In this document: in pieces, positions 1-64,000 of the stretch
How the letters are laid out: each line of letters begins with the position of its first letter
Numbering within the stretch: position 1 is the stretch's first letter
Origin: Paraspadella gotoi
Lineage: Eukaryota > Animalia > Chaetognatha
Assembly (NCBI GenBank): GCA_051294375.1
Contig: CM119266.1
Location: 15,428,285-15,492,284, forward strand
Direction of reading: 5' to 3'
Length of the DNA: 64,000 nt
Notes under the pieces: generated by a model
Database searches by the model: none
What the model was told of the DNA's origin: nothing
The model's input: only the letters and a program-made list of their open reading frames with translations
Made by a program: the position numbers and the translations under genes

Positions 1-618
1 TTCCGCGCATTTTCCTCACCGACTCTCTCGCTATTTATTTGCTAGTTGCCACTCGTCTTTCGCTTTCTTTGCCACAATCCTCTTTTCACCAAATGCGTTG
101 TTTTTGTTGACATTCTCTCCGCTCGCCTTATCCTTCCTTTCCGCGCTATCGGTTCCATTTCGAATGGAGTCAAACTCCCAGTGACACCGTTCATCCCATC
201 CTTTCGCGTCATAAAGGGGAAATAGCGCGTCGTTGCCACCGTTTGCCAAACATTTGTCGGTAACGTGATCCGCCGGCGTCGCTACCGTCGAGTAGCGTGC
301 ACAGAGGCACCTATCGGGGACTCTATACACGATGTTATCCGTTTCTACCGATAACGTCGCAAATTTCATCGTCATTTACGCTAGATTTTACTCCACATCT
401 TGGACGACGCCGCGAATATCGTCTCTCATCGACACCGCCATTTTTATCGGGCGCCGTCGTCGTTGCTGGCTCCATTTGCGTCGCACTCGATTCTCGACTT
501 CACCGAATTACTTGATCGCGGCGTCATTGACGCCGATTTTCTTTCAACACTGATATCCGTCAAGTCGCCGAGCTGTTCTTCCTTTTTTCTCTGCTTTGTG
601 CTCCCTTTTGACGCCACA

Positions 619-804
619 CTGTTATCCCGCTTTTCACGGTGCTGTTCTCACTCTAATCAAGGCGCTGTTCTCACTCTTCTCACGGCGCTGTTCTCCTTCT
701 ATTCGCGGTGCGGTTATCCTTCTATTCGCGGCGCTGTTCTCCTTCCATTCGCGGTGCTGTTATCCTACTTTTCACGGCGCTGCTCTCTATCTTTTCGCGC
801 GCTG
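619..804. repeat. 23-bp minisatellite, ~8 degenerate copies (consensus ~CTGTTCTCCTTCTTTTCACGGCG)
   Basis: Units read directly: ctgttatcccgcttttcacggtg / ctgttctcactctaatcaaggcg / ctgttctcactcttctcacggcg / ctgttctccttctattcgcggtg and so on. Confidence 0.85.
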
Positions 805-2569
805 TGAAAAATCGATGGTGAAAAAGCAGAATCAGGTGGCGCGAGAGACGAAGGCGACGATCAAACGTTTTTAATACAAATTGTATGAATGAGATTTGAT
901 GACGTCCGAAAAACAACGAATAAAATAAATTTTATAGTTTTCAACGTAAAAAAATTAACGTTTTATTTTTGACAACCTGAAAGAAAAATAACGTGTTTCT
1001 CTGACTGTGATATCTTCCGCTACTGTGTTGATTACAATAACAAAATCGAGACGGAGCACTTTAAGAAACCCCAGTACTTATCGATAACCAATGCCGGGTC
1101 AAGAGTGAAGAGCGTTTGGAGTGTTTTGGGTCATCCTCCTCCTCATCCTCCTTCGGTGGTCAGATCGTTGAAAAGCGAAAAAAAAACAACCTCGTTTCTC
1201 ATCCACTTTGATCATTAGTCATTTAGTCGCCGGTCTCAATCGTTAACTCATTAAGCGTCGCTGATAAAGTTGAACTTTATAAAAGACAATAAAATGATTC
1301 ATTTACTTTGCATTGCAAGGATCGTTGGCTGCCCCTGTGACCTCGTGTGAGTCTAGCGGGTAGTTCTAATAGGCCCTGTAGGGAGGCGTAGAGAATTTAT
1401 TGTTTTCAAAGCAAGTAGCAACGTCGAAAAAGTTTTATTTTATTCCATTGTATAAGAAAATGATTGAGGACGCGCTTTTTTATTTTTGATAAGGGCGCGC
1501 AAGCTTTATGCATTAAAAATGACGCGAGCGCCGACCGTTAGCGAAAATTCTTTCGACTGATCACGTGATTGACTCTTGTTTTCCAACATTCGCTATAACT
1601 TTTTCGTGCTTTGTATTATTTTCCGGTAGAAACCGCGGAACTGCGAAAGGTTGTCAAGAAATTGTCGGATGGATTTCTGGGAAATGTTTTCGTCTGATTG
1701 GGAATTTAATATTGTTTTGGTTCCAGTCAGATTTGCGTCTTTTTTTCGAACAGATGGAGGGATTCGTTCGTGACGAACTGTTTCTTTTTTTTGTTTTTAG
1801 AAAACAGAGGGCTCGTTTGTTTTGATCGCATGTGAATGCAAAGAAAATCTTCATCTCGCAAATTCCTCCCTTGTTTTTAATCATACCGTTTTGTTGTGGA
1901 AAACAAATCATTCCCTCGCCACTAATAAACATATTACCAAATGTGGCATCACTGTGGCCAGATCTTGAAAACGTCTTTTTTTCCCCGTCGGCCTCGAAAA
2001 TGGAAGCGTCAAAATAAACCAGCTTTGAGATGTTGTATAGAAGCCCGAGACCCTCTTCTTTACTGATACTTACTTTGTAATATACAACTTGAGCTACCGA
2101 TTTTGAGAGCCTCAAAATGAGACGGCTAAGTTTTTGTAATACTTTTCTGCAAAATTCATTCAAATGTTGACCATTTGTTTACGTTTAGAACTAATCTACC
2201 AGCATCGTTTCTTTCCAACACAAAAAAAAAAAATCCAATTCATCGTACGCAAATTTTCACAACAGCAAGTTCTTCGCTTCTGGCAACACAACACTTAACC
2301 TAAACCACAACACTCGTTCTTTGTCTGCTTTTCGATGAGTTCCGATCCGCGTTCCACATTTTCCGTTTCAGCCAATTCCGACTCGCCCCCGTCCCCTCCC
2401 CTTCTTTTTTTTTCCGGCCCAGAAAAAAAAAAGATTTAATTTCTTGGCATCGATTTTCCTTCTTTCTCTTTTGATTTTTATGAGCTAATCTTTCCCTCCT
2501 TTTTTTTGTTGTCTTCTATCTCACTCTTCCCTCCGCATGAGCGGAATACAATGCGAAGTTACCCGTTTT

Positions 2570-2622
<53 letters not shown>

Positions 2623-3345
2623 CAATAGCTGACAGGGAGAAGAGAAAGACGCAGACAGATGTAATGTAATGTGATAATATCACGATTTTTTTTTTATCAT
2701 GTTTTTTTTCTGATCATCAGTTTTCTTCACTATATCATCTATTCATAGTTAAAAACATAGAAATTTTAAAAACAAAATCAAGAGTTGGTTAGGGTTCTTG
2801 GCCACAAAAAGAAAGTTTTATTCACGCTTGATCACTAACAGGCAAATCTCATCTGACTAGAAACAAATTTTAATTATTTTACGCGTCGGCGTGGGATTAG
2901 ATATTGGGTGCGCCTACGTAGTTCGCAGTAAAAATGGTAAAACTGGGTGTGAACCCTGTGTGAAGTCAAGGAACCGAGAGATTCGTTTGAACGGGATTGG
3001 AAAAAAATGAGTTTCGCGGGTGAAGAGGCTGAATAATGGATCGATAGTGGATCAGAGTGGATCGAGAAATTCACCGCCGTTCGAGGTCGCCCTTGAAATG
3101 GCTTTTTGCTGTCGTTGTTGTTCTCGTTTAGAAAATTCTAGTTTTAACGCAGATCCTGAGACGGGCGCCATACTTCGACAATGTGGAAGTGGTCGATCGA
3201 CTCGCAGTCATCACACTCAAGCCAAAATTAATGTGTATTTGATGTAATTAGTTTGCACGGTTAGAATTTAATGAATTCCATTAATCCAAAATCAGGTACT
3301 CTGGGAGTAAATAAACGAGACTATGAGAGAGTCTGTGTGAGTGAC

Positions 3346-3473
3346 CTGCTATATCATTATCTTGTAAGAGTGATGGAGGCCTTAAACCACCAAAGCCTGT
3401 GCAAAGTCATGGCCAAGATAGCTTATTTATTAAAGAAATGAATAATTTTTATATTGGTTGTACCAATTTCATA
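3346..3473 (+). mobile_element. Short 3'-terminal fragment of the Penelope-like (Naiad-type) element family
   Basis: Aligns without gaps to 36389-36516 and ends at the same GGTTGTACCAATTTCATA; shared reading frame SLSCKSDGGLKPPKPVQSHGQDSLFIKEMNNFYIGCTNF. Confidence 0.75.
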
Positions 3474-5846
3474 ATCTTGACGGAAAATATTATAAAAATA
3501 ATATTGCTGAACAAAGCTGCTCGATGATATTTTTTAAGTTGGTCATTGACGTCATAGTACCCCCCCCCTTCACGCCCTTCATGTGTCAATCTCGCGCCAA
3601 TTCTTCCCTCTCTCTCTCTCTCTCTCTCTCTTAGCGTCGACGGATCGAAGAGACGAACGAGATCGTCGTCCGCTTCAGAGATTGATCATCTCAATAACTA
3701 AAAAGACGAAGAATCTCGCGTCTCGCTCCCCCCCCCTCCCCCCTTCCGCCTCCCATTAAAAGACGCTTTCTCTTTCCCTCGGATCGATGAGTCGCGACGG
3801 CGAATTCCTCGTTTCCCCCGATCGGCTTTTTCGCGTTCAACCGCGAAACGGAACGAAAATTATGCGTCATCAACGTCGACGCCGTTTTTTTTGTTTTGTT
3901 TTGTTTTTTGTTTTTATAATCGTTGACGTCGGAATCGATACATACTTTAGCGCCCTCGGTTTTTTTTTTCGTGGTTTGGTCGTCGGATGTCTTTCGTAGT
4001 CGTCCTTTGCCTCATCTTCGCGCGGTTATGATCGATGAGAGTTGAGATTATTTTTTTTTGGTTTGACCTCGTGTTGAGCTCGCAACAAAAATACATATAT
4101 ATCTTACGGTAATAACATATATCATCTTTCCGCGAAAGAATCAATAAACTCTTCTTTCTTCTCGAGAGATAAATCACAATAATGAATCTGAGAACGAAAT
4201 AGACAAATCAAAATGAAATGAGCATTTATCAAAAAGCGAAGTTAAATAGGTTTTTAAAAATGCTAAAAACATTTAGAAGGATTAATTAAATTTATCGATT
4301 GCAATTTCTTCTTGCTCAAAAACAACGCCATTGTGGAGGCCTTCTGCTTTCTCTATAAAAATGTATCACGCGAGATCCTAATGTTATTTTGATGCAAGGC
4401 TTCTCCCCCTTCTTTCTCACTGCCTCACACACCATCATCCCCCGAACGCCGGCTATTTGTTACGCGAGCCGATGCCATAATCCCCGCTTCCCTTTGAAAA
4501 GCAGCCAAGTGATCCAAACCCCATTGGATGACGGGAAAGGCCCTGGGGAAGATAATGGTTCCTTTAGATTTTTCTTTCCGTCTCCCTCTCTCTCTAGATC
4601 TTCTGCTTTGATTAAAATGATTAAAAACTTTTAAAGCGTAAAAGTCGTGATCGATTCTCCCACTCACTGAGATTTTTTTTTCTTTTTCCCAACTGCGATA
4701 GTACAGCGATCGATATCAAGTTCCTTCTTGACAATTTTATCGAATGATTCAAAATGAAGTCTGGGTGATTGAGCGATCCAGAGCTATGACGAACTCTTTA
4801 TCTGATAATGCAGTGATGCGATATTCCCTTTGAACGAGCTGAATCAGAACATGCAAATTCTTTCTCAGCGATTTTCTGGATTGATTGAAAAAAGTATCCG
4901 TTCGTTAAAATTACTATCGAGTGACTAGAGAAAGAGAATTCAAATTCACAAGTTGTGAACAAGATATCTATTTAAAACTATTCTTTTGACCAGCTTATAT
5001 CCAGTGATTCTTCGCGAGCGAGTGATTCGGAATTTTTTTTAAACCGTTCTCATCCGACGACTTCAAAGTTCCTTCTCTCTCTTTCTCTATTTTCTCTTTA
5101 TTTCTTTTCCGTCTTTATTTTTCTTCTCCTCGCCACGCCTCATTTGGCGCTCGGCTCCGCTCAGCTCCGCTCGGCTCCGCGTTCCTCGAGCCGCTTCATT
5201 TGGCGCGATGAATCACGAGTCTTCTCGTCGTCGACTACCGGCGAAGACTTTGCGTTACTGGCGGTTCTACTATGACTCTGTCTCTGTCATTGTCTCTTTT
5301 GCGTAGAAGCATGAGCGCTGGTGACTGCCAGACCGTGGGGAATCTTAACGCGGTTGTATCAGACGACTGAACTGTTTATTACATACAAATATATTAAACA
5401 TACGCTACATGAGATCGAATTATCTATCTCCACTTTTAGCACAAACAGTTGTACGTAATCCCAACTCTTGTCAAACTTCTTGTCTGATTCTCCGTGAAAG
5501 CGGAAAAAAAGTTTTCTCGCGAATTTCTTGGTTTCTTTCGTCTCACGCCCTCGGTCACAATCGCGTCAAGGAATAACAACAACTGATCCGTCGTGAAGGC
5601 AGAACTGAATGGAAACTCTTTCTTTCTTTCCTTTTTCTTCATCTGTGAAAGACGGTTTTCTTTTTCTGTTTTTTTTTTTCGCCGGTCGTCGACGTCGACA
5701 CCGAACGCTGAGTGGGCCAACAAAAGGGGACGATAGTAAATAAATGTCTGTTATTGTATCTCGCCGCGTGACACGAGTCCTGACAGAACTGCTGGCGTTT
5801 CGATTTCCCAGTCGTTCCTAACAAGCAACTACGAGAATGATAAATA

Positions 5847-5894
<48 letters not shown>

Positions 5895-7933
5895 AGAAGA
5901 GAGAGAGAGAGAGAGAAGTAAATCGTGAATGGATAATAAGTTTGCAAAAGCTAGTTTTTCATAGTTAATGTGAGAAAAAGGCAGATACAAAATGTTTAAA
6001 AATTATAGATGTTTTGGAGAAAATAACAGTAGGCGTCTGAACTAGAAAAAAGAGAGAAAGTTTGTTTTCCATTTTCGAAGAACGAAAACACATCGTTCCG
6101 ACACAAGCAGATATTTCGTAATCGTGTGGTCGCGATTTTCTGCGCGCGATCGAAAAGAGAAAAGAAAAGAATAGAAAAGAAAGAAATTTTTGCACAAAAC
6201 GGAGAAGAGATAAAAGAGACAGTCGCTCGTTTAGCTTCATTATTTCTCAATTTTGTTTTCGTCTTTTTTCTTTCGTATTTTTTTGGCTTTCATAAAAATT
6301 TTCGATATTTTTCTGTTTCGAGAAAAATAAAACTGAAACAAAAATAAACACGAAATTCTGTCGCTGCCGCTTCACTCACTTTTTTATTCTCAAACTTGGC
6401 ATCCATTTCTTTCTCGCTTCTCGCCATCTTCTCTCCATCTTTTCCAAATCTTTTCTTTATTCTCACATCGTCTCAACTTCCTTTTTGCCCATTTTAAAAA
6501 AAAAATGTTATTTTGCCTTGGAGCTTTACTCGGTATTTAATAATTAGTTTTCACGTACTTCTATATTCAACCTAAATCCCTGCTCCTACTAAGCTAGCGT
6601 TCCTACTGTTTCCCTCTTTACAACCGGTATTCTCATACTTCCCCTTTCATCTATGCTCCGCCTTCCTTATAATATCCCCTATATATCTAACTTATATTCT
6701 TAGCTTATATTCCTCCCCTCTCCTGCCCTTTTTCGTTTTCTTCCCGCTCTTTGCTCCTTACTTCGTTTGGCTTCTTTTTTCTGCGTATTTCTACGTGTCT
6801 ACTTTTTAAAAGCACCAAAAAAAAAAAAAAAAAAACCGTCAAAAAATAAAAACATTTTTACTTTTTTCTTTCCATATTTTCCGCTTTTTCTCGACTCTTA
6901 AATTTATCGGGTGGCCTCGCGAAGACCGAAGTCTCATTTTTTTTTACCTTCCGAACCTAAAATTAAAATCGATTTTGCAGTCGATAGGGATCGACGTTTG
7001 GGAATTGGGATCGACGACTTCGGGAGAGATCGACCGGTGTTCTTTTTTTTTTTTGGGGGGGGGGGAAGACGCAATCCACAACGTCGATTTTCGGGTATAA
7101 AAAGGCGATAAATTCCTTGTCTATTTCCCAGACTAAACGGACAATTTACGATCGTTTATTTAATCTTGGCGAGCGATCACTGATCAGCAATGACCCAACG
7201 ACGTTACAGTACTTTTTTTTTCGGCTAGTCGCGCGAACTGTACATGCAAAATCCATCGAAAATTTTTTTTTTATTTGCACTTTCCCAAAATTTATTACCC
7301 GAAAGAAATAAAGGTCGAATAATCTTCTTTTTTTAGATCTGAGAATGTATGTTTGCTCGGAGGGTTCCTCTTTTTTTTTTCCCTATATTTTTTTAAAACT
7401 TAACTTTTAAAGCAGAAAATTTCATTAAACTGCGTGACGTTGGCCGAGAGGGGGCGATTTCTTTTGTCTGGCATATTTCTCATATGCTGGCACCCCGTCG
7501 GAAAGATTAAGCGATAATTTCAGCGGCTCCGGGGACCGATAAAACATCATGGAAGCCGGTGAGGATGATGGATCTTTATTTATTCCTCCTTACCCTCCGC
7601 AAACCCCTTACCCACTCCCTCTCTGTATTGTTGCTCTCACCCTTTTATTTTCTTACTCTCCTCCGTGAAATCGTAGTGTTTCTGGTGCGCGTGAAGACGC
7701 CTTGCTTGTTTTTTTTTCTCTCTTCGTTGTCGTCGTTGTCGTTAGAGTTGTTGTCGCCTCGTCGTTAGGCTTCATCAGTCAATTTTAGACAAACGCCATC
7801 GTCTCTGGTCGAGATGCAGAAGCAACGCGTAACAACTTTCTATTTCGGTGACTTATTTGTGGCAGTGACGATTTAGTCGGCTCGTTTAAGGAACTTTCTC
7901 GTCTTCTCTTCCTTCCTGCTCTCTCTCTTCTCT

Positions 7934-7985
<52 letters not shown>

Positions 7986-8840
7986 TTTTATTTATTTTAT
8001 CGCCACTACTATCTACTTGTAACTTCGGAGGCCGTTGGCCATTTTAAAGTCTTCAATCCTTGGGTTATATCTTTTGTCTTACGTACTTAGCAGTTAGCAA
8101 CCCTTATTTTATTTTCCTTAGCAGACTGTTCACTCTTGCAGAAGACGAAGAGAGAGAGAGACCGGTGGTAAGTCGCCTCACTCTGTTTATGTCTCGCGAA
8201 GTTTAATCACGGAGTTAAACGGTAGGTATCTGTTTGTTTCTCCAATTGGCTTAAAGTCTTCGACGGTTCGCCACTCAGTCCCTTTCATTACAGTCCTGCT
8301 CTCCGTCTGCCCCTAGATCCGTTTGACAGGCAATCCGCTCCATTTTATTCTAGACGGATGTATTGGACTCTGTTTTTCGGCAACGAATTTCGCGCCGAGG
8401 CTTTCATCAACGCCGTATCCAATTAGCTCCGTTCTCGTCTGTGACTGACGCCGTCGACCGACTAATTTCTTTCTCGCTTAACCCGTCCCGGCGTCCTGCC
8501 CTCTCGACTTCCGTTTTTCTCGCTGTTCGTTTGTTTGTTTGTTTACTTTTTTTCGCTCGGTTTACCCACCGACCTTTTCTAAGTATCCCTCTTGATTGCT
8601 TGTATGTGGGAATATTTTTTTCTTTTTTGGTTGTTGCTTATTTGTACGAACGGTTTTTCCGTTTTCATTTGCAACTTAATCATGTTTGTTTGTTAGTTTG
8701 TCGGTAAGCAAAATAAAAAAGTTTGATCCAATCCTGTTTCTCTCCTTTTTTTTTTCTTTCTTTCACTTTGCAGTTGAATGCCAAGAAAGAAAAAAAAGGT
8801 GAAGAGAGAAGATTCTCCCTCCACAAAAAGCCAAAGAGAC

Positions 8841-8871
<31 letters not shown>

Positions 8872-10944
8872 AGAGATGGAGAGAGAGAGATAGAAAATCT
8901 CTAAAAAAGTGATAAAAATAAAAGAGAAATAAAGGATCAGAGCAGCGACAAAAAACACCGAAACCGTCGCCACTGAAAAAAAAAAGTGAAAAAGGGGAAA
9001 AAAAATGATGGAAGAGGAAAAGACAGAGAAGGAGACGGAAATCGATAAAGTGGCACAAAATCCGCTCGCCCTCTACCCCCTCCTCCCCCCTACCGGAGAA
9101 AAAAAGAAAACACTGTATACCGAAACAAAACAGCATGTTCGTCGATTTGGATATCTTCAACTAATCAAAAAAATATGTATAAAAATAGAAACGTTGCACC
9201 TTCTCTCTTTTTCTTTTTTTGTTCTCTCATTCTTCCATTTTGTTTCTTTCTTTTTCTTCTTTTTTCTCTCCACGTTTCCCTCTCCCTTCGGCGAGCACCT
9301 ATTTCTGTTTTGGGATTTGAAGATTGAAGAAAATGTAGATTTAATCCAGAAACGCTCGCGGCCTAAAAAAAAAACTCGGAGTGAAAGAGAGTAGAAGTCC
9401 TGAAAGAAAAAAAAGGGAAACAAAAAAGAAAAAAGTTTTTTTTTTCTTTCTTTTTTTTAATATAAATAATTCAACGAGTGTCCTGCCCTTCCTTCTCTTT
9501 TTTATCTCTAGAAAAATAGATAACGAAAATAAAAAAGAGGCTTTAATAAAAGAAGAATCACGCCGTAACTGAGAAAAAAATATAAAAAGAAACGAAAAAA
9601 AAGAAAGAGGAGAGAGGAAAAGTTCAAATCGGTGATTTCGTGACAATCGATAGAGAACAGCAGCGAACAGTGAACAGAGAAAATTTCGATATTTCGTTCT
9701 TCAGCCTAGACAACAAAATAAAAACTGTGGTTTTCGTGGCAAATGAGTGTTTTGAAAAAAAAAAAACTCTCTAATATCTGAAAGAAGCTGTGGGTAGCGA
9801 GCGATCTTTGCCCAATCCAGGCTCAATATTTACTGTTGTCGTTCCTCAGGCGTTGGCCAAGTGGTTTTCTCCAGTTATTGATAATTTAAAAGATAACAGA
9901 AAAAAAAAGCTGCTTAATATTCGTAAAAAAAAAATTAGTCGACGCGGAAAGCAAAGCTGAGTGATAAAGCTCGCTAATTTGTTACCGTTTTTTAAAAAAG
10001 TATTAGTAAATTGACGAGACAATTCGATTTTTCTTTTCATTTCTCTTTTAAATTTTTCATTCCATCTCGAAGGAAAATTTACCCCCGGGAAGAACGCGGG
10101 GTCGAATAATAGATCATTTTTTTCCCTTTTTTCAAACGTCAAAAATGATTCATTTTTCCTTATTTTTTTTCGATGAAGGAATAAAAAGAGGAAAATCCAG
10201 CGCCAAATATCCGCGACAAAAAAATTTAACTCCCCCGGACTGGTGACCCGAGCTTAAGTTCGAGAATGTTTGCGACATGACATGACATGACATTCTGGTT
10301 TCCTCAGAGATAAGTACCTTTTCGCGGAGGCGCAGCGTGGTCTATCGTTGGACAAATACCCGAAACTAATTTCTGATAAAAGGTCTTTTTTTTGGCGAAC
10401 TGCTCTTCTCGTATGTTTGTCTTCCACTTCTTTGGTTGAATTTTTTTTTTTTGGGGGGGGAGGAAACTGCCTGCTTTCTTATAGATCGAAAATGTTTTAA
10501 CTGATTCTTTTATACGGCCCTTAAACAATATTGGATTTCAAATATTAGTCGCAATCATCGAGATTAAGTGGTGGAGAAAAACTGGTCGATTTCTTTCATA
10601 GTGAACAAAAGCAGAAAAACGAGGAAAGGATAAGTCAATAAGTCAATAAATGTCGAGTTAATTTATTTATCGATTATCCGCTCAGGTTGACTGAGTTCAT
10701 TTTCTGATCGCCAATGAAAACAACAAACCTATAAAAATTATTGAATGTTAAAGATTGTCCAAGTTTTTAATTGTAATCCTTTTATGAACAATGTTTAAAA
10801 TAATTTTTTGTTGCTCAAAAGATTTTTCATTTTCAGAGCGATTTTCAATAGAGTAAAAAATATCATTAGATTAAAATGGTCCTAACCTATTCCGATTCTT
10901 TCCATTTCCAGACTTCCCTACCCTCTTGTCCCACATGACGCACT

Positions 10945-13900
10945 ATGCGCGACCGCCCCGATGACGTCGCCGTCGCCGCCGCATCCGCCTTCGACGCCGA
11001 AGCTGGCGTTCGAGTAAAGACCATGTCCAGTGGCGCCACTGGCGCCGGCCATAACTCGCTCGGGGTCCGCTCCGCCTCGGAGATCGCCTTCTCTTCGCCG
11101 CCAGCGTCGCAACTTCGCCGCCAAAAGACCGAGGTAGTCTCTTCCGTCGCCTCCCCATCGCCCCTCGTCTCCCCGCACGGCGCCGTCTCCGCGTCCCCGG
11201 CGTCTTCGTCCACGGTATCCCCGCTCTCCTCGACCCCGCAGTCCTCCTCCACCCCGGCGTTGCTCTTGCCCAACTACGGGCGCCTTCCCGCGCCGCCTCC
11301 GGCGCTACCCACGGACGCTTACGGCGCCGCCATGGAGGCCGCCAAGGAGGCCGTCTCCCCGACCTCGCATCAACGACTCGCCAACAACAATAACAATTCC
11401 TCCACGGCCGCGGCGGCAGCCGTCGCAGCGCCGCTGACCGTCGGCGAAAACGGCTGCGCGCGGTTCGCCCAGAGTCGGAAGCAGAGACTTCGCTACTACT
11501 ACGTGACGCGGGAGCCGCGAAAAGTGGCGCTCGTCAAGGACGGACGCGGAAGTCTCGGATTTAACATCGTCGGCGGCGAAGACGGCGCCGAGGGCATCTT
11601 CATCTCCTTCATCCTCGCCGGCGGCGTCGCGGACTTGAGCGGGGAGTTGCGGCGCGGTGATCAGATCCTCTCCGTCAACGAGATCGACCTGCAGAGGGCG
11701 ACTCACGAGGAGGCCGCCAGGGTGTTGAAGGTAGGGCTCTTGTTAATGTTAAATGTTAAATGTTTTAGGAGGTTTTGGCCTCATCGTGAGATTTGATTAT
11801 TTCCTTTTATTAAAAAAAATATTCCCAAGAAAACCTCTCCCCAAGTTATTTCTTTGATTTCCCACCCATCTTTTACTTTTCAGGGAACCGGCCAGAGAGT
11901 CGTACTCGTGGTGCAGTACAGACCCGAAGAGTACAATCAGTTCGAAGCCAAGATCCACGACTTGAGGGAGAACGTTCTAAACGCTAACACCGGAACCCTG
12001 CGCACAATACAGGTTTACAGAGTGCCTAGAATTTATTGGCTGGCATAGTTTGCAATGAGATCATGGTATATAGACGGCTGGTTTTTCAACAAGAGTTGGA
12101 ATCAGGGGGGGGGAAGAGTTCCACGTTCGAGTTCAATTTCGAGTAATTTTAAGGGGGAGAACATTAAAAACCATTAATCTTTAAAAGTCGTCTGCTAGAA
12201 AGAAGAAAATAGACGGAGGGGGAACAAACTCAGAAAAAAAAAATGAAGGAAAGAAGAAACGCGAAAAGGAATATGAAAAATTGAGAAAATGAAAAACGGA
12301 AGATGAAGAAATGAAAGGGAAAAGGAGCGGGACGAAGGAAGAACAAAAACAAACAAATAATTAACTGCTTTTTATTTAAACGCTTTGCTTATTATTACAT
12401 CCGTTATGGATAAGTGTTGTTGTAAAAAAAAAGTAGCGTGAAAGTAAAATCTTGCAAATTTGTGATATTTTTTATGCTAAGCGCCCTGGGTTGGTGAGTT
12501 TGAAATTTAAAATATTTGATCCTCGTACTTCTTTTCCTTCTTTGAATCGAGGCTGAACTTTAGAATAATCGAGAAAGAATGTAGAAACTAAGACGGTCAC
12601 GTCGAAAAATAATCCGAAATGTCCGAAAGCTTTTCGTCTCTTCAGCTTTAACACCCTCACCTCTCTTTCTCCATCCCCACTTCCAGAAAAAGTCCCTCTA
12701 CGTGCGCGCCTTCTTCGACTACGATCCTTCCAAGGACTGCGCCCTTCCGAGCCGCGGCCTCCGCTTTACCCACGGCGACATACTCCACGTCGTCAACGCC
12801 TCCGACGAAGAGTGGTGGCAGGCGCGTCGGGTGCTGGAGGACGGCGAGGAGGCGGGCCTGGCTATTATACCGTCCAAGCGGAGGGTCGAGAAAAAAGAGC
12901 GGCAGCGATTGAAAAAGGTAAGGTATAGAGGGCTTAGATTAACATATACAAAGATTACCCGAAAATGATACTGATGAGGTTTGTTGATTTTGAGAGGGTC
13001 AAAATTCGGTGATTTTTAGATTAAAAGATTTTGTGCATAGATAAAAACGATTTTTTAAAAATGGCAAGAAACTTTTTAGATGGCTAAGTGAAGTTGGGAG
13101 GAAAAACTTGAACTTGGATTGAGGTGAGGCGCAAAGGGGAGAGACAAGAAATCTTCGAACGAGAAGTCGAGAATACGAGATGAGGCGACGATCACAAAGA
13201 CGACGAGGAATGGGTGAGGTGGGTAAGGAAAGAAAAAAGATATGGGGGGAACACGAATTCCAAAATGGGGCAATGATAGGAAGAGAAATTAAGGTAGGGG
13301 AAAAATGAGTTGGTGGGTTGTACGGTCAAAAGTAGTAAGTCCCTGTCGATCTTGTCCAGAAATCGAATTATTAAGCGATTAAATTTCCTATCAATAAGGA
13401 ACATCGGCATAACGTTGCATAGCATAGCTTATCATATCATATTAAGACATCTTCATTGACGTTTTTTTTTAAATATTAATAACAAAAACGGTATCAAAAT
13501 AATTGAATACTAACACTAGTAGCAGTGTTGATTTAAAAAAAAAAAGTAAACTGCAATATGTGAAACAAAACAATTAAGCAAATAGCATATTTAATACAGA
13601 TTTACATAGCCAGAGGAAATGTTTTTCATACTCTGTCCAATGCTGTAGATCGAAAAATCTTAAATTTTTTTCACATTTTGAATATCCAGATTGTTTGCTA
13701 TATGCCAGATCATTTTTTTACTGGCAATCGGTCTGAAATTATGCCAGATCTGGCACACAGTATGCTAAGTTTTAACCAGAGCAATTATCTAGCATTGATA
13801 TTTTATTATTATTTATTAATAGCTTCTATTTATAGCTAAAACTTAAATCATCCCCGATGAGTCAAAGACTTCGTCGTCTTATACAGCTTCGAATAAAAAA

Positions 13901-15326
13901 ATATCGCTGTATTTTAGTTATTGATCCTCATTTAAAAAAAATTGTTATTTTTTTTGGTATAAACTAAATTCTAGCAATCTAATAAACACTGTTATGAAGC
14001 TAATTTTATAATGTTACTACAATATGCAAATAAGATGAAAAACTAATTTGATCACGAAATTTAAATTTCTTGTTGCTTCTCCAATTTTATGACGGACAAT
14101 AATTTAAACTAAACCTATTTTCACTACCTATCCATTCGTAGGTGAACTTCATCGGTAAAGAATCACCTCATCCCTCTTCGGACAAGAAGAAAAAGACTCT
14201 CGCCTTCTCGCGCAAGTTTCCCTTCATGAAGAGCAAAGAGCAGCTGATGAGCGAGGAGGCCGAAGTCGCCGCCGCAGAACCGCAGCATCATTTGCAGCAG
14301 CAACCGCCGCCGGAGGAGCAAATCGACTCGTACGAGGCAGTCATTCAGGAGGACATCGATTACGCGCGGCCCGTCGTCGTCCTCGGCGTCATGAAGGTCC
14401 GTGCTTGCTCTTGACGTCGTTATTGTTCGTTAAAGGGATAAGGGGGGATTATTTTGGGGGAGAGAACGTTCGCAAAAAGTACGTGTTGTATTTTAAAAAT
14501 GAACTGAAGGATTTCGAGACAAAACAGATTACAGAAAAACCAAAGACGAATCTTTTTTCGCGCACATATTTTTGTTTATTCTTTACCTTAATCATTGAAG
14601 AAACTCCTATCTTAACTATGTAACTATTTCTTAAACCTAAAAATTAATTTAATTTCTAAATTGGGCTTTTCACTACTAACTGCTATTTTAACTGCAATTA
14701 ACTGCTATCAAAGATCTAACATCTTCCCTTTTCCTTCTCTAGTTTTAATCCCCACCCTCTCTTTCCTCAACCCCCCTTCCCAGGACCGCATCAACGACGA
14801 TCTCATCGCCGAGGACCCCGACCGGTTCGGGTCCTGCGTTCCTCACACGACGCGGCCGCGACGGGACTACGAGATCGACGGTCGCGACTATCACTTCGTC
14901 GATTCTCGGGCGCGAATGGAGACGGACATCCAGAACCACCTCTTCATCGAGGCCGGCCAGTACAACGACAACCTCTACGGGACCTCGGTCGTCTCGGTGC
15001 GCGAGGTGGCCGAGGCCGGCAAGCACTGCGTGCTCGACGTCAGCGCCAACGCCATCAAGCGGCTCCAGGCGGCCGACCTCCACCCCATCTCCGTCCTCAT
15101 CAAGCCCGCCTCCGTCGACGCCATCATGGACATGAACAAACGCGTGACGGAGGAACAGGCGCTGAAGACGCTCGAACGGACGCTCAAGACGGAGCGTGAG
15201 TTCGGCGCCGCCTTCACCGCCGTCGTCGTCGGCGAGACGCTGGCGGAGATCTACGAGCGAGTCAAGGAGGTCATCAGGAGGGAGAGCGGCTCCACCATCT
15301 GGGTCCCGGTGAGGGATCCCGTTTGA
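10945..15326 (+). CDS. dlg1: Discs large (DLG1/SAP97/PSD-95 family) MAGUK: low-complexity N-terminus, PDZ3, SH3, HOOK, guanylate-kinase-like domain; ~647 aa
   Basis: Exons 10945-11730, 11884-12012, 12687-12917, 14142-14396, 14784-15326, all phase 0 GT-AG. Motifs [49 protein letters not shown] (PDZ3), [40 protein letters not shown] (SH3), [18 protein letters not shown]...[25 protein letters not shown]...[15 protein letters not shown] (GK). Confidence 0.95.
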
Positions 15327-16123
15327 GGACGTTTTGGAGAGTCCGGCTCGCCATGGGGGAACGATGGACCCCCTTTTTGATTCAAAACCATAAATTTTTC
15401 TCGCAGTGATAAGAAGTAATCGACTCGTTGATTTTTCCCGCGTCGTCCGCTAATGATAAAAAAAAACAAAAAAACCCGTTGATCAAAAAGCAAAATGAAC
15501 GCGTATGAAAAATAATAAATCTTGTAAACTCACTTCTGTGGTTTGCCCTCTTCCCGGGAACCCAAAGTCATAATCTCCGCTTCCAGATTCGACAAATGTG
15601 TTTCGTTCTCTTCTACGGTTTTGATTTTTTTTTTTTCATTTTTTCCCTCCTCCCATTCCCCAACTGTTTTTCCGTCACTTATATCGTTCTCCCTCTTTTT
15701 CTTTTCTTATGGTATTACTGTTAAATAAGATTAATTTATTGTGTTTTCTTTTCTCCAGTTTATATCCTTTTTATCATTTTTCACTACGTAATTGTACGTA
15801 CTAGAGTCATTTAAAAAAAAACGAAACAAACGTAGCGAAAGTCACCATCGTCCTTTTTCTTTTAATATAATCACCGCCGATTAAATCGAAATTAACGTAG
15901 ATTTTACCAGATTTCGTTTTTCCGTCGGTAAATATCGGTCTTTTTCGTTTTCATCGAACCAAATCTAAGTCAACATTGATCGGGGAAGCGCGATGCTTGT
16001 TATGTGAAAACGACCTGAATCTGTGGATTCACCGTTTGTTATTTTGAGTCTTCAACTGGTCCTGATATTAAAAAAAACACGCACTCTGTATACTGGGGGA
16101 AAACTGCATGCCTTACCTGTTAA

Positions 16124-16294
<171 letters not shown>

Positions 16295-17543
16295 ACCGTT
16301 AGCGCCATCTACAAAAAAAAGTCCATGTACAAAAATTATCAGTTTGACGCATATGCGATACAATCATAGATTGGTTGATTCGTCCGTTCATTCCTTGTAT
16401 AGATTAGTATATAGTGCGTGAATTTTAAATTAGTTCCCGTTGTATATGGAAATCTATTTATTGAAAAACGATAAATTAAAAAAAAATCATGTTTGGGTCT
16501 ACACGAAATATTGAACCATGAACGTACAATCAATCGTAAGTTATTCTTTAAGAATCATTCTCAAGATTTCTTCTTTGAGTTTTTTAACGAGCAGCCACGC
16601 TCCAATCATGCGCGCATTTTGAACCATAATTTGCAAATATTCACAGACGTCAATGGATGCGCGTTCAATACGCATCATTAAAACGCAATTTATTTTCTTG
16701 AACATCACATTGTTTAATAATTTTTTCGTTCGCAGCGTCGTTTCTTTATCAGTGGCACTTATTAAAAAAAAATCATTTTTTTACCATTAACTCACTAAAT
16801 TCAAAAGAAAAGATTTTGTGATTTTTCTTTCTGGTTCTCACGCTCAGTCTGGCGAAGACAATGAAAAGGCAAACACGATGACGAGAGTTTGGAATCATGT
16901 TTTGTTGTAATAGAAATAATATCATATATTCTTTTAATGTATTTTTTATTTAAGAATTGAATTTGCTTTGCATACTCCCGTGATTCTAAGCTCGTCAGTC
17001 ATCTTGTCTGTCGATAACTATGCTGTGATGATGATAAATTGATAACTTTTTTCAATGATTAACCCAGTCGATCTTTTTAACATTCATGACGAATTAAATC
17101 TGAAGGCTTTATGATAATATCGAATGACGTATTCAAGAATGACAGACGGTGAGAAGGATGTATGGATTTTCAACTAATGTTTGGGTTTTTACTTGTGTAA
17201 TATATACTTTGGTGACTTAAACAAATCTTTCGTAGTTGTAGTATCTCTTCGTCCAGATTATCATTGATGGCTTTTTTTGTTAAATAAAAAAATGGATTAT
17301 TCTGTGTAACATAAACCTTTACTACTCATCATTCTGTTATAAATAAACTGTTACGAAATACAAAAAAAAAACCGGACCTTTTTTCGGATTAAAAAAGGCA
17401 ACGACTCATTGATTTTTTACCAATAGTTAACTACAAACTACCGCAATCTACTTTTCATTTTATTGCCAAAACTTTTTCTCGAAGATTTTTCGCTCGCCAC
17501 TGTTTTCGTTTCTTTCAAATTCCCGGAAAAAAAAACAATTGGT

Positions 17544-19429
17544 TCACATTCGGTAAGTGACGTCTTCCTCGTGAGTGTCGATGCGCATCACGCTCTCGGA
17601 CGGCTCCGTGTCCGGAGGCCGCTTCCACGCCTCCCTTGTAGTGACGAAGACGACGACGACGGCGAAGACGACGAGGACGATGCCGAAGAAGTTCACAATG
17701 TAGGCTGCGGGAGGCAATAGATGAGCGTGGTTTTCTCTGTCTCTCTCTCTTTGTCTCTCTCTCTCTATCCCATAGCTCTTTTGTTCTATTTTTCTCTTGC
17801 AGTTTTCCTGATTTACCTTCAGGTGGCCTCTTTGAGTAGGAACTGCCGAGACTGAACATCCCCTTTTCTAGGATGCCAGTGAGCGCGGTCCCGATGCCGA
17901 GAGTGAAAATAGTCACACCGAAATATGTGTGAAGTGACAAGTAGGAACTTCGCAGCCATTCAGAGCGCCCTGTTAAATAAGGGTCGGATCGATACTTTTA
18001 GTTTAATAGTCTTCATGAGTAATACAAATATTTTATAAATTTACCATGACATCAAAACTTAATAGTGTCCGACCTGGAAGCAAAAAGATAAAAAACCCGC
18101 AGAGAAGTTGAAGGGAAAATAGAGCGACAGTCAAGATGCCCAGCCAAGAGTGCAGGCTGAAATAGTGACAAAAAATATTCATGTGTTTTAACATTATAAA
18201 AAGTAACATTGTTCCGTAAAACATGAAGTTTCAATTATGTATAGTTGTATACGTGAAAATACCAAGCAAGAGCAGCCCAAAACAACGTCAGGAGTGAGGC
18301 GACTTACGATCGGTCTCCTGGCATTCCTCTCTAAACCTTCCTCTCTCCTTTTCCTTCGCGCCGGTCAATCTAGGGCAAGGTGACCGTTGGGATTGACCGG
18401 CGCGAAGGAAAAGAAGAGAGGAAGAGAGGGTTACGATCTTCAGTCGCCTCGTTCAACAAGTTTTGCCAAGTGTCTTTAACCATATATGTTAGGTTATGTT
18501 ATAACATTGTTTTACCTATACAAGTTTGGAATGGGTGTTGCTGGAAGGTTGTGTGAATCGAAAACGGCCTAGGAATCAAATGTATATTATATAAGTTATT
18601 CTGTTTCCTAAGTTTATTATTATTATTTTTATTGATTTAGAACACCTTGAGGGAAACGCCGACCAAAATAATGACCAGTGCCTGTATCGCCGCATGGATG
18701 ACTTTTACAGCAAACTTGGGCAAAAAGAAGAGAGCCCGGTAGACGATCATGGCTGTAATTGAGGAAAAAACTTGCACTGAACGCGGTATAAACTAGTAAG
18801 ACGAATTTGAATTTTAAGCTGAGGCTACTTTTCTGGAAATCTCTTAAATGGCAAATTGTGAATTCATCGTTAATTTTCCTACGCTCGGTGAGATGAAAGA
18901 GCTATCCTCCTTGGCATCCTATGTCCTGCTTTGCCCTACCTCCCACCTTGAGCAAAGAGGTAAATGAATCCCACTGTCATGAGTATCGGGTGCCAGTTGA
19001 ACTCGTGCTTGAGATCCTCAGTCCACGCCACGCCACCGCGGTAATCGATGAACCATATGAAGCAAAGCGCTATTACCCCGGCCCCGAGGAGCTGTGGTCG
19101 GGGATGGCGAGAGGATTTTGAGAATTCTTGCGGATTTTACGATACGAGATTTGAAAAGGATATTGATATTTAAACATTTAAATAACAACCACAGTGTTTT
19201 AGTGAGAAAAATTGAATTTGATAAATGAACATCGTACAACCAAAATTTACATTAGATTAAAACGTAAAACAAAACAAGATTCTCAATCCTAACAGCACAA
19301 ACAAAGGATTTGAAGCTGAAATTAATTCATTTTATTTTATTGTACTTTTATTTAACTTACCTGGATAAGAAGGAGGAATCCTCCGAATGTGAGCCATTCA
19401 AGCAATGACCAATTCGTTTTAGGATTCAT
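17544..19429 (-). CDS. Cytochrome b561 family transmembrane ascorbate-dependent reductase (CYB561/CYBRD1-like), ~256 aa
   Basis: Exons 19429-19361, 19091-18947, 18752-18646, 18568-18516, 18156-18074, 17969-17817, 17704-17544, phase-consistent. Motifs FNWHPILM..GFI, KVIHAAIQ, AVFDSHN...IPNLYSLHSWLG, SLHTYFG...ALTGILEK (four heme-ligand His present). Confidence 0.93.
18296..18450. repeat. Intronic fold-back element (34-bp arms, 33/34 match, 20-nt loop; outer 9-bp inverted repeat), MITE-like
   Basis: 18337-18370 cttcctctctccttttccttcgcgccggtcaatc vs 18391-18424 gattgaccggcgcgaaggaaaagaagagaggaag; outer GAGGCGACT/AGTCGCCTC. Confidence 0.75.
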
Positions 19430-20231
19430 TTTTTTGCTCGTTCAATGCTCTCGCAGTTCTGAGTTCTAAAAGAAAAATATTTAATTTTATTTTAGAAAAA
19501 AACTTTCGAAACTGAAAAACTCGCTTCACGATAACTGAAAAAGTGAATCATTAAAAACATCGACGTCTGAAATCGAAGCCAATTTCTCTCGTTATTTTGT
19601 TGACATAAATCCGCCCTTTCTTGATAACCAGGTTTTAAATTGGAGGTCGAACTAATCAAATAATCATTAAATCACATATCAGTGAGAGAGAAAGAACTCA
19701 AAATGTAACTAACCATGTAAATAATCAGATTCCTATTCTGATTCTTTTTTGCTATGACCTGTCTTTGGGATGAAGTTCAAAGTAATACAATTTCAGTGAT
19801 AACATTTTAATCAGTTCATGAAGAAAAAAGAAATTGTAGAAAACTTTAAATGAGACAAATTAAAAAAAATTTCTCATTTATTTTTTATTCATGCTTATTT
19901 TTTGCTAGCTATTTGGGCTAACAAAAATAGTGGTGCTCAGTTAAATTGTGAAGTGAGAAGATTGGCAGTAACGTTTCAACTTTTTATGACGAAAATAAAA
20001 ATTTTATATCAAAGCTGAAGAATGAAGATTCATAGTGGTATCAGAGATAAGCAAGCAGTTAAAGCGATCAAAACTGTAAATTATAAAGAAGACTGGTGAA
20101 TATATATAACATTTTAGGTTAACGATTGGACCTTTTGTCTTCAACTAACGTTTTTATAACTGCATTGTTTAACGACGTCATTTTTAACAATCCTCGATGC
20201 AAATTCCTTTTGCAAGAAATCGAGCCTCTCC

Positions 20232-21835
20232 CTATCCACATGACGTTATTTCATTCCAGCCCTGTTTTTCCTCCTCTTCCACCATCCCTTCCCCCAACTT
20301 CTCCCCCTTGAATGACCCCAGAATCTCCACCGGAAGAGGAAAGACGATGGTTGAATTCTTTCTGGACGAAATCTGCGAGAGAGTCTGCAAGTAGCGAAGC
20401 TGCAACGCCGCCGCATTGGCGTCAATGACTTCGGCGGCCTGCTGAAGGGCGCGGGAGGCGCGCTGTTCGCCCTCGGCCGCAATGACCTTGGCTCGAGCCT
20501 CGCGCGCCGCCTCCGCCTCCGCCGCCATGGCACGCTGCAGCTGCGCCGGAAGCCTCACGTCCTTGACCTCCACCCGTTCCACCTGCCATGGGAAAGAATC
20601 GAGCACATTCGTCGCAAATGAATAACTTTTAAAAATACGGCATTTTCTTTTCATTTTTTGAAAAATTTCTTAGAAGATTAAATTATTGCACCACATAATT
20701 GCTCCTGCCGAAAGATATTACGTAGAATTATTCCGATTTTAATTCTGTTAATAAAGATATAAGCGGATCACTAATTTTGTACCTTGACTCCCCAAGGGTC
20801 TGTCGCCAGGTCGAGACTCTCTTGCATGTTATGCGAAATGGTGTCGCGGTCCGACAGAACTTCCTCCAGCTTCTTGGTGCCCAGGACGGTTCTTGCACAC
20901 GGAATATTTAATTTTATAAATTATTAGTATTGCTTTATCATCCGTGGTATCAACAAGAAAACTTACCTCAGCGTGGTAGCTGCCAATAGCCTCGTGGACC
21001 GAGGTGCGTCCACGACGTTGGTGACGCTCATCGTCGGGTTGAAGATACTCCAGTAGACGACGGCGTCGACGGCGACCGTCACCGAGTCTTTCGTCAAAAT
21101 CTCTTGCTGCGGAACGTCGAAAGTCACCTGGAGACGACAAGACGGTTAAAGTGTCGGGATGAACGAGGATGAGTAAAGTAATGATTATTTTGATGGTCCA
21201 TCGAGTCCAATTAAAAATAATCAACTGACAAACAACACACCGTTCTGAGATCGACGCTGATAAAGTCGTCGACGCAAGGAAGAACAAAGAAGATTCCGGG
21301 TCCCTTGGCACGACCGCCTTTGAGTCGACCCAGTCTGCCAAAAATAAATCTGAACAGTGAACAAACTGAACATAGCTTTTCTATTCACGACTACAAGCGA
21401 TCTTTAGTAGACCCTCATCGCCCTCACCCGTTGGCATGTAAGGTAGCGGGATCGCCAGATTTCTTTACTTCTACAATCTACACCCTCCAAAGCCCTACCA
21501 TTCCCCATTCCGAATCAAACCTTCCCTCTCTCCGAACCCCTCTCTTCATCCCTGCGGTCTCGCCCCCAAAAAAACCTGAAGATGACGGCGCGTTCGTACT
21601 CTTGAACGACTTGGAGAGAAAAGCAAAGGGAGAGTGGGAAGAGTGCGACGACGAAGAGGAAGGAAACGATCGTCAGCGTCCATCCGAAGCACCCGATCTC
21701 GGCGCCGAGTCCAGCGTCATTCCCGCCGCTGTGGTCTCCTGACGCAGCGTCATCGGAACAGCCTCGCGCGCGACGCTGGTCGGGACTCCATCCGTTCGGG
21801 ATCATACTCTCCGCCGAAACGGATTTACTCGTCAT
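20232..21835 (-). CDS. stom: Stomatin / band 7 (SPFH) family membrane protein, ~324 aa
   Basis: Exons 21835-21576, 21334-21241, 21127-20967, 20891-20783, 20582-20232. Motifs [121 protein letters not shown]...[10 protein letters not shown]. Confidence 0.95.
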
Positions 21836-22001
21836 GCAGTTTTGGGTTTTATTAGGGAGATTTGGGGGTTTTCGTTGTTGTATCTAATTAGGTTTTTTAA
21901 AAAAAACGAGATTTGTACTGTTCGTTGTCCGGCTTTTTCTTAATTTCTTTTCGATATTGTTGGGAGAGTAACGGAATTTAAATTGCGCCGTCATGAGCGG
22001 A

Positions 22002-22125
<124 letters not shown>

Positions 22126-22814
22126 CTCTTTGTGTTTTTCTTGACATGAAATCGGGGAAAAAATCATCGCCCGGCAAAGAGAAAGGATGAACGTGGCTTT
22201 TAAAGGAAAGGCAAAGGGGAAGGGGGTATAAGGGAGGCGGTCGTTGGTTTTCGAGGAATTAATTAATTAATTTGCCGAAATCCTAATAAAACAATTAGTT
22301 TTAGGAATTTATTAGAAAAGGGTTTCTGTTTGCTATCAATTCGAATTCCTAAATGGTAGCCTGTCCCATGTAAGAGCCTTTATTCCCCTGCTTCAGATTC
22401 CATGCTGGGTCCCGGCGACTTTAAAATCCTTGATTTGATTGATCGATCAATCTCGATACTGCGACTTTTTATTTAAGTTGCTGCGGTGTTGCGTATTAGT
22501 AGTTGACTTAATTTTATTTTTCGCTTGGCTACGTATTTACATTCTAAATTAATGCTGTTTAACCCAAAAAATTTTTTTTTTACATTTTATTCTTACAGTA
22601 CAAGAATTGACGAATTTACATACGCGAACAAAGGACGACAAAATTTGAACGGTTGGCTCTTTGAACATTCTACATCTAGCATATTGAAAACGTGTAATGA
22701 AAATTGAAAACTAGACGAAGACACATGAATAATGTTATTAATAATAATATGGTCGCGGCGCCGATGCGAATGACTTTAGTGGCCTAGGATGATGTTGCGG
22801 CGACGCAGTAATAT

Positions 22815-23524
22815 TCAGTTGAAATAAAAATTATACTTGACGAGAACGAAGACGAAAAAATAGAATTGCAGAAAAGAGACTGGGGACGACAGCGTCAAAC
22901 TATGGGCAGAAGAAGATTCGTCCGTTTCGTCGTCATCATCGTCTAGTCTTTTGTTCGGAATGATTCGGTCTCTCCCTTCGCACTTAGTCCACTGCGAGGA
23001 CACCTGGTGACGGAATCCGGAAGTTTTTTAAAGTTTTTTTTTATTGAAAACGATTTTAAATATATTATAAATCTTAATATGTATAAATCAAAGAAAACAA
23101 AATTTTTACAATAATCTCTAGATAAAGTTATAAACTGGCTTCACCGTCAAAGGACCATCGATGACTTCTTTAAGCTGATTGCTGTAAACCCAGTAGTAAC
23201 GTCCTTGGATAAAATATATGTTGTCGTCCGTCCCTGAGATGAATGAAAGTAATTTGTTTCAAGAAATGAACGAAAGAAATTTCTGTAGTACTCACCCTGT
23301 AGTACCGCGTCGAGCGGAAACGCCGGCACGCCTCTCCACTCCGCGACCGATTTGGGATAACCGTAGAACATTTTCCCGCGCACCTCGTCGAACTTCCAGT
23401 AGCTTTTTTCTGCCAAAGTCATTTAAAAAATTCGACAGAATAAAATTTTGAATTATGAAATATTGAATATACTGTTTTCTATACATTGTATGTAAAACAT
23501 ACTAAATATTATTATTATTCCCCC

Positions 23525-23572
<48 letters not shown>

Positions 23573-24244
23573 TCTCTTCTCTCTCTCTCTCTGCTCTCTC
23601 TCTCCTCTCTCTCTCTCAGCCACTTTTTCCGATGCAGATGACACACATGAAATTAGCATCATTAAAATCCTCCTTTTTTTTGACAAAAGTCACTTTTCTG
23701 AACTCATTAGTACAACAAAATTAAAACGACCGTGTTACTTTAACATCATTATCGATTGCACCCCAAAAAAAGTATTAACTGTATATATTTTTGCGTAGAA
23801 AGCCAGTAAGATCCCCACTGGAGGCTCAAATTCAAGCGCGGTATGATTTCGAACTTACTTCGCGCCTCCGCGTGGGACTGGGATTAACCCAGTTCACAAG
23901 TAAACTACTAAGTCGATGATGAAGGTCACCTACCTCCTGAACGTAAAACCGTGAGGAGAAGTGAAATCTGAGGCATTGACCCAAGTTGTTTTTCGTGTAT
24001 TACCGAAATTTATTAAAGGCCTTTTAAGGCCTAATAAATTGTGTCTATGCCTTGACTGCCGTTGAAACTTCTGTTTTTTTTTTTCTCATCTGGGTCCTTC
24101 TCAGTTAACATTTAATTATGAAGGTCCCTCACTTTCTCCAAAGTTTATGACGAAACTAGACATCCTTCAGAGACAGTTTTTTTTTCAGGTTTCTTGAGGC
24201 CTTGCTAAAATCAAATGTTATAAAAAAGTGGAACCAAAATAGCT

Positions 24245-24316
<72 letters not shown>

Positions 24317-27300
24317 TCTCTCTCTCACGGTCAAAGAAGTAGGTGTGTGTCTTGAACTGCCACACGAAGGCCGCGTCGATTTTCTCGAGTTGCGGTGGGA
24401 GGCCGAGGACGGTGAGACGGAGAGGCCCGCGGACGAGGGCCACGCCATCGAACTCGTAGAAATACTGACCTGGAGATATGGCATTGTTATAAGAACATAA
24501 AAATAAACAAACCAACAAACTTGACACGTGAATTATTTAACTAAGCCAATAAATCTCCCTCTTACTAAAGAATTATCATAGTAAGGCGAATATATTGTAA
24601 TAAAACTAAAATAGAAAGAGCGTAAATACTGAAATATACCCTTGAAGAACATGAGATTTCCGTTAGGCTTTTCGTAAACGGCGTCCACGGACTCCTCCGG
24701 GTACTGCGTCCAAAACGTCGCCAGTTTGAACGGACCATAAGTCATCGTCTCTTTTTGAACTCTCCAAAAGTATTTTCCTGTGAATATTAACGCGAATGGC
24801 GATGTTCCATTTGAATTTTTTTTATTAAAACATTAACTTACCCTTGAAAAAGAAGACTTCCCAAAACCTGACGACGGAGGCGGCGTCGAAATTCGTGTCG
24901 CAGGTTTCAGGGACGTCGTCGTCCGGTGGCGTTGGTGTCGTCCATGTCGTTGGCGTCGTCTTTCTCGTCGTCGTTTTGGTGTGTCGTTGATCGAAGATTG
25001 AGTTGCCGTCTTCCGTATCACCTGAATTGGAAAAAGAACTTGTCGATTCCTGACCATAGAACAACAGTTGTCGACGGTTTCCACTCACCATATCGTTTTT
25101 GTATCCCGTTAATATCGTCCGAATCTAATTTAAGATCTTCCTTGTAGCCCTAAATGTTGTTTTTGGAAAACCAGTAGAAATAATTTTTTTTAAAATTCAA
25201 TATAATTTTAAATATTTTGTAGGATGCCAATTTTATTTATGTACCTTGTAATACGGCGTCATTATTGCTTCGGCAACAGGGGAATGACCAAGACCGAGAG
25301 AATGACCGATTTCGTGAACGGCGACGGTGAAGAATTCGTAACCTGAGAAATAAAATATATAGTATACGTATTTAAAATATTTACAATAATATGCCTTTAA
25401 GTCGTTCGACTTACGAGTAAAATATTTTTTGTGCGACGAAAATAAAGAAAATAAGACGACGAACGCCGAAATAACATCCATTTTATGGCTCGACTTTTTT
25501 TTATTTCGAGCTGCTCTTTTATAATTTTATAATATTCCGCGCCCCTTGCTTTTATTTGATTTACGTGACCATCAATTCTACGGACGAAACGACGAAGTAG
25601 AAACAAAAAAAAATTATCTTTTTTTTATTTCATCCTTTTATTTCTCTGGAAATCCCGGTGATCGAACTTTATGAAGGAAAAAGGAGGAAAAGAAAATCGG
25701 AGGAAAGGAAAAGAGGAAGAGGAGGAAAGAGAAGAAAAGAAGAGGAGGAGGAAAAGAAGAAAATAAGGTGTAGCTATCGTCTAGGGTCCAAAAAGTCGAA
25801 GGAAGCGTTCAAATTAAATGAATAGTTTTAATACTTTGTCCAGTGGCCATTATCACGAATAGTGAAAAACTATTTCAAATTTAGAATCTTTGAATTTGAC
25901 AGTTGTCTTAAAAAACGTCAAGGAAACGAACCATAAATCTTTGACAATCTTTGAAACAATTTTCATCTTCGACACAAATGATTTAGATTGACTAGCACTT
26001 TCCACGTTTTCTTTCCTGTCGCGTCACGCTTTTTGGCGCGCAAAGACTCACAGTCTCACACTCACTCGCGAAACGCGGGAGTAAATAAGAATCACATGTG
26101 ATGAATTCGCGATTTAGGGGTCATCCGGCCAAACGCTCGACGGTGCGACTGAAAGTTAGACGTTGCCCTTGGCAATTTTGTATAAAGTTAGAATTAGACT
26201 TATTTAAAAGACTTATTTAAAAGACTTATTTAAAAGACTTATTTAAAAGATTTATACAATAATATAAAAAATCAAGAATATCACATGCATTATATTAGAA
26301 CCTATCTTTGTGGTTTGCCACGAGGAAAATTATTAATTCTATACAATGAGAGTAGAAATTTGAATGATCATGAATACAGAAATTTGCGAGATGGCATTAT
26401 AATGATATCAGATATACGATTATTTAAACCAGTTTTAACGGAAAAAATTAGAGGGGGAGAATATTACCACATTAACTTTATAGATAAAGGCTTAGACTAT
26501 ATTAATCTTGGTGGAATTTTAAATAGTAAAACCATACAAAACAAAATACCAGTGTATTTTGATTGCAGGGAACCCCCAATGGTGGGATATGGATATGGTG
26601 GGAGCATAGCTGGTTTAATGTTTAATTATAGAAGATGCTTGAAAAATGAGGATGTTAATAATATTGATATGGATTTGATGGTCTGTGATTGCGAAAATTC
26701 TACATTTAAAGATCCATATCATTATCATATTATCACAGGTAATTTGAATATAATAGAAAATGAAAATTTAAAGAAAATTTTGAAAAAAGGGCCAAAATGT
26801 AGACTGCCTGGAAAGGTGGGTTGGATAAAGGGTATGGATAATATGGCAGACTTCATAGATGTATATGCTGGGGATTGGATAGGGAGAGAAAATCAGGCCA
26901 ATAAAGACACAAAAATAAATATCAATGTTTTAAATGTATGGAAGAAGGAGGTTTTAAATTTAGTTAAAAAACGGATAGAATATTGCAAAAATAAAGTTAA
27001 AAATACTTTCCCATTAAATGTTGCGGGATCTTTAAAAACTGAACTAAATAGATTACAAGATAAATTTATAATAACACCAGCAGACAGGGCTCAAGGCAAT
27101 ATTATTTTTACATGTAAAAAATTCTATTACAAAAGATTAAAAGAAGAATTAATAGACTCACAATCATATAACTTCACTAATGAAACCGCTGAAAGTATCA
27201 ATAAAAGAATAGCTAAATTTGGTGAAGATTATGGAATTAAAGTAAAAGACGAAATGAAAGAAATTCCTATTATTTATTTTATTCCTAGGGTGCATAAAAG

Positions 27301-30300
27301 TCCTACAAAACAAAGATACATGGCGGGCTCTAAGGTATGTTCTCTCAAGGCAGTATCTAAACATTTTTCAAAATGTTTAAAGCTAATGCTAAAACATCTT
27401 AAAGTATACTATCAAGTAGTTTTTCAAAGATCTGGAATAAAACATTATTGGATAGTTGATGATTCTTTGGAGTTTTTGGAAAAAATTTCTCAATTAAAAA
27501 CAGATTTTCTAGAAACATATGATTTTTCAACATTATATCCATCACTTCCTCATTATGAAATCGGGAGTAGGCTAGAAATTTCATTCAGAACAATTTTTTC
27601 TAGGGAAAATAAAACATATATAAATGTAAATCATAATAAAGCTTATTTTTCAAATACTAAGAATAAGGGATATATTTCTTTTACTGAGAAAGATTTGAGT
27701 GTTGTCCTCGACTTTATTTTAGATAATGTTTTTGTCAAATTTGGCTCCTTAATATACAAACAAACATTAGGAATACCAATTGGACTAGATTCTGGACAGG
27801 ATGTTGCCAATGTGTTGTTATTTTATTTTGAATCAACATATATGGAAAATATGTCAAAAAATAATTTAGGAATCGCAAGACAATTTAAAAATTGCTCAAG
27901 ATATATTGATGACCTTTTTTCGGCCGATTTTAGGGATTTTAAAATACATCTTGCCAACATATATCCAGCAGCACTTACTGTAAATAAATCTAATAGCACA
28001 GATACAGATGTAGATTATTTAGACATTAACATTAAATCAGAAAACAAAAATCTTACTCTGTCTGTTTATGATAAAAGGGATTCCTTTTCTTTTGAAGTGG
28101 TTAATTACCCATATATGGACAGTTGTATTCCTAAAGGGGCAGCACTGGGTGTGTTTGTTGGCCAATTAATAAGATATGCAAGAATATGTTCGACGTTTAC
28201 AGATTTTTCATCAAGAGCTATAAATTTAAGCAAAAAACTACAAAGTCAGGGTTATATATTTAAGGACTTAGGGAAAATGGGAATTAAATTTTTTAATAAT
28301 TATAAGGAGCTAATAAATAAATATAATGTTACTGATGTTAATCTATTTTCAAAAAAGATTATACATGATAGTTCCTAATAAAAATGACAGGAAAAAATAA
28401 CAAAAATAAACCACTAAGTAATAATTATAATAACAACATCAACAATATTATTTAAATAACTTATTTAATTTATTTAACTTATTTAACTCTCTGATTTAAT
28501 TTGTTTTTTAACTTTTACCAATTAACTTATTGTTAACTTTGCATTAACATACCCTTAATTATTAACTTATTATTAAACTAATTATTTAACTTATTTTATT
28601 TATTTACAAATTACAAATTATTATAAAACCTTAATAAAATTTCTCTAAAATTAATAATGCTGTGATGCCAGGGCTTTGGTCTGTTTCAGATAAACATTCA
28701 AGATATACCTTTAAAACATAAGATAAGCAACAATGAAGGATCACCATTTGGTGATGGCTCGCCTATACCTGGATATTGGGATTAAAGAGCCGAAATCCAT
28801 GAAGGGTATAGGTTCCCAACTGATGACCTTCCCATTGTATAAAAATAAAAGATAAAAAATATTCAAAAAAGAAATAATTAAAAAATAGGATAAAGAAAAA
28901 ACAAAATTTTCATTAAAATATTTTAAAATTATATTCATGACATAAAGGTGCCCCTATAGACCTTTCCCCAGTGTGTATCCCTATCGGAGCATGCAGTTCT
29001 GCATGGTGGTCTTATCCCTATTGGTAAAAAAATCATATATAACGTTGGTCCCTCAAAAAATTATCCATTCCCACCCCTTTCTGTTCGGCCTCTTAGATAT
29101 TGTGATTTTTCATTAATGACTTTCTAACAGAAATGATGTGTGATATCTATTGGAAAACTAGGACAGATAGTAATCTAACCTTGTGTTGTATAGATGCTCC
29201 CTCTATTTCCAGAAGACAACACTGACTTCCCCTTCCCAGGTTGTATTATTAGATAAATAAAACATTTTTAAAAAAGAAAGCAATATATGTTTGAATAAAT
29301 AATATGGATTAAGTGATGAATCCTTCATAAAAATATTAAAATATTAAAATAGAAAAATGAAAAATAGTGAGACAAGTAATTTGCAAATTTTCATAAGAAA
29401 CTGGAATTCACAAACGATCACAAGATCGTCCAAAATCGGAATTGTACATGGTTGATCTCTCAAAAGCATGAATGTCCCTCATCCGAGTGTGTTTTTACTT
29501 GAGCCAAAACAAAACAAATGAGAAATCAAAACAATCCCATACACCTCTAAGTCGACAGTCGGCATTTTGAAAATACCCAGGGCGAGAGCAACACTGAGCC
29601 AACAAATGAGAAATCAAAACAACCCCATACACCTTTTAGGTCCACAGTCGGCATTTTGAAAAAGCCCAGGGCGAGAGCAACACTGAACCAACGTTATTAA
29701 CACCACCGACGACGACACGAAAAGGACCGTCCCAGAATTTTAGGCCCTTAAAGTCGAGTTTCGACGAATGTTGATCGTCGTCACATCGTCGCTCTCAGCG
29801 TCGTCGAATATGGGGAAAAGTCACGAACTCCTTAATGGTCGCGTTTGTTTTCTATTTGGTCGTCGTTCTCGTTGTCGTTGTCGTCGTCAGTGTCGTTGTC
29901 GATGTCGTTGTCCGAAATCATAGAATACCATGGAGAGAAAGAAAGACTAAGAATTAAGAGAGAGAGAGAGAGAGAGAGACTCACTCTGATCGACGTTTAC
30001 ACCGACGACCCAGGATTCGTCGTCGTCGAAGTGAATGTCTCCCCCAACATCTTCTCCCGGCGCGAAGGCGTGGGCGAGCACGCGGTCTGAACAAGGGATG
30101 ATATTAAATTAAATAAATATTAATTTATTAATTACCTTCAAAAATTTTTTTCACTATCTCACTAGGGCCGTCGAACGGATAAATGTCTCCGTGATTCCAT
30201 CCCCCGAAGTCGATCCTAATGTCGGCGCCGAAACATCCTTGCGTTCTGTTGAAACAGGCTCAACTACGTTGCTATTTTGTCTAAATTTATTTTTAAAACC

Positions 30301-30652
30301 AACATATATCGTTTTAACAGACCTGATCATGTCGAATCTGAATGGGGAATTTTGAGACCAGAGGGCGAATGCTCGTCGGACGCTGGATTCTTGATCGGCC
30401 CAGTAGATACGACGACTGTGTTTCATGAAGCTGAAAGATGATCGTAATATTAATAGAAACCAATACGTGATTTTAGGGACGAGGAAAACGACTAACATTC
30501 GTTCATTTAGTAAATTAAAAACTCAACAACGCAATGGTTAAGTCATGACGCCTCATTGTTTGAATTACGAAGGGACACTTGGGCCCACAAGATTAATCCC
30601 TTCATTTGCATTCTGCAATTTGCACCCGAAGCACACGAGAGAAATGCCCAGC

Positions 30653-30686
<34 letters not shown>

Positions 30687-32129
30687 AATCAAACTTATCC
30701 TCCCTTTTCGTGTAACCGAATGATTGGCCCATTGTCAAAATTCCCCTCGTCCTCCGTTGAAAACTGCGACGTTTTTCCTTCCGCATAAAATTATCAACGA
30801 GCAGGAAAAGGTCCCAACCTTGACAGTGTACTGCAAATTGAAGCCTATGATCTAATCCTTTCATTCTATTACAACTAGTACTGCTATTTTATATCGTTTT
30901 ATGCGGGAGGAGCCAATGAAGCCAAAATTCACCACTACGTACTAGCTATTTAGGAAAACTCACCAGTAAGTGAGATGCTTTTTTCTCCACACATCTCCGT
31001 AGACCGTGAATCGTTTAGCACGTCTCCTATTCAATCCGGTTCCCCCTTCCTCGTACACGAGCTCCGCCGAAGCTGATCGTCGTCTCTCAACATCCGGGCG
31101 ACCGCATCGAGGAGACCGCATTAAAGCTAGTGTAGCTTGGTCCAGTTCGCCGGTCTGACAGAAGATTTGATTTGATTGATTGCAAGTTATGACACACCGA
31201 TTGATCGATACATTGATCCATCGATTTTTTTCACATTACCTCCTCCACATTGCCAAACTTTTGCATGTTCTTGATCGCACCCCTTACGCTTGTGTCAGAC
31301 ATCAGGGCTCTCATCCCGTCTTGGGATTCGAAGCTCGGCAAATAACCGTAGGATTCCAAGAATTTCTGTCAAAATGTTTATTGGTTAAAAATGGAAAATA
31401 TTTAAGGATTCCCCAACCTGAAAGTTACATTATTCAACTTATGAAACAAATCAATTTTCCGTTGTCTAACGTTTCCAGATGTATCGTGCTTTGTTTCTAT
31501 CGCGTGATCTTTCGTGATCGACGAAAGCGCAAACAACTGAGTACAACGTAACATCTGGAAAGCGTAACCCGAACGATCGTATCTCTACGTTCTAATCTTT
31601 TTCTTCCAAATTACTCGAATATTTTTAGCGTAAAATTTCTGCCTGGAAACGAGAGAAACGTACTGAAGATTAAAAAGTATCGATTTTCGGCGGGAATCTC
31701 CGAGGAATCGCGTTGTCTATCCCTCCGGTAAACTCTCTCTCTTTCTTGACGAGCCTTTTTCATCGGCAGACATTGAAGCTTCGTCAGTCAGTCAAAGCCT
31801 TTGATTAACGAGCAAAACGACCTCTTTCGACGCAACAATGTTTTTTCTCTTTGTCTCAGAATCCAGGTTTATCACCTTTACTCATTCGGGTCTCGTGTCT
31901 CCTTTCTTCTTTCCGATTAGCTCTGTCCCGTCCGCTATCCTTCCCTCCCATATTTTGTTTCCTTTTGTTTTCTTTAGTTTTTAATTTCTCTTCGAAGGAA
32001 AATAAAAGAGAGAGAGAAAAAAAAAGTTTCAGGTTCTAAAACTTCTCCTTTTTTTATCCTTGCCTTTGCCGCGGTCACGCGTCTATCGATCGGCGCCCCA
32101 GGGGGACCAGGAAATTTTATGCTAATTCA

Positions 32130-32183
<54 letters not shown>

Positions 32184-34707
32184 TCGAGCGTGATCGCCCG
32201 GTAACAGTAAAGCCACTTCATCGACCATCAAAATACGAACCAAAAATGCATAGCACTGTTCCAATACCCCCCCTTTTTGCCTCTTTCTCTTTTTTCACTC
32301 GTTAACCCTAAAGGCCCAAAGTTCCCCTGGGGACGAAACCCCGTGGGGCAGAAGGTGAAACATAAACAAAAACAATGAAAAGATCTGAGGCGATGAAAGC
32401 GATGAAAAGAAAGGGTTTTATACTTTCGACTCTTTTTTTTTTCATACTTCTTTTCTATTTTTATTTCTTTTTTTACTTTCTTCTTTCTTCTCACCTAATT
32501 ATTTTCAGATTCACAATACAATCTTCATTTTTTTTTCATTCCTTTTTCATTTTTCCATCTCAAATTCTATTAAACGAAAATCACGGGGGAAGAGATCGAA
32601 TTTAAATTTTCGCGCGACGGGAGGCGATAGATTTGGATGCACGTATGGAGTAGAGAGGATGAATAGACAGTGGAGAAAAGAGAGGTGGTGTTGAACGGGA
32701 GTTCGAGGGTGAAAGGGCTTCGGGAATTATCGCAGTAATTTGAAAAAATAAATTGAGAAATCTGGAGATGGTCTTTTCCAACGATCGAAACGCGTGCGTG
32801 ATTTCGTCGATCAATGAATATTTCATCTCGACTTAAAACGATGACTATGAATTTCATTTAAAAATGATTTTTAATTTACGAGTCAGTCGAATCATCGTGC
32901 CAGGCCGGGAGGGCAATAAACGTAAACCGTCGTTAAGCAAAAGAAAAATGAGAAGAATTAATTCGATGGTCGTTTGTGATTCGCTGAAAAACAAAAAGGG
33001 AAAGCCGTGAATCGAGACTCGTAAATCTTTTCACTGCTTCACTAATCTTTTGTCTTTCTTCCCATAGTCCAAAAAATGAATCACTCGCACCGAAAGAAAA
33101 ACATATTAGTCAATCGTCAACTGACAAAATATGAATTTTCTCAAAGGAAATTTAATCTAACAAACAATCAAAAAATAAAAGGAGTGGCTTCTTGGCCTGG
33201 ATGACTTGACGAAAGATTGAAAAAAAATGTAGGGGGTTAACGAAATTAATAAAAAGTTGAAAAAATATTGACATGATTGCTAGGGCAATTGTTCTTGGAT
33301 ATCGACCATGTTACAAGCTTTAACTTGACTAAAAAAAAACTAACTCAAGATTAAAATATTCTTTCGCTTTAATGCCTTGCAGACTTTTGACCAAAGAAGA
33401 AAAACATAAAAAAACTAAAGAAAAAAGAAAAAGAAAGTTTTAATGGCGACGACGCGTGTCTCGGTATAACGATGTTGACTCCTTTATTAATTCCTAGACA
33501 AAACATAAAATCCGACGAAAACGAGACAAGAAAACATCGAGGAATTTAAAACGACGTCGACGACGACGACGACGACGATTTAACGACTTTAGACCCTTTT
33601 TTTTTCATCAAGTTTTCTTTTCTCGGCTAAAAGAAAACTCCCCGGAAACGTTCCCCCCTTCCCCATATGGAGCGAGATATCTGAGAAAAGGCATCGCCTA
33701 AAAACCGGCGACCTCCCGCTAATCGCTTCAATCGCCAGCGTCGAACCAACATCGCCTTTTTCTTTGTTTATTTGTCGCTCACGGGAGGTGATTGTGATAA
33801 AGAGGCGAGGTGATTGTGATAAAGAGTCGAGGTGATTGTGATAAAGAGGCGAGGTGATTGTGATAAAGAGTCGAGGTGATTGTGATAAAGAGGCGAGGAA
33901 TGCGCTGACCTTCACAAGACGATGACGATTTCGCCACGGACCAGTTTTTTTATCGGGTCGATCTCGGCACAAAGTTAAAAAAAAAATCCTAAAAGGAGAG
34001 ATCCCGTCGACACATTTTTCATAAGATACTTTTTTTATTGTTAAAGTTTTTTTACCACCTCATTAAAATTTATAAACGAGAGACGCCCTGTTATGGCTTG
34101 AGACCGAGCAAAATTTAAACAATCTCCGATTACCAGTTTCCCACCCACCCACCAAAGAAGAACCACCAACCCCTGCCCCCCTACCCCCTTAAATCCGACT
34201 CACCAAACCCTCAAAGATCTGAGATTTTGCTCCTTCATTTCCCCCGTCATTTCGGTCTCCTCCTCCTCCTCCTCCTCCTCCTCCTCCTCCTCCTCTTCCT
34301 CTTCTTGTTCCTCCTTCCTCCAGGATCTTTTCGTCTTCGCTCGATCTCTCGTTCCTCCTTCTTCCGACATCCGGCTTCCAGTTTATCGTTCGTCCGCCAG
34401 GATTCGATGACCAATCCGATAAGTTCGATTTCGCGACGGAGAGAAGCGGCTCGAAGGACGACGACGACGACGACGATGAAAAAGACGAAAGTAAAGACGA
34501 CACGGAGGAAATAGACGTCGCTGTTCTTTTGTTGACGTCGACGCCGATCCAGCGGCGAGAGGCGACCGGCAACGACGCGGCGAGAGGAAACGCGAGAAGG
34601 CAAAGAAAGTAGAAAACGAGAACAGAGGAACGTCGGAAACTCGCTAGGAACGGACGGAAGGCTGGAGATTCGAAGGCGGAGGGGAAGACGTTGGAATGCG
34701 TCGTCAT
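22815..34707 (-). CDS. Matrix metalloproteinase (M10A), furin-activated, four hemopexin blades and hydrophobic C-tail (probable GPI anchor); ~707 aa from Met 34707 (frame is open upstream to Met 35232)
   Basis: 14 phase-consistent exons: 34707-34204, 31365-31240, 31154-30964, 30430-30323, 30245-30163, 30086-29985, 25342-25245, 25149-25089, 25021-24842, 24777-24640, 24469-24329, 23409-23296, 23233-23145, 23003-22815. Cysteine switch PRCGRPD, RRAKR furin site, [18 protein letters not shown]...[22 protein letters not shown], Met-turn AIMTPYY, hemopexin CDTNFDAA...W.KC. Confidence 0.93.
23800..23975. ncRNA. Candidate structured small RNA in MMP intron 11 (SL-RNA-like on - strand, or box C/D-like on + strand)
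   Basis: GC-richer island with four hairpins. Minus strand: donor GAG|GTAGG at 23934/23933 within stem-loop I, Sm-like AATTTGAG 23832-23825, terminal hairpin 23821-23803. Plus strand: ATGATGA 23916-22, CTGA 23937-40, GTGAGGA 23951-57, CTGA 23968-71. Confidence 0.4.
26196..26247 (+). repeat. 4 x 13-bp tandem repeat AGACTTATTTAAA at the 5' junction of the retroelement
   Basis: Copies at 26196, 26209, 26222, 26235; the last runs in frame into the RT ORF ([18 protein letters not shown]). Confidence 0.9.
26285..28378 (+). CDS. Penelope-like reverse transcriptase with upstream CxC linker; N-terminal GIY-YIG endonuclease absent (truncated), no C-terminal endonuclease; 697 aa
   Basis: Intronless AT-rich ORF. 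CxC domain [34 protein letters not shown]; RT motifs [12 protein letters not shown] (A), [10 protein letters not shown]....DVAN.LL.YFE (B'), RYIDDLF (C), DYLDINI (E); thumb [15 protein letters not shown]...[10 protein letters not shown]. Confidence 0.9.
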   Translation: MHYIRTYLCGLPRGKLLILYNESRNLNDHEYRNLRDGIIMISDIRLFKPVLTEKIRGGEYYHINFIDKGLDYINLGGILNSKTIQNKIPVYFDCREPPMVGYGYGGSIAGLMFNYRRCLKNEDVNNIDMDLMVCDCENSTFKDPYHYHIITGNLNIIENENLKKILKKGPKCRLPGKVGWIKGMDNMADFIDVYAGDWIGRENQANKDTKININVLNVWKKEVLNLVKKRIEYCKNKVKNTFPLNVAGSLKTELNRLQDKFIITPADRAQGNIIFTCKKFYYKRLKEELIDSQSYNFTNETAESINKRIAKFGEDYGIKVKDEMKEIPIIYFIPRVHKSPTKQRYMAGSKVCSLKAVSKHFSKCLKLMLKHLKVYYQVVFQRSGIKHYWIVDDSLEFLEKISQLKTDFLETYDFSTLYPSLPHYEIGSRLEISFRTIFSRENKTYINVNHNKAYFSNTKNKGYISFTEKDLSVVLDFILDNVFVKFGSLIYKQTLGIPIGLDSGQDVANVLLFYFESTYMENMSKNNLGIARQFKNCSRYIDDLFSADFRDFKIHLANIYPAALTVNKSNSTDTDVDYLDINIKSENKNLTLSVYDKRDSFSFEVVNYPYMDSCIPKGAALGVFVGQLIRYARICSTFTDFSSRAINLSKKLQSQGYIFKDLGKMGIKFFNNYKELINKYNVTDVNLFSKKIIHDSS
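28731..28837 (+). other. Predicted interlocked multi-stem RNA structure in the 3' region of the retroelement
   Basis: Four perfect pairings in order A B C D A' C' B' D': GGCTC/GAGCC, CCTATACC/GGTATAGG, TGGAT/ATCCA, TTGGGA/TCCCAA, enclosed by an imperfect CAATG-AAGG / CCTT-CC-CATTG stem. Confidence 0.5.
29513..29692. repeat. Tandem duplication, 2 x ~88 bp
   Basis: aacaaatgagaaatcaaaacaaYcccatacacc...cagtcggcattttgaaaa..cccagggcgagagcaacactgaRcc occurs twice in tandem. Confidence 0.85.
33785..33898. repeat. 22-bp minisatellite x5 (GAGGTGATTGTGATAAAGAGKC) with alternating G/T variant (44-bp higher-order unit), MMP intron 1
   Basis: Read directly; units end alternately in ggc and gtc. Confidence 0.9.
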
Positions 34708-35325
34708 CTTGGAATGAGTCGAGTGTTTGAAGGAATTTGGAGAGGACGAGGTTGTTAAAGATAAGTTAGAGATTTTCCTCGAGAGGCCAACCTTTCTTTT
34801 GACAGGGCGAGGGACGTTCGTCATTTTTTCGGAAGAGGTTTTATAAGCGACGAGTCTCTCTACTTCGAAAAGGGAAAAGGGTCGCTGTCTTTTGGTTTCC
34901 TTTTCTATTCGATCGAAACGAGAATGGAGTTTTGCGGTTTTCGATTTAGATTTCAGTTTCGCGTCGAAAGGGCGAAGCCGCGACGAGGGGAAATCGTTTA
35001 TATAACCATCGCCAACGGAGGACGAAAATTGGATTATAGGACAGACAGATGACGATGACGACGATGCTGATGACGACGACGAAGAAGCCGACGACGGCGA
35101 GAGTGATGTCAACGAGGCTTCGATCGAAACGTCCGGTTGATTTTCCGTCGTGACCTTATTTGGAATCGCCTCCTTTAGTTCCGCTTCAGACGGAAGAAAA
35201 TTGGTTTGTGCGTTGGCGTGGCGACACCTCATGCTTCCGCCAATGCAAGGGATCGATTTTCAGGGACTGAAGTGATTATCGCGCGAAAAAAAGCGTGATG
35301 AGGAAATGATGAGAAAATCTGTTTA

Positions 35326-36644
35326 CAGGGACTTCAATCTGGACCGATACGAAAAGGCTTTATGAAACTCGTAATTCTTTCGCTGTATATTTTTTTTTTA
35401 TAATATTTATTACTTGACGATTAAGTTGACCTAAAAAATGTTAAAATTTCTTAATAGTATAATCACAGTGGCTCCCAAGCACGGAGTCACTTTTCTTCAT
35501 TTTTCTGATTGTGAAGTTATCTGATAGAAAAATTTTAAAAAATGGCGATAAAAAAATATTTTTTAATTTTTTATGATAAAAATTTTTAATGTAAAACCTA
35601 ACTTACTTATTATGGTAACTAATATTTATTAACAAAGTCGACTTTCATAATTTTTTTCCCCCTAAACCAAAATTTTTATTTTTAATAGATTTTAAAGGGA
35701 AAAAGTAATGATTATTATCAAGTATTATTCATATTATAAAAAAATTTGGTTCATGATACATATACTACAGTATCTAATTAATAAAAAAAAGATTTAAAAA
35801 AAATACAATTGTTATGAAGGATTGATAGCAAGATCTACTTTTAAAGTAAAAATTCTGCTTCTTCAGATATTTACCCTCTGAGGTAAATGTTTATAACATT
35901 ATAAAATTATATTCATGACATAAAGGTGCCCCTATAGACCTTTCCCCAGTATGTATCCCTATCAGAACATACAATTCTACATGGTATTCTTATCCCTATT
36001 GGTAAAAAAAATTATATATAACGTTGGTCCCCCCTCAAAAAATTATCCATTCCCACCCCTTTCTGTTCAGCCTCTTAGATATTATGATTTTTCATTAATG
36101 ACTTTCTAACAGAAATGATGTGTGATATCTATTAGAAAACTAGGACAGATAGTAATCTAACCTTGTGTTGTATAGATGCTCCCTCTATTTCCAGAAGACA
36201 ACACTGACTTCCCCTTCCCGAATTGAATTATTAGATAAATAAAACATTTAAAAAAAAAAAAAAAAAAAAGAAAGAAAGCAATATATATTTGTTTAGATAA
36301 TATAGATTAAATACTAAATCCTTCATAAAATATAAAAATAGAAAATAGTGAAACAAGTAATTTGCAAATTTTCATATAAGATATAACACTGCTATGTCAT
36401 TAGTTTCTAAGAAAGATGGAAGCCTTAAACTACCAAAACCTGTCCAAAGTCAGTGGCAGGATAGCTTATTTATTAAATGAATGGATAATTTTTGTATTGG
36501 TTGTACCAATTTCATAGCAGCTATCCTAGCTAGAATGTTACGAATCGGTAAATAATCGAATAAGAAAAAAATTTACAACCTGATTGCTTTTAATTTCGAT
36601 TATATTACAAGTTTTTTTTGTATCACTCCAGATTGAAGTCCCTG
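35326..36644. mobile_element. Non-autonomous TIR DNA transposon (MITE-like) carrying a nested retroelement fragment
   Basis: 18-bp perfect inverted repeats CAGGGACTTCAATCTGGA (35326-35343) / TCCAGATTGAAGTCCCTG (36627-36644), extending imperfectly inward; left flank TA, right flank TC; no coding capacity. Confidence 0.65.
35902..36516 (+). mobile_element. Solo pseudo-LTR-like fragment of the same Penelope-like family, running into the probable start of the element ORF (ATG 36394)
   Basis: 35902-36376 aligns to 28924-29395; 36389-36516 aligns to 3346-3473. Confidence 0.85.
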
Positions 36645-37002
36645 TCGTTGTTTTTTTTTCTTCGTTTTTGTATTAATTGTTGTCATCGAAAAACCGGAGC
36701 CGACGTCGACAAAGAGAGACGATTTAAGGCAGAAACTTCAATCGTGACGAGATTTTGACTTCGGGGCAAAAAAATCGAGTGATTTAGTTGTTTTTCCCGT
36801 CGCTCGATCTTCACTCTGTTTTTTCACGACCAGGCCGACCGCGAGTCTCTATTGTGATTGGATTAAATTTTAATTTCATTATGTTTTTCCGAGAGACTTC
36901 GTGGCGAGAGAGTGAGAGATTGAAGGGAAAAAAAGTAAATGGATGGATCGTTTTCTTTATTTGAAACAAGATCCGAGACGTTATCGTGGAGAGGGAGAGA
37001 GA

Positions 37003-37068
<66 letters not shown>

Positions 37069-37540
37069 TCGAACGAGGGACCACCGAAAAAAGGGTTTAG
37101 GAAATTTAAAAAAAAAAAAACGAAAAAAATCAAAAAGAAAATAAATATAAATCGAAAAATGAAAACAAGAAAATAAAAATAAGATAAGATTTTTCTTTCA
37201 GTCTTTTTGTTCAGAGATAGACATCGCTTCGGGAGTAAATCATTGAAATTGTGTTTCTAAAATGGAATAGAATAGAATATAATGACAATGTACTTAACCA
37301 TAATCAAAATTCCTACTGTTATTGAGTTTATTTACAGTAATTTACGACACTCACACTAAGGATTCAGATTTAGAGGTTTTCCTGTTTTGTTTTTTTTCTC
37401 ACTTATCCTGTAATCATAAATTTGATGGCAATGTTTTTTCTGATAAAAAAAACATATTCGTATATTTTTCTTTGGTTTGTCATAATTTTTTCGTCTGAGC
37501 TCAGTTGATATCTTACCAGGAAATCTTTCTTTTTCTTTTT

Positions 37541-38195
37541 TTTTTTAGTCGGATCTGCTTATCAGCAGATTCCGACTCTATAATTCACTTTGTCGGTCCG
37601 TCGGTCCCACCCATAAATCTTGTCGGTAAATCATTTTTATCATATCAGAACATCATATTATGCTAAATTAAGCAACAAAAAAAGATGTCCATCCGTCCGT
37701 CTGTCCATCTGTCCTCCCTCCTTAGCAAAAAACTCCAATTACTCATGATTGGAATGAAATTTTGTGTCTGGGAAGGAAAGTGTGTGATTGAGCTGGATAT
37801 AAAGTTTTGATGGAATCGCGAGAGTGGAAATGAGTGTAAATGAAAAAAACAAAAGTCACATTAACTTAAATCTTTTTACTGATTTTAACCAATAATTACT
37901 CGAATTAATCATAATTGGATGGTTAGATTGAGATTAAATTTTGTATGTGGGTAGGAAAGTGTGTGATTGAGCACGATATAAAGTAGTTAAAAATAATTAT
38001 TTGTACTTTATTGGTAATTATTTCTACTATAGTATTTATTTATTCATTTGTTTGTTCATTCGTTCGTTCGTTTGTTTGTTCGTTCATTCATTAATTTATT
38101 TATCTATTTATTTATCTATTTATTTATTTATTTATTTAGCTGATTACCGCTTAATTATCGTGGGCAGATCCGACATTGTTTGCTCAAACTTTTTT
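37541..38195 (+). mobile_element. DINE-1/HINE-like (Helentron-associated) non-autonomous element
   Basis: T-run then subterminal IR GTCGGATCTGC (37548) with partial local IR, (GTCY)n microsatellite, two ~60-bp core repeats ~180 bp apart (37747, 37927), 3' subterminal IR GCAGATCCGAC (38164-74), short stem-loop GTTTG-CT-CAAAC, T-run. Confidence 0.7.
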
Positions 38196-39230
38196 TTTTT
38201 TTGCTTTTTGTTTGAAAAAGGATTGTTCGATTGTTTGTTTTCTTCGCTGAATTTTCAGACAATAGATAAAGTATCGAGGGAGCAGTTTTCTTAGATTTTA
38301 TCTGGGTGTGGAAAATTGTGGTATATCAAAGTAATGATTATGATTGCACCAAAACAAAATTAAAGATTTTCTCGACTTTTTGATATATTTTCCTAAAAAC
38401 GTATTTAAAATTTATTTACAGTTTTCAAAACCAAAATTTTCGATGTTAACCGTAGTTACATTTACCGGAATTCGAGTTTAAGACTGCAGTAACGCCACAG
38501 ACAATTTTATTTTATTTTTTCACGGAGTTAATCTTATTACCCGCCATGAAGGGCTAATTAGTTTTTTTTCGGAAATTTATTTCTCTCTTTAGAAATTCTT
38601 TTTGTTTGTCGTGTCAACCATGGAACAATGTTCCTTTCAGACCTAAAGCAGCACAAATCTTTTAGATTAGATTAGATAATATTTATTGGTATGGATTATT
38701 TGTTAAATAAATCACCAATTAAACCGAGGCAAGCGTAATTATACTATTTTACTATTTGTGCAGACTGCCGAGAAAATTGTCGAGCTAATTTTGTTTCTAT
38801 TATAGATGTCGCTTTCGTCTTTGACTTCCAGTGACAAAACAACTTACAAACGGCGTCAAAGATTGACTCCTTTTTAAAAATTTTAGTATTTCAGTATTTT
38901 AGTATTTTCAGTATTTTCAGTATTTCAGCTCTCGTTTCGGTTGTTAATCATAATGATAATAAAATTATTAGTTATTCTTCTGTTATTTAATCATTTTTGC
39001 TCTATTTTCTACAAATAAAAATTTGTAAGGAAGATAATCCACGAAAAAAAAACCTAAAATCTATTTTAGTAAGCAATTGTAAATAAATGTCACCCGATTT
39101 AGTGAAGCAAAGCGGAAAGCTTATAAGTTGCAGAACTAATCACATAATCTTGAAACAGCCTTGAACATTGAACAATCACGATGATCGTTGTTGGTCCATG
39201 GTTACTTGAGATTTATTACGAAAGCTCAAA

Positions 39231-41711
39231 TCAGACCGCCGTCGTTTGAGTCCCATCTTTGCTTTGGGTCTGTACGAATCGGAGCGTGTCCTACCAAGAG
39301 TCGATAGTTTGAATTTATTTTTTTTCAATAAAAAAAAATCGTTTCGTTGTGAATTCATTTCTTCCGTTGAGTTGAAGTCAACTTATTTCACCTGCAAATC
39401 CTTCGTCAATCCCTTGATTCTGCTCTTCATCGCATCCATTTTTGCGTCGACCGACGTGAAGTTTCCAACCTTGAAAAAATGTTACGTTGTGCGTAGAAAT
39501 ATTATCAGCGAAATTAAAAGGTTTACTAATAACAATTGCTGTAATGAATTCTAGCGAAGAGCGACATTATTCTCAAAATGGTGTTGTAAACAGAACAGAC
39601 TAAATGCTTGCCATCTTAAATAAACATAAATTAATGAGAATCAGACATTTATCCCACCTTGAAACATTTTCCGCAAGAATTAGCGACTGCTTATGACAAA
39701 ATATATACATGATATCATAAATATCATAAATAAATAATACAAATTGTTTTTATTACTCACTCCGCCTTCCGCTCCCTCCTCCTTCTCGGCTTCTTTCACC
39801 CTTTCGATCAATTTATCTCCTCTGCTCCCGATCGGCGCCAATCTCGGCCCGCCCTCATCGTCGTCGTCGGCGACGTCGTCGCGAGCCTTCCCTCCGGCTT
39901 CGTCACCAACCCCGACGGTCCCGGCGTCGACACCGGCTCCTGCTCCGACAGCGGCGTCGTCGTTGTCGTCGTCTTCGTCGTCGTCGTCGAGATCGTAGTC
40001 GAGCGGCTCGTCGAGAGGCCTCTTCGTGATTATGGAACTGAGTCGCTCCCGTCGACGATGCTCCAGTTCCAGAATTATGCCTTTCACCGTCTCCTCGGCG
40101 TCGGGGGGCGGCGCCGCGCGACGCCGAATGTCCTTCGAATGGAGAAACATAAAAATTTCATGAGCATTTTTATGGCGATGGTTTTTCGCCCGACTCACGT
40201 GAAATGTCTCCAATGATGTGTTCGTTGCGAGTAACCGCTCTCTTCCCAGTCGAGGACCTGTAAAGTCGGTTCGTCTTTTTAGAACTAGAAGTTAGACTAG
40301 ATTTTTCAGTCCAAAATTTTCTGTCCAGACTAGACATTTAGTAGACATAAGTTATCATCGGACCAAAATGATAAGACTTCATTTCGACATATTTTTTTCT
40401 GACCGCCCGTTTACAAACTGTATCTATTGGATTCCGTGATGACATTAAAGTTTGGGACGACGAGGCCGACGTCGAGAGCCTCGTCAACGGGTCTTTCTTG
40501 ATTCGCCTCGATTCGTTGCTCCGCCTCACTAAAAACCAACATTTCTAACTAATTAGATGTACCAAATAATAATAATAAACCAAAAAGAATACCTCTCTGG
40601 GTTCTCAATCGGCTCTGGCTCCGAAGCAATTTCCGGAGAGTCCCATCCCAAATTTCTTTGCAATCGCGTCGACTTGTATCCAAAGAGCAACTGCAAATAG
40701 GCCACGACGCGAAAGATATTGACGCCGGCCCTCGCCCAAAAACGCGGCACGAAGATGGGAGCGGCGACTCCGAGGAACAGCACGATGTAGTCCTGGAGCA
40801 AAAAGAGCCTTTTCAACAAAACGGATGTTCCGCGATCCGGTTCGACGTCAATCTCACCCCCGTCGTCATCATGGTGCAAAAGAGAGAAATAACTTCGTAA
40901 CCCTTGACGTATTTCCACTCGTCATGAAATCGGGTCATCATGTCGTTCCACTTTTCCCTCACGTCATCGAGAAGTTCGATCCAAAGACCGATTTTCCAAT
41001 AGGATCGAGAATTCGCCTGTCGACCAATCCATTTTTTTTTCACCGTTTCTTTTGTTTTTTTTTGTTTCTTTTGTTTTGTGAGAAATGGGAGACGAATCTA
41101 ATCTCATTTTACTTTTAAAACGTCGACGTCCATTATTTTTCCGCCCAGCTTTCCGACGACGGATTTTCCGCGAAGATTTTTTTTTAAATCTAAAACTTTC
41201 GTAATGTCTCTCGTTCGACCCGTCAACTTGTCCATGAGACGGTGGTAACCTTCGTAAACCTGTTGCGCTAACTGTTTCGCCATGTGAATGACTGAGGGAA
41301 GGGAGAAATTGTGGCGACGAAATAAAGGTCATAATTGCCTTATCGTTAATAACGATTCAAAAAGTTAAATGACTAAAAGAATCACAATCTCAAAAAGACA
41401 ATTTTTCTTCAATGACTTTTACACTGAATTCTGATATCACTTAGCAAATTATAATTATAATTATTAGGCGCAGAATACGGTTTTCAATATATTTATTACA
41501 AGTATTCCAATCTAATTCGATTCTTAACCAAAAATAAAGCTAAACATTCATCCTTACCAAACTCTATGACAGATCGACCCGTGTCGAAAATCACTTGTCC
41601 CTCCACTCTTTGCTCCAGTTGAGTCTCTTCATGTTTCGCATAATTGTAAACGTTGTGAAAAAAACTAACGCTACCCAGAATAACTGCCACCGCTAACACC
41701 ACGAACTGCAT
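39231..41711 (-). CDS. Uncharacterised membrane protein: N-terminal signal/anchor, helical segment, central hydrophobic segments, acidic tail, C-terminal coiled coil; ~456 aa
   Basis: Nine phase-consistent GT-AG exons: 41711-41558, 41291-41113, 41016-40858, 40792-40593, 40528-40419, 40257-40199, 40132-39761, 39469-39392, 39290-39231 (last exon less certain); no family recognised. Confidence 0.65.
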
Positions 41712-43895
41712 TTTAACCTAAATATGCTAGAGCTGCTCATACGTTGACAGTTCGCGGTAAAGTATAAAAGTACACACTTCTTATAACTTTAGACGCGCGG
41801 AGTAACGAGAAATAAAGTTTTAGGTAATAATTTATATTTAACAAAGAAGTTGACTCTTTGTTGGGAGTCTTGTTTTCTTGGGCTAGATTTTTTTTATTCC
41901 ATATATTCGGGAAAATTCACTAAATATATTGTGTCCAGAATTTACTTAAGTTAAAGTAATTATTTTGAAACAGTATAGCATCCGTAAGTGTGAGATACTG
42001 GCATCCACTGGATTAAATTGAGATACTTAAGTCATTCCAAGCCTATTTTGCATCATTGATTAAACAATGAAATAAAACTGGTTAAGATATTAAAAAAATC
42101 CTTTGAAATAAATAAATAAATAAATTAAAATTACAAGTAAATACATGAACCCTTCGAACTAATCATCTGGATTTAATTCGATTAATTGGTCACGGATTAA
42201 AAAAAAAAATCGTTAATATTTCCGTTGATATTCGCGGCTCGCTGATTAATGAGAATCCTTAAAACATCGTCAAAATTGATTTTCGCCTAATTAAACTATT
42301 AATAACAAGCCCATCAACTGAGTCAATTAACTCTGTTCCCAAAACTGGTGACGCAGCGTCGACAGTCAACCAAAGTAAACGAGGTGATTTTCTCGTCTCA
42401 CGCGTCACCCGAAAAGACGCTCGACCTTTGAGCTTCGTTCACTCCGTGAACCTTATTCTTTCCTTTGCCAAATCGGTGCGCCTCAAGATTTCCTTTTCCT
42501 TTTCCTTTTTTTTTCTTGTGCCCGCTTCATCCTTGCCCTACTTCTCTTCTACCCTCGTCCCACATTCCCCCCCTTCTCTTTCTCTCTTTTTCTCTTTCTC
42601 TCTGTCTCATTTCTTTTCTCTCTTTTCGCGCATTCCGCCCGGTGCTGTGCGCGTGTCCTAGTGCGGCTGCTGCAGCCGTCGCGTCTCGTGCCGCGCGCGC
42701 CTGGCATCACGGGGCTCCCGCGGCGCTGCAGGGTTCGACGTAACGCTACGAATTTTCGTTGGTTACAGATCGTGCATTTGCAGGCGTAGGCAAGCGGGAG
42801 GTCTCAATAACTGGCTCACTGCTAAATTTTAAAAATATCTTTTTTCTCCCGGCCTGGTCACGTGTTCGTGGAAAACTCCATCCACAGAACTGTCCTTCGA
42901 TTTCCCGGTTTTCGTCCTTGTAACATGCAACGCAGGTTCCGTGTCTGTAGCCCAGGTTCTTACTTTCGCTCCGAGCAGCTGCCTTTCTCTCTTTTCTCTC
43001 GCGCCTCCGTCTTCTCATCCTCATCCTCCTCTTCCTCTTCTTCCTCCTCTACCTCCACTGGTGTTTTTTTTTTTCGTCCCTCCATCATCAATTCCACCAT
43101 AATTCGGCAGCACCATCTCCCACGATCCATTTGCGACTTTCAACAGTGTTTTTTTCAGTTTTTTTTTTTCATTTTTTTGAGACAAAAGCAATTTAAATTG
43201 TTTCTTTCTTTCGTTCATTGCATTGGAATAATTCAACGCCACAAACGTTTTTTAATTTTTTTCTATGGATTACAGCTTCTTCAACATTTCTTCGAAAAAC
43301 AATATTAAAAAAAAGCGACCATAAGCTATCTTTTTGTTTCTCTAATGATGGATGGATCGACACGAAGCAGTGGATGTTCAAAAAAAAAAAAAGAAAAAAA
43401 GAAAATGATCGATTAGTCAATTTTTGCATCATCAGACAAAAATAAAACCGACAACGACGCTTCGTCATTTAATCATGCAAACGGATGCTTCTATTGATTC
43501 GTGGCAGTTGGCTTATTTTCGTTAGTCATTAAAAAAATATTTTTAAGGCCCCTCAAAAAAAGAAAAAAGATAATCGTCTACAGTTCGTTCGCGTTATTGG
43601 CTTTATTGCTCAGCCGGGCTGTATTTTCTGCTCGGCTCGAAATTTCAGATGGCTCCACTGGGATCACATTGGGCGGGAGAATCTTCCAACGTCGTACTTT
43701 ATAAATTCCTTTTTTTGGTTGCGCCTCACTTTGAACCCACGCTCGTTTGTCAGAGGCACATTCGTTCAATGAGCGCGCCTCTCGACGAGATTGCCTTGAG
43801 AGTCTTCTATCAGGATGAATAATGCCCTCTTAACTTTTGACACTTGGAAATTGTTAAATCACAAAATAAAAGGCGAGGAAAATAATTTCGCACAC

Positions 43896-44036
<141 letters not shown>

Positions 44037-44259
44037 GATAAACGAGGTCATACTTTCGTATAGAACAGAAATCTTTGTCAAGGCGTCTTTAATCTAATCC
44101 CATGTATTGCACGTGTCACCTTAACTTTTGCTAACTTTTCTGAACGAAACGAAAATTAAATGTCCGGTTTCCCCAGCAACCGGACACAAAGCTTTCGGTC
44201 ACCACCTCACCTATTTCCCCATTTCCCACTTCCGACCAACGAAAACGAATTCGGAGTCG

Positions 44260-44500
44260 GACCTTCGTTTTGTCCCTTCGTCCCTCTTCCGCCTCTTCTC
44301 ATTGGTTCCCAGACGATCTTTCCAGGTCGCGTAATTGGTCGAATTCTTTTTTTTTTTTTTCCTTTCTTTTTTTTTATGAGCGATGACGAATTCTCACGTA
44401 ACTTGATTGGATTGGGCGAACGCTCACGTGGTTGGTCGCGCTAAACAAACCTTCGCGCTCCCATTGGACGAGAGATAGAAAATGAAAAAGTGACGTCAGA
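44260..44500. promoter_or_regulatory. Promoter-like motif cluster between the divergent orphan and cadherin genes
   Basis: Five ATTGG (CCAAT) boxes, an E-box CACGTG (~44425) and a full CRE TGACGTCA (44491-98) within ~240 bp. Confidence 0.45.
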
Positions 44501-46029
44501 GTCGAACCTGGATCCTCTATGTGCGCGTCGATAATCGTATCTGATTTTCAGAGGGAATTCAAACGCTTATTTTCCATCGAGTTATTATCAAAATTACTCT
44601 AGTATTTGTTAACAATCATCCTCGCAAGTTACTCTCTTAAAATTGTCTGCGTGTCCATGGTAGGTATTCTGGTCGCGTCAAGTCCGCTGATGCAAGAAGA
44701 GGCCACTCCGCCGACCTCGCTGCTGATGGTGGCTGAGGCTGCCGCTGCGGCGTCTGAGGCGCAAAATGGAGGAACCGTGGGATGGAGTGAAGGAGGAGGA
44801 TTCCAAGTCTAGGCTCTGTCTCTCTCTCTTCTCTCTCATCTATCTCTCAGGCTCTCCTCATCTCGTCCGTCTCAGTCCTTCTCTCCACTGCGCGTCTCTC
44901 TCTCGTCTCTCCTCCGCCTCCTGCAAAGATTGGATTTGGTTGCTCGAATTGAAACGTGAGGTGGAAGAATAAAAATCAAATAGGGAGAATAATGAGGGGG
45001 TGGGGGATGGAAGAGGGTGACTCTGTTGTGCTTTTGTTTTGCAAAAATAAAAATCGATTCGTCCTGTAAATTGGCTCTAAATTTTTTTTTTCACCCAATT
45101 AGCGAAAATCAGAAGCAGCGAGGGAGTCTCGACGCTGGAGCCAAAAGGGTGAGGACGTGGAATGAAAAAAAAAAGGGAACGCAATCGCTTCAGGATTTAG
45201 GATCCGATTTTTTTTTAAATTTTATTTTTCAATTGTGTATCTTGTTCTTTCGAAAGGTCTCGTCCGCCCGAATAGTTTCATTATTAATTCTTTTTCCTAA
45301 ATTTATGCGTCCAAACTCTATTTTCCCTTCTTAGGCGCCTTCCATCTCCTTTTTCGCCGCTTCCCAAGAGATAACTAACTCTGACATCTCATGTTTCTCC
45401 TGCACTTAATTCATTCACCATTGTCAATCTTTTCTTCTTCATCGATCTCTAGTCATTTCTCATACCCCTTAATGATTATAAACATTTTAATTATTTTAAT
45501 AAAAATGGCTATTTGCGAATTAAGCAAATCGGTCAGTCACCTAACAAATTGCGTCGCGCCACATTCCATTCAATTTCGCGTTCGACTGCCCATTTGCTTT
45601 TGCTTCGACTTTGTCGGGACATATGAATGGAGTTGTCATTTATGAATGACAGTTTGACACTCGTTATTCGTCGGTTTATGTCTCTTAAAGGCTTCCTCGT
45701 GCATTTACGAAAATTGATACTCAGAATTATATTTACAAAGTTCAACATGTACTTTTCAATAATCGAATTTTGACGATATTTTAATTCTAAAAAGCGAATA
45801 GCGTAACTAAAAAGAAATGAAAAATGAAAAAACCTATTCGACTTTTGCGTCGTTTTCATCGCGATATTAAAGCATTTTCTCCGCTTTTGACGCGAAACGT
45901 TAAGGCGATATTAAAACGGGCAAACATTTTTTTTCCGAACGTCATTTCCATGTTTTCAGCCCGTATTTTCTTTCTTTTTCTCCTCACTTTTCTTTCCATT
46001 ACCTTTTTTTCGCCTTTCTTTGCATCTCC

Positions 46030-46150
46030 GTCCTCTCCATTCCTTTTCTTTTCATTTTCCTCACTTTCCTCCCCATTCCTTTTCTTTTCATTTTCCTCAC
46101 TTTCCTCCCCATTCCTTTTCTTTTCATTTTCCTCACTTTCCTCCCCATTC
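46030..46150. repeat. ~36-bp pyrimidine-rich tandem repeat x3
   Basis: ccattccttttcttttcattttcctcactttcctcc repeated. Confidence 0.8.
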
Positions 46151-47069
46151 ATTCCTTTTTCTATTCATCTTTCCTTTTCCTTTTTATTTGCGCGTCTCTA
46201 AACCGTCGCCGAATCGCAGGTCGTTTCTTCCTTTTCTTTCCTCCTCTCCTGTGCATAACCGTCATCAAAACAATATTTCTTCCTTTCCCTCGCTCTTTCT
46301 CTTGTACGTTTACTTATTCTCTCTCTCTCTCTGCTTCTCCATCTCTCATCGTCTCTCTCGCTCTCTTCATCATCTCCTCACTCTCTCTTCGTCTCTCTCA
46401 TCTCTCTCTCTGCTCTCTCTCTCTCTCCCTCCTCCTTCCCTTCATTGATTTCTTACAATTTCTCCTTCCAGTTTTTCTTCGCTGGGAAACGAAAGCCACG
46501 GTTCTCAAGGACAAAAACCTCTTCAGGACGTCGACCATCTTATTCGCGCCGGATTCCGCGACCCGCCCCCCTCTCTCCCCCTTCGTCTTCATATTCTCTT
46601 CGTCACATTCCTTCTCTTCGCATACACAGCGCGCATCTTATTCCCTTTCGTCTCTGTCTAACCGTTTCTCTCTCTCCCTCTTTATCTCACCTCACACGGA
46701 ATAAATAAAAACTCCAGCAACCGCGTCATCTTCACCATCATCTTTACCATCATCTTCACCATCCCCGTCCTCTCCAGCCTTCTCCCTTAGCCCTCTCCCT
46801 CTAACGGCGTCGCCTCGTTTGTTTGTTTACATTTTTTCGGATATTTAGAGAAAGAAAAAAGGAAATAAACAATCCGTGGCAGTTTGATCGTCTGCGAACC
46901 GATGGTTTTTGGTGGGAGACACAACTTATCTTCCTAAATTTTTTTCCCCCCTTTTTTTGTTCGTTCCTTTATTTCGTCCCTCTTCGTTGTTCATTTTCTC
47001 CTTTTTTTCTCTATCATATTCCCTTTTGTTTTTTCTCTCTCGAACCGCCACGCGCTTTTCCCACGCGTC

Positions 47070-48436
47070 ATGAACGTCATCGTCGCGCGCGGGATCGAGC
47101 GGGGGAGGAGGGGGAGTCGGAGCGAAAGCGGCGCGACCCCGGATTCGAGCGCGGCGTCGTTTCGTTCCCTCAGGGTCATTTCGACTCTGGCCGATTCGAC
47201 GATTCGTTCCGGCGGACGGTCGACGCGACAGTCGCTCCTCAACGCCGACTTTCGGACGATGACGACGAAGACGACGCCGCACGACGTCGACGATCGGCGG
47301 CGCCATTCTCCGTCGACGCTCCGTGGCGGATCGAAAGTAGGCGTCGTCGCCTCGTCGTCGTCACCACCGAGTTGCCTCCTCCTCCTCCTCCCCCTCCTCC
47401 TCTTCCTCGTCCCGTCGCCCCGCGTCGCCGATGCCCTTCTCTTCGCCCCCACCGTCGAAGTCCCCCACACCGCCGGCGCCGGCCAACGCCTCCACAGACT
47501 ACCTGGCGCCGACGAGGGACGCCGGTTTCGACTCGCCAGCGTAGACTGGGGGATGGGGCGCCGCGTGACTCTGGGCGTCGGAAACGCCTTCGACGACGAC
47601 GCCGACGCCGGCGCCGCCGACTCCGCCGTCGGTCGTGACTCTTTCTTCTCACCGTCATCCTCGTACTTCTCATCGTGGCCCCAACCCCTCGTCAAGCTTG
47701 CCGCCTTCTCCACTTCGTCGTCCTTGCCGACGCCAGAGAATGAGGAGCGCCTTCGGGGTTAGTTGATTAATTAACGAGAAAGGCTAATAAACTTCAGAAA
47801 AATCCCAAAAGCCAGGATATAAAAGGAAAGGTCCAACGCTGAAGTATAGTTATTCTTGTCAATCGTATTATCGTTAGTGATGATTGAAATAATGGGAGGT
47901 TATAATTCTTAATAGGTAAATATCATTTTTTAAAAAAATATCCGAAGGAGCCAAATTATTATAATCGATGAACATTTCGGGAAAAATGTCATATCGAATA
48001 ACAAATATCCAATTTATAAAGTTAATTTTTAAAACCTGAATCATCATCAATGCAACAAACTTGTTCCTTGAAAATTAAATCAAAAACAGGCGTAGACAGC
48101 ATCTAATCCAATGTGGAGCCTTACCTTTAATCCTCTTAACCGAAAACCCAAAGATTAAGTTGTCAAGTTTGGCTCATTGCCTTCGGATAGAAAACGCAAA
48201 AGGAGAGCGAAATTGTTTGGACCATCAAAAACAATTCTGTCAGTAAACTTGCATGTGGGCTTAAAATGGCAATCTGTGCCTGACAAGTATATTTTTGTAG
48301 TTTATGTTTTAAAATTTATGTACAGAAATTTAACTAGCTACTACGCTACAATGTATATAAATTCAAACTAAATTAAACCCCGAGGCTGACATGTCGATGA
48401 CCGACTATGGCTTCAAAAGGCCTATGGAACCTCGCC

Positions 48437-48506
<70 letters not shown>

Positions 48507-51500
48507 GAAGTAATGAATGGGAAACCGGTGCGCAAAACTAAGTCGGCGCTTAACAAAGTGAAAAACTAGCCGAGCCAGGAAAATTCGAGATAAATGATTC
48601 GCGGAATAAAATCGGCAAATGAAATAAATTAGTAGAGATGAAATGAATGAGGAGAGGGAAAGTATATACGTAGGGCGTGAGAGATTTTTAAAAAAAAATA
48701 TCACAAATATGTATTATGTATATATATTTTTAAAATGTCAATATTTGTCTCAATCATCGAGATGTACCTCTGTATATCATTTAATGAAATTTTTCCCGCT
48801 CAGTGTTCTCCTTGGTAAACTTTAAAAAAAAAAAAACCTTTAAAAACATACTGAGACGCTGGCGTTCTCGAGGGTTTGTTTGTTTATTAATAGGTTTTTT
48901 CTTCCTACATCTTTCTTCGCCGGCGCCGGGATTTAAAGGCTTGTCATTTTGTTTACTCCCAACGCGTCGATGAATAAAGGAATTTCGTGTTTTTTCTCTC
49001 GTGGTTCATAGAATTCGAATGAGGAGATGGAGAGAGAAAGAGAGAAAAACCAAATTTAAACAAGAATTAAGCGGATAAGTTTAACTAAAATCAGTTTAAA
49101 AAATGAAATAATTAAAAAAAATGATAATTTTTACCAGACACAGATTAGTCTTATTTATTTATTTATTTATTTATTTGTTTATAATTATATGTATAACAAC
49201 AAATAAATAATTTAGACTAATATGTACCGTCGCAGAATTCAAATTGAATTAAAATTTACATCCTTCCATTCCTTTTATTTACTCCTATTTCCCTCGACAG
49301 AGGAATCCCGCATGATGGCGCGCCTGTTTTCGATCCTCGCCGACGGGTCGTTGATTCCCAACTCTGACCTTCGACCTTTCGTCGGACGAGTCTTTCTCCT
49401 CGCCGTCGACAATGTCTTGGACGACGTCGACGATCATGACTGCGACGTCAACCTCGGTGGTGACGCCTGGCGTCAAACTCTGAGGGTCAACGTCGTCAAC
49501 GGCTCCCAGATCCTTCACTTCGAGCGGAATCCATACGAGGTGAGGGACGACCGGCGATGCCGGGCATTTTTCCTCGGCGCCATTTTTTTTTATTGTTAAG
49601 TCGTTCGTTTGATTGTTAATTAGTTTATAAACGATTAGTTTTAAAAGCGTATCACTAAATTGAATTTTTTACCACTTACATATAGTAACAATGGAATAAC
49701 TTAAAAGAATAATTGTTATGAAACGCCTACTTCTTGACAAGAATATCCCAAATCAATTCCATCCAGGGAAAAATCCTGGAGAACCAACTTCCGGGAACCG
49801 TGGTGGAGGTGAATCCACCCATCCGCCTCCACCCCAACTCCCTCGTCGAGTCCGCCGACGACCTGGAGGCCGAAATCGTCGCCGGAGACGAACGCGGCCT
49901 CTTCAAAGTGGAACTACTCGAACGAACGCCTCCGAAACCCAGCAGCCGCGGCAGCAACAGCAACGGCAAACTCGGCAGCAGCGTTAGCAGCCAAAGCCAA
50001 CAAGAACAACGACGACAACAAGAAAAACAAGTAGAAAAGCCTAGAAAACAATTGCATGACTCGGAAACGACGACAACAACCGCCACTAACCAGAAAACCG
50101 AATATCCTCATCGTAGCAGCAGCGTATCCATTAACATTAATAACAATAATTACAATTACGTTAACAAAGTCGGTAACGACCGTAATCGTCTCCGTCGGGA
50201 GGACGAAGCGACGGAAGCGACGCCGAAAGAGAAAATCTCGATTCCGCTTCAAGTCGTCGCCACGCGACCTCTGGACGCCGAAGATACCAGCATGTTCAAC
50301 TTAGTTTTAAGAGTTCGTAATAGGTCAGTTTTTTTTTTTTTTTTTGGGGGGGGAGTGTTAAAAGTGGGTGAGTCTTGGTTTAGAAAGTCGGCGGTAGGCG
50401 TCAAGCGCGCGACGGGGATTAACGTTGATGATTTTTGGTTAATAATTTTGTCATAAAAACTGCTTGACGGAGTATGTATTTTTAAAAATACTGAAATTTT
50501 TTCCAGTTATTTTTTTTTTTCATGCGTTAGATCGGTTGATATAAAAAAAGTAGTGAAATAATTTTTTTTTGAAGTTTAGTTTTCTTGGTTTATTTTTAAA
50601 AATATTCTCCGTTTTGTCGGAAGTGAATGGCGATAAAAGAAAAAACAAAACAAATCACTGATCAGATCTCCTTATTCCGTATTTCTTTTTCCCTCGTCCC
50701 TATTCTGCAATCCCGTCGTCAATCGCGCACAATAAACAAAGCGGATGGATGTTCTTTCCCGAAGGAATGATGAGATGAATGATTGAAAAGATGATTGGTT
50801 CGTCGCTCGGATGATGAAATACCGAGACTTCATCTTCTTTTTCTCTCTCTTCTTTTCTTTCGACAGAAAAACTAGCGAAGAAGGAGAAACCGAATTGATA
50901 GTAGACGTCGAAAACGTGAACGAATTCGCGCCGAAATTCGAACAGAATTTGTACAGTGTAACGATAAGCAAAGATCTAATCCCCGATTATCCACTAATAC
51001 AAGTCTCAGCAACGGACGAGGATCATATCATTGTACAAAATAGGTGAGAAACTAGTTTTCCATAAAAAAAACAAACTTTTAAGACTTTTGCCGCGTATTT
51101 TGTCTAATTCTAATAACGACTTAAATTTAACTGCATTTCTCGTCGAATTTCAATAATGATTTTAATTTCAGTCTAGTCTTTGCAAAGTTTTAAGAATTAT
51201 ATTAGTTTTCAAACTTTTGATTTAGTTATAATCGGGAGAATAAACAAAGCTACTTTTTAGAATATTCTCTGCATTTATCTTTTGTTTTTTTTAACCTAAT
51301 GTAGCGACCCCTTTGTGAAGTGGAACCCCGCATCCGCCGCTACCTCTGCTTTTAGTTCATCTTCCCTTCCATCAAATCAGCTTACGTACTCGTTCTGTCC
51401 GGACGAAGCGGATCGAGGCGACGGTAAGAAGATTGGCTCTTGGATTGATGCCATTGTTAATAATATTAATAACAGAATCTACCCTGTGATTGTAGCAACG

Positions 51501-53124
51501 CGTGGTTCTGCAATGATTTTTAGTAGTTGTAGCTAAAAAAAAAGAACACATTTGTACACAAAAAAAAAAAAACTTGATAAAATTTTATTAACTAAATCTT
51601 ACTTATTTTTCTCTTCACCACCGCCACGCCCACAGCGCCCAATCCGCTCCGCCCTTCCTACGCCTCAACGAGTCCCTTCATCGCGAATTCCCCGCCTCTG
51701 TCCGCCGCCAACCTCAGTAGTAGTCGCTTTCATCCTAATCTCCCTCCGCCCTTCCTCTCCTCCTCCTCTTCCTCCTCGTCCTCTTCGAACGCGCAGTCCC
51801 GCCCACCCGTCTACTCTTTGACCCGGTCCGACGACGACGACGACGTCGCGGACCACGCCCTCGCCTTATCCTCCTCCTCTTCCTCCTCCTCCTCCTCGTT
51901 CCCCTTTTGGATCGACCCCTCGACCGGCCAAGTTTCGATCTCGGACAGTGGAAATTTGCGAGCCAAATCGTACGCGATCGCGCTGTGCGCCACCGACGCC
52001 GGTGGCAAAACGGGGCGATCTGCCTTGCGTGTGGATGTCAAAAAAAGATCCAAAGACGACGGCGAAGTAGATGATATCGAAGAAGAAGAAATCGAAGAAG
52101 AACTCACGGGAAAAGACAACAGCAACAGCAAAGACATCTTCGACGGGGAGAAGCGCCGTCCCGACCCGAAGCGCCCATCGACGCTCGGCGGGGACGACGA
52201 CGGCGCCCCCGACGTCGCCGCCGGTGACGACGTCGACGACGACGACGACAGCCGTGTCGACGACGACGACGACGACAACCTTCCGCGCTGCTCTTTACCA
52301 GCGACAAAAGAGCAGAGCGACGACGACGACGACGAAGACGAAGATGATCTCGTCGAAACTGACGAGGCCACTGCCGCCAGCGACGCCCCCTCCAGACGCC
52401 GGGGCTCGGCACCGCCCAAAGGGCGCGGTTGCCGAAACGACGCCGGCCGTGAGCCGGCGTCGCCGCCATCATCGTCGACCGACGAGGGCGAGCGTCGCCC
52501 GGCGCCGAAAGGAAGACCGAATTCGGCGTCGGCTAAACGCCGCAGTCGCCGCTCAGTGCGTCCCAGCATCCGCAAGCAAATCAGGGAAGACCACGTGGGG
52601 GTCATCGGAGTGAACATCGCTTCACAGGTCGGTTTTCTTGGAAATAAAGTGTCACTATTTCTTTCTGGTCGAGTGAAGCAAAAATTTCGCGAAAAAATGT
52701 CACGCGTTCTTAGCACATTCATTGGAGTAAAAATGGTTTCAGACGAACCAAAGATGTCGCGTTAATAATGTCGCTTTTTAAAATAGTAATCGCTTGAAAA
52801 TGATTTAAAGTTGACCTCGCCATTCATTTTTCTCACATAATTCGAATCTTCTTGTATCCTCTCACAAGTCACAACCAATGCAATCGTTGCGTTGCCTCGA
52901 ATAATTTTTTTTCTCTTTTGCTTGAGATTCTTTCTTTTCTTTCCACAACCGATATCTTAATTTTCCCCGTTCGACGTCTCTCCCCCCACAACTGACGTTT
53001 CTCCCCCACAACCGTTGAGTCATTCCCCCACAACCGCCTCGCTCTTATCTTCTGCCCGAGATTCTCTCCCACGGTTTCCGCGTTTTTTAACTCGAGCATG
53101 AAGCCTCTAAAACTCCGCACGCGC

Positions 53125-53198
<74 letters not shown>

Positions 53199-53523
53199 CG
53201 ACAGAGCCCTAGACCCCGAGTCTTCAACCTTCGCTTGTCATAAATCAAGCGAGCGAGCTGCACCCTGCATCTGGGCCTCTTTACCAACGTCGACATGTTT
53301 ACAACCAACGTGCAGTCAGAACGCTTGGCCGATGCAGTTCGGACCTGGCTGCGCCAGGTTGGACCAATCAGTGGTTAGGGGCGTGGTCATAGATTAAGAA
53401 CGCGTCATTTACTATAAGCAAAGATTAGGAGTTAAGAGAGACGCGTAACATTTTCCCCTTTTTCTTCGTCATCAGACTTCCGCTTGGACGATCTCGGCCG
53501 CCCCAAGAAGTTATGCGAAGAAG

Positions 53524-53610
<87 letters not shown>

Positions 53611-53917
53611 TCTCTCTCTCTCTCTCTCTATCTACTCTTACTCTCTGATTTGTAAAACTAGAAAATTTTCACTAATACAAACATAATTGTCAAAATTGTA
53701 AAGAATCAATGTTTATTCTCCGCACCCTTCACCCCTCTTTCCCCCTTCCACGAACAGCCCCTGAACATCGACGAGCGGTTCTCCTTCCGAGACAAACCAC
53801 AAGAGTTCGTGATCAATGAATACACAGGGGATATTTCTGTTTACCAGCACCTTGACTACGAGAAGAAACGAATCATTACTTTCACGGTGGAAATACGAAA
53901 TCGTAACAAGCCCAACG
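47070..53917 (+). CDS. 5' portion of a DN-cadherin/CadN-like (type III classical) cadherin; gene continues past the gapped region
   Basis: Phase-consistent exons 47070(or 47259)-47757, 49301-49539, 49767-50323, 50867-51043, 51305-51423, 51636-52627, 53758-53917. Signal CLLLLLPLLLFLV; FSILADGSL..NSDL, F...PYEGKILENQLPGTVV, ATRPLDAE, VDVENVNEFAPKFEQNLYSV, QVSATDED, FWIDPSTGQV, furin site RRSRR-SVRP, INEYTGDI....LDYEK. Confidence 0.8.
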
Positions 53918-55759
53918 GTGAGTTTTAGTTAACGATGTCGACTGTCTAAACGTTAGATACAACTTTACTGATAGGAGAGTGTGAATATTTTTTTGAGATA
54001 TGGACCTGTGACAAATACCTGTGACAGAGACCTGCGAGGTGAGAATCCCGAACTAAAAAAAAAAAACAGGCGCTGACGAAATTTCCATTATCGAAGACGA
54101 TTATCTAAAAAAAAAGGAGAACATTTTTCGACCCGATTTTGGGGAAGAGCTAAATTTGTTTTCCGGGAAAAGGAACCAACTTTTTTTCTCGTGTTTTCAA
54201 AAGGAAATCGAGCGAAAATTTCGGGAAGAAAAGAAGGAAAAAAAAATTAACCGAAAGAATTTAGCGTAAAAAAAAAGAAAGCCTCGTCGTCGGTTCGAAT
54301 AAAGAAAAGAGAATGCTGGAAAAAGAAAGAAAAAGAACGTAGTAAAAGAAAAGCCAAGGGAAGAGCGCCAGAACAGAAAAAGGAAGGAAAGAAAAGCGAT
54401 AAAAAAAAAAAAAAGAGCAAGAAGAAAAAAACAAAAGGAGGAGAAAATTTGCCGGAGGCGCCTCCCTCCATATCGAATTATCTTCGGGTTCCTGTTTGAA
54501 AACAAAAGAAGAAGAAGAGCAACCGGAAGAGAGAAAGCGACCGAGAGAGAGAGAGAGGGAGTTGCTAGGAAGAAGAGGAAGAGGAGGCGAGCAGTTGAGG
54601 CCGGTAGAGGTGGTCAGAGATGTTAAGGAGGTCGCCGGAAATCGAAATCTCTGCGAGGAGGCCGAAGGTGGGTGGCCGGTTTGAAGACGGCGACCACGAC
54701 TCCCTGCGGTGGGGGAAAGAAGAAAGAAGAAAGAAGAAAGAAAGAAAGAAAGAAGAAAGAAGCGGTGGAGACGGGAACGTTGGTGGATTTTTAAGAAAAA
54801 AGTTTTGTGACCCATTTAGTCTTTTTTATGGAATCGATATCAAGATTATACATCAATACGTCGCACTGACGTGGTTTTTTGCAACAAAAAGTTTAAGATT
54901 TAAAAAAAAATAAGTTAACACACTTCAAAATCTATTTAACGATGGAAGGAGCAGACAGAGCGGGAACGTCGCGATCGCCTAAATGCTTGTAAGCTTTGCT
55001 TGTCATTCTAAGATATTTTTAAAGCTCGGACATTCAGTCTACCATCTCCCGTCCGTCGCCCCAACGACAACGATTCACTACCATCTCGCCGAAGTTGCCA
55101 CGCCCACTGGCATAATCGATTTGAGAGAAGGAGAGCAAACAAAATTCGGCAGAGGGGAGATACGATAGAAAAGAGAAGAAAAAGGAGAAAAGGTTAAAAA
55201 AAGGGTAGAAAGATAAGAAGGTAAAAGGGACGCAAAAGAGTGGAGAGATATGTGAAAAGTAAGGAAAAAGAAGATAAGAAGGAGGAAGAAAATTTGAGAG
55301 ATAAAAGTGAGTGGGAAAAGAGGAAAAGCGAGAAACTGAAATGAGAGAATAAAAAGTTTGTTATAAAAAAAAAGGGGAAAAATGGGGTTGGAATTTCTTT
55401 GGACGTGAAATAGGGGAATCCGCCTTTCTCCTTTGTCTTGGTTAAGAGGTCATTCTTTTTGAGACCTCGGGGGGGAAAAAAAGAAAAAAAGGAAAAAAAA
55501 AACAAAGAAAGAGGAAAAAGGCGAAAGGTGGAGAGAAAATCCCGTGGGAAAAAAAAAGAGATGGCCGCTTCTGGGGGAGGATTCCTTTTATAGGGTTTGA
55601 ATGCGTTAAGGGAGGCGTTGTTGGGAAAAGTAAACTCATTCTTAGATATGTTTGTTTCTTTTTATATATAAATGGTTTGTTTTTTTCTTTCTTTTTATTT
55701 ACTTTTCTTTCTTTCTTTATTTATTTCTTTCTTTATTTCTTTTTTTTTCTTTCTTTCTT

Positions 55760-55771
55760 TTTTTCTTTTTT

Positions 55772-55858
<87 letters not shown>

Positions 55859-55863
55859 CTCTT

Positions 55864-55896
<33 letters not shown>

Positions 55897-55897
55897 G
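55760..55897. repeat. (TTTC)n tetranucleotide microsatellite
   Basis: Direct run. Confidence 0.9.
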
Positions 55898-56249
55898 ACT
55901 CTATCCTGAAGATCACTTTTCTTTTTTTTTCTGCTCTCTCATTTCGCTCAACTGACACAATATCGCAGAATCAGCGGAATTTCAACGCAAGAATTTCTCC
56001 CTTTACTTTTTTATGTTTTCTCTTCGGGTCTTTCTTTCATTCATTCTCTCTCTCTCTCTCTCTCTCTCTTGCCTCTTCTCATCTCACTTCTTCGTCCGCC
56101 AGTCTCTTCTCTCTCTCTCGTCTCTCTCTTCGAACTCTCTTCCTCTCCCCAACATTTCTCGCCTCTCTCTCTTCTCTGAACGTGACTAATTCAATCAAGA
56201 CCGAAACTGATTAAAAATTTCCGAGTTTGAAAATCGAGATAGCGAAAGA

Positions 56250-56323
<74 letters not shown>

Positions 56324-56477
56324 AGAGAGAGAAATATTTTTTACATTTATCGTAACTCTGGTAATAAAACTAACATCAACTCAAATCACGATCACTTCCA
56401 AATAACTTTTTTAAACCTTCCAAGTTCTATACGTTTAACATTTATTTTCGGCCGATAATCAATTTTTCTTTCGTTTT

Positions 56478-59400
56478 NNNNNNNNNNNNNNNNNNNNNNN
56501 NNNNNNNNNNNNNNNNNNNNNNNNNNNNNNNNNNNNNNNNNNNNNNNNNNNNNNNNNNNNNNNNNNNNNNNNNNNNNNNNNNNNNNNNNNNNNNNNNNNN
56601 NNNNNNNNNNNNNNNNNNNNNNNNNNNNNNNNNNNNNNNNNNNNNNNNNNNNNNNNNNNNNNNNNNNNNNNNNNNNNNNNNNNNNNNNNNNNNNNNNNNN
56701 NNNNNNNNNNGTCGTCGTCGTCGTCGTCGTCGTCGTCGGTCTCGTTTCCGGTTGACGGCGCGACTGGCGTTGACACGTCCGTGTTGACGCGTCAACGGAG
56801 ACGCCGAGTACGACGTGGCGTGACCCGACGGAGGACGCGGCTGGCGCTGTAAATGTGTTGATGTGTAGATGTACCAAGTTTTTAGTCAATCTTAAGTAAT
56901 AAATCTAAATAATTCTTCTTTTTTTCAAACTGAACTTTAATCTTTAGACTTTTAAATTATCATTGTAAGTAAATTGAAAGAGACGCCAAGCCGTCGTTTG
57001 AGAAGACCCCGTGGAAACTGAGGTCGACCACGAAGAAATTGAAGATGTCCTTGGCGAAATGGAGATTTCATCATTCGGGGAAAATTCTGCAAATTCTTTT
57101 GGAGAACGTTTCTCCGACATTTTTCGGCTGACGTGTCAATGTCGTCGTCGGCGTCATCGGCAGCCGCGGCGGCGCAGGCGTTGGCAGCGCCGGCAGTGGC
57201 GCCGTATATTTGGCTCGCTCTATCACAGACAATGTAGTTACTGTTCAAAATTGATGGGTAATTACTGACCAGTTTTTTAAGATTCCGTAAACCACACCCA
57301 TCTACCCTTCATCCGCGAATTTCCCCATTCGTTTGGTCTCCCAAATCACTTTCTTCATCTCCGCCCCCNNNNNNNNNNNNNNNNNNNNNNNNNNNNNNNN
57401 NNNNNNNNNNNNNNNNNNNNNNNNNNNNNNNNNNNNNNNNNNNNNNNNNNNNNNNNNNNNNNNNNNNNNNNNNNNNNNNNNNNNNNNNNNNNNNNNNNNN
57501 NNNNNNNNNNNNNNNNNNNNNNNNNNNNNNNNATCGGCCTTGAAGTTGGATGAGAAAATGGCGCTTCTTTCGAAAGAGACGAAGCGCGAGAGAAAGATTT
57601 GGGGGGAAATTTTAAAGGCAAAGAAAAATAGGGAAACGTCGTCGAGTCATTGGAAGGTTTTTTTCTTTTTGTACTAAAGTTCACTAAAATAGAAACTAAA
57701 GGATTTTTAAAAATTCATAATTGCAAATAGATTTACAGAGTAGAAGGGTTATTTGTTTAAGAAGTGAAGGATTCTGCTCTCAAGATATTATGGATGACTT
57801 AACATTTAATTCTTTCAAAATAGAAAAATAAAGTAATGTACTTTTAATTAAGAGGGAATTTGGTGACGACTGATGACTTAATTTCTTCTTTCTCATTCAC
57901 CTCTCTCGTAAAAATAAGATTAATGACAAAACTGAAGGTGACGAAAAAGATGATGACGATGATTATGATGATTGCGTCAACCGTGATTAATGCGTTGGAA
58001 ATGCCAGGGATTCCGCGAGAACCGGTTGATTAAAACACACCATAAAAATAAATGAGAAAAATATTTTTAAAAAAGAACTAACATGTAAACGTAAAATAAA
58101 GTGAAAAAAAAGGGACAATTTTAAAAAATAAAAATAAAACGAAAAGGAAAAAGAAAAAGCTCTAATTTTTTTTAAATTATTTTTTTTATTTGTGAAGAAT
58201 AATTTTTTCTTCTTTGCGAAAGTGGCTTGGAAAATCCTATAATCGTGAAGAGAGCTAATTGTAATTTATTTGTCTGAAGGGACAAAACCGGTTTAGCATT
58301 TCTTTGTCGTTTTGTTTATGTAACCATTAGCGGGTAGAAAAGAGTGTGTCAACAATGCCTTTCGGTTTCGCATAAAGAGAGTCTCGTGTCACTTGTAAGA
58401 TCTCTGACAAAGAAAAGCACAAAAAAAAGTTATCTCTTTATTTGCAGCATGAAAACTTAACTTCGTATTCAGAATCGTCTTTCATTGTTCGTGGTTCTAA
58501 TATCGGTAATTCCTTGTTAATAACAACATCACGTCTTGCCAAAATTGAAAAAAAAAAAACAGAAATTAATTTTCAACGAGTCTTTCTTCTTTCTTTGTTC
58601 CCGAANNNNNNNNNNNNNNNNNNNNNNNNNNNNNNNNNNNNNNNNNNNNNNNNNNNNNNNNNNNNNNNNNNNNNNNNNNNNNNNNNNNNNNNNNNNNNNN
58701 NNNNNNNNNNNNNNNNNNNNNNNNNNNNNNNNNNNNNNNNNNNNNNNNNNNNNNNNNNNNNNNNNNNNNNNNNNNNNNNNNNNNNNNNNNNNNNNNNNNN
58801 NNNNNNNNNNNNNNNNNNNNNNNNNNNNNNNNNNNNNNNNNNNNNNNNNNNNNNNNNNNNNNNNNNNNNNNNNNNNNNNNNNNNNNNNNNNNNNNNNNNN
58901 NNNNNNNNNNNNNNNNNNNNNNNNNNNNNNNNNNNNNNNNNNNNNNNNNNNNNNNNNNNNNNNNNNNNNNNNNNNNNNNNNNNNNNNNNNNNNNNNNNNN
59001 NNNNNNNNNNNNNNNNNNNNNNNNNNNNNNNNNNNNNNNNNNNNNNNNNNNNNNNNNNNNNNNNNNNNNNNNNNNNNNNNNNNNNNNNNNNNNNNNTAAT
59101 TTTCAACGAGTCTTTCTTCTTTCTTTGTTCCCGAATATTTTCTAAAAGGATAAAATAAAATTTTATAAAATCCGCTCTTCTGTTTTGGTAAATAAAAGAA
59201 GGCAACAATGCGCCAAAATCCAAATAAATGAAGAAAAAAAANNNNNNNNNNNNNNNNNNNNNNNNNNNNNNNNNNNNNNNNNNNNNNNNNNNNNNNNNNN
59301 NNNNNNNNNNNNNNNNNNNNNNNNNNNNNNNNNNNNNNNNNNNNNNNNNNNNNNNNNNNNNNNNNNNNNNNNNNNNNNNNNNNNNNNNNNNNNNNNNNNN

Positions 59401-59489
59401 NNNNNNNNNNNNNNNNNNNNNNNNNNNNNNNNNNNNNNNNNNNNNNNNNNNNNNNNNNNNNNNNNNNNNNNNNNNNNNNNNNNNNNNNN

Positions 59490-59523
<34 letters not shown>

Positions 59524-62500
59524 AGAAGTCATTTTGTGATTAATTGGCGCCTTAGGCGACGATAGAACGATTTTTTTCTGCGACACAAGAAACGTTTAAG
59601 TAAAAATGAGCAAAGACGAACTCAGAAAGGAAAAACAACAACGACAACAAACGAAAGAAGAAATAAGAAAGAAATAAGAATCGCGTTAAACGCCAGTTCC
59701 TTTGGCAGCCATGAATAATGATGGCTTTTTTCCCCTTTCTGAAANNNNNNNNNNNNNNNNNNNNNNNNNNNNNNNNNNNNNNNNNNNNNNNNNNNNNNNN
59801 NNNNNNNNNNNNNNNNNNNNNNNNNNNNNNNNNNNNNNNNNNNNNNNNNNNNNNNNNNNNNNNNNNNNNNNNNNNNNNNNNNNNNNNNNNNNNNNNNNNN
59901 NNNNNNNNNNNNNNNNNNNNNNNNNNNNNNNNNNNNNNNNNNNNNNNNNNNNNNNNNNNNNNNNNNNNNNNNNNAGTGAGGAAAAAAAGGTACTGAACCG
60001 AAATTTCACTTCCGTTCAATTGAAACCAGAAAACAAAGCATAAGAGAGAGTGAGAGTGAGAGAGAGTGAGATAGAATGAGAGAGAGGGAGAGCGCCCACC
60101 GAAAGAAACAAAGAAAAACACAAAACAGAGGAGGAAACGCGAATGGAATTCAAAAGTTTTGACGGAGACGAGACCAAAATAATGATAATAAAAAGAAAGA
60201 AATTATTTTTATTCGAAACAATAAAAATATATTCTTCCTTTCCATTTGACGTCCGGGGAAACGCCGGCCATTTTTTTTTCTTCTTCGGGGAACGATTTTC
60301 CGACCTGCTTCTCTGTTCTCGCCGCCAGCACCATGAAAACACCATGAAAATCAATAACCTTTTTACGATCCGACGACAATGGTTCGCTTTCTGCCTTTTT
60401 TTCCCTCGAACCCCCAACGATTACGCGGCAACGCTTCTGGTTCTNNNNNNNNNNTTTGGATGCACCTCCCCCACAACCTGCTCCCTCTCTCGTGACAATC
60501 AACACAAATATCAGCATCTGCGTTGGGCGGCAATTTCCCTTCCTCAAGCATTTAGAGACCGCGAGCGCGCACGAACCTGAGACGCGCGCACGAAACGTAG
60601 ACGCGCATATGAGCTTGAGATGCGCGCACAAAGCTGAGACGCGTGCACGGACCTAAGTTGCGCGAATGAACCTGAGATGCGCGCACTAACCTTGAACGCG
60701 TGCACATTAACCATTAGAAACTTAGTGCTGATCTTCCGAACTTTTGAGAAGAAGGTGCAACGCTAACGGAAAAAAGTACGCGTTTCGTGCGTGGTTCGCA
60801 GCCTTAAAAATCGAGTGCACAATCGGTGTCACTTTGGGCAGAAGTGGTGGCGATAGTGGCCGTGGTGGTTGTGGCAAGAAAAGTTGGCGAATGTCGAAGG
60901 GACGAAGGACGAAAACGACACGGCACCGCTGACGTCAATTTTTAAAACCTACACAATTTGCAGTGNNNNNNNNNNNNNNNNNNNNNNNNNNNNNNNNNNN
61001 NNNNNNNNNNNNNNNNNNNNNNNNNNNNNNNNNNNNNNNNNNNNNNNNNNNNNNNNNNNNNNNNNNNNNNNNNNNNNNNNNNNNNNNNNNNNNNNNNNNN
61101 NNNNNNNNNNNNNNNNNNNNNNNNNNNNNGAACTTTGAACGAAGGGAGGAGGAGTCGGACCGAGAGTCGAAGAAGGCGGGCGGACAAATTATCGTCTCGA
61201 GGAAATTGGCGACGGCGCAATTTGTCCGATTCCGAGAATCGAAATCCTCTGGCTGATGGAACCGATTTCGCGGAAACGAGGCTGGCGAAGAGATTATAAT
61301 GTAAACGATACAATGTAAACATTTACTTGTATTTTGATAATGGATTAGCCTCGCAAAAGAGATATCTTTATTTTTGTTATAATTGGTTACAACAATAACA
61401 GTTTTTCCTGTCGTCTCTCTAGATCTATCTATCTAACAATCTATCTATTTGTCTATCTCTCTTTCTGTCTCTTCTGGCTTTGAAAGCGCTTTTCTATTCA
61501 ATCATGTATAATTTTATATTTCTTTTGGAGGGATTGATTCTTTTTTGTTTATATATTTGTGTTTTCAGGTTAGAAACCAATAAAATAAAAGCGAGAGGTG
61601 AGCGGGAGATGTTTGATTCATGAGGGCGTCTGGCTCACGCGAGAATTGTTTGTTTTTTGTTTATATGCGATGACGAAAAGCGCCGTCGGTATCGAGGCAT
61701 AAAAGTTTGAGAANNNNNNNNNNNNNNNNNNNNNNNNNNNNNNNNNNNNNNNNNNNNNNNNNNNNNNNNNNNNNNNNNNNNNNNNNNNNNNNNNNNNNNN
61801 NNNNNNNNNNNNNNNNNNNNNNNNNNNNNNNNNNNNNNNNNNNNNNNNNNNNNNNNNNNNNNNNNNNNNNNNNNNNNNNNNNNNNNNNNNNNNNNNNNNN
61901 NNNNNNNNNNNNNNNNNNNNNNNNNNNNNNNNNNNNNNNNNNNNNNNNNNNNNNNNNNNNNNNNNNNNNNNNNNNNNNNNNNNNNNNNNNNNNGCGGGAG
62001 GGAGTCAGCGTCGGGTAGGATGGGGTTCAGTCGTCTAATTTGGCTCGCGGCGTCTCTCTAATATTCCCATGACGAAATGGTTGCAATCGGTTTTTCATGT
62101 GTGCCGAGGTTCGAACGCGAGAGGCGCAAATAACCTCAATGATGAAATTGGCAACAAAAATAAACGGAATTAAAGAAAAAAATGTTTGAAGAGGAGACGT
62201 CCGAATTAATTAGGAAAAAAAAATTAAAAGTTTAAAAAAAAATTTAGATTTGATTGAAAAGAAGTTTAAGGGAAAGAAAAGCATAAATGAAATACACTTG
62301 TTCCTAAAACAAAAGAAAAAGAGTCTGAACTCGAAAAAGAAAAGGATGCGCGTTTCTTTGAAGGTAGTGAAGAAAAAGGCGGGACACAAATACGGAGTAA
62401 ATGACGAAGAAAATTAACTTTTTCTCGGACGGAGGAAAGAGACAAACGGTTTAAAGTCGTTAAAAAACAAAAAAATGTTAAATTTAGAAACTTTTTGGGT

Positions 62501-62766
62501 CCCGAGTCAGAGCGGAATTACCACATGGAGATNNNNNNNNNNNNNNNNNNNNNNNNNNNNNNNNNNNNNNNNNNNNNNNNNNNNNNNNNNNNNNNNNNNN
62601 NNNNNNNNNNNNNNNNNNNNNNNNNNNNNNNNNNNNNNNNNNNNNNNNNNNNNNNNNNNNNNNNNNNNNNNNNNNNNNNNNNNNNNNNNNNNNNNNNNNN
62701 NNNNNNNNNNNNNNNNNNNNNNNNNNNNNNNNNNNNNNNNNNNNNNNNNNNNNNNNNNNNNNNNNN
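56478..62766. other. Region fragmented by multiple N gaps (within the cadherin locus)
   Basis: Nine N runs; exons could be hidden in them. Confidence 0.95.
60564..60710. repeat. ~19-bp degenerate CpG-rich minisatellite (GAGACGCGCGCACGAACCT), ~7-8 copies
   Basis: Units gagacgcgcgcacgaaacgt, gagatgcgcgcacaaagct, gagacgcgtgcacggacct, gagatgcgcgcactaacct. Confidence 0.75.
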
Positions 62767-64000
62767 GTGGGCTTGCAAGCCCTATTTGGCTTTTCAGACT
62801 GCGTAGTCGATATGATTAGGTTTCGAGGATAAAATAATTTGAGTATCGCTGCTAATGGGAAAAATCTCATAACGATGGAATTAAATGATGCGACTTAATA
62901 CCTTTAAAAAATCGGGGTTTAATCTAATTACTCGGAAAATACCGCGAGGTTCCATTTTCCTCGCATATATCCATTTTTCTCCCGTTACACTTTCGTTTTT
63001 TTTTGTTTTTTTTGTTTTTGAATTTTTTTCTTTTTTTTTTTGGATTTCGATGATTTGATTTTTTAAAATTTTTTTCCCCTAAATTCTATTTTTTTTTTTG
63101 AAGCTTGGAAATAGACGCAGTTTTAGACGTTTCCCTGGCGTCGACGCACGAGATGACGCAGACTTTTTCCCCGGCGCTTTTCCGGCGTGCTTTTCTCTCT
63201 CTCTCTTTCTCTCTCTCTCACTCTCCCAGCGTCGGGCTCGATTACGACGCATAACGACTCTACTTTCGCCTCATTCGGTCATAAACGCGAGAAAAGAGAA
63301 AAAGATGGCGAAGGAGTCGACGCGACGTGGAAAGATTCGAGAACGAGGGGTGGAAAGCGACATCTGGGTGGAAAAATGGGAAACGACGAAAATGGAGAAT
63401 CGAAGCCAACGTAAACATAAACAAACACACTATCTTTTCCGTAGCATTGCATCATGTGTTTGACAGGAGCGGTTCCGATGAGAGAGTGAGAGTTGGATTG
63501 TATCATTAAATGTGTTTACTCGGAGCGTTTCCGATTATATAACGTTGTTCCAATTATCTACTTATTGCTCTCGTTTCGATTATGTTCTCGTCACTGTTGC
63601 ATTGGATCATTACTCGGAGCAGTTACCAATTCTCACTGTCGCATATTGCATAATTAAAATAACTATAACAATAATAAAAATAGAAACTTTAGCGGATCTG
63701 GTGAGACCGAAAATGACGGTGGCGAGGACATACGCCCTCTGCATCAAAGATTAAGACGAAAGGTCGAAGAGACGTCCAGACTCGGCGGAGATTGTAAAGC
63801 TCCGATAAGTCGGTTACAACGACCTTGACAGCTGCTGACGCAATTACAATGAGATAGATGAACACGACGACGAAGACGACTAGTAAGACTAAGACGACGA
63901 CGAAGCGAAGAGCAACAACCGCCAAAAGACTTAACGCCTAGTATTCGCCTTCTGACGCGAAAACAAAAGATTTGCACCATTGGCAACTTTTCGCCCTCAC

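What the first reader, a model, noticed from the sequence alone, without database searches (positions are those of the whole stretch)
26196..29395. A-to-G hypermutated Penelope-like insertion: an apparent ADAR-edited RNA fixed in the genome by reverse transcription
Seen: hand alignment of 28924-29395 with the sister copy 35902-36376 gives 18 sites with G here and A in the sister, only 2 in the reverse direction, and about 6 other substitutions (e.g. ATCGGAGCATGCAGTTCTGCATGGTG vs ATCAGAACATACAATTCTACATGGTA). The base 5' of the changed A is almost always T or A. The ORF gives the polarity: G-clusters in an otherwise very A-rich frame break residues normally conserved in these RTs and revert cleanly with G-to-A. 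Examples: [11 protein letters not shown] from PPIIGYKYNKS, KGPKCR from KGPKYR, DRAQGN from DKAQNN, PRVHKSP from PKMHKNP, YMAGS from YIAGS, EIGSRL (GGG AGT AGG) from EIKNKL, VGQLIRY from ISQLIRY. Established: ADAR converts A to I in dsRNA, disfavours a 5' G neighbour, I is copied as G, and A-to-G cannot create a stop codon, which explains a 697-aa frame that stays open while motifs decay. Inference: the template RNA was hyperedited before retrotransposition, so ADAR may act as a heritable mutator/restriction system on this family, analogous to APOBEC G-to-A editing of LTR elements. The 'original' residues are my reconstruction from remembered family consensus.
Basis: partly seen in the sequence, partly recalled or inferred. 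Interest (0 to 1): 0.92.

Follow-up and report, generated by a model that had tools for sequence, protein, structure and literature searches.

The report
RNA-editing scar in Naiad retrotransposon copy
One broken copy of a jumping gene in an invertebrate genome carries about a hundred one-stranded A-to-G changes that its sister copies lack, likely because the RNA-editing enzyme ADAR altered the RNA before it was copied back into DNA, which would make RNA edits inheritable.

Summary
Confirmed and larger than reported. 26237-29395 is a 5'-truncated Penelope-like element of the Naiad type: the RT is kept, the N-terminal endonuclease is lost. It lies antisense in a metalloproteinase intron. Against other copies in four public runs it has G for A at 82-93 places, against 14-22 in reverse and 9-19 of the opposite-strand class. 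The A state matches residues conserved in 56 relatives, which fixes the polarity. A DNA contig carries the densest G cluster with no mismatch at the depth of the unique flank. Of 71 verified sites, 65 follow T or A and 1 follows G; they cluster and show no trace of selection. Best reading (about 0.85): ADAR hyper-edited the element-sense RNA, and the RT copied inosine as G. The enzyme and the duplex partner are inferred. A 'restriction system' is not supported: this is one copy, already crippled by truncation, in an abundant family whose copies keep A. Precedents are avian retroviruses and L1-made pseudogenes in cultured cells; I found no paper on inherited invertebrate copies. This scan noted the same thing before in other genomes.

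The parts
26237..29395 (+). 5'-truncated Naiad-type Penelope-like element, A-to-G hypermutated on its sense strand (about 90-100 sites, my estimate)
   Evidence: Other copies align from 26237 and continue upstream with different letters (tables 7-8); the 3' end is set by the sister copy and by junction contigs from 29367; substitution classes
26198..26249 (+). Four tandem 13-bp units at the 5' junction: the element's first 13 bases plus three extra copies (slippage during integration inferred)
   Evidence: family D2, spacing 13; family sequence differs before 26237 (loose end); no target-site duplication seen by eye
26234..28378 (+). Open frame, 714 codons stop to stop (697 from Met 26285): linker and RT part of a ~910-aa Naiad ORF; GIY-YIG endonuclease and KR-rich block missing
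   Evidence: 23 of 275 conserved columns deviate by A-to-G-reachable changes, against at most 7 in each of 56 homologues
26684..26692 (+). CxC motif (Naiad diagnostic), intact
   Evidence: defined in PMC8557442
27083..27091 (+). DKA motif of Naiads, read here as DRA
   Evidence: K in all 53 homologues covering the column; 27088 is A in other copies
27521..27913 (+). RT catalytic aspartates (YDFS at codon 413, YIDD at 542-543), intact
26572..26601 (+). Dense cluster: 8 A-to-G sites beside 7 unchanged A in 30 nt
   Evidence: X1 contig 26524-26670 has 0 differences from the window at depth 226.5
26815..26886 (+). Densest stretch; other copies fail to align at 80% but bridge it at equal length; 8 A-to-G sites and no other change in its last 30 nt
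   Evidence: tables 5 and 7
28130..28160 (+). Cluster of 6 verified A-to-G sites
28973..29008 (+).
28756..28826 (+). Hammerhead-like RNA motif with its blocks in scrambled (S-G-C) order; predicted cut after 28775; cleavage untested
   Evidence: 22 pairs, 10 with compensatory changes, but only 3 distinct sequences
35891..36376 (+). Sister copy, 3'-end fragment in the same orientation, carrying the family's A alleles
   Evidence: agrees with the read majority at 5 of 5 shared listed sites
29985..30086 (-). Host matrix-metalloproteinase exon (LAHAF...HFDDDE) upstream of the intron that holds the element
   Evidence: translation and GT donor; family named from recalled MMP motifs
25245..25342 (-). 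Host matrix-metalloproteinase exon ([11 protein letters not shown] zinc motif) downstream of that intron
   Evidence: translation and AG acceptor

Best explanation
This is a truncated Naiad retrotransposon copy whose sense strand carries about a hundred clustered A-to-G changes in genomic DNA, likely written by ADAR on a double-stranded form of the element's RNA and then fixed when a reverse transcriptase copied inosine as G. Shown: the insertion, the polarity, the strand, the context and the presence in DNA. Inferred steps: (1) a full-length donor of a slightly diverged, still selected subfamily was transcribed. (2) Its RNA became double-stranded over most of 3 kb, either by fold-back on an inverted 5' arm at the donor locus (such arms are common in Naiads, PMC8557442) or by annealing to antisense RNA from intronic copies like this one. 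(3) ADAR deaminated about 7-8% of the adenosines, up to half locally. (4) A Naiad RT, probably made from an unedited RNA or before the editing, copied the RNA from the 3' end, stopped just short of the endonuclease domain and stuttered at the 5' junction. (5) The copy entered the germline and has changed little since.
For: Strand and class: 83 window-G/reads-A places vs 14 reverse and 9 opposite-strand in X7 (p 4e-13 and 4e-16); the other three runs agree. Polarity: at columns 90% conserved in 56 homologues, 19 of 33 deviations are A-to-G-reachable, the next class has 3; 23 of 275 vs a maximum of 7 in homologues; 7 vs mean 0.9, maximum 4, in 73 metagenome frames. Context: 5' T 34, A 31, C 5, G 1 of 71 vs 13.7% G before unchanged A (p 0.0008); 3' G 21 of 71 (OR 3.3). 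In fully censused stretches alone, 5' G is 0 of 45 vs 41 of 283 (p 0.003). Depletion of upstream G is the ADAR motif shared across animals (PMC5625713). No selection: 15 of 52 A-to-G sites in the frame are silent (28% expected), against 8 of 12 other fixed differences (p 0.02), as expected of one burst laid on a functional donor. Clustering p 0.013 and 0.037 in the sister-aligned region. In DNA: an exact contig at depth 226.5 beside a 5'-junction contig at 203.7; the X1 3'-junction contig, which spans the G at 29371, has 0 differences. The host pre-mRNA here is antisense to the element; editing of it would read T-to-C on this strand, so the edited molecule was element-sense RNA from elsewhere.
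Against: No RNA reads, no ADAR gene and no genome were available, so the enzyme is inferred from a signature. No inverted arm or long hairpin lies in or next to this copy, so the duplex partner is unseen. PMC5625713 reports A, not G, enriched downstream in its invertebrate group; here G is enriched and A is not. The 71 sites are those the tools displayed (40 of 242 rows), not a full census. The exact G-bearing contig comes from one run, which may be the assembly's own sample. For human L1, ADAR1 restriction was editing-independent and no edits were found in L1 RNA (PMC5224506).
Confidence: 0.85

Rival explanations
1. The RT itself misread adenosines as G in one round, through low dTTP/high dCTP or through slippage, with no edited base in the RNA.
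For: Gives the same strand and a single burst. 3' G enrichment (21 of 71) could come from re-copying the base just read (inference).
Against: 50 of 71 sites have no 3' G. Borrowing the next template base would favour 5' G, which is nearly absent (1 of 71), and T is favoured. Patches with half of the A changed lie next to 110-400 nt with 0 of 54 and 1 of 169 among listed sites (the list is incomplete). A-to-C and A-to-T are not raised, so a DGR-type adenine-error RT is excluded.
Confidence: 0.07
2. Another adenosine deaminase did it: an ADAT/TadA-type enzyme on single-stranded RNA, or a deaminase acting on the sense DNA strand during integration.
For: A 5' U preference is shared with TadA-type enzymes (recalled). 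ADARs can act on DNA:RNA hybrids in vitro (PMC12925331).
Against: 3' C, recalled as part of the TadA motif, is not enriched (6 of 71). Editing of the cDNA strand in a hybrid would read T-to-C on the sense strand, and that class is at background.
Confidence: 0.05
3. No hypermutation of this copy: either the family is G-to-A mutated and this copy is ancestral, or it is ordinary drift, GC-biased conversion or an assembly error.
For: The copy also differs from the majority in other classes (59-85 places per run at 5% share), so it is not the majority's direct daughter.
Against: The A state matches columns invariant in 56 homologues at 45-60% identity. Drift and conversion are strand-symmetric. The G alleles are in short-read contigs at flank depth.
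Confidence: 0.03

Closest known systems
Naiad clade of Penelope-like elements (Craig et al. 2021, PMC8557442; read: passages, section 5)
   Same: [quoted passage not shown]
   Different: This copy lacks the endonuclease, a pLTR and an inverted arm, and is A-to-G hypermutated; the passages I read do not mention such copies.
[quoted passage not shown]
   Same: Clustered A-to-G in reverse-transcribed DNA, up to about half of the A locally, ascribed to ADAR.
   Different: Those are infectious retroviruses with edits in U3 or an inverted repeat. Here it is a non-viral element, edited over 3 kb including the RT gene, with no inverted repeat in the copy, and constitutional in the host DNA.
ADAR-edited pseudogene insertions made by L1 in cultured human cells (PMC11702581; two passages read; Fig. 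S8 not seen)
   Same: Direct precedent that edited RNA is reverse-transcribed and integrated: 3 of 235 insertions with clustered changes.
   Different: Somatic, induced, confined to inverted Alu pairs of host mRNAs; here the element's own RNA in a natural invertebrate genome.
APOBEC 'DNA-edited' LTR retroelements (Knisbacher and Levanon, PMC4866542; passages read)
   Same: One-stranded clustered deamination scars fixed in genomic copies. This copy meets the mirror image of their rule (runs of 5 or more, 10 or more in all: runs of 7, 8 and 8).
   Different: C-to-U on cDNA reading G-to-A; makes stop codons; vertebrate LTR elements only, with invertebrates as negative control. A-to-G cannot turn a sense codon into a stop, so the frame stays open (genetic code).
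Hyper-edited Penelope RNA in lizard (Porath et al., PMC5625713; passages read)
   Same: Penelope-type RNAs are known heavy ADAR substrates (over 40,000 sites).
   Different: RNA-level only; no genomic fixation described in the passages read.

Membership tests
Naiad (N-terminal EN+ PLE) | GIY-YIG endonuclease N-terminal to the RT | tested here: inconclusive
   Absent from this truncated copy. Present in its closest full-length relatives (P0002 residues 54-110; PF01541 on many hits). A contig of the same family runs 185 nt further 5', but its letters were not shown.
Naiad (N-terminal EN+ PLE) | CxC motif between EN and RT | tested here: met
   CDC at 26684-26692, aligned with CxC in 8 of 8 relatives shown
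Naiad (N-terminal EN+ PLE) | DKA form of the DKG motif | tested here: met
   DKA in relatives; DRA here at an A-to-G-reachable codon
Naiad (N-terminal EN+ PLE) | No C-terminal endonuclease after the RT | tested here: met
   The frame ends at 28378 level with the C-termini of relatives
Naiad (N-terminal EN+ PLE) | No canonical hammerhead ribozyme | tested here: met
   No hammerhead match in Rfam; the one CTGANGA has its GAAA block upstream
Naiad (N-terminal EN+ PLE) | pLTR / tandem or inverted 5' copy; insertion-in-fingers domain; placement in the published tree | not tested
   No pLTR or inverted arm at this insertion, which is common in truncated copies; the IFD was not measured; named Naiad sequences were not fetched
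ADAR hyper-editing product | Clustered, one-stranded A-to-G | tested here: met
ADAR hyper-editing product | Depletion of G 5' of the site | tested here: met
   1 of 71; 0 of 45 in censused stretches
ADAR hyper-editing product | Downstream base as reported for invertebrates (A enriched) | tested here: not met
   G enriched (OR 3.3-3.8), A not, like the vertebrate group of PMC5625713; the host phylum is unresolved
ADAR hyper-editing product | Long double-stranded substrate | tested here: inconclusive
   No inverted repeat in or beside the copy; donor locus and antisense RNA not visible
ADAR hyper-editing product | Host ADAR; inosine in the RNA | not testable with these tools
   No genome, no raw RNA reads
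APOBEC-edited retroelement | G-to-A on the sense strand relative to the ancestor | tested here: not met
   Polarity is A-to-G
DGR-type adenine mutagenesis | A changed to any base; template and variable repeats | tested here: not met
   93 to G vs 5 to C and 10 to T in X1; no such repeat pair
Type-SGC hammerhead (PMC10085705, section 13 read) | Blocks in S-G-C order with stems I and III | tested here: met
   (3 distinct sequences)
Type-SGC hammerhead (PMC10085705, section 13 read) | Stem II strand directly after CUGANGA | tested here: not met
   The covarying partner of the G-block strand lies upstream, at 28756-28760

The most novel reading that the evidence does not exclude
ADAR-written bursts are a regular, inherited mutation class of Penelope-like elements in invertebrates. 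Antisense intronic copies such as this one supply the duplex partner, so a family that multiplies feeds the editing of its own RNA. Because A-to-G never makes a stop, the result is open but scrambled RT genes: a germline, stop-free counterpart of APOBEC restriction that also records the editing of single germline RNA molecules.
Probability: 0.3. Interest if true: 0.8.

Novelty: new variant of a known kind. Interest (0 to 1): 0.68.

Why it matters
It is sequence evidence that RNA edits can become inherited DNA through a natural retroelement in an invertebrate, a group used as the 'no editing' control in the APOBEC survey. It implies that a Penelope-type RT reads through about a hundred inosines over 3 kb and that Naiad RNA is double-stranded and exposed to ADAR in germ cells before it is copied. 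Each such copy is a one-molecule record of germline editing and of the host's ADAR motif, readable from DNA alone, and a private barcode for working out which parts of a complex insertion came from one RNA. Whether ADAR limits transposons by editing, or only leaves rare scars, becomes testable by counting such copies in assemblies. For annotation: open frames with decayed motifs and G-rich patches should not be read as divergent active subfamilies.

Tried and rejected
No whole genome was held, so copies could not be tabulated one by one; public contigs were used instead. No RNA holder was listed; X5 is only guessed to be RNA and agrees with the DNA runs, so it says nothing about expression. 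The unique flanks have little or no cover in X5 and X7: this cannot be read as an insertion polymorphism. No contig of X1, X6, X7 or X8 was laid on 26817-26884: a hole, not evidence about those Gs. Rfam gave only 6 chance matches below gathering score. Pfam found no family in the window's frame. The search for an internal hairpin as ADAR substrate found no arm pair over 36 nt in the element, at about 72% complementarity; folds of five 76-101 nt pieces were unremarkable (z -1.55 to 0.32). None of the 56 homologous proteins or the 73 of 79 metagenome loci with a frame of 400 codons or more showed a comparable excess; these are probably collapsed consensus contigs, so this does not show that edited copies are rare elsewhere, and the contrast is modest (7 vs maximum 4 on 135 columns). 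The share of deviations that are A-to-G-reachable (0.50) is not unique (maximum 0.57 in a homologue with 7 deviations); only the count is. Host placement failed: the discs-large fragment is 72-75% like mollusc and arthropod proteins and 82-85% like two unnamed ones; the Atlas gave only the Band 7 family. Rows dropped before counts: 26666 from the A-to-G set, and 26623, 26675, 26689, 26706, 26713 from the 'other' set, because only a minority of other copies differ there. Literature searches for an inherited A-to-G-edited non-LTR or Penelope copy listed none by title or abstract start; subscription papers are not covered, and supplements of PMC8557442 and PMC11702581, which may bear on this, were not opened.
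Full report
What is there. The window is from an invertebrate animal (discs-large, stomatin and metalloproteinase genes with introns; phylum unresolved). 26234-28378 is one open frame. From Met 26285 it hits 67 proteins; the best 56 are 45-60% identical, and the full-length ones are mostly about 910 aa with a GIY-YIG domain at the N-terminus. The alignment shows CxC, the DKA position and intact RT aspartates, and begins just after the KR-rich block of the relatives. These are the Naiad diagnostics of Craig et al. (PMC8557442; passages and section 5). Other copies align from 26237 and continue upstream with other letters, so the copy is 5'-truncated and has lost its endonuclease. Its first 13 bases stand four times at the junction. 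The 3' end is near 29395. The 3' 600 bases have several hundred to more than a thousand times the summed contig depth of the flank in X1, the ORF about ten to 170 times (not a copy number), as expected of a family dominated by short 3' ends. The element lies in an intron (25343-29984) of a minus-strand metalloproteinase gene, so it is antisense to the host transcript.

The observation. Against the sister at 35891-36376: 18 G/A, 2 A/G and 12 other differences in 466 columns. With no genome held, I laid contigs of public runs of the same organism (9 of 11 listed runs hold 31-41% of the words). At 5% share, window-G/reads-A places are 93 of 170, 92 of 177, 83 of 142 and 82 of 165 in four runs from three studies; the reverse class has 14-22 and the opposite-strand class 9-19. 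A second call on 26545-27030 gave 17 G/A rows of 29, and loose ends in which 8 of 8 and 8 of 8 differences in 30 nt are G/A; 26815-26886 is bridged at equal length but too changed to align. Adding that stretch and subtracting 10-15 background changes, I estimate 90-100 sites, 7-8% of about 1,330 original A.

Polarity. At columns at least 90% conserved among 56 homologues, 19 of 33 deviations are reachable by A-to-G; the next class has 3. With a leave-one-out test at 85%, the copy has 23 such deviations in 275 columns; homologues have at most 7. The same test at codon level gave 7 against mean 0.9 and maximum 4 in 73 frames from 79 metagenome loci. The A state is therefore ancestral.

In DNA. 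Run X1 has a 148-nt contig on 26524-26670 with no difference from the window at depth 226.5, beside a 5'-junction contig at 203.7 and a 3'-junction contig from 29367, across the G at 29371, with no difference. X2 (another sample of the same study) has both junction contigs, with 0 and 1 differences. The depth left over after the A alleles in X1 is 153-291 at seven ORF and UTR sites, and 551 and 2,424 at two sites in the very abundant 3' part. X1 may be the assembly's own sample, so this excludes a consensus error but is not independent replication.

Signature. I pooled 71 sites: 32 of the 40 rows shown, 16 of 17 G/A rows, 10 from loose ends and 13 more from the sister. 5' neighbours: T 34, A 31, C 5, G 1; G precedes 13.7% of unchanged A (p 0.0008), and 13.6% in the sister. 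3' neighbours: A 28, G 21, T 16, C 6; G is enriched (OR 3.3). In fully censused stretches alone, 5' G is 0 of 45 vs 41 of 283 and 3' G is 12 of 45 vs 25 of 283. Upstream G depletion is the ADAR feature common to all animals in PMC5625713; its invertebrate group prefers A downstream, which this copy does not show. Sites cluster (p 0.013 and 0.037 in the sister-aligned census). In the frame, 15 of 52 A-to-G sites are silent (28% expected by chance), while 8 of 12 other fixed differences are silent (p 0.02): the copy looks like a selected donor plus one unselected burst.

Mechanism. Sense-strand A-to-G points to a change in the RNA template. Deamination of the cDNA would read T-to-C, and so would editing of the host pre-mRNA at this locus, which is antisense. 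The flanks are unique and unchanged in X1 and X2, so the copy is not part of a larger retro-copied transcript, at least on the 5' side. ADAR needs a duplex; none is in this copy. Two inferred sources remain: the inverted 5' arms that Naiad insertions often have, at the donor locus, or antisense RNA from intronic copies. I give ADAR 0.85, RT misreading 0.07, another deaminase 0.05, and reverse polarity, drift or artefact 0.03. The restriction reading is not supported: one copy, truncated anyway, successfully integrated, in a family where 99.4-99.9% of depth at three 3' sites is A. ADAR1's known effect on L1 does not need editing (PMC5224506).

Comparison. Edited RNA copied into DNA is known from two avian retroviruses (review PMC12925331) and from 3 of 235 L1-made insertions in cultured cells (PMC11702581). 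Fixed deaminase scars are known for APOBEC in vertebrate LTR elements, with invertebrates as negative control (PMC4866542). Penelope RNA is heavily edited in lizard. Six searches listed no report of an inherited ADAR-type copy of a non-LTR or Penelope-like element; the library omits most subscription papers. Eight earlier notes of this scan describe the same signature on other genomes; they are unchecked AI notes and I do not count them as evidence. They gave me the lead to PMC11702581. Unlike several of them, this insertion has a single arm.

Side finding. 28742-28828 is the only part of the 3' region conserved in DNA among relatives at 46-48% protein identity (3 of 79 loci). It holds hammerhead core elements in S-G-C order with 22 pairs, 10 of them compensatory, 0 of 500 shuffles as high, but over only 3 distinct sequences. 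Stem II's partner lies upstream, unlike type SGC of PMC10085705 (section 13). The scan had noted this motif before. Edits lie on both sides of the predicted cut (28503 and 28973 onward), which would fit one template running through it (inference). PMC11167929 (abstract only) shows that a Penelope-like RT starts internally on its RNA; nothing here tests that.

Verdict. Real, ADAR-like, constitutional in the DNA; a new variant of a known kind; interest 0.68.

Noticed in passing
window 28756-28826 (+); L001:271-325, L002:3101-3155, L004 about 2091-2175: Conserved hammerhead-like RNA in the Naiad 3' UTR with scrambled block order and an upstream stem II partner; 10 compensatory pairs in 3 distinct sequences. 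Looser look-alikes in L043, L050, L073, L076, L077 were not aligned.
   Followed up: partly
window 28694-28830: Summed contig depth rises about six-fold in X1, X2 and X5 (twenty-fold in X7) here, and several pieces begin at 28773-28801, near the predicted cut at 28775: many short copies may start at the ribozyme.
   Followed up: no
window 26198-26249: Four tandem copies of the element's first 13 bases at the 5' junction, with no clear target-site duplication.
   Followed up: partly
window 29176-29238: A 50-60 nt stretch shared by many contigs that diverge on both sides (22-37 loose ends in X1 and X2): a motif common to several related families; its fold is unremarkable.
   Followed up: partly
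window 29513-29692: Two 90-bp direct repeats (91% alike) just downstream of the element.
   Followed up: no
window 3346-3473 and 36389-36516: A 128-bp repeat (86%), one copy starting 13 nt after the sister element's 3' end.
   Followed up: no
window 26717-26725: Three non-A-to-G differences within 9 nt, two changing residues in the His-rich motif; donor variant or a local event, unexplained.
   Followed up: no
window 10939-15326 (+), 17500-22000 (-), 24000-35260 (-): Host genes: discs-large (PDZ, guanylate kinase), a cytochrome-b561-like frame (recalled likeness), a stomatin (Band 7), and a metalloproteinase.
   Followed up: partly
L008, L025, L028, L029: Related Naiad contigs whose first and last 55-132 bases are identical or nearly so: circular assembly of tandem or circular units.
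   Followed up: no
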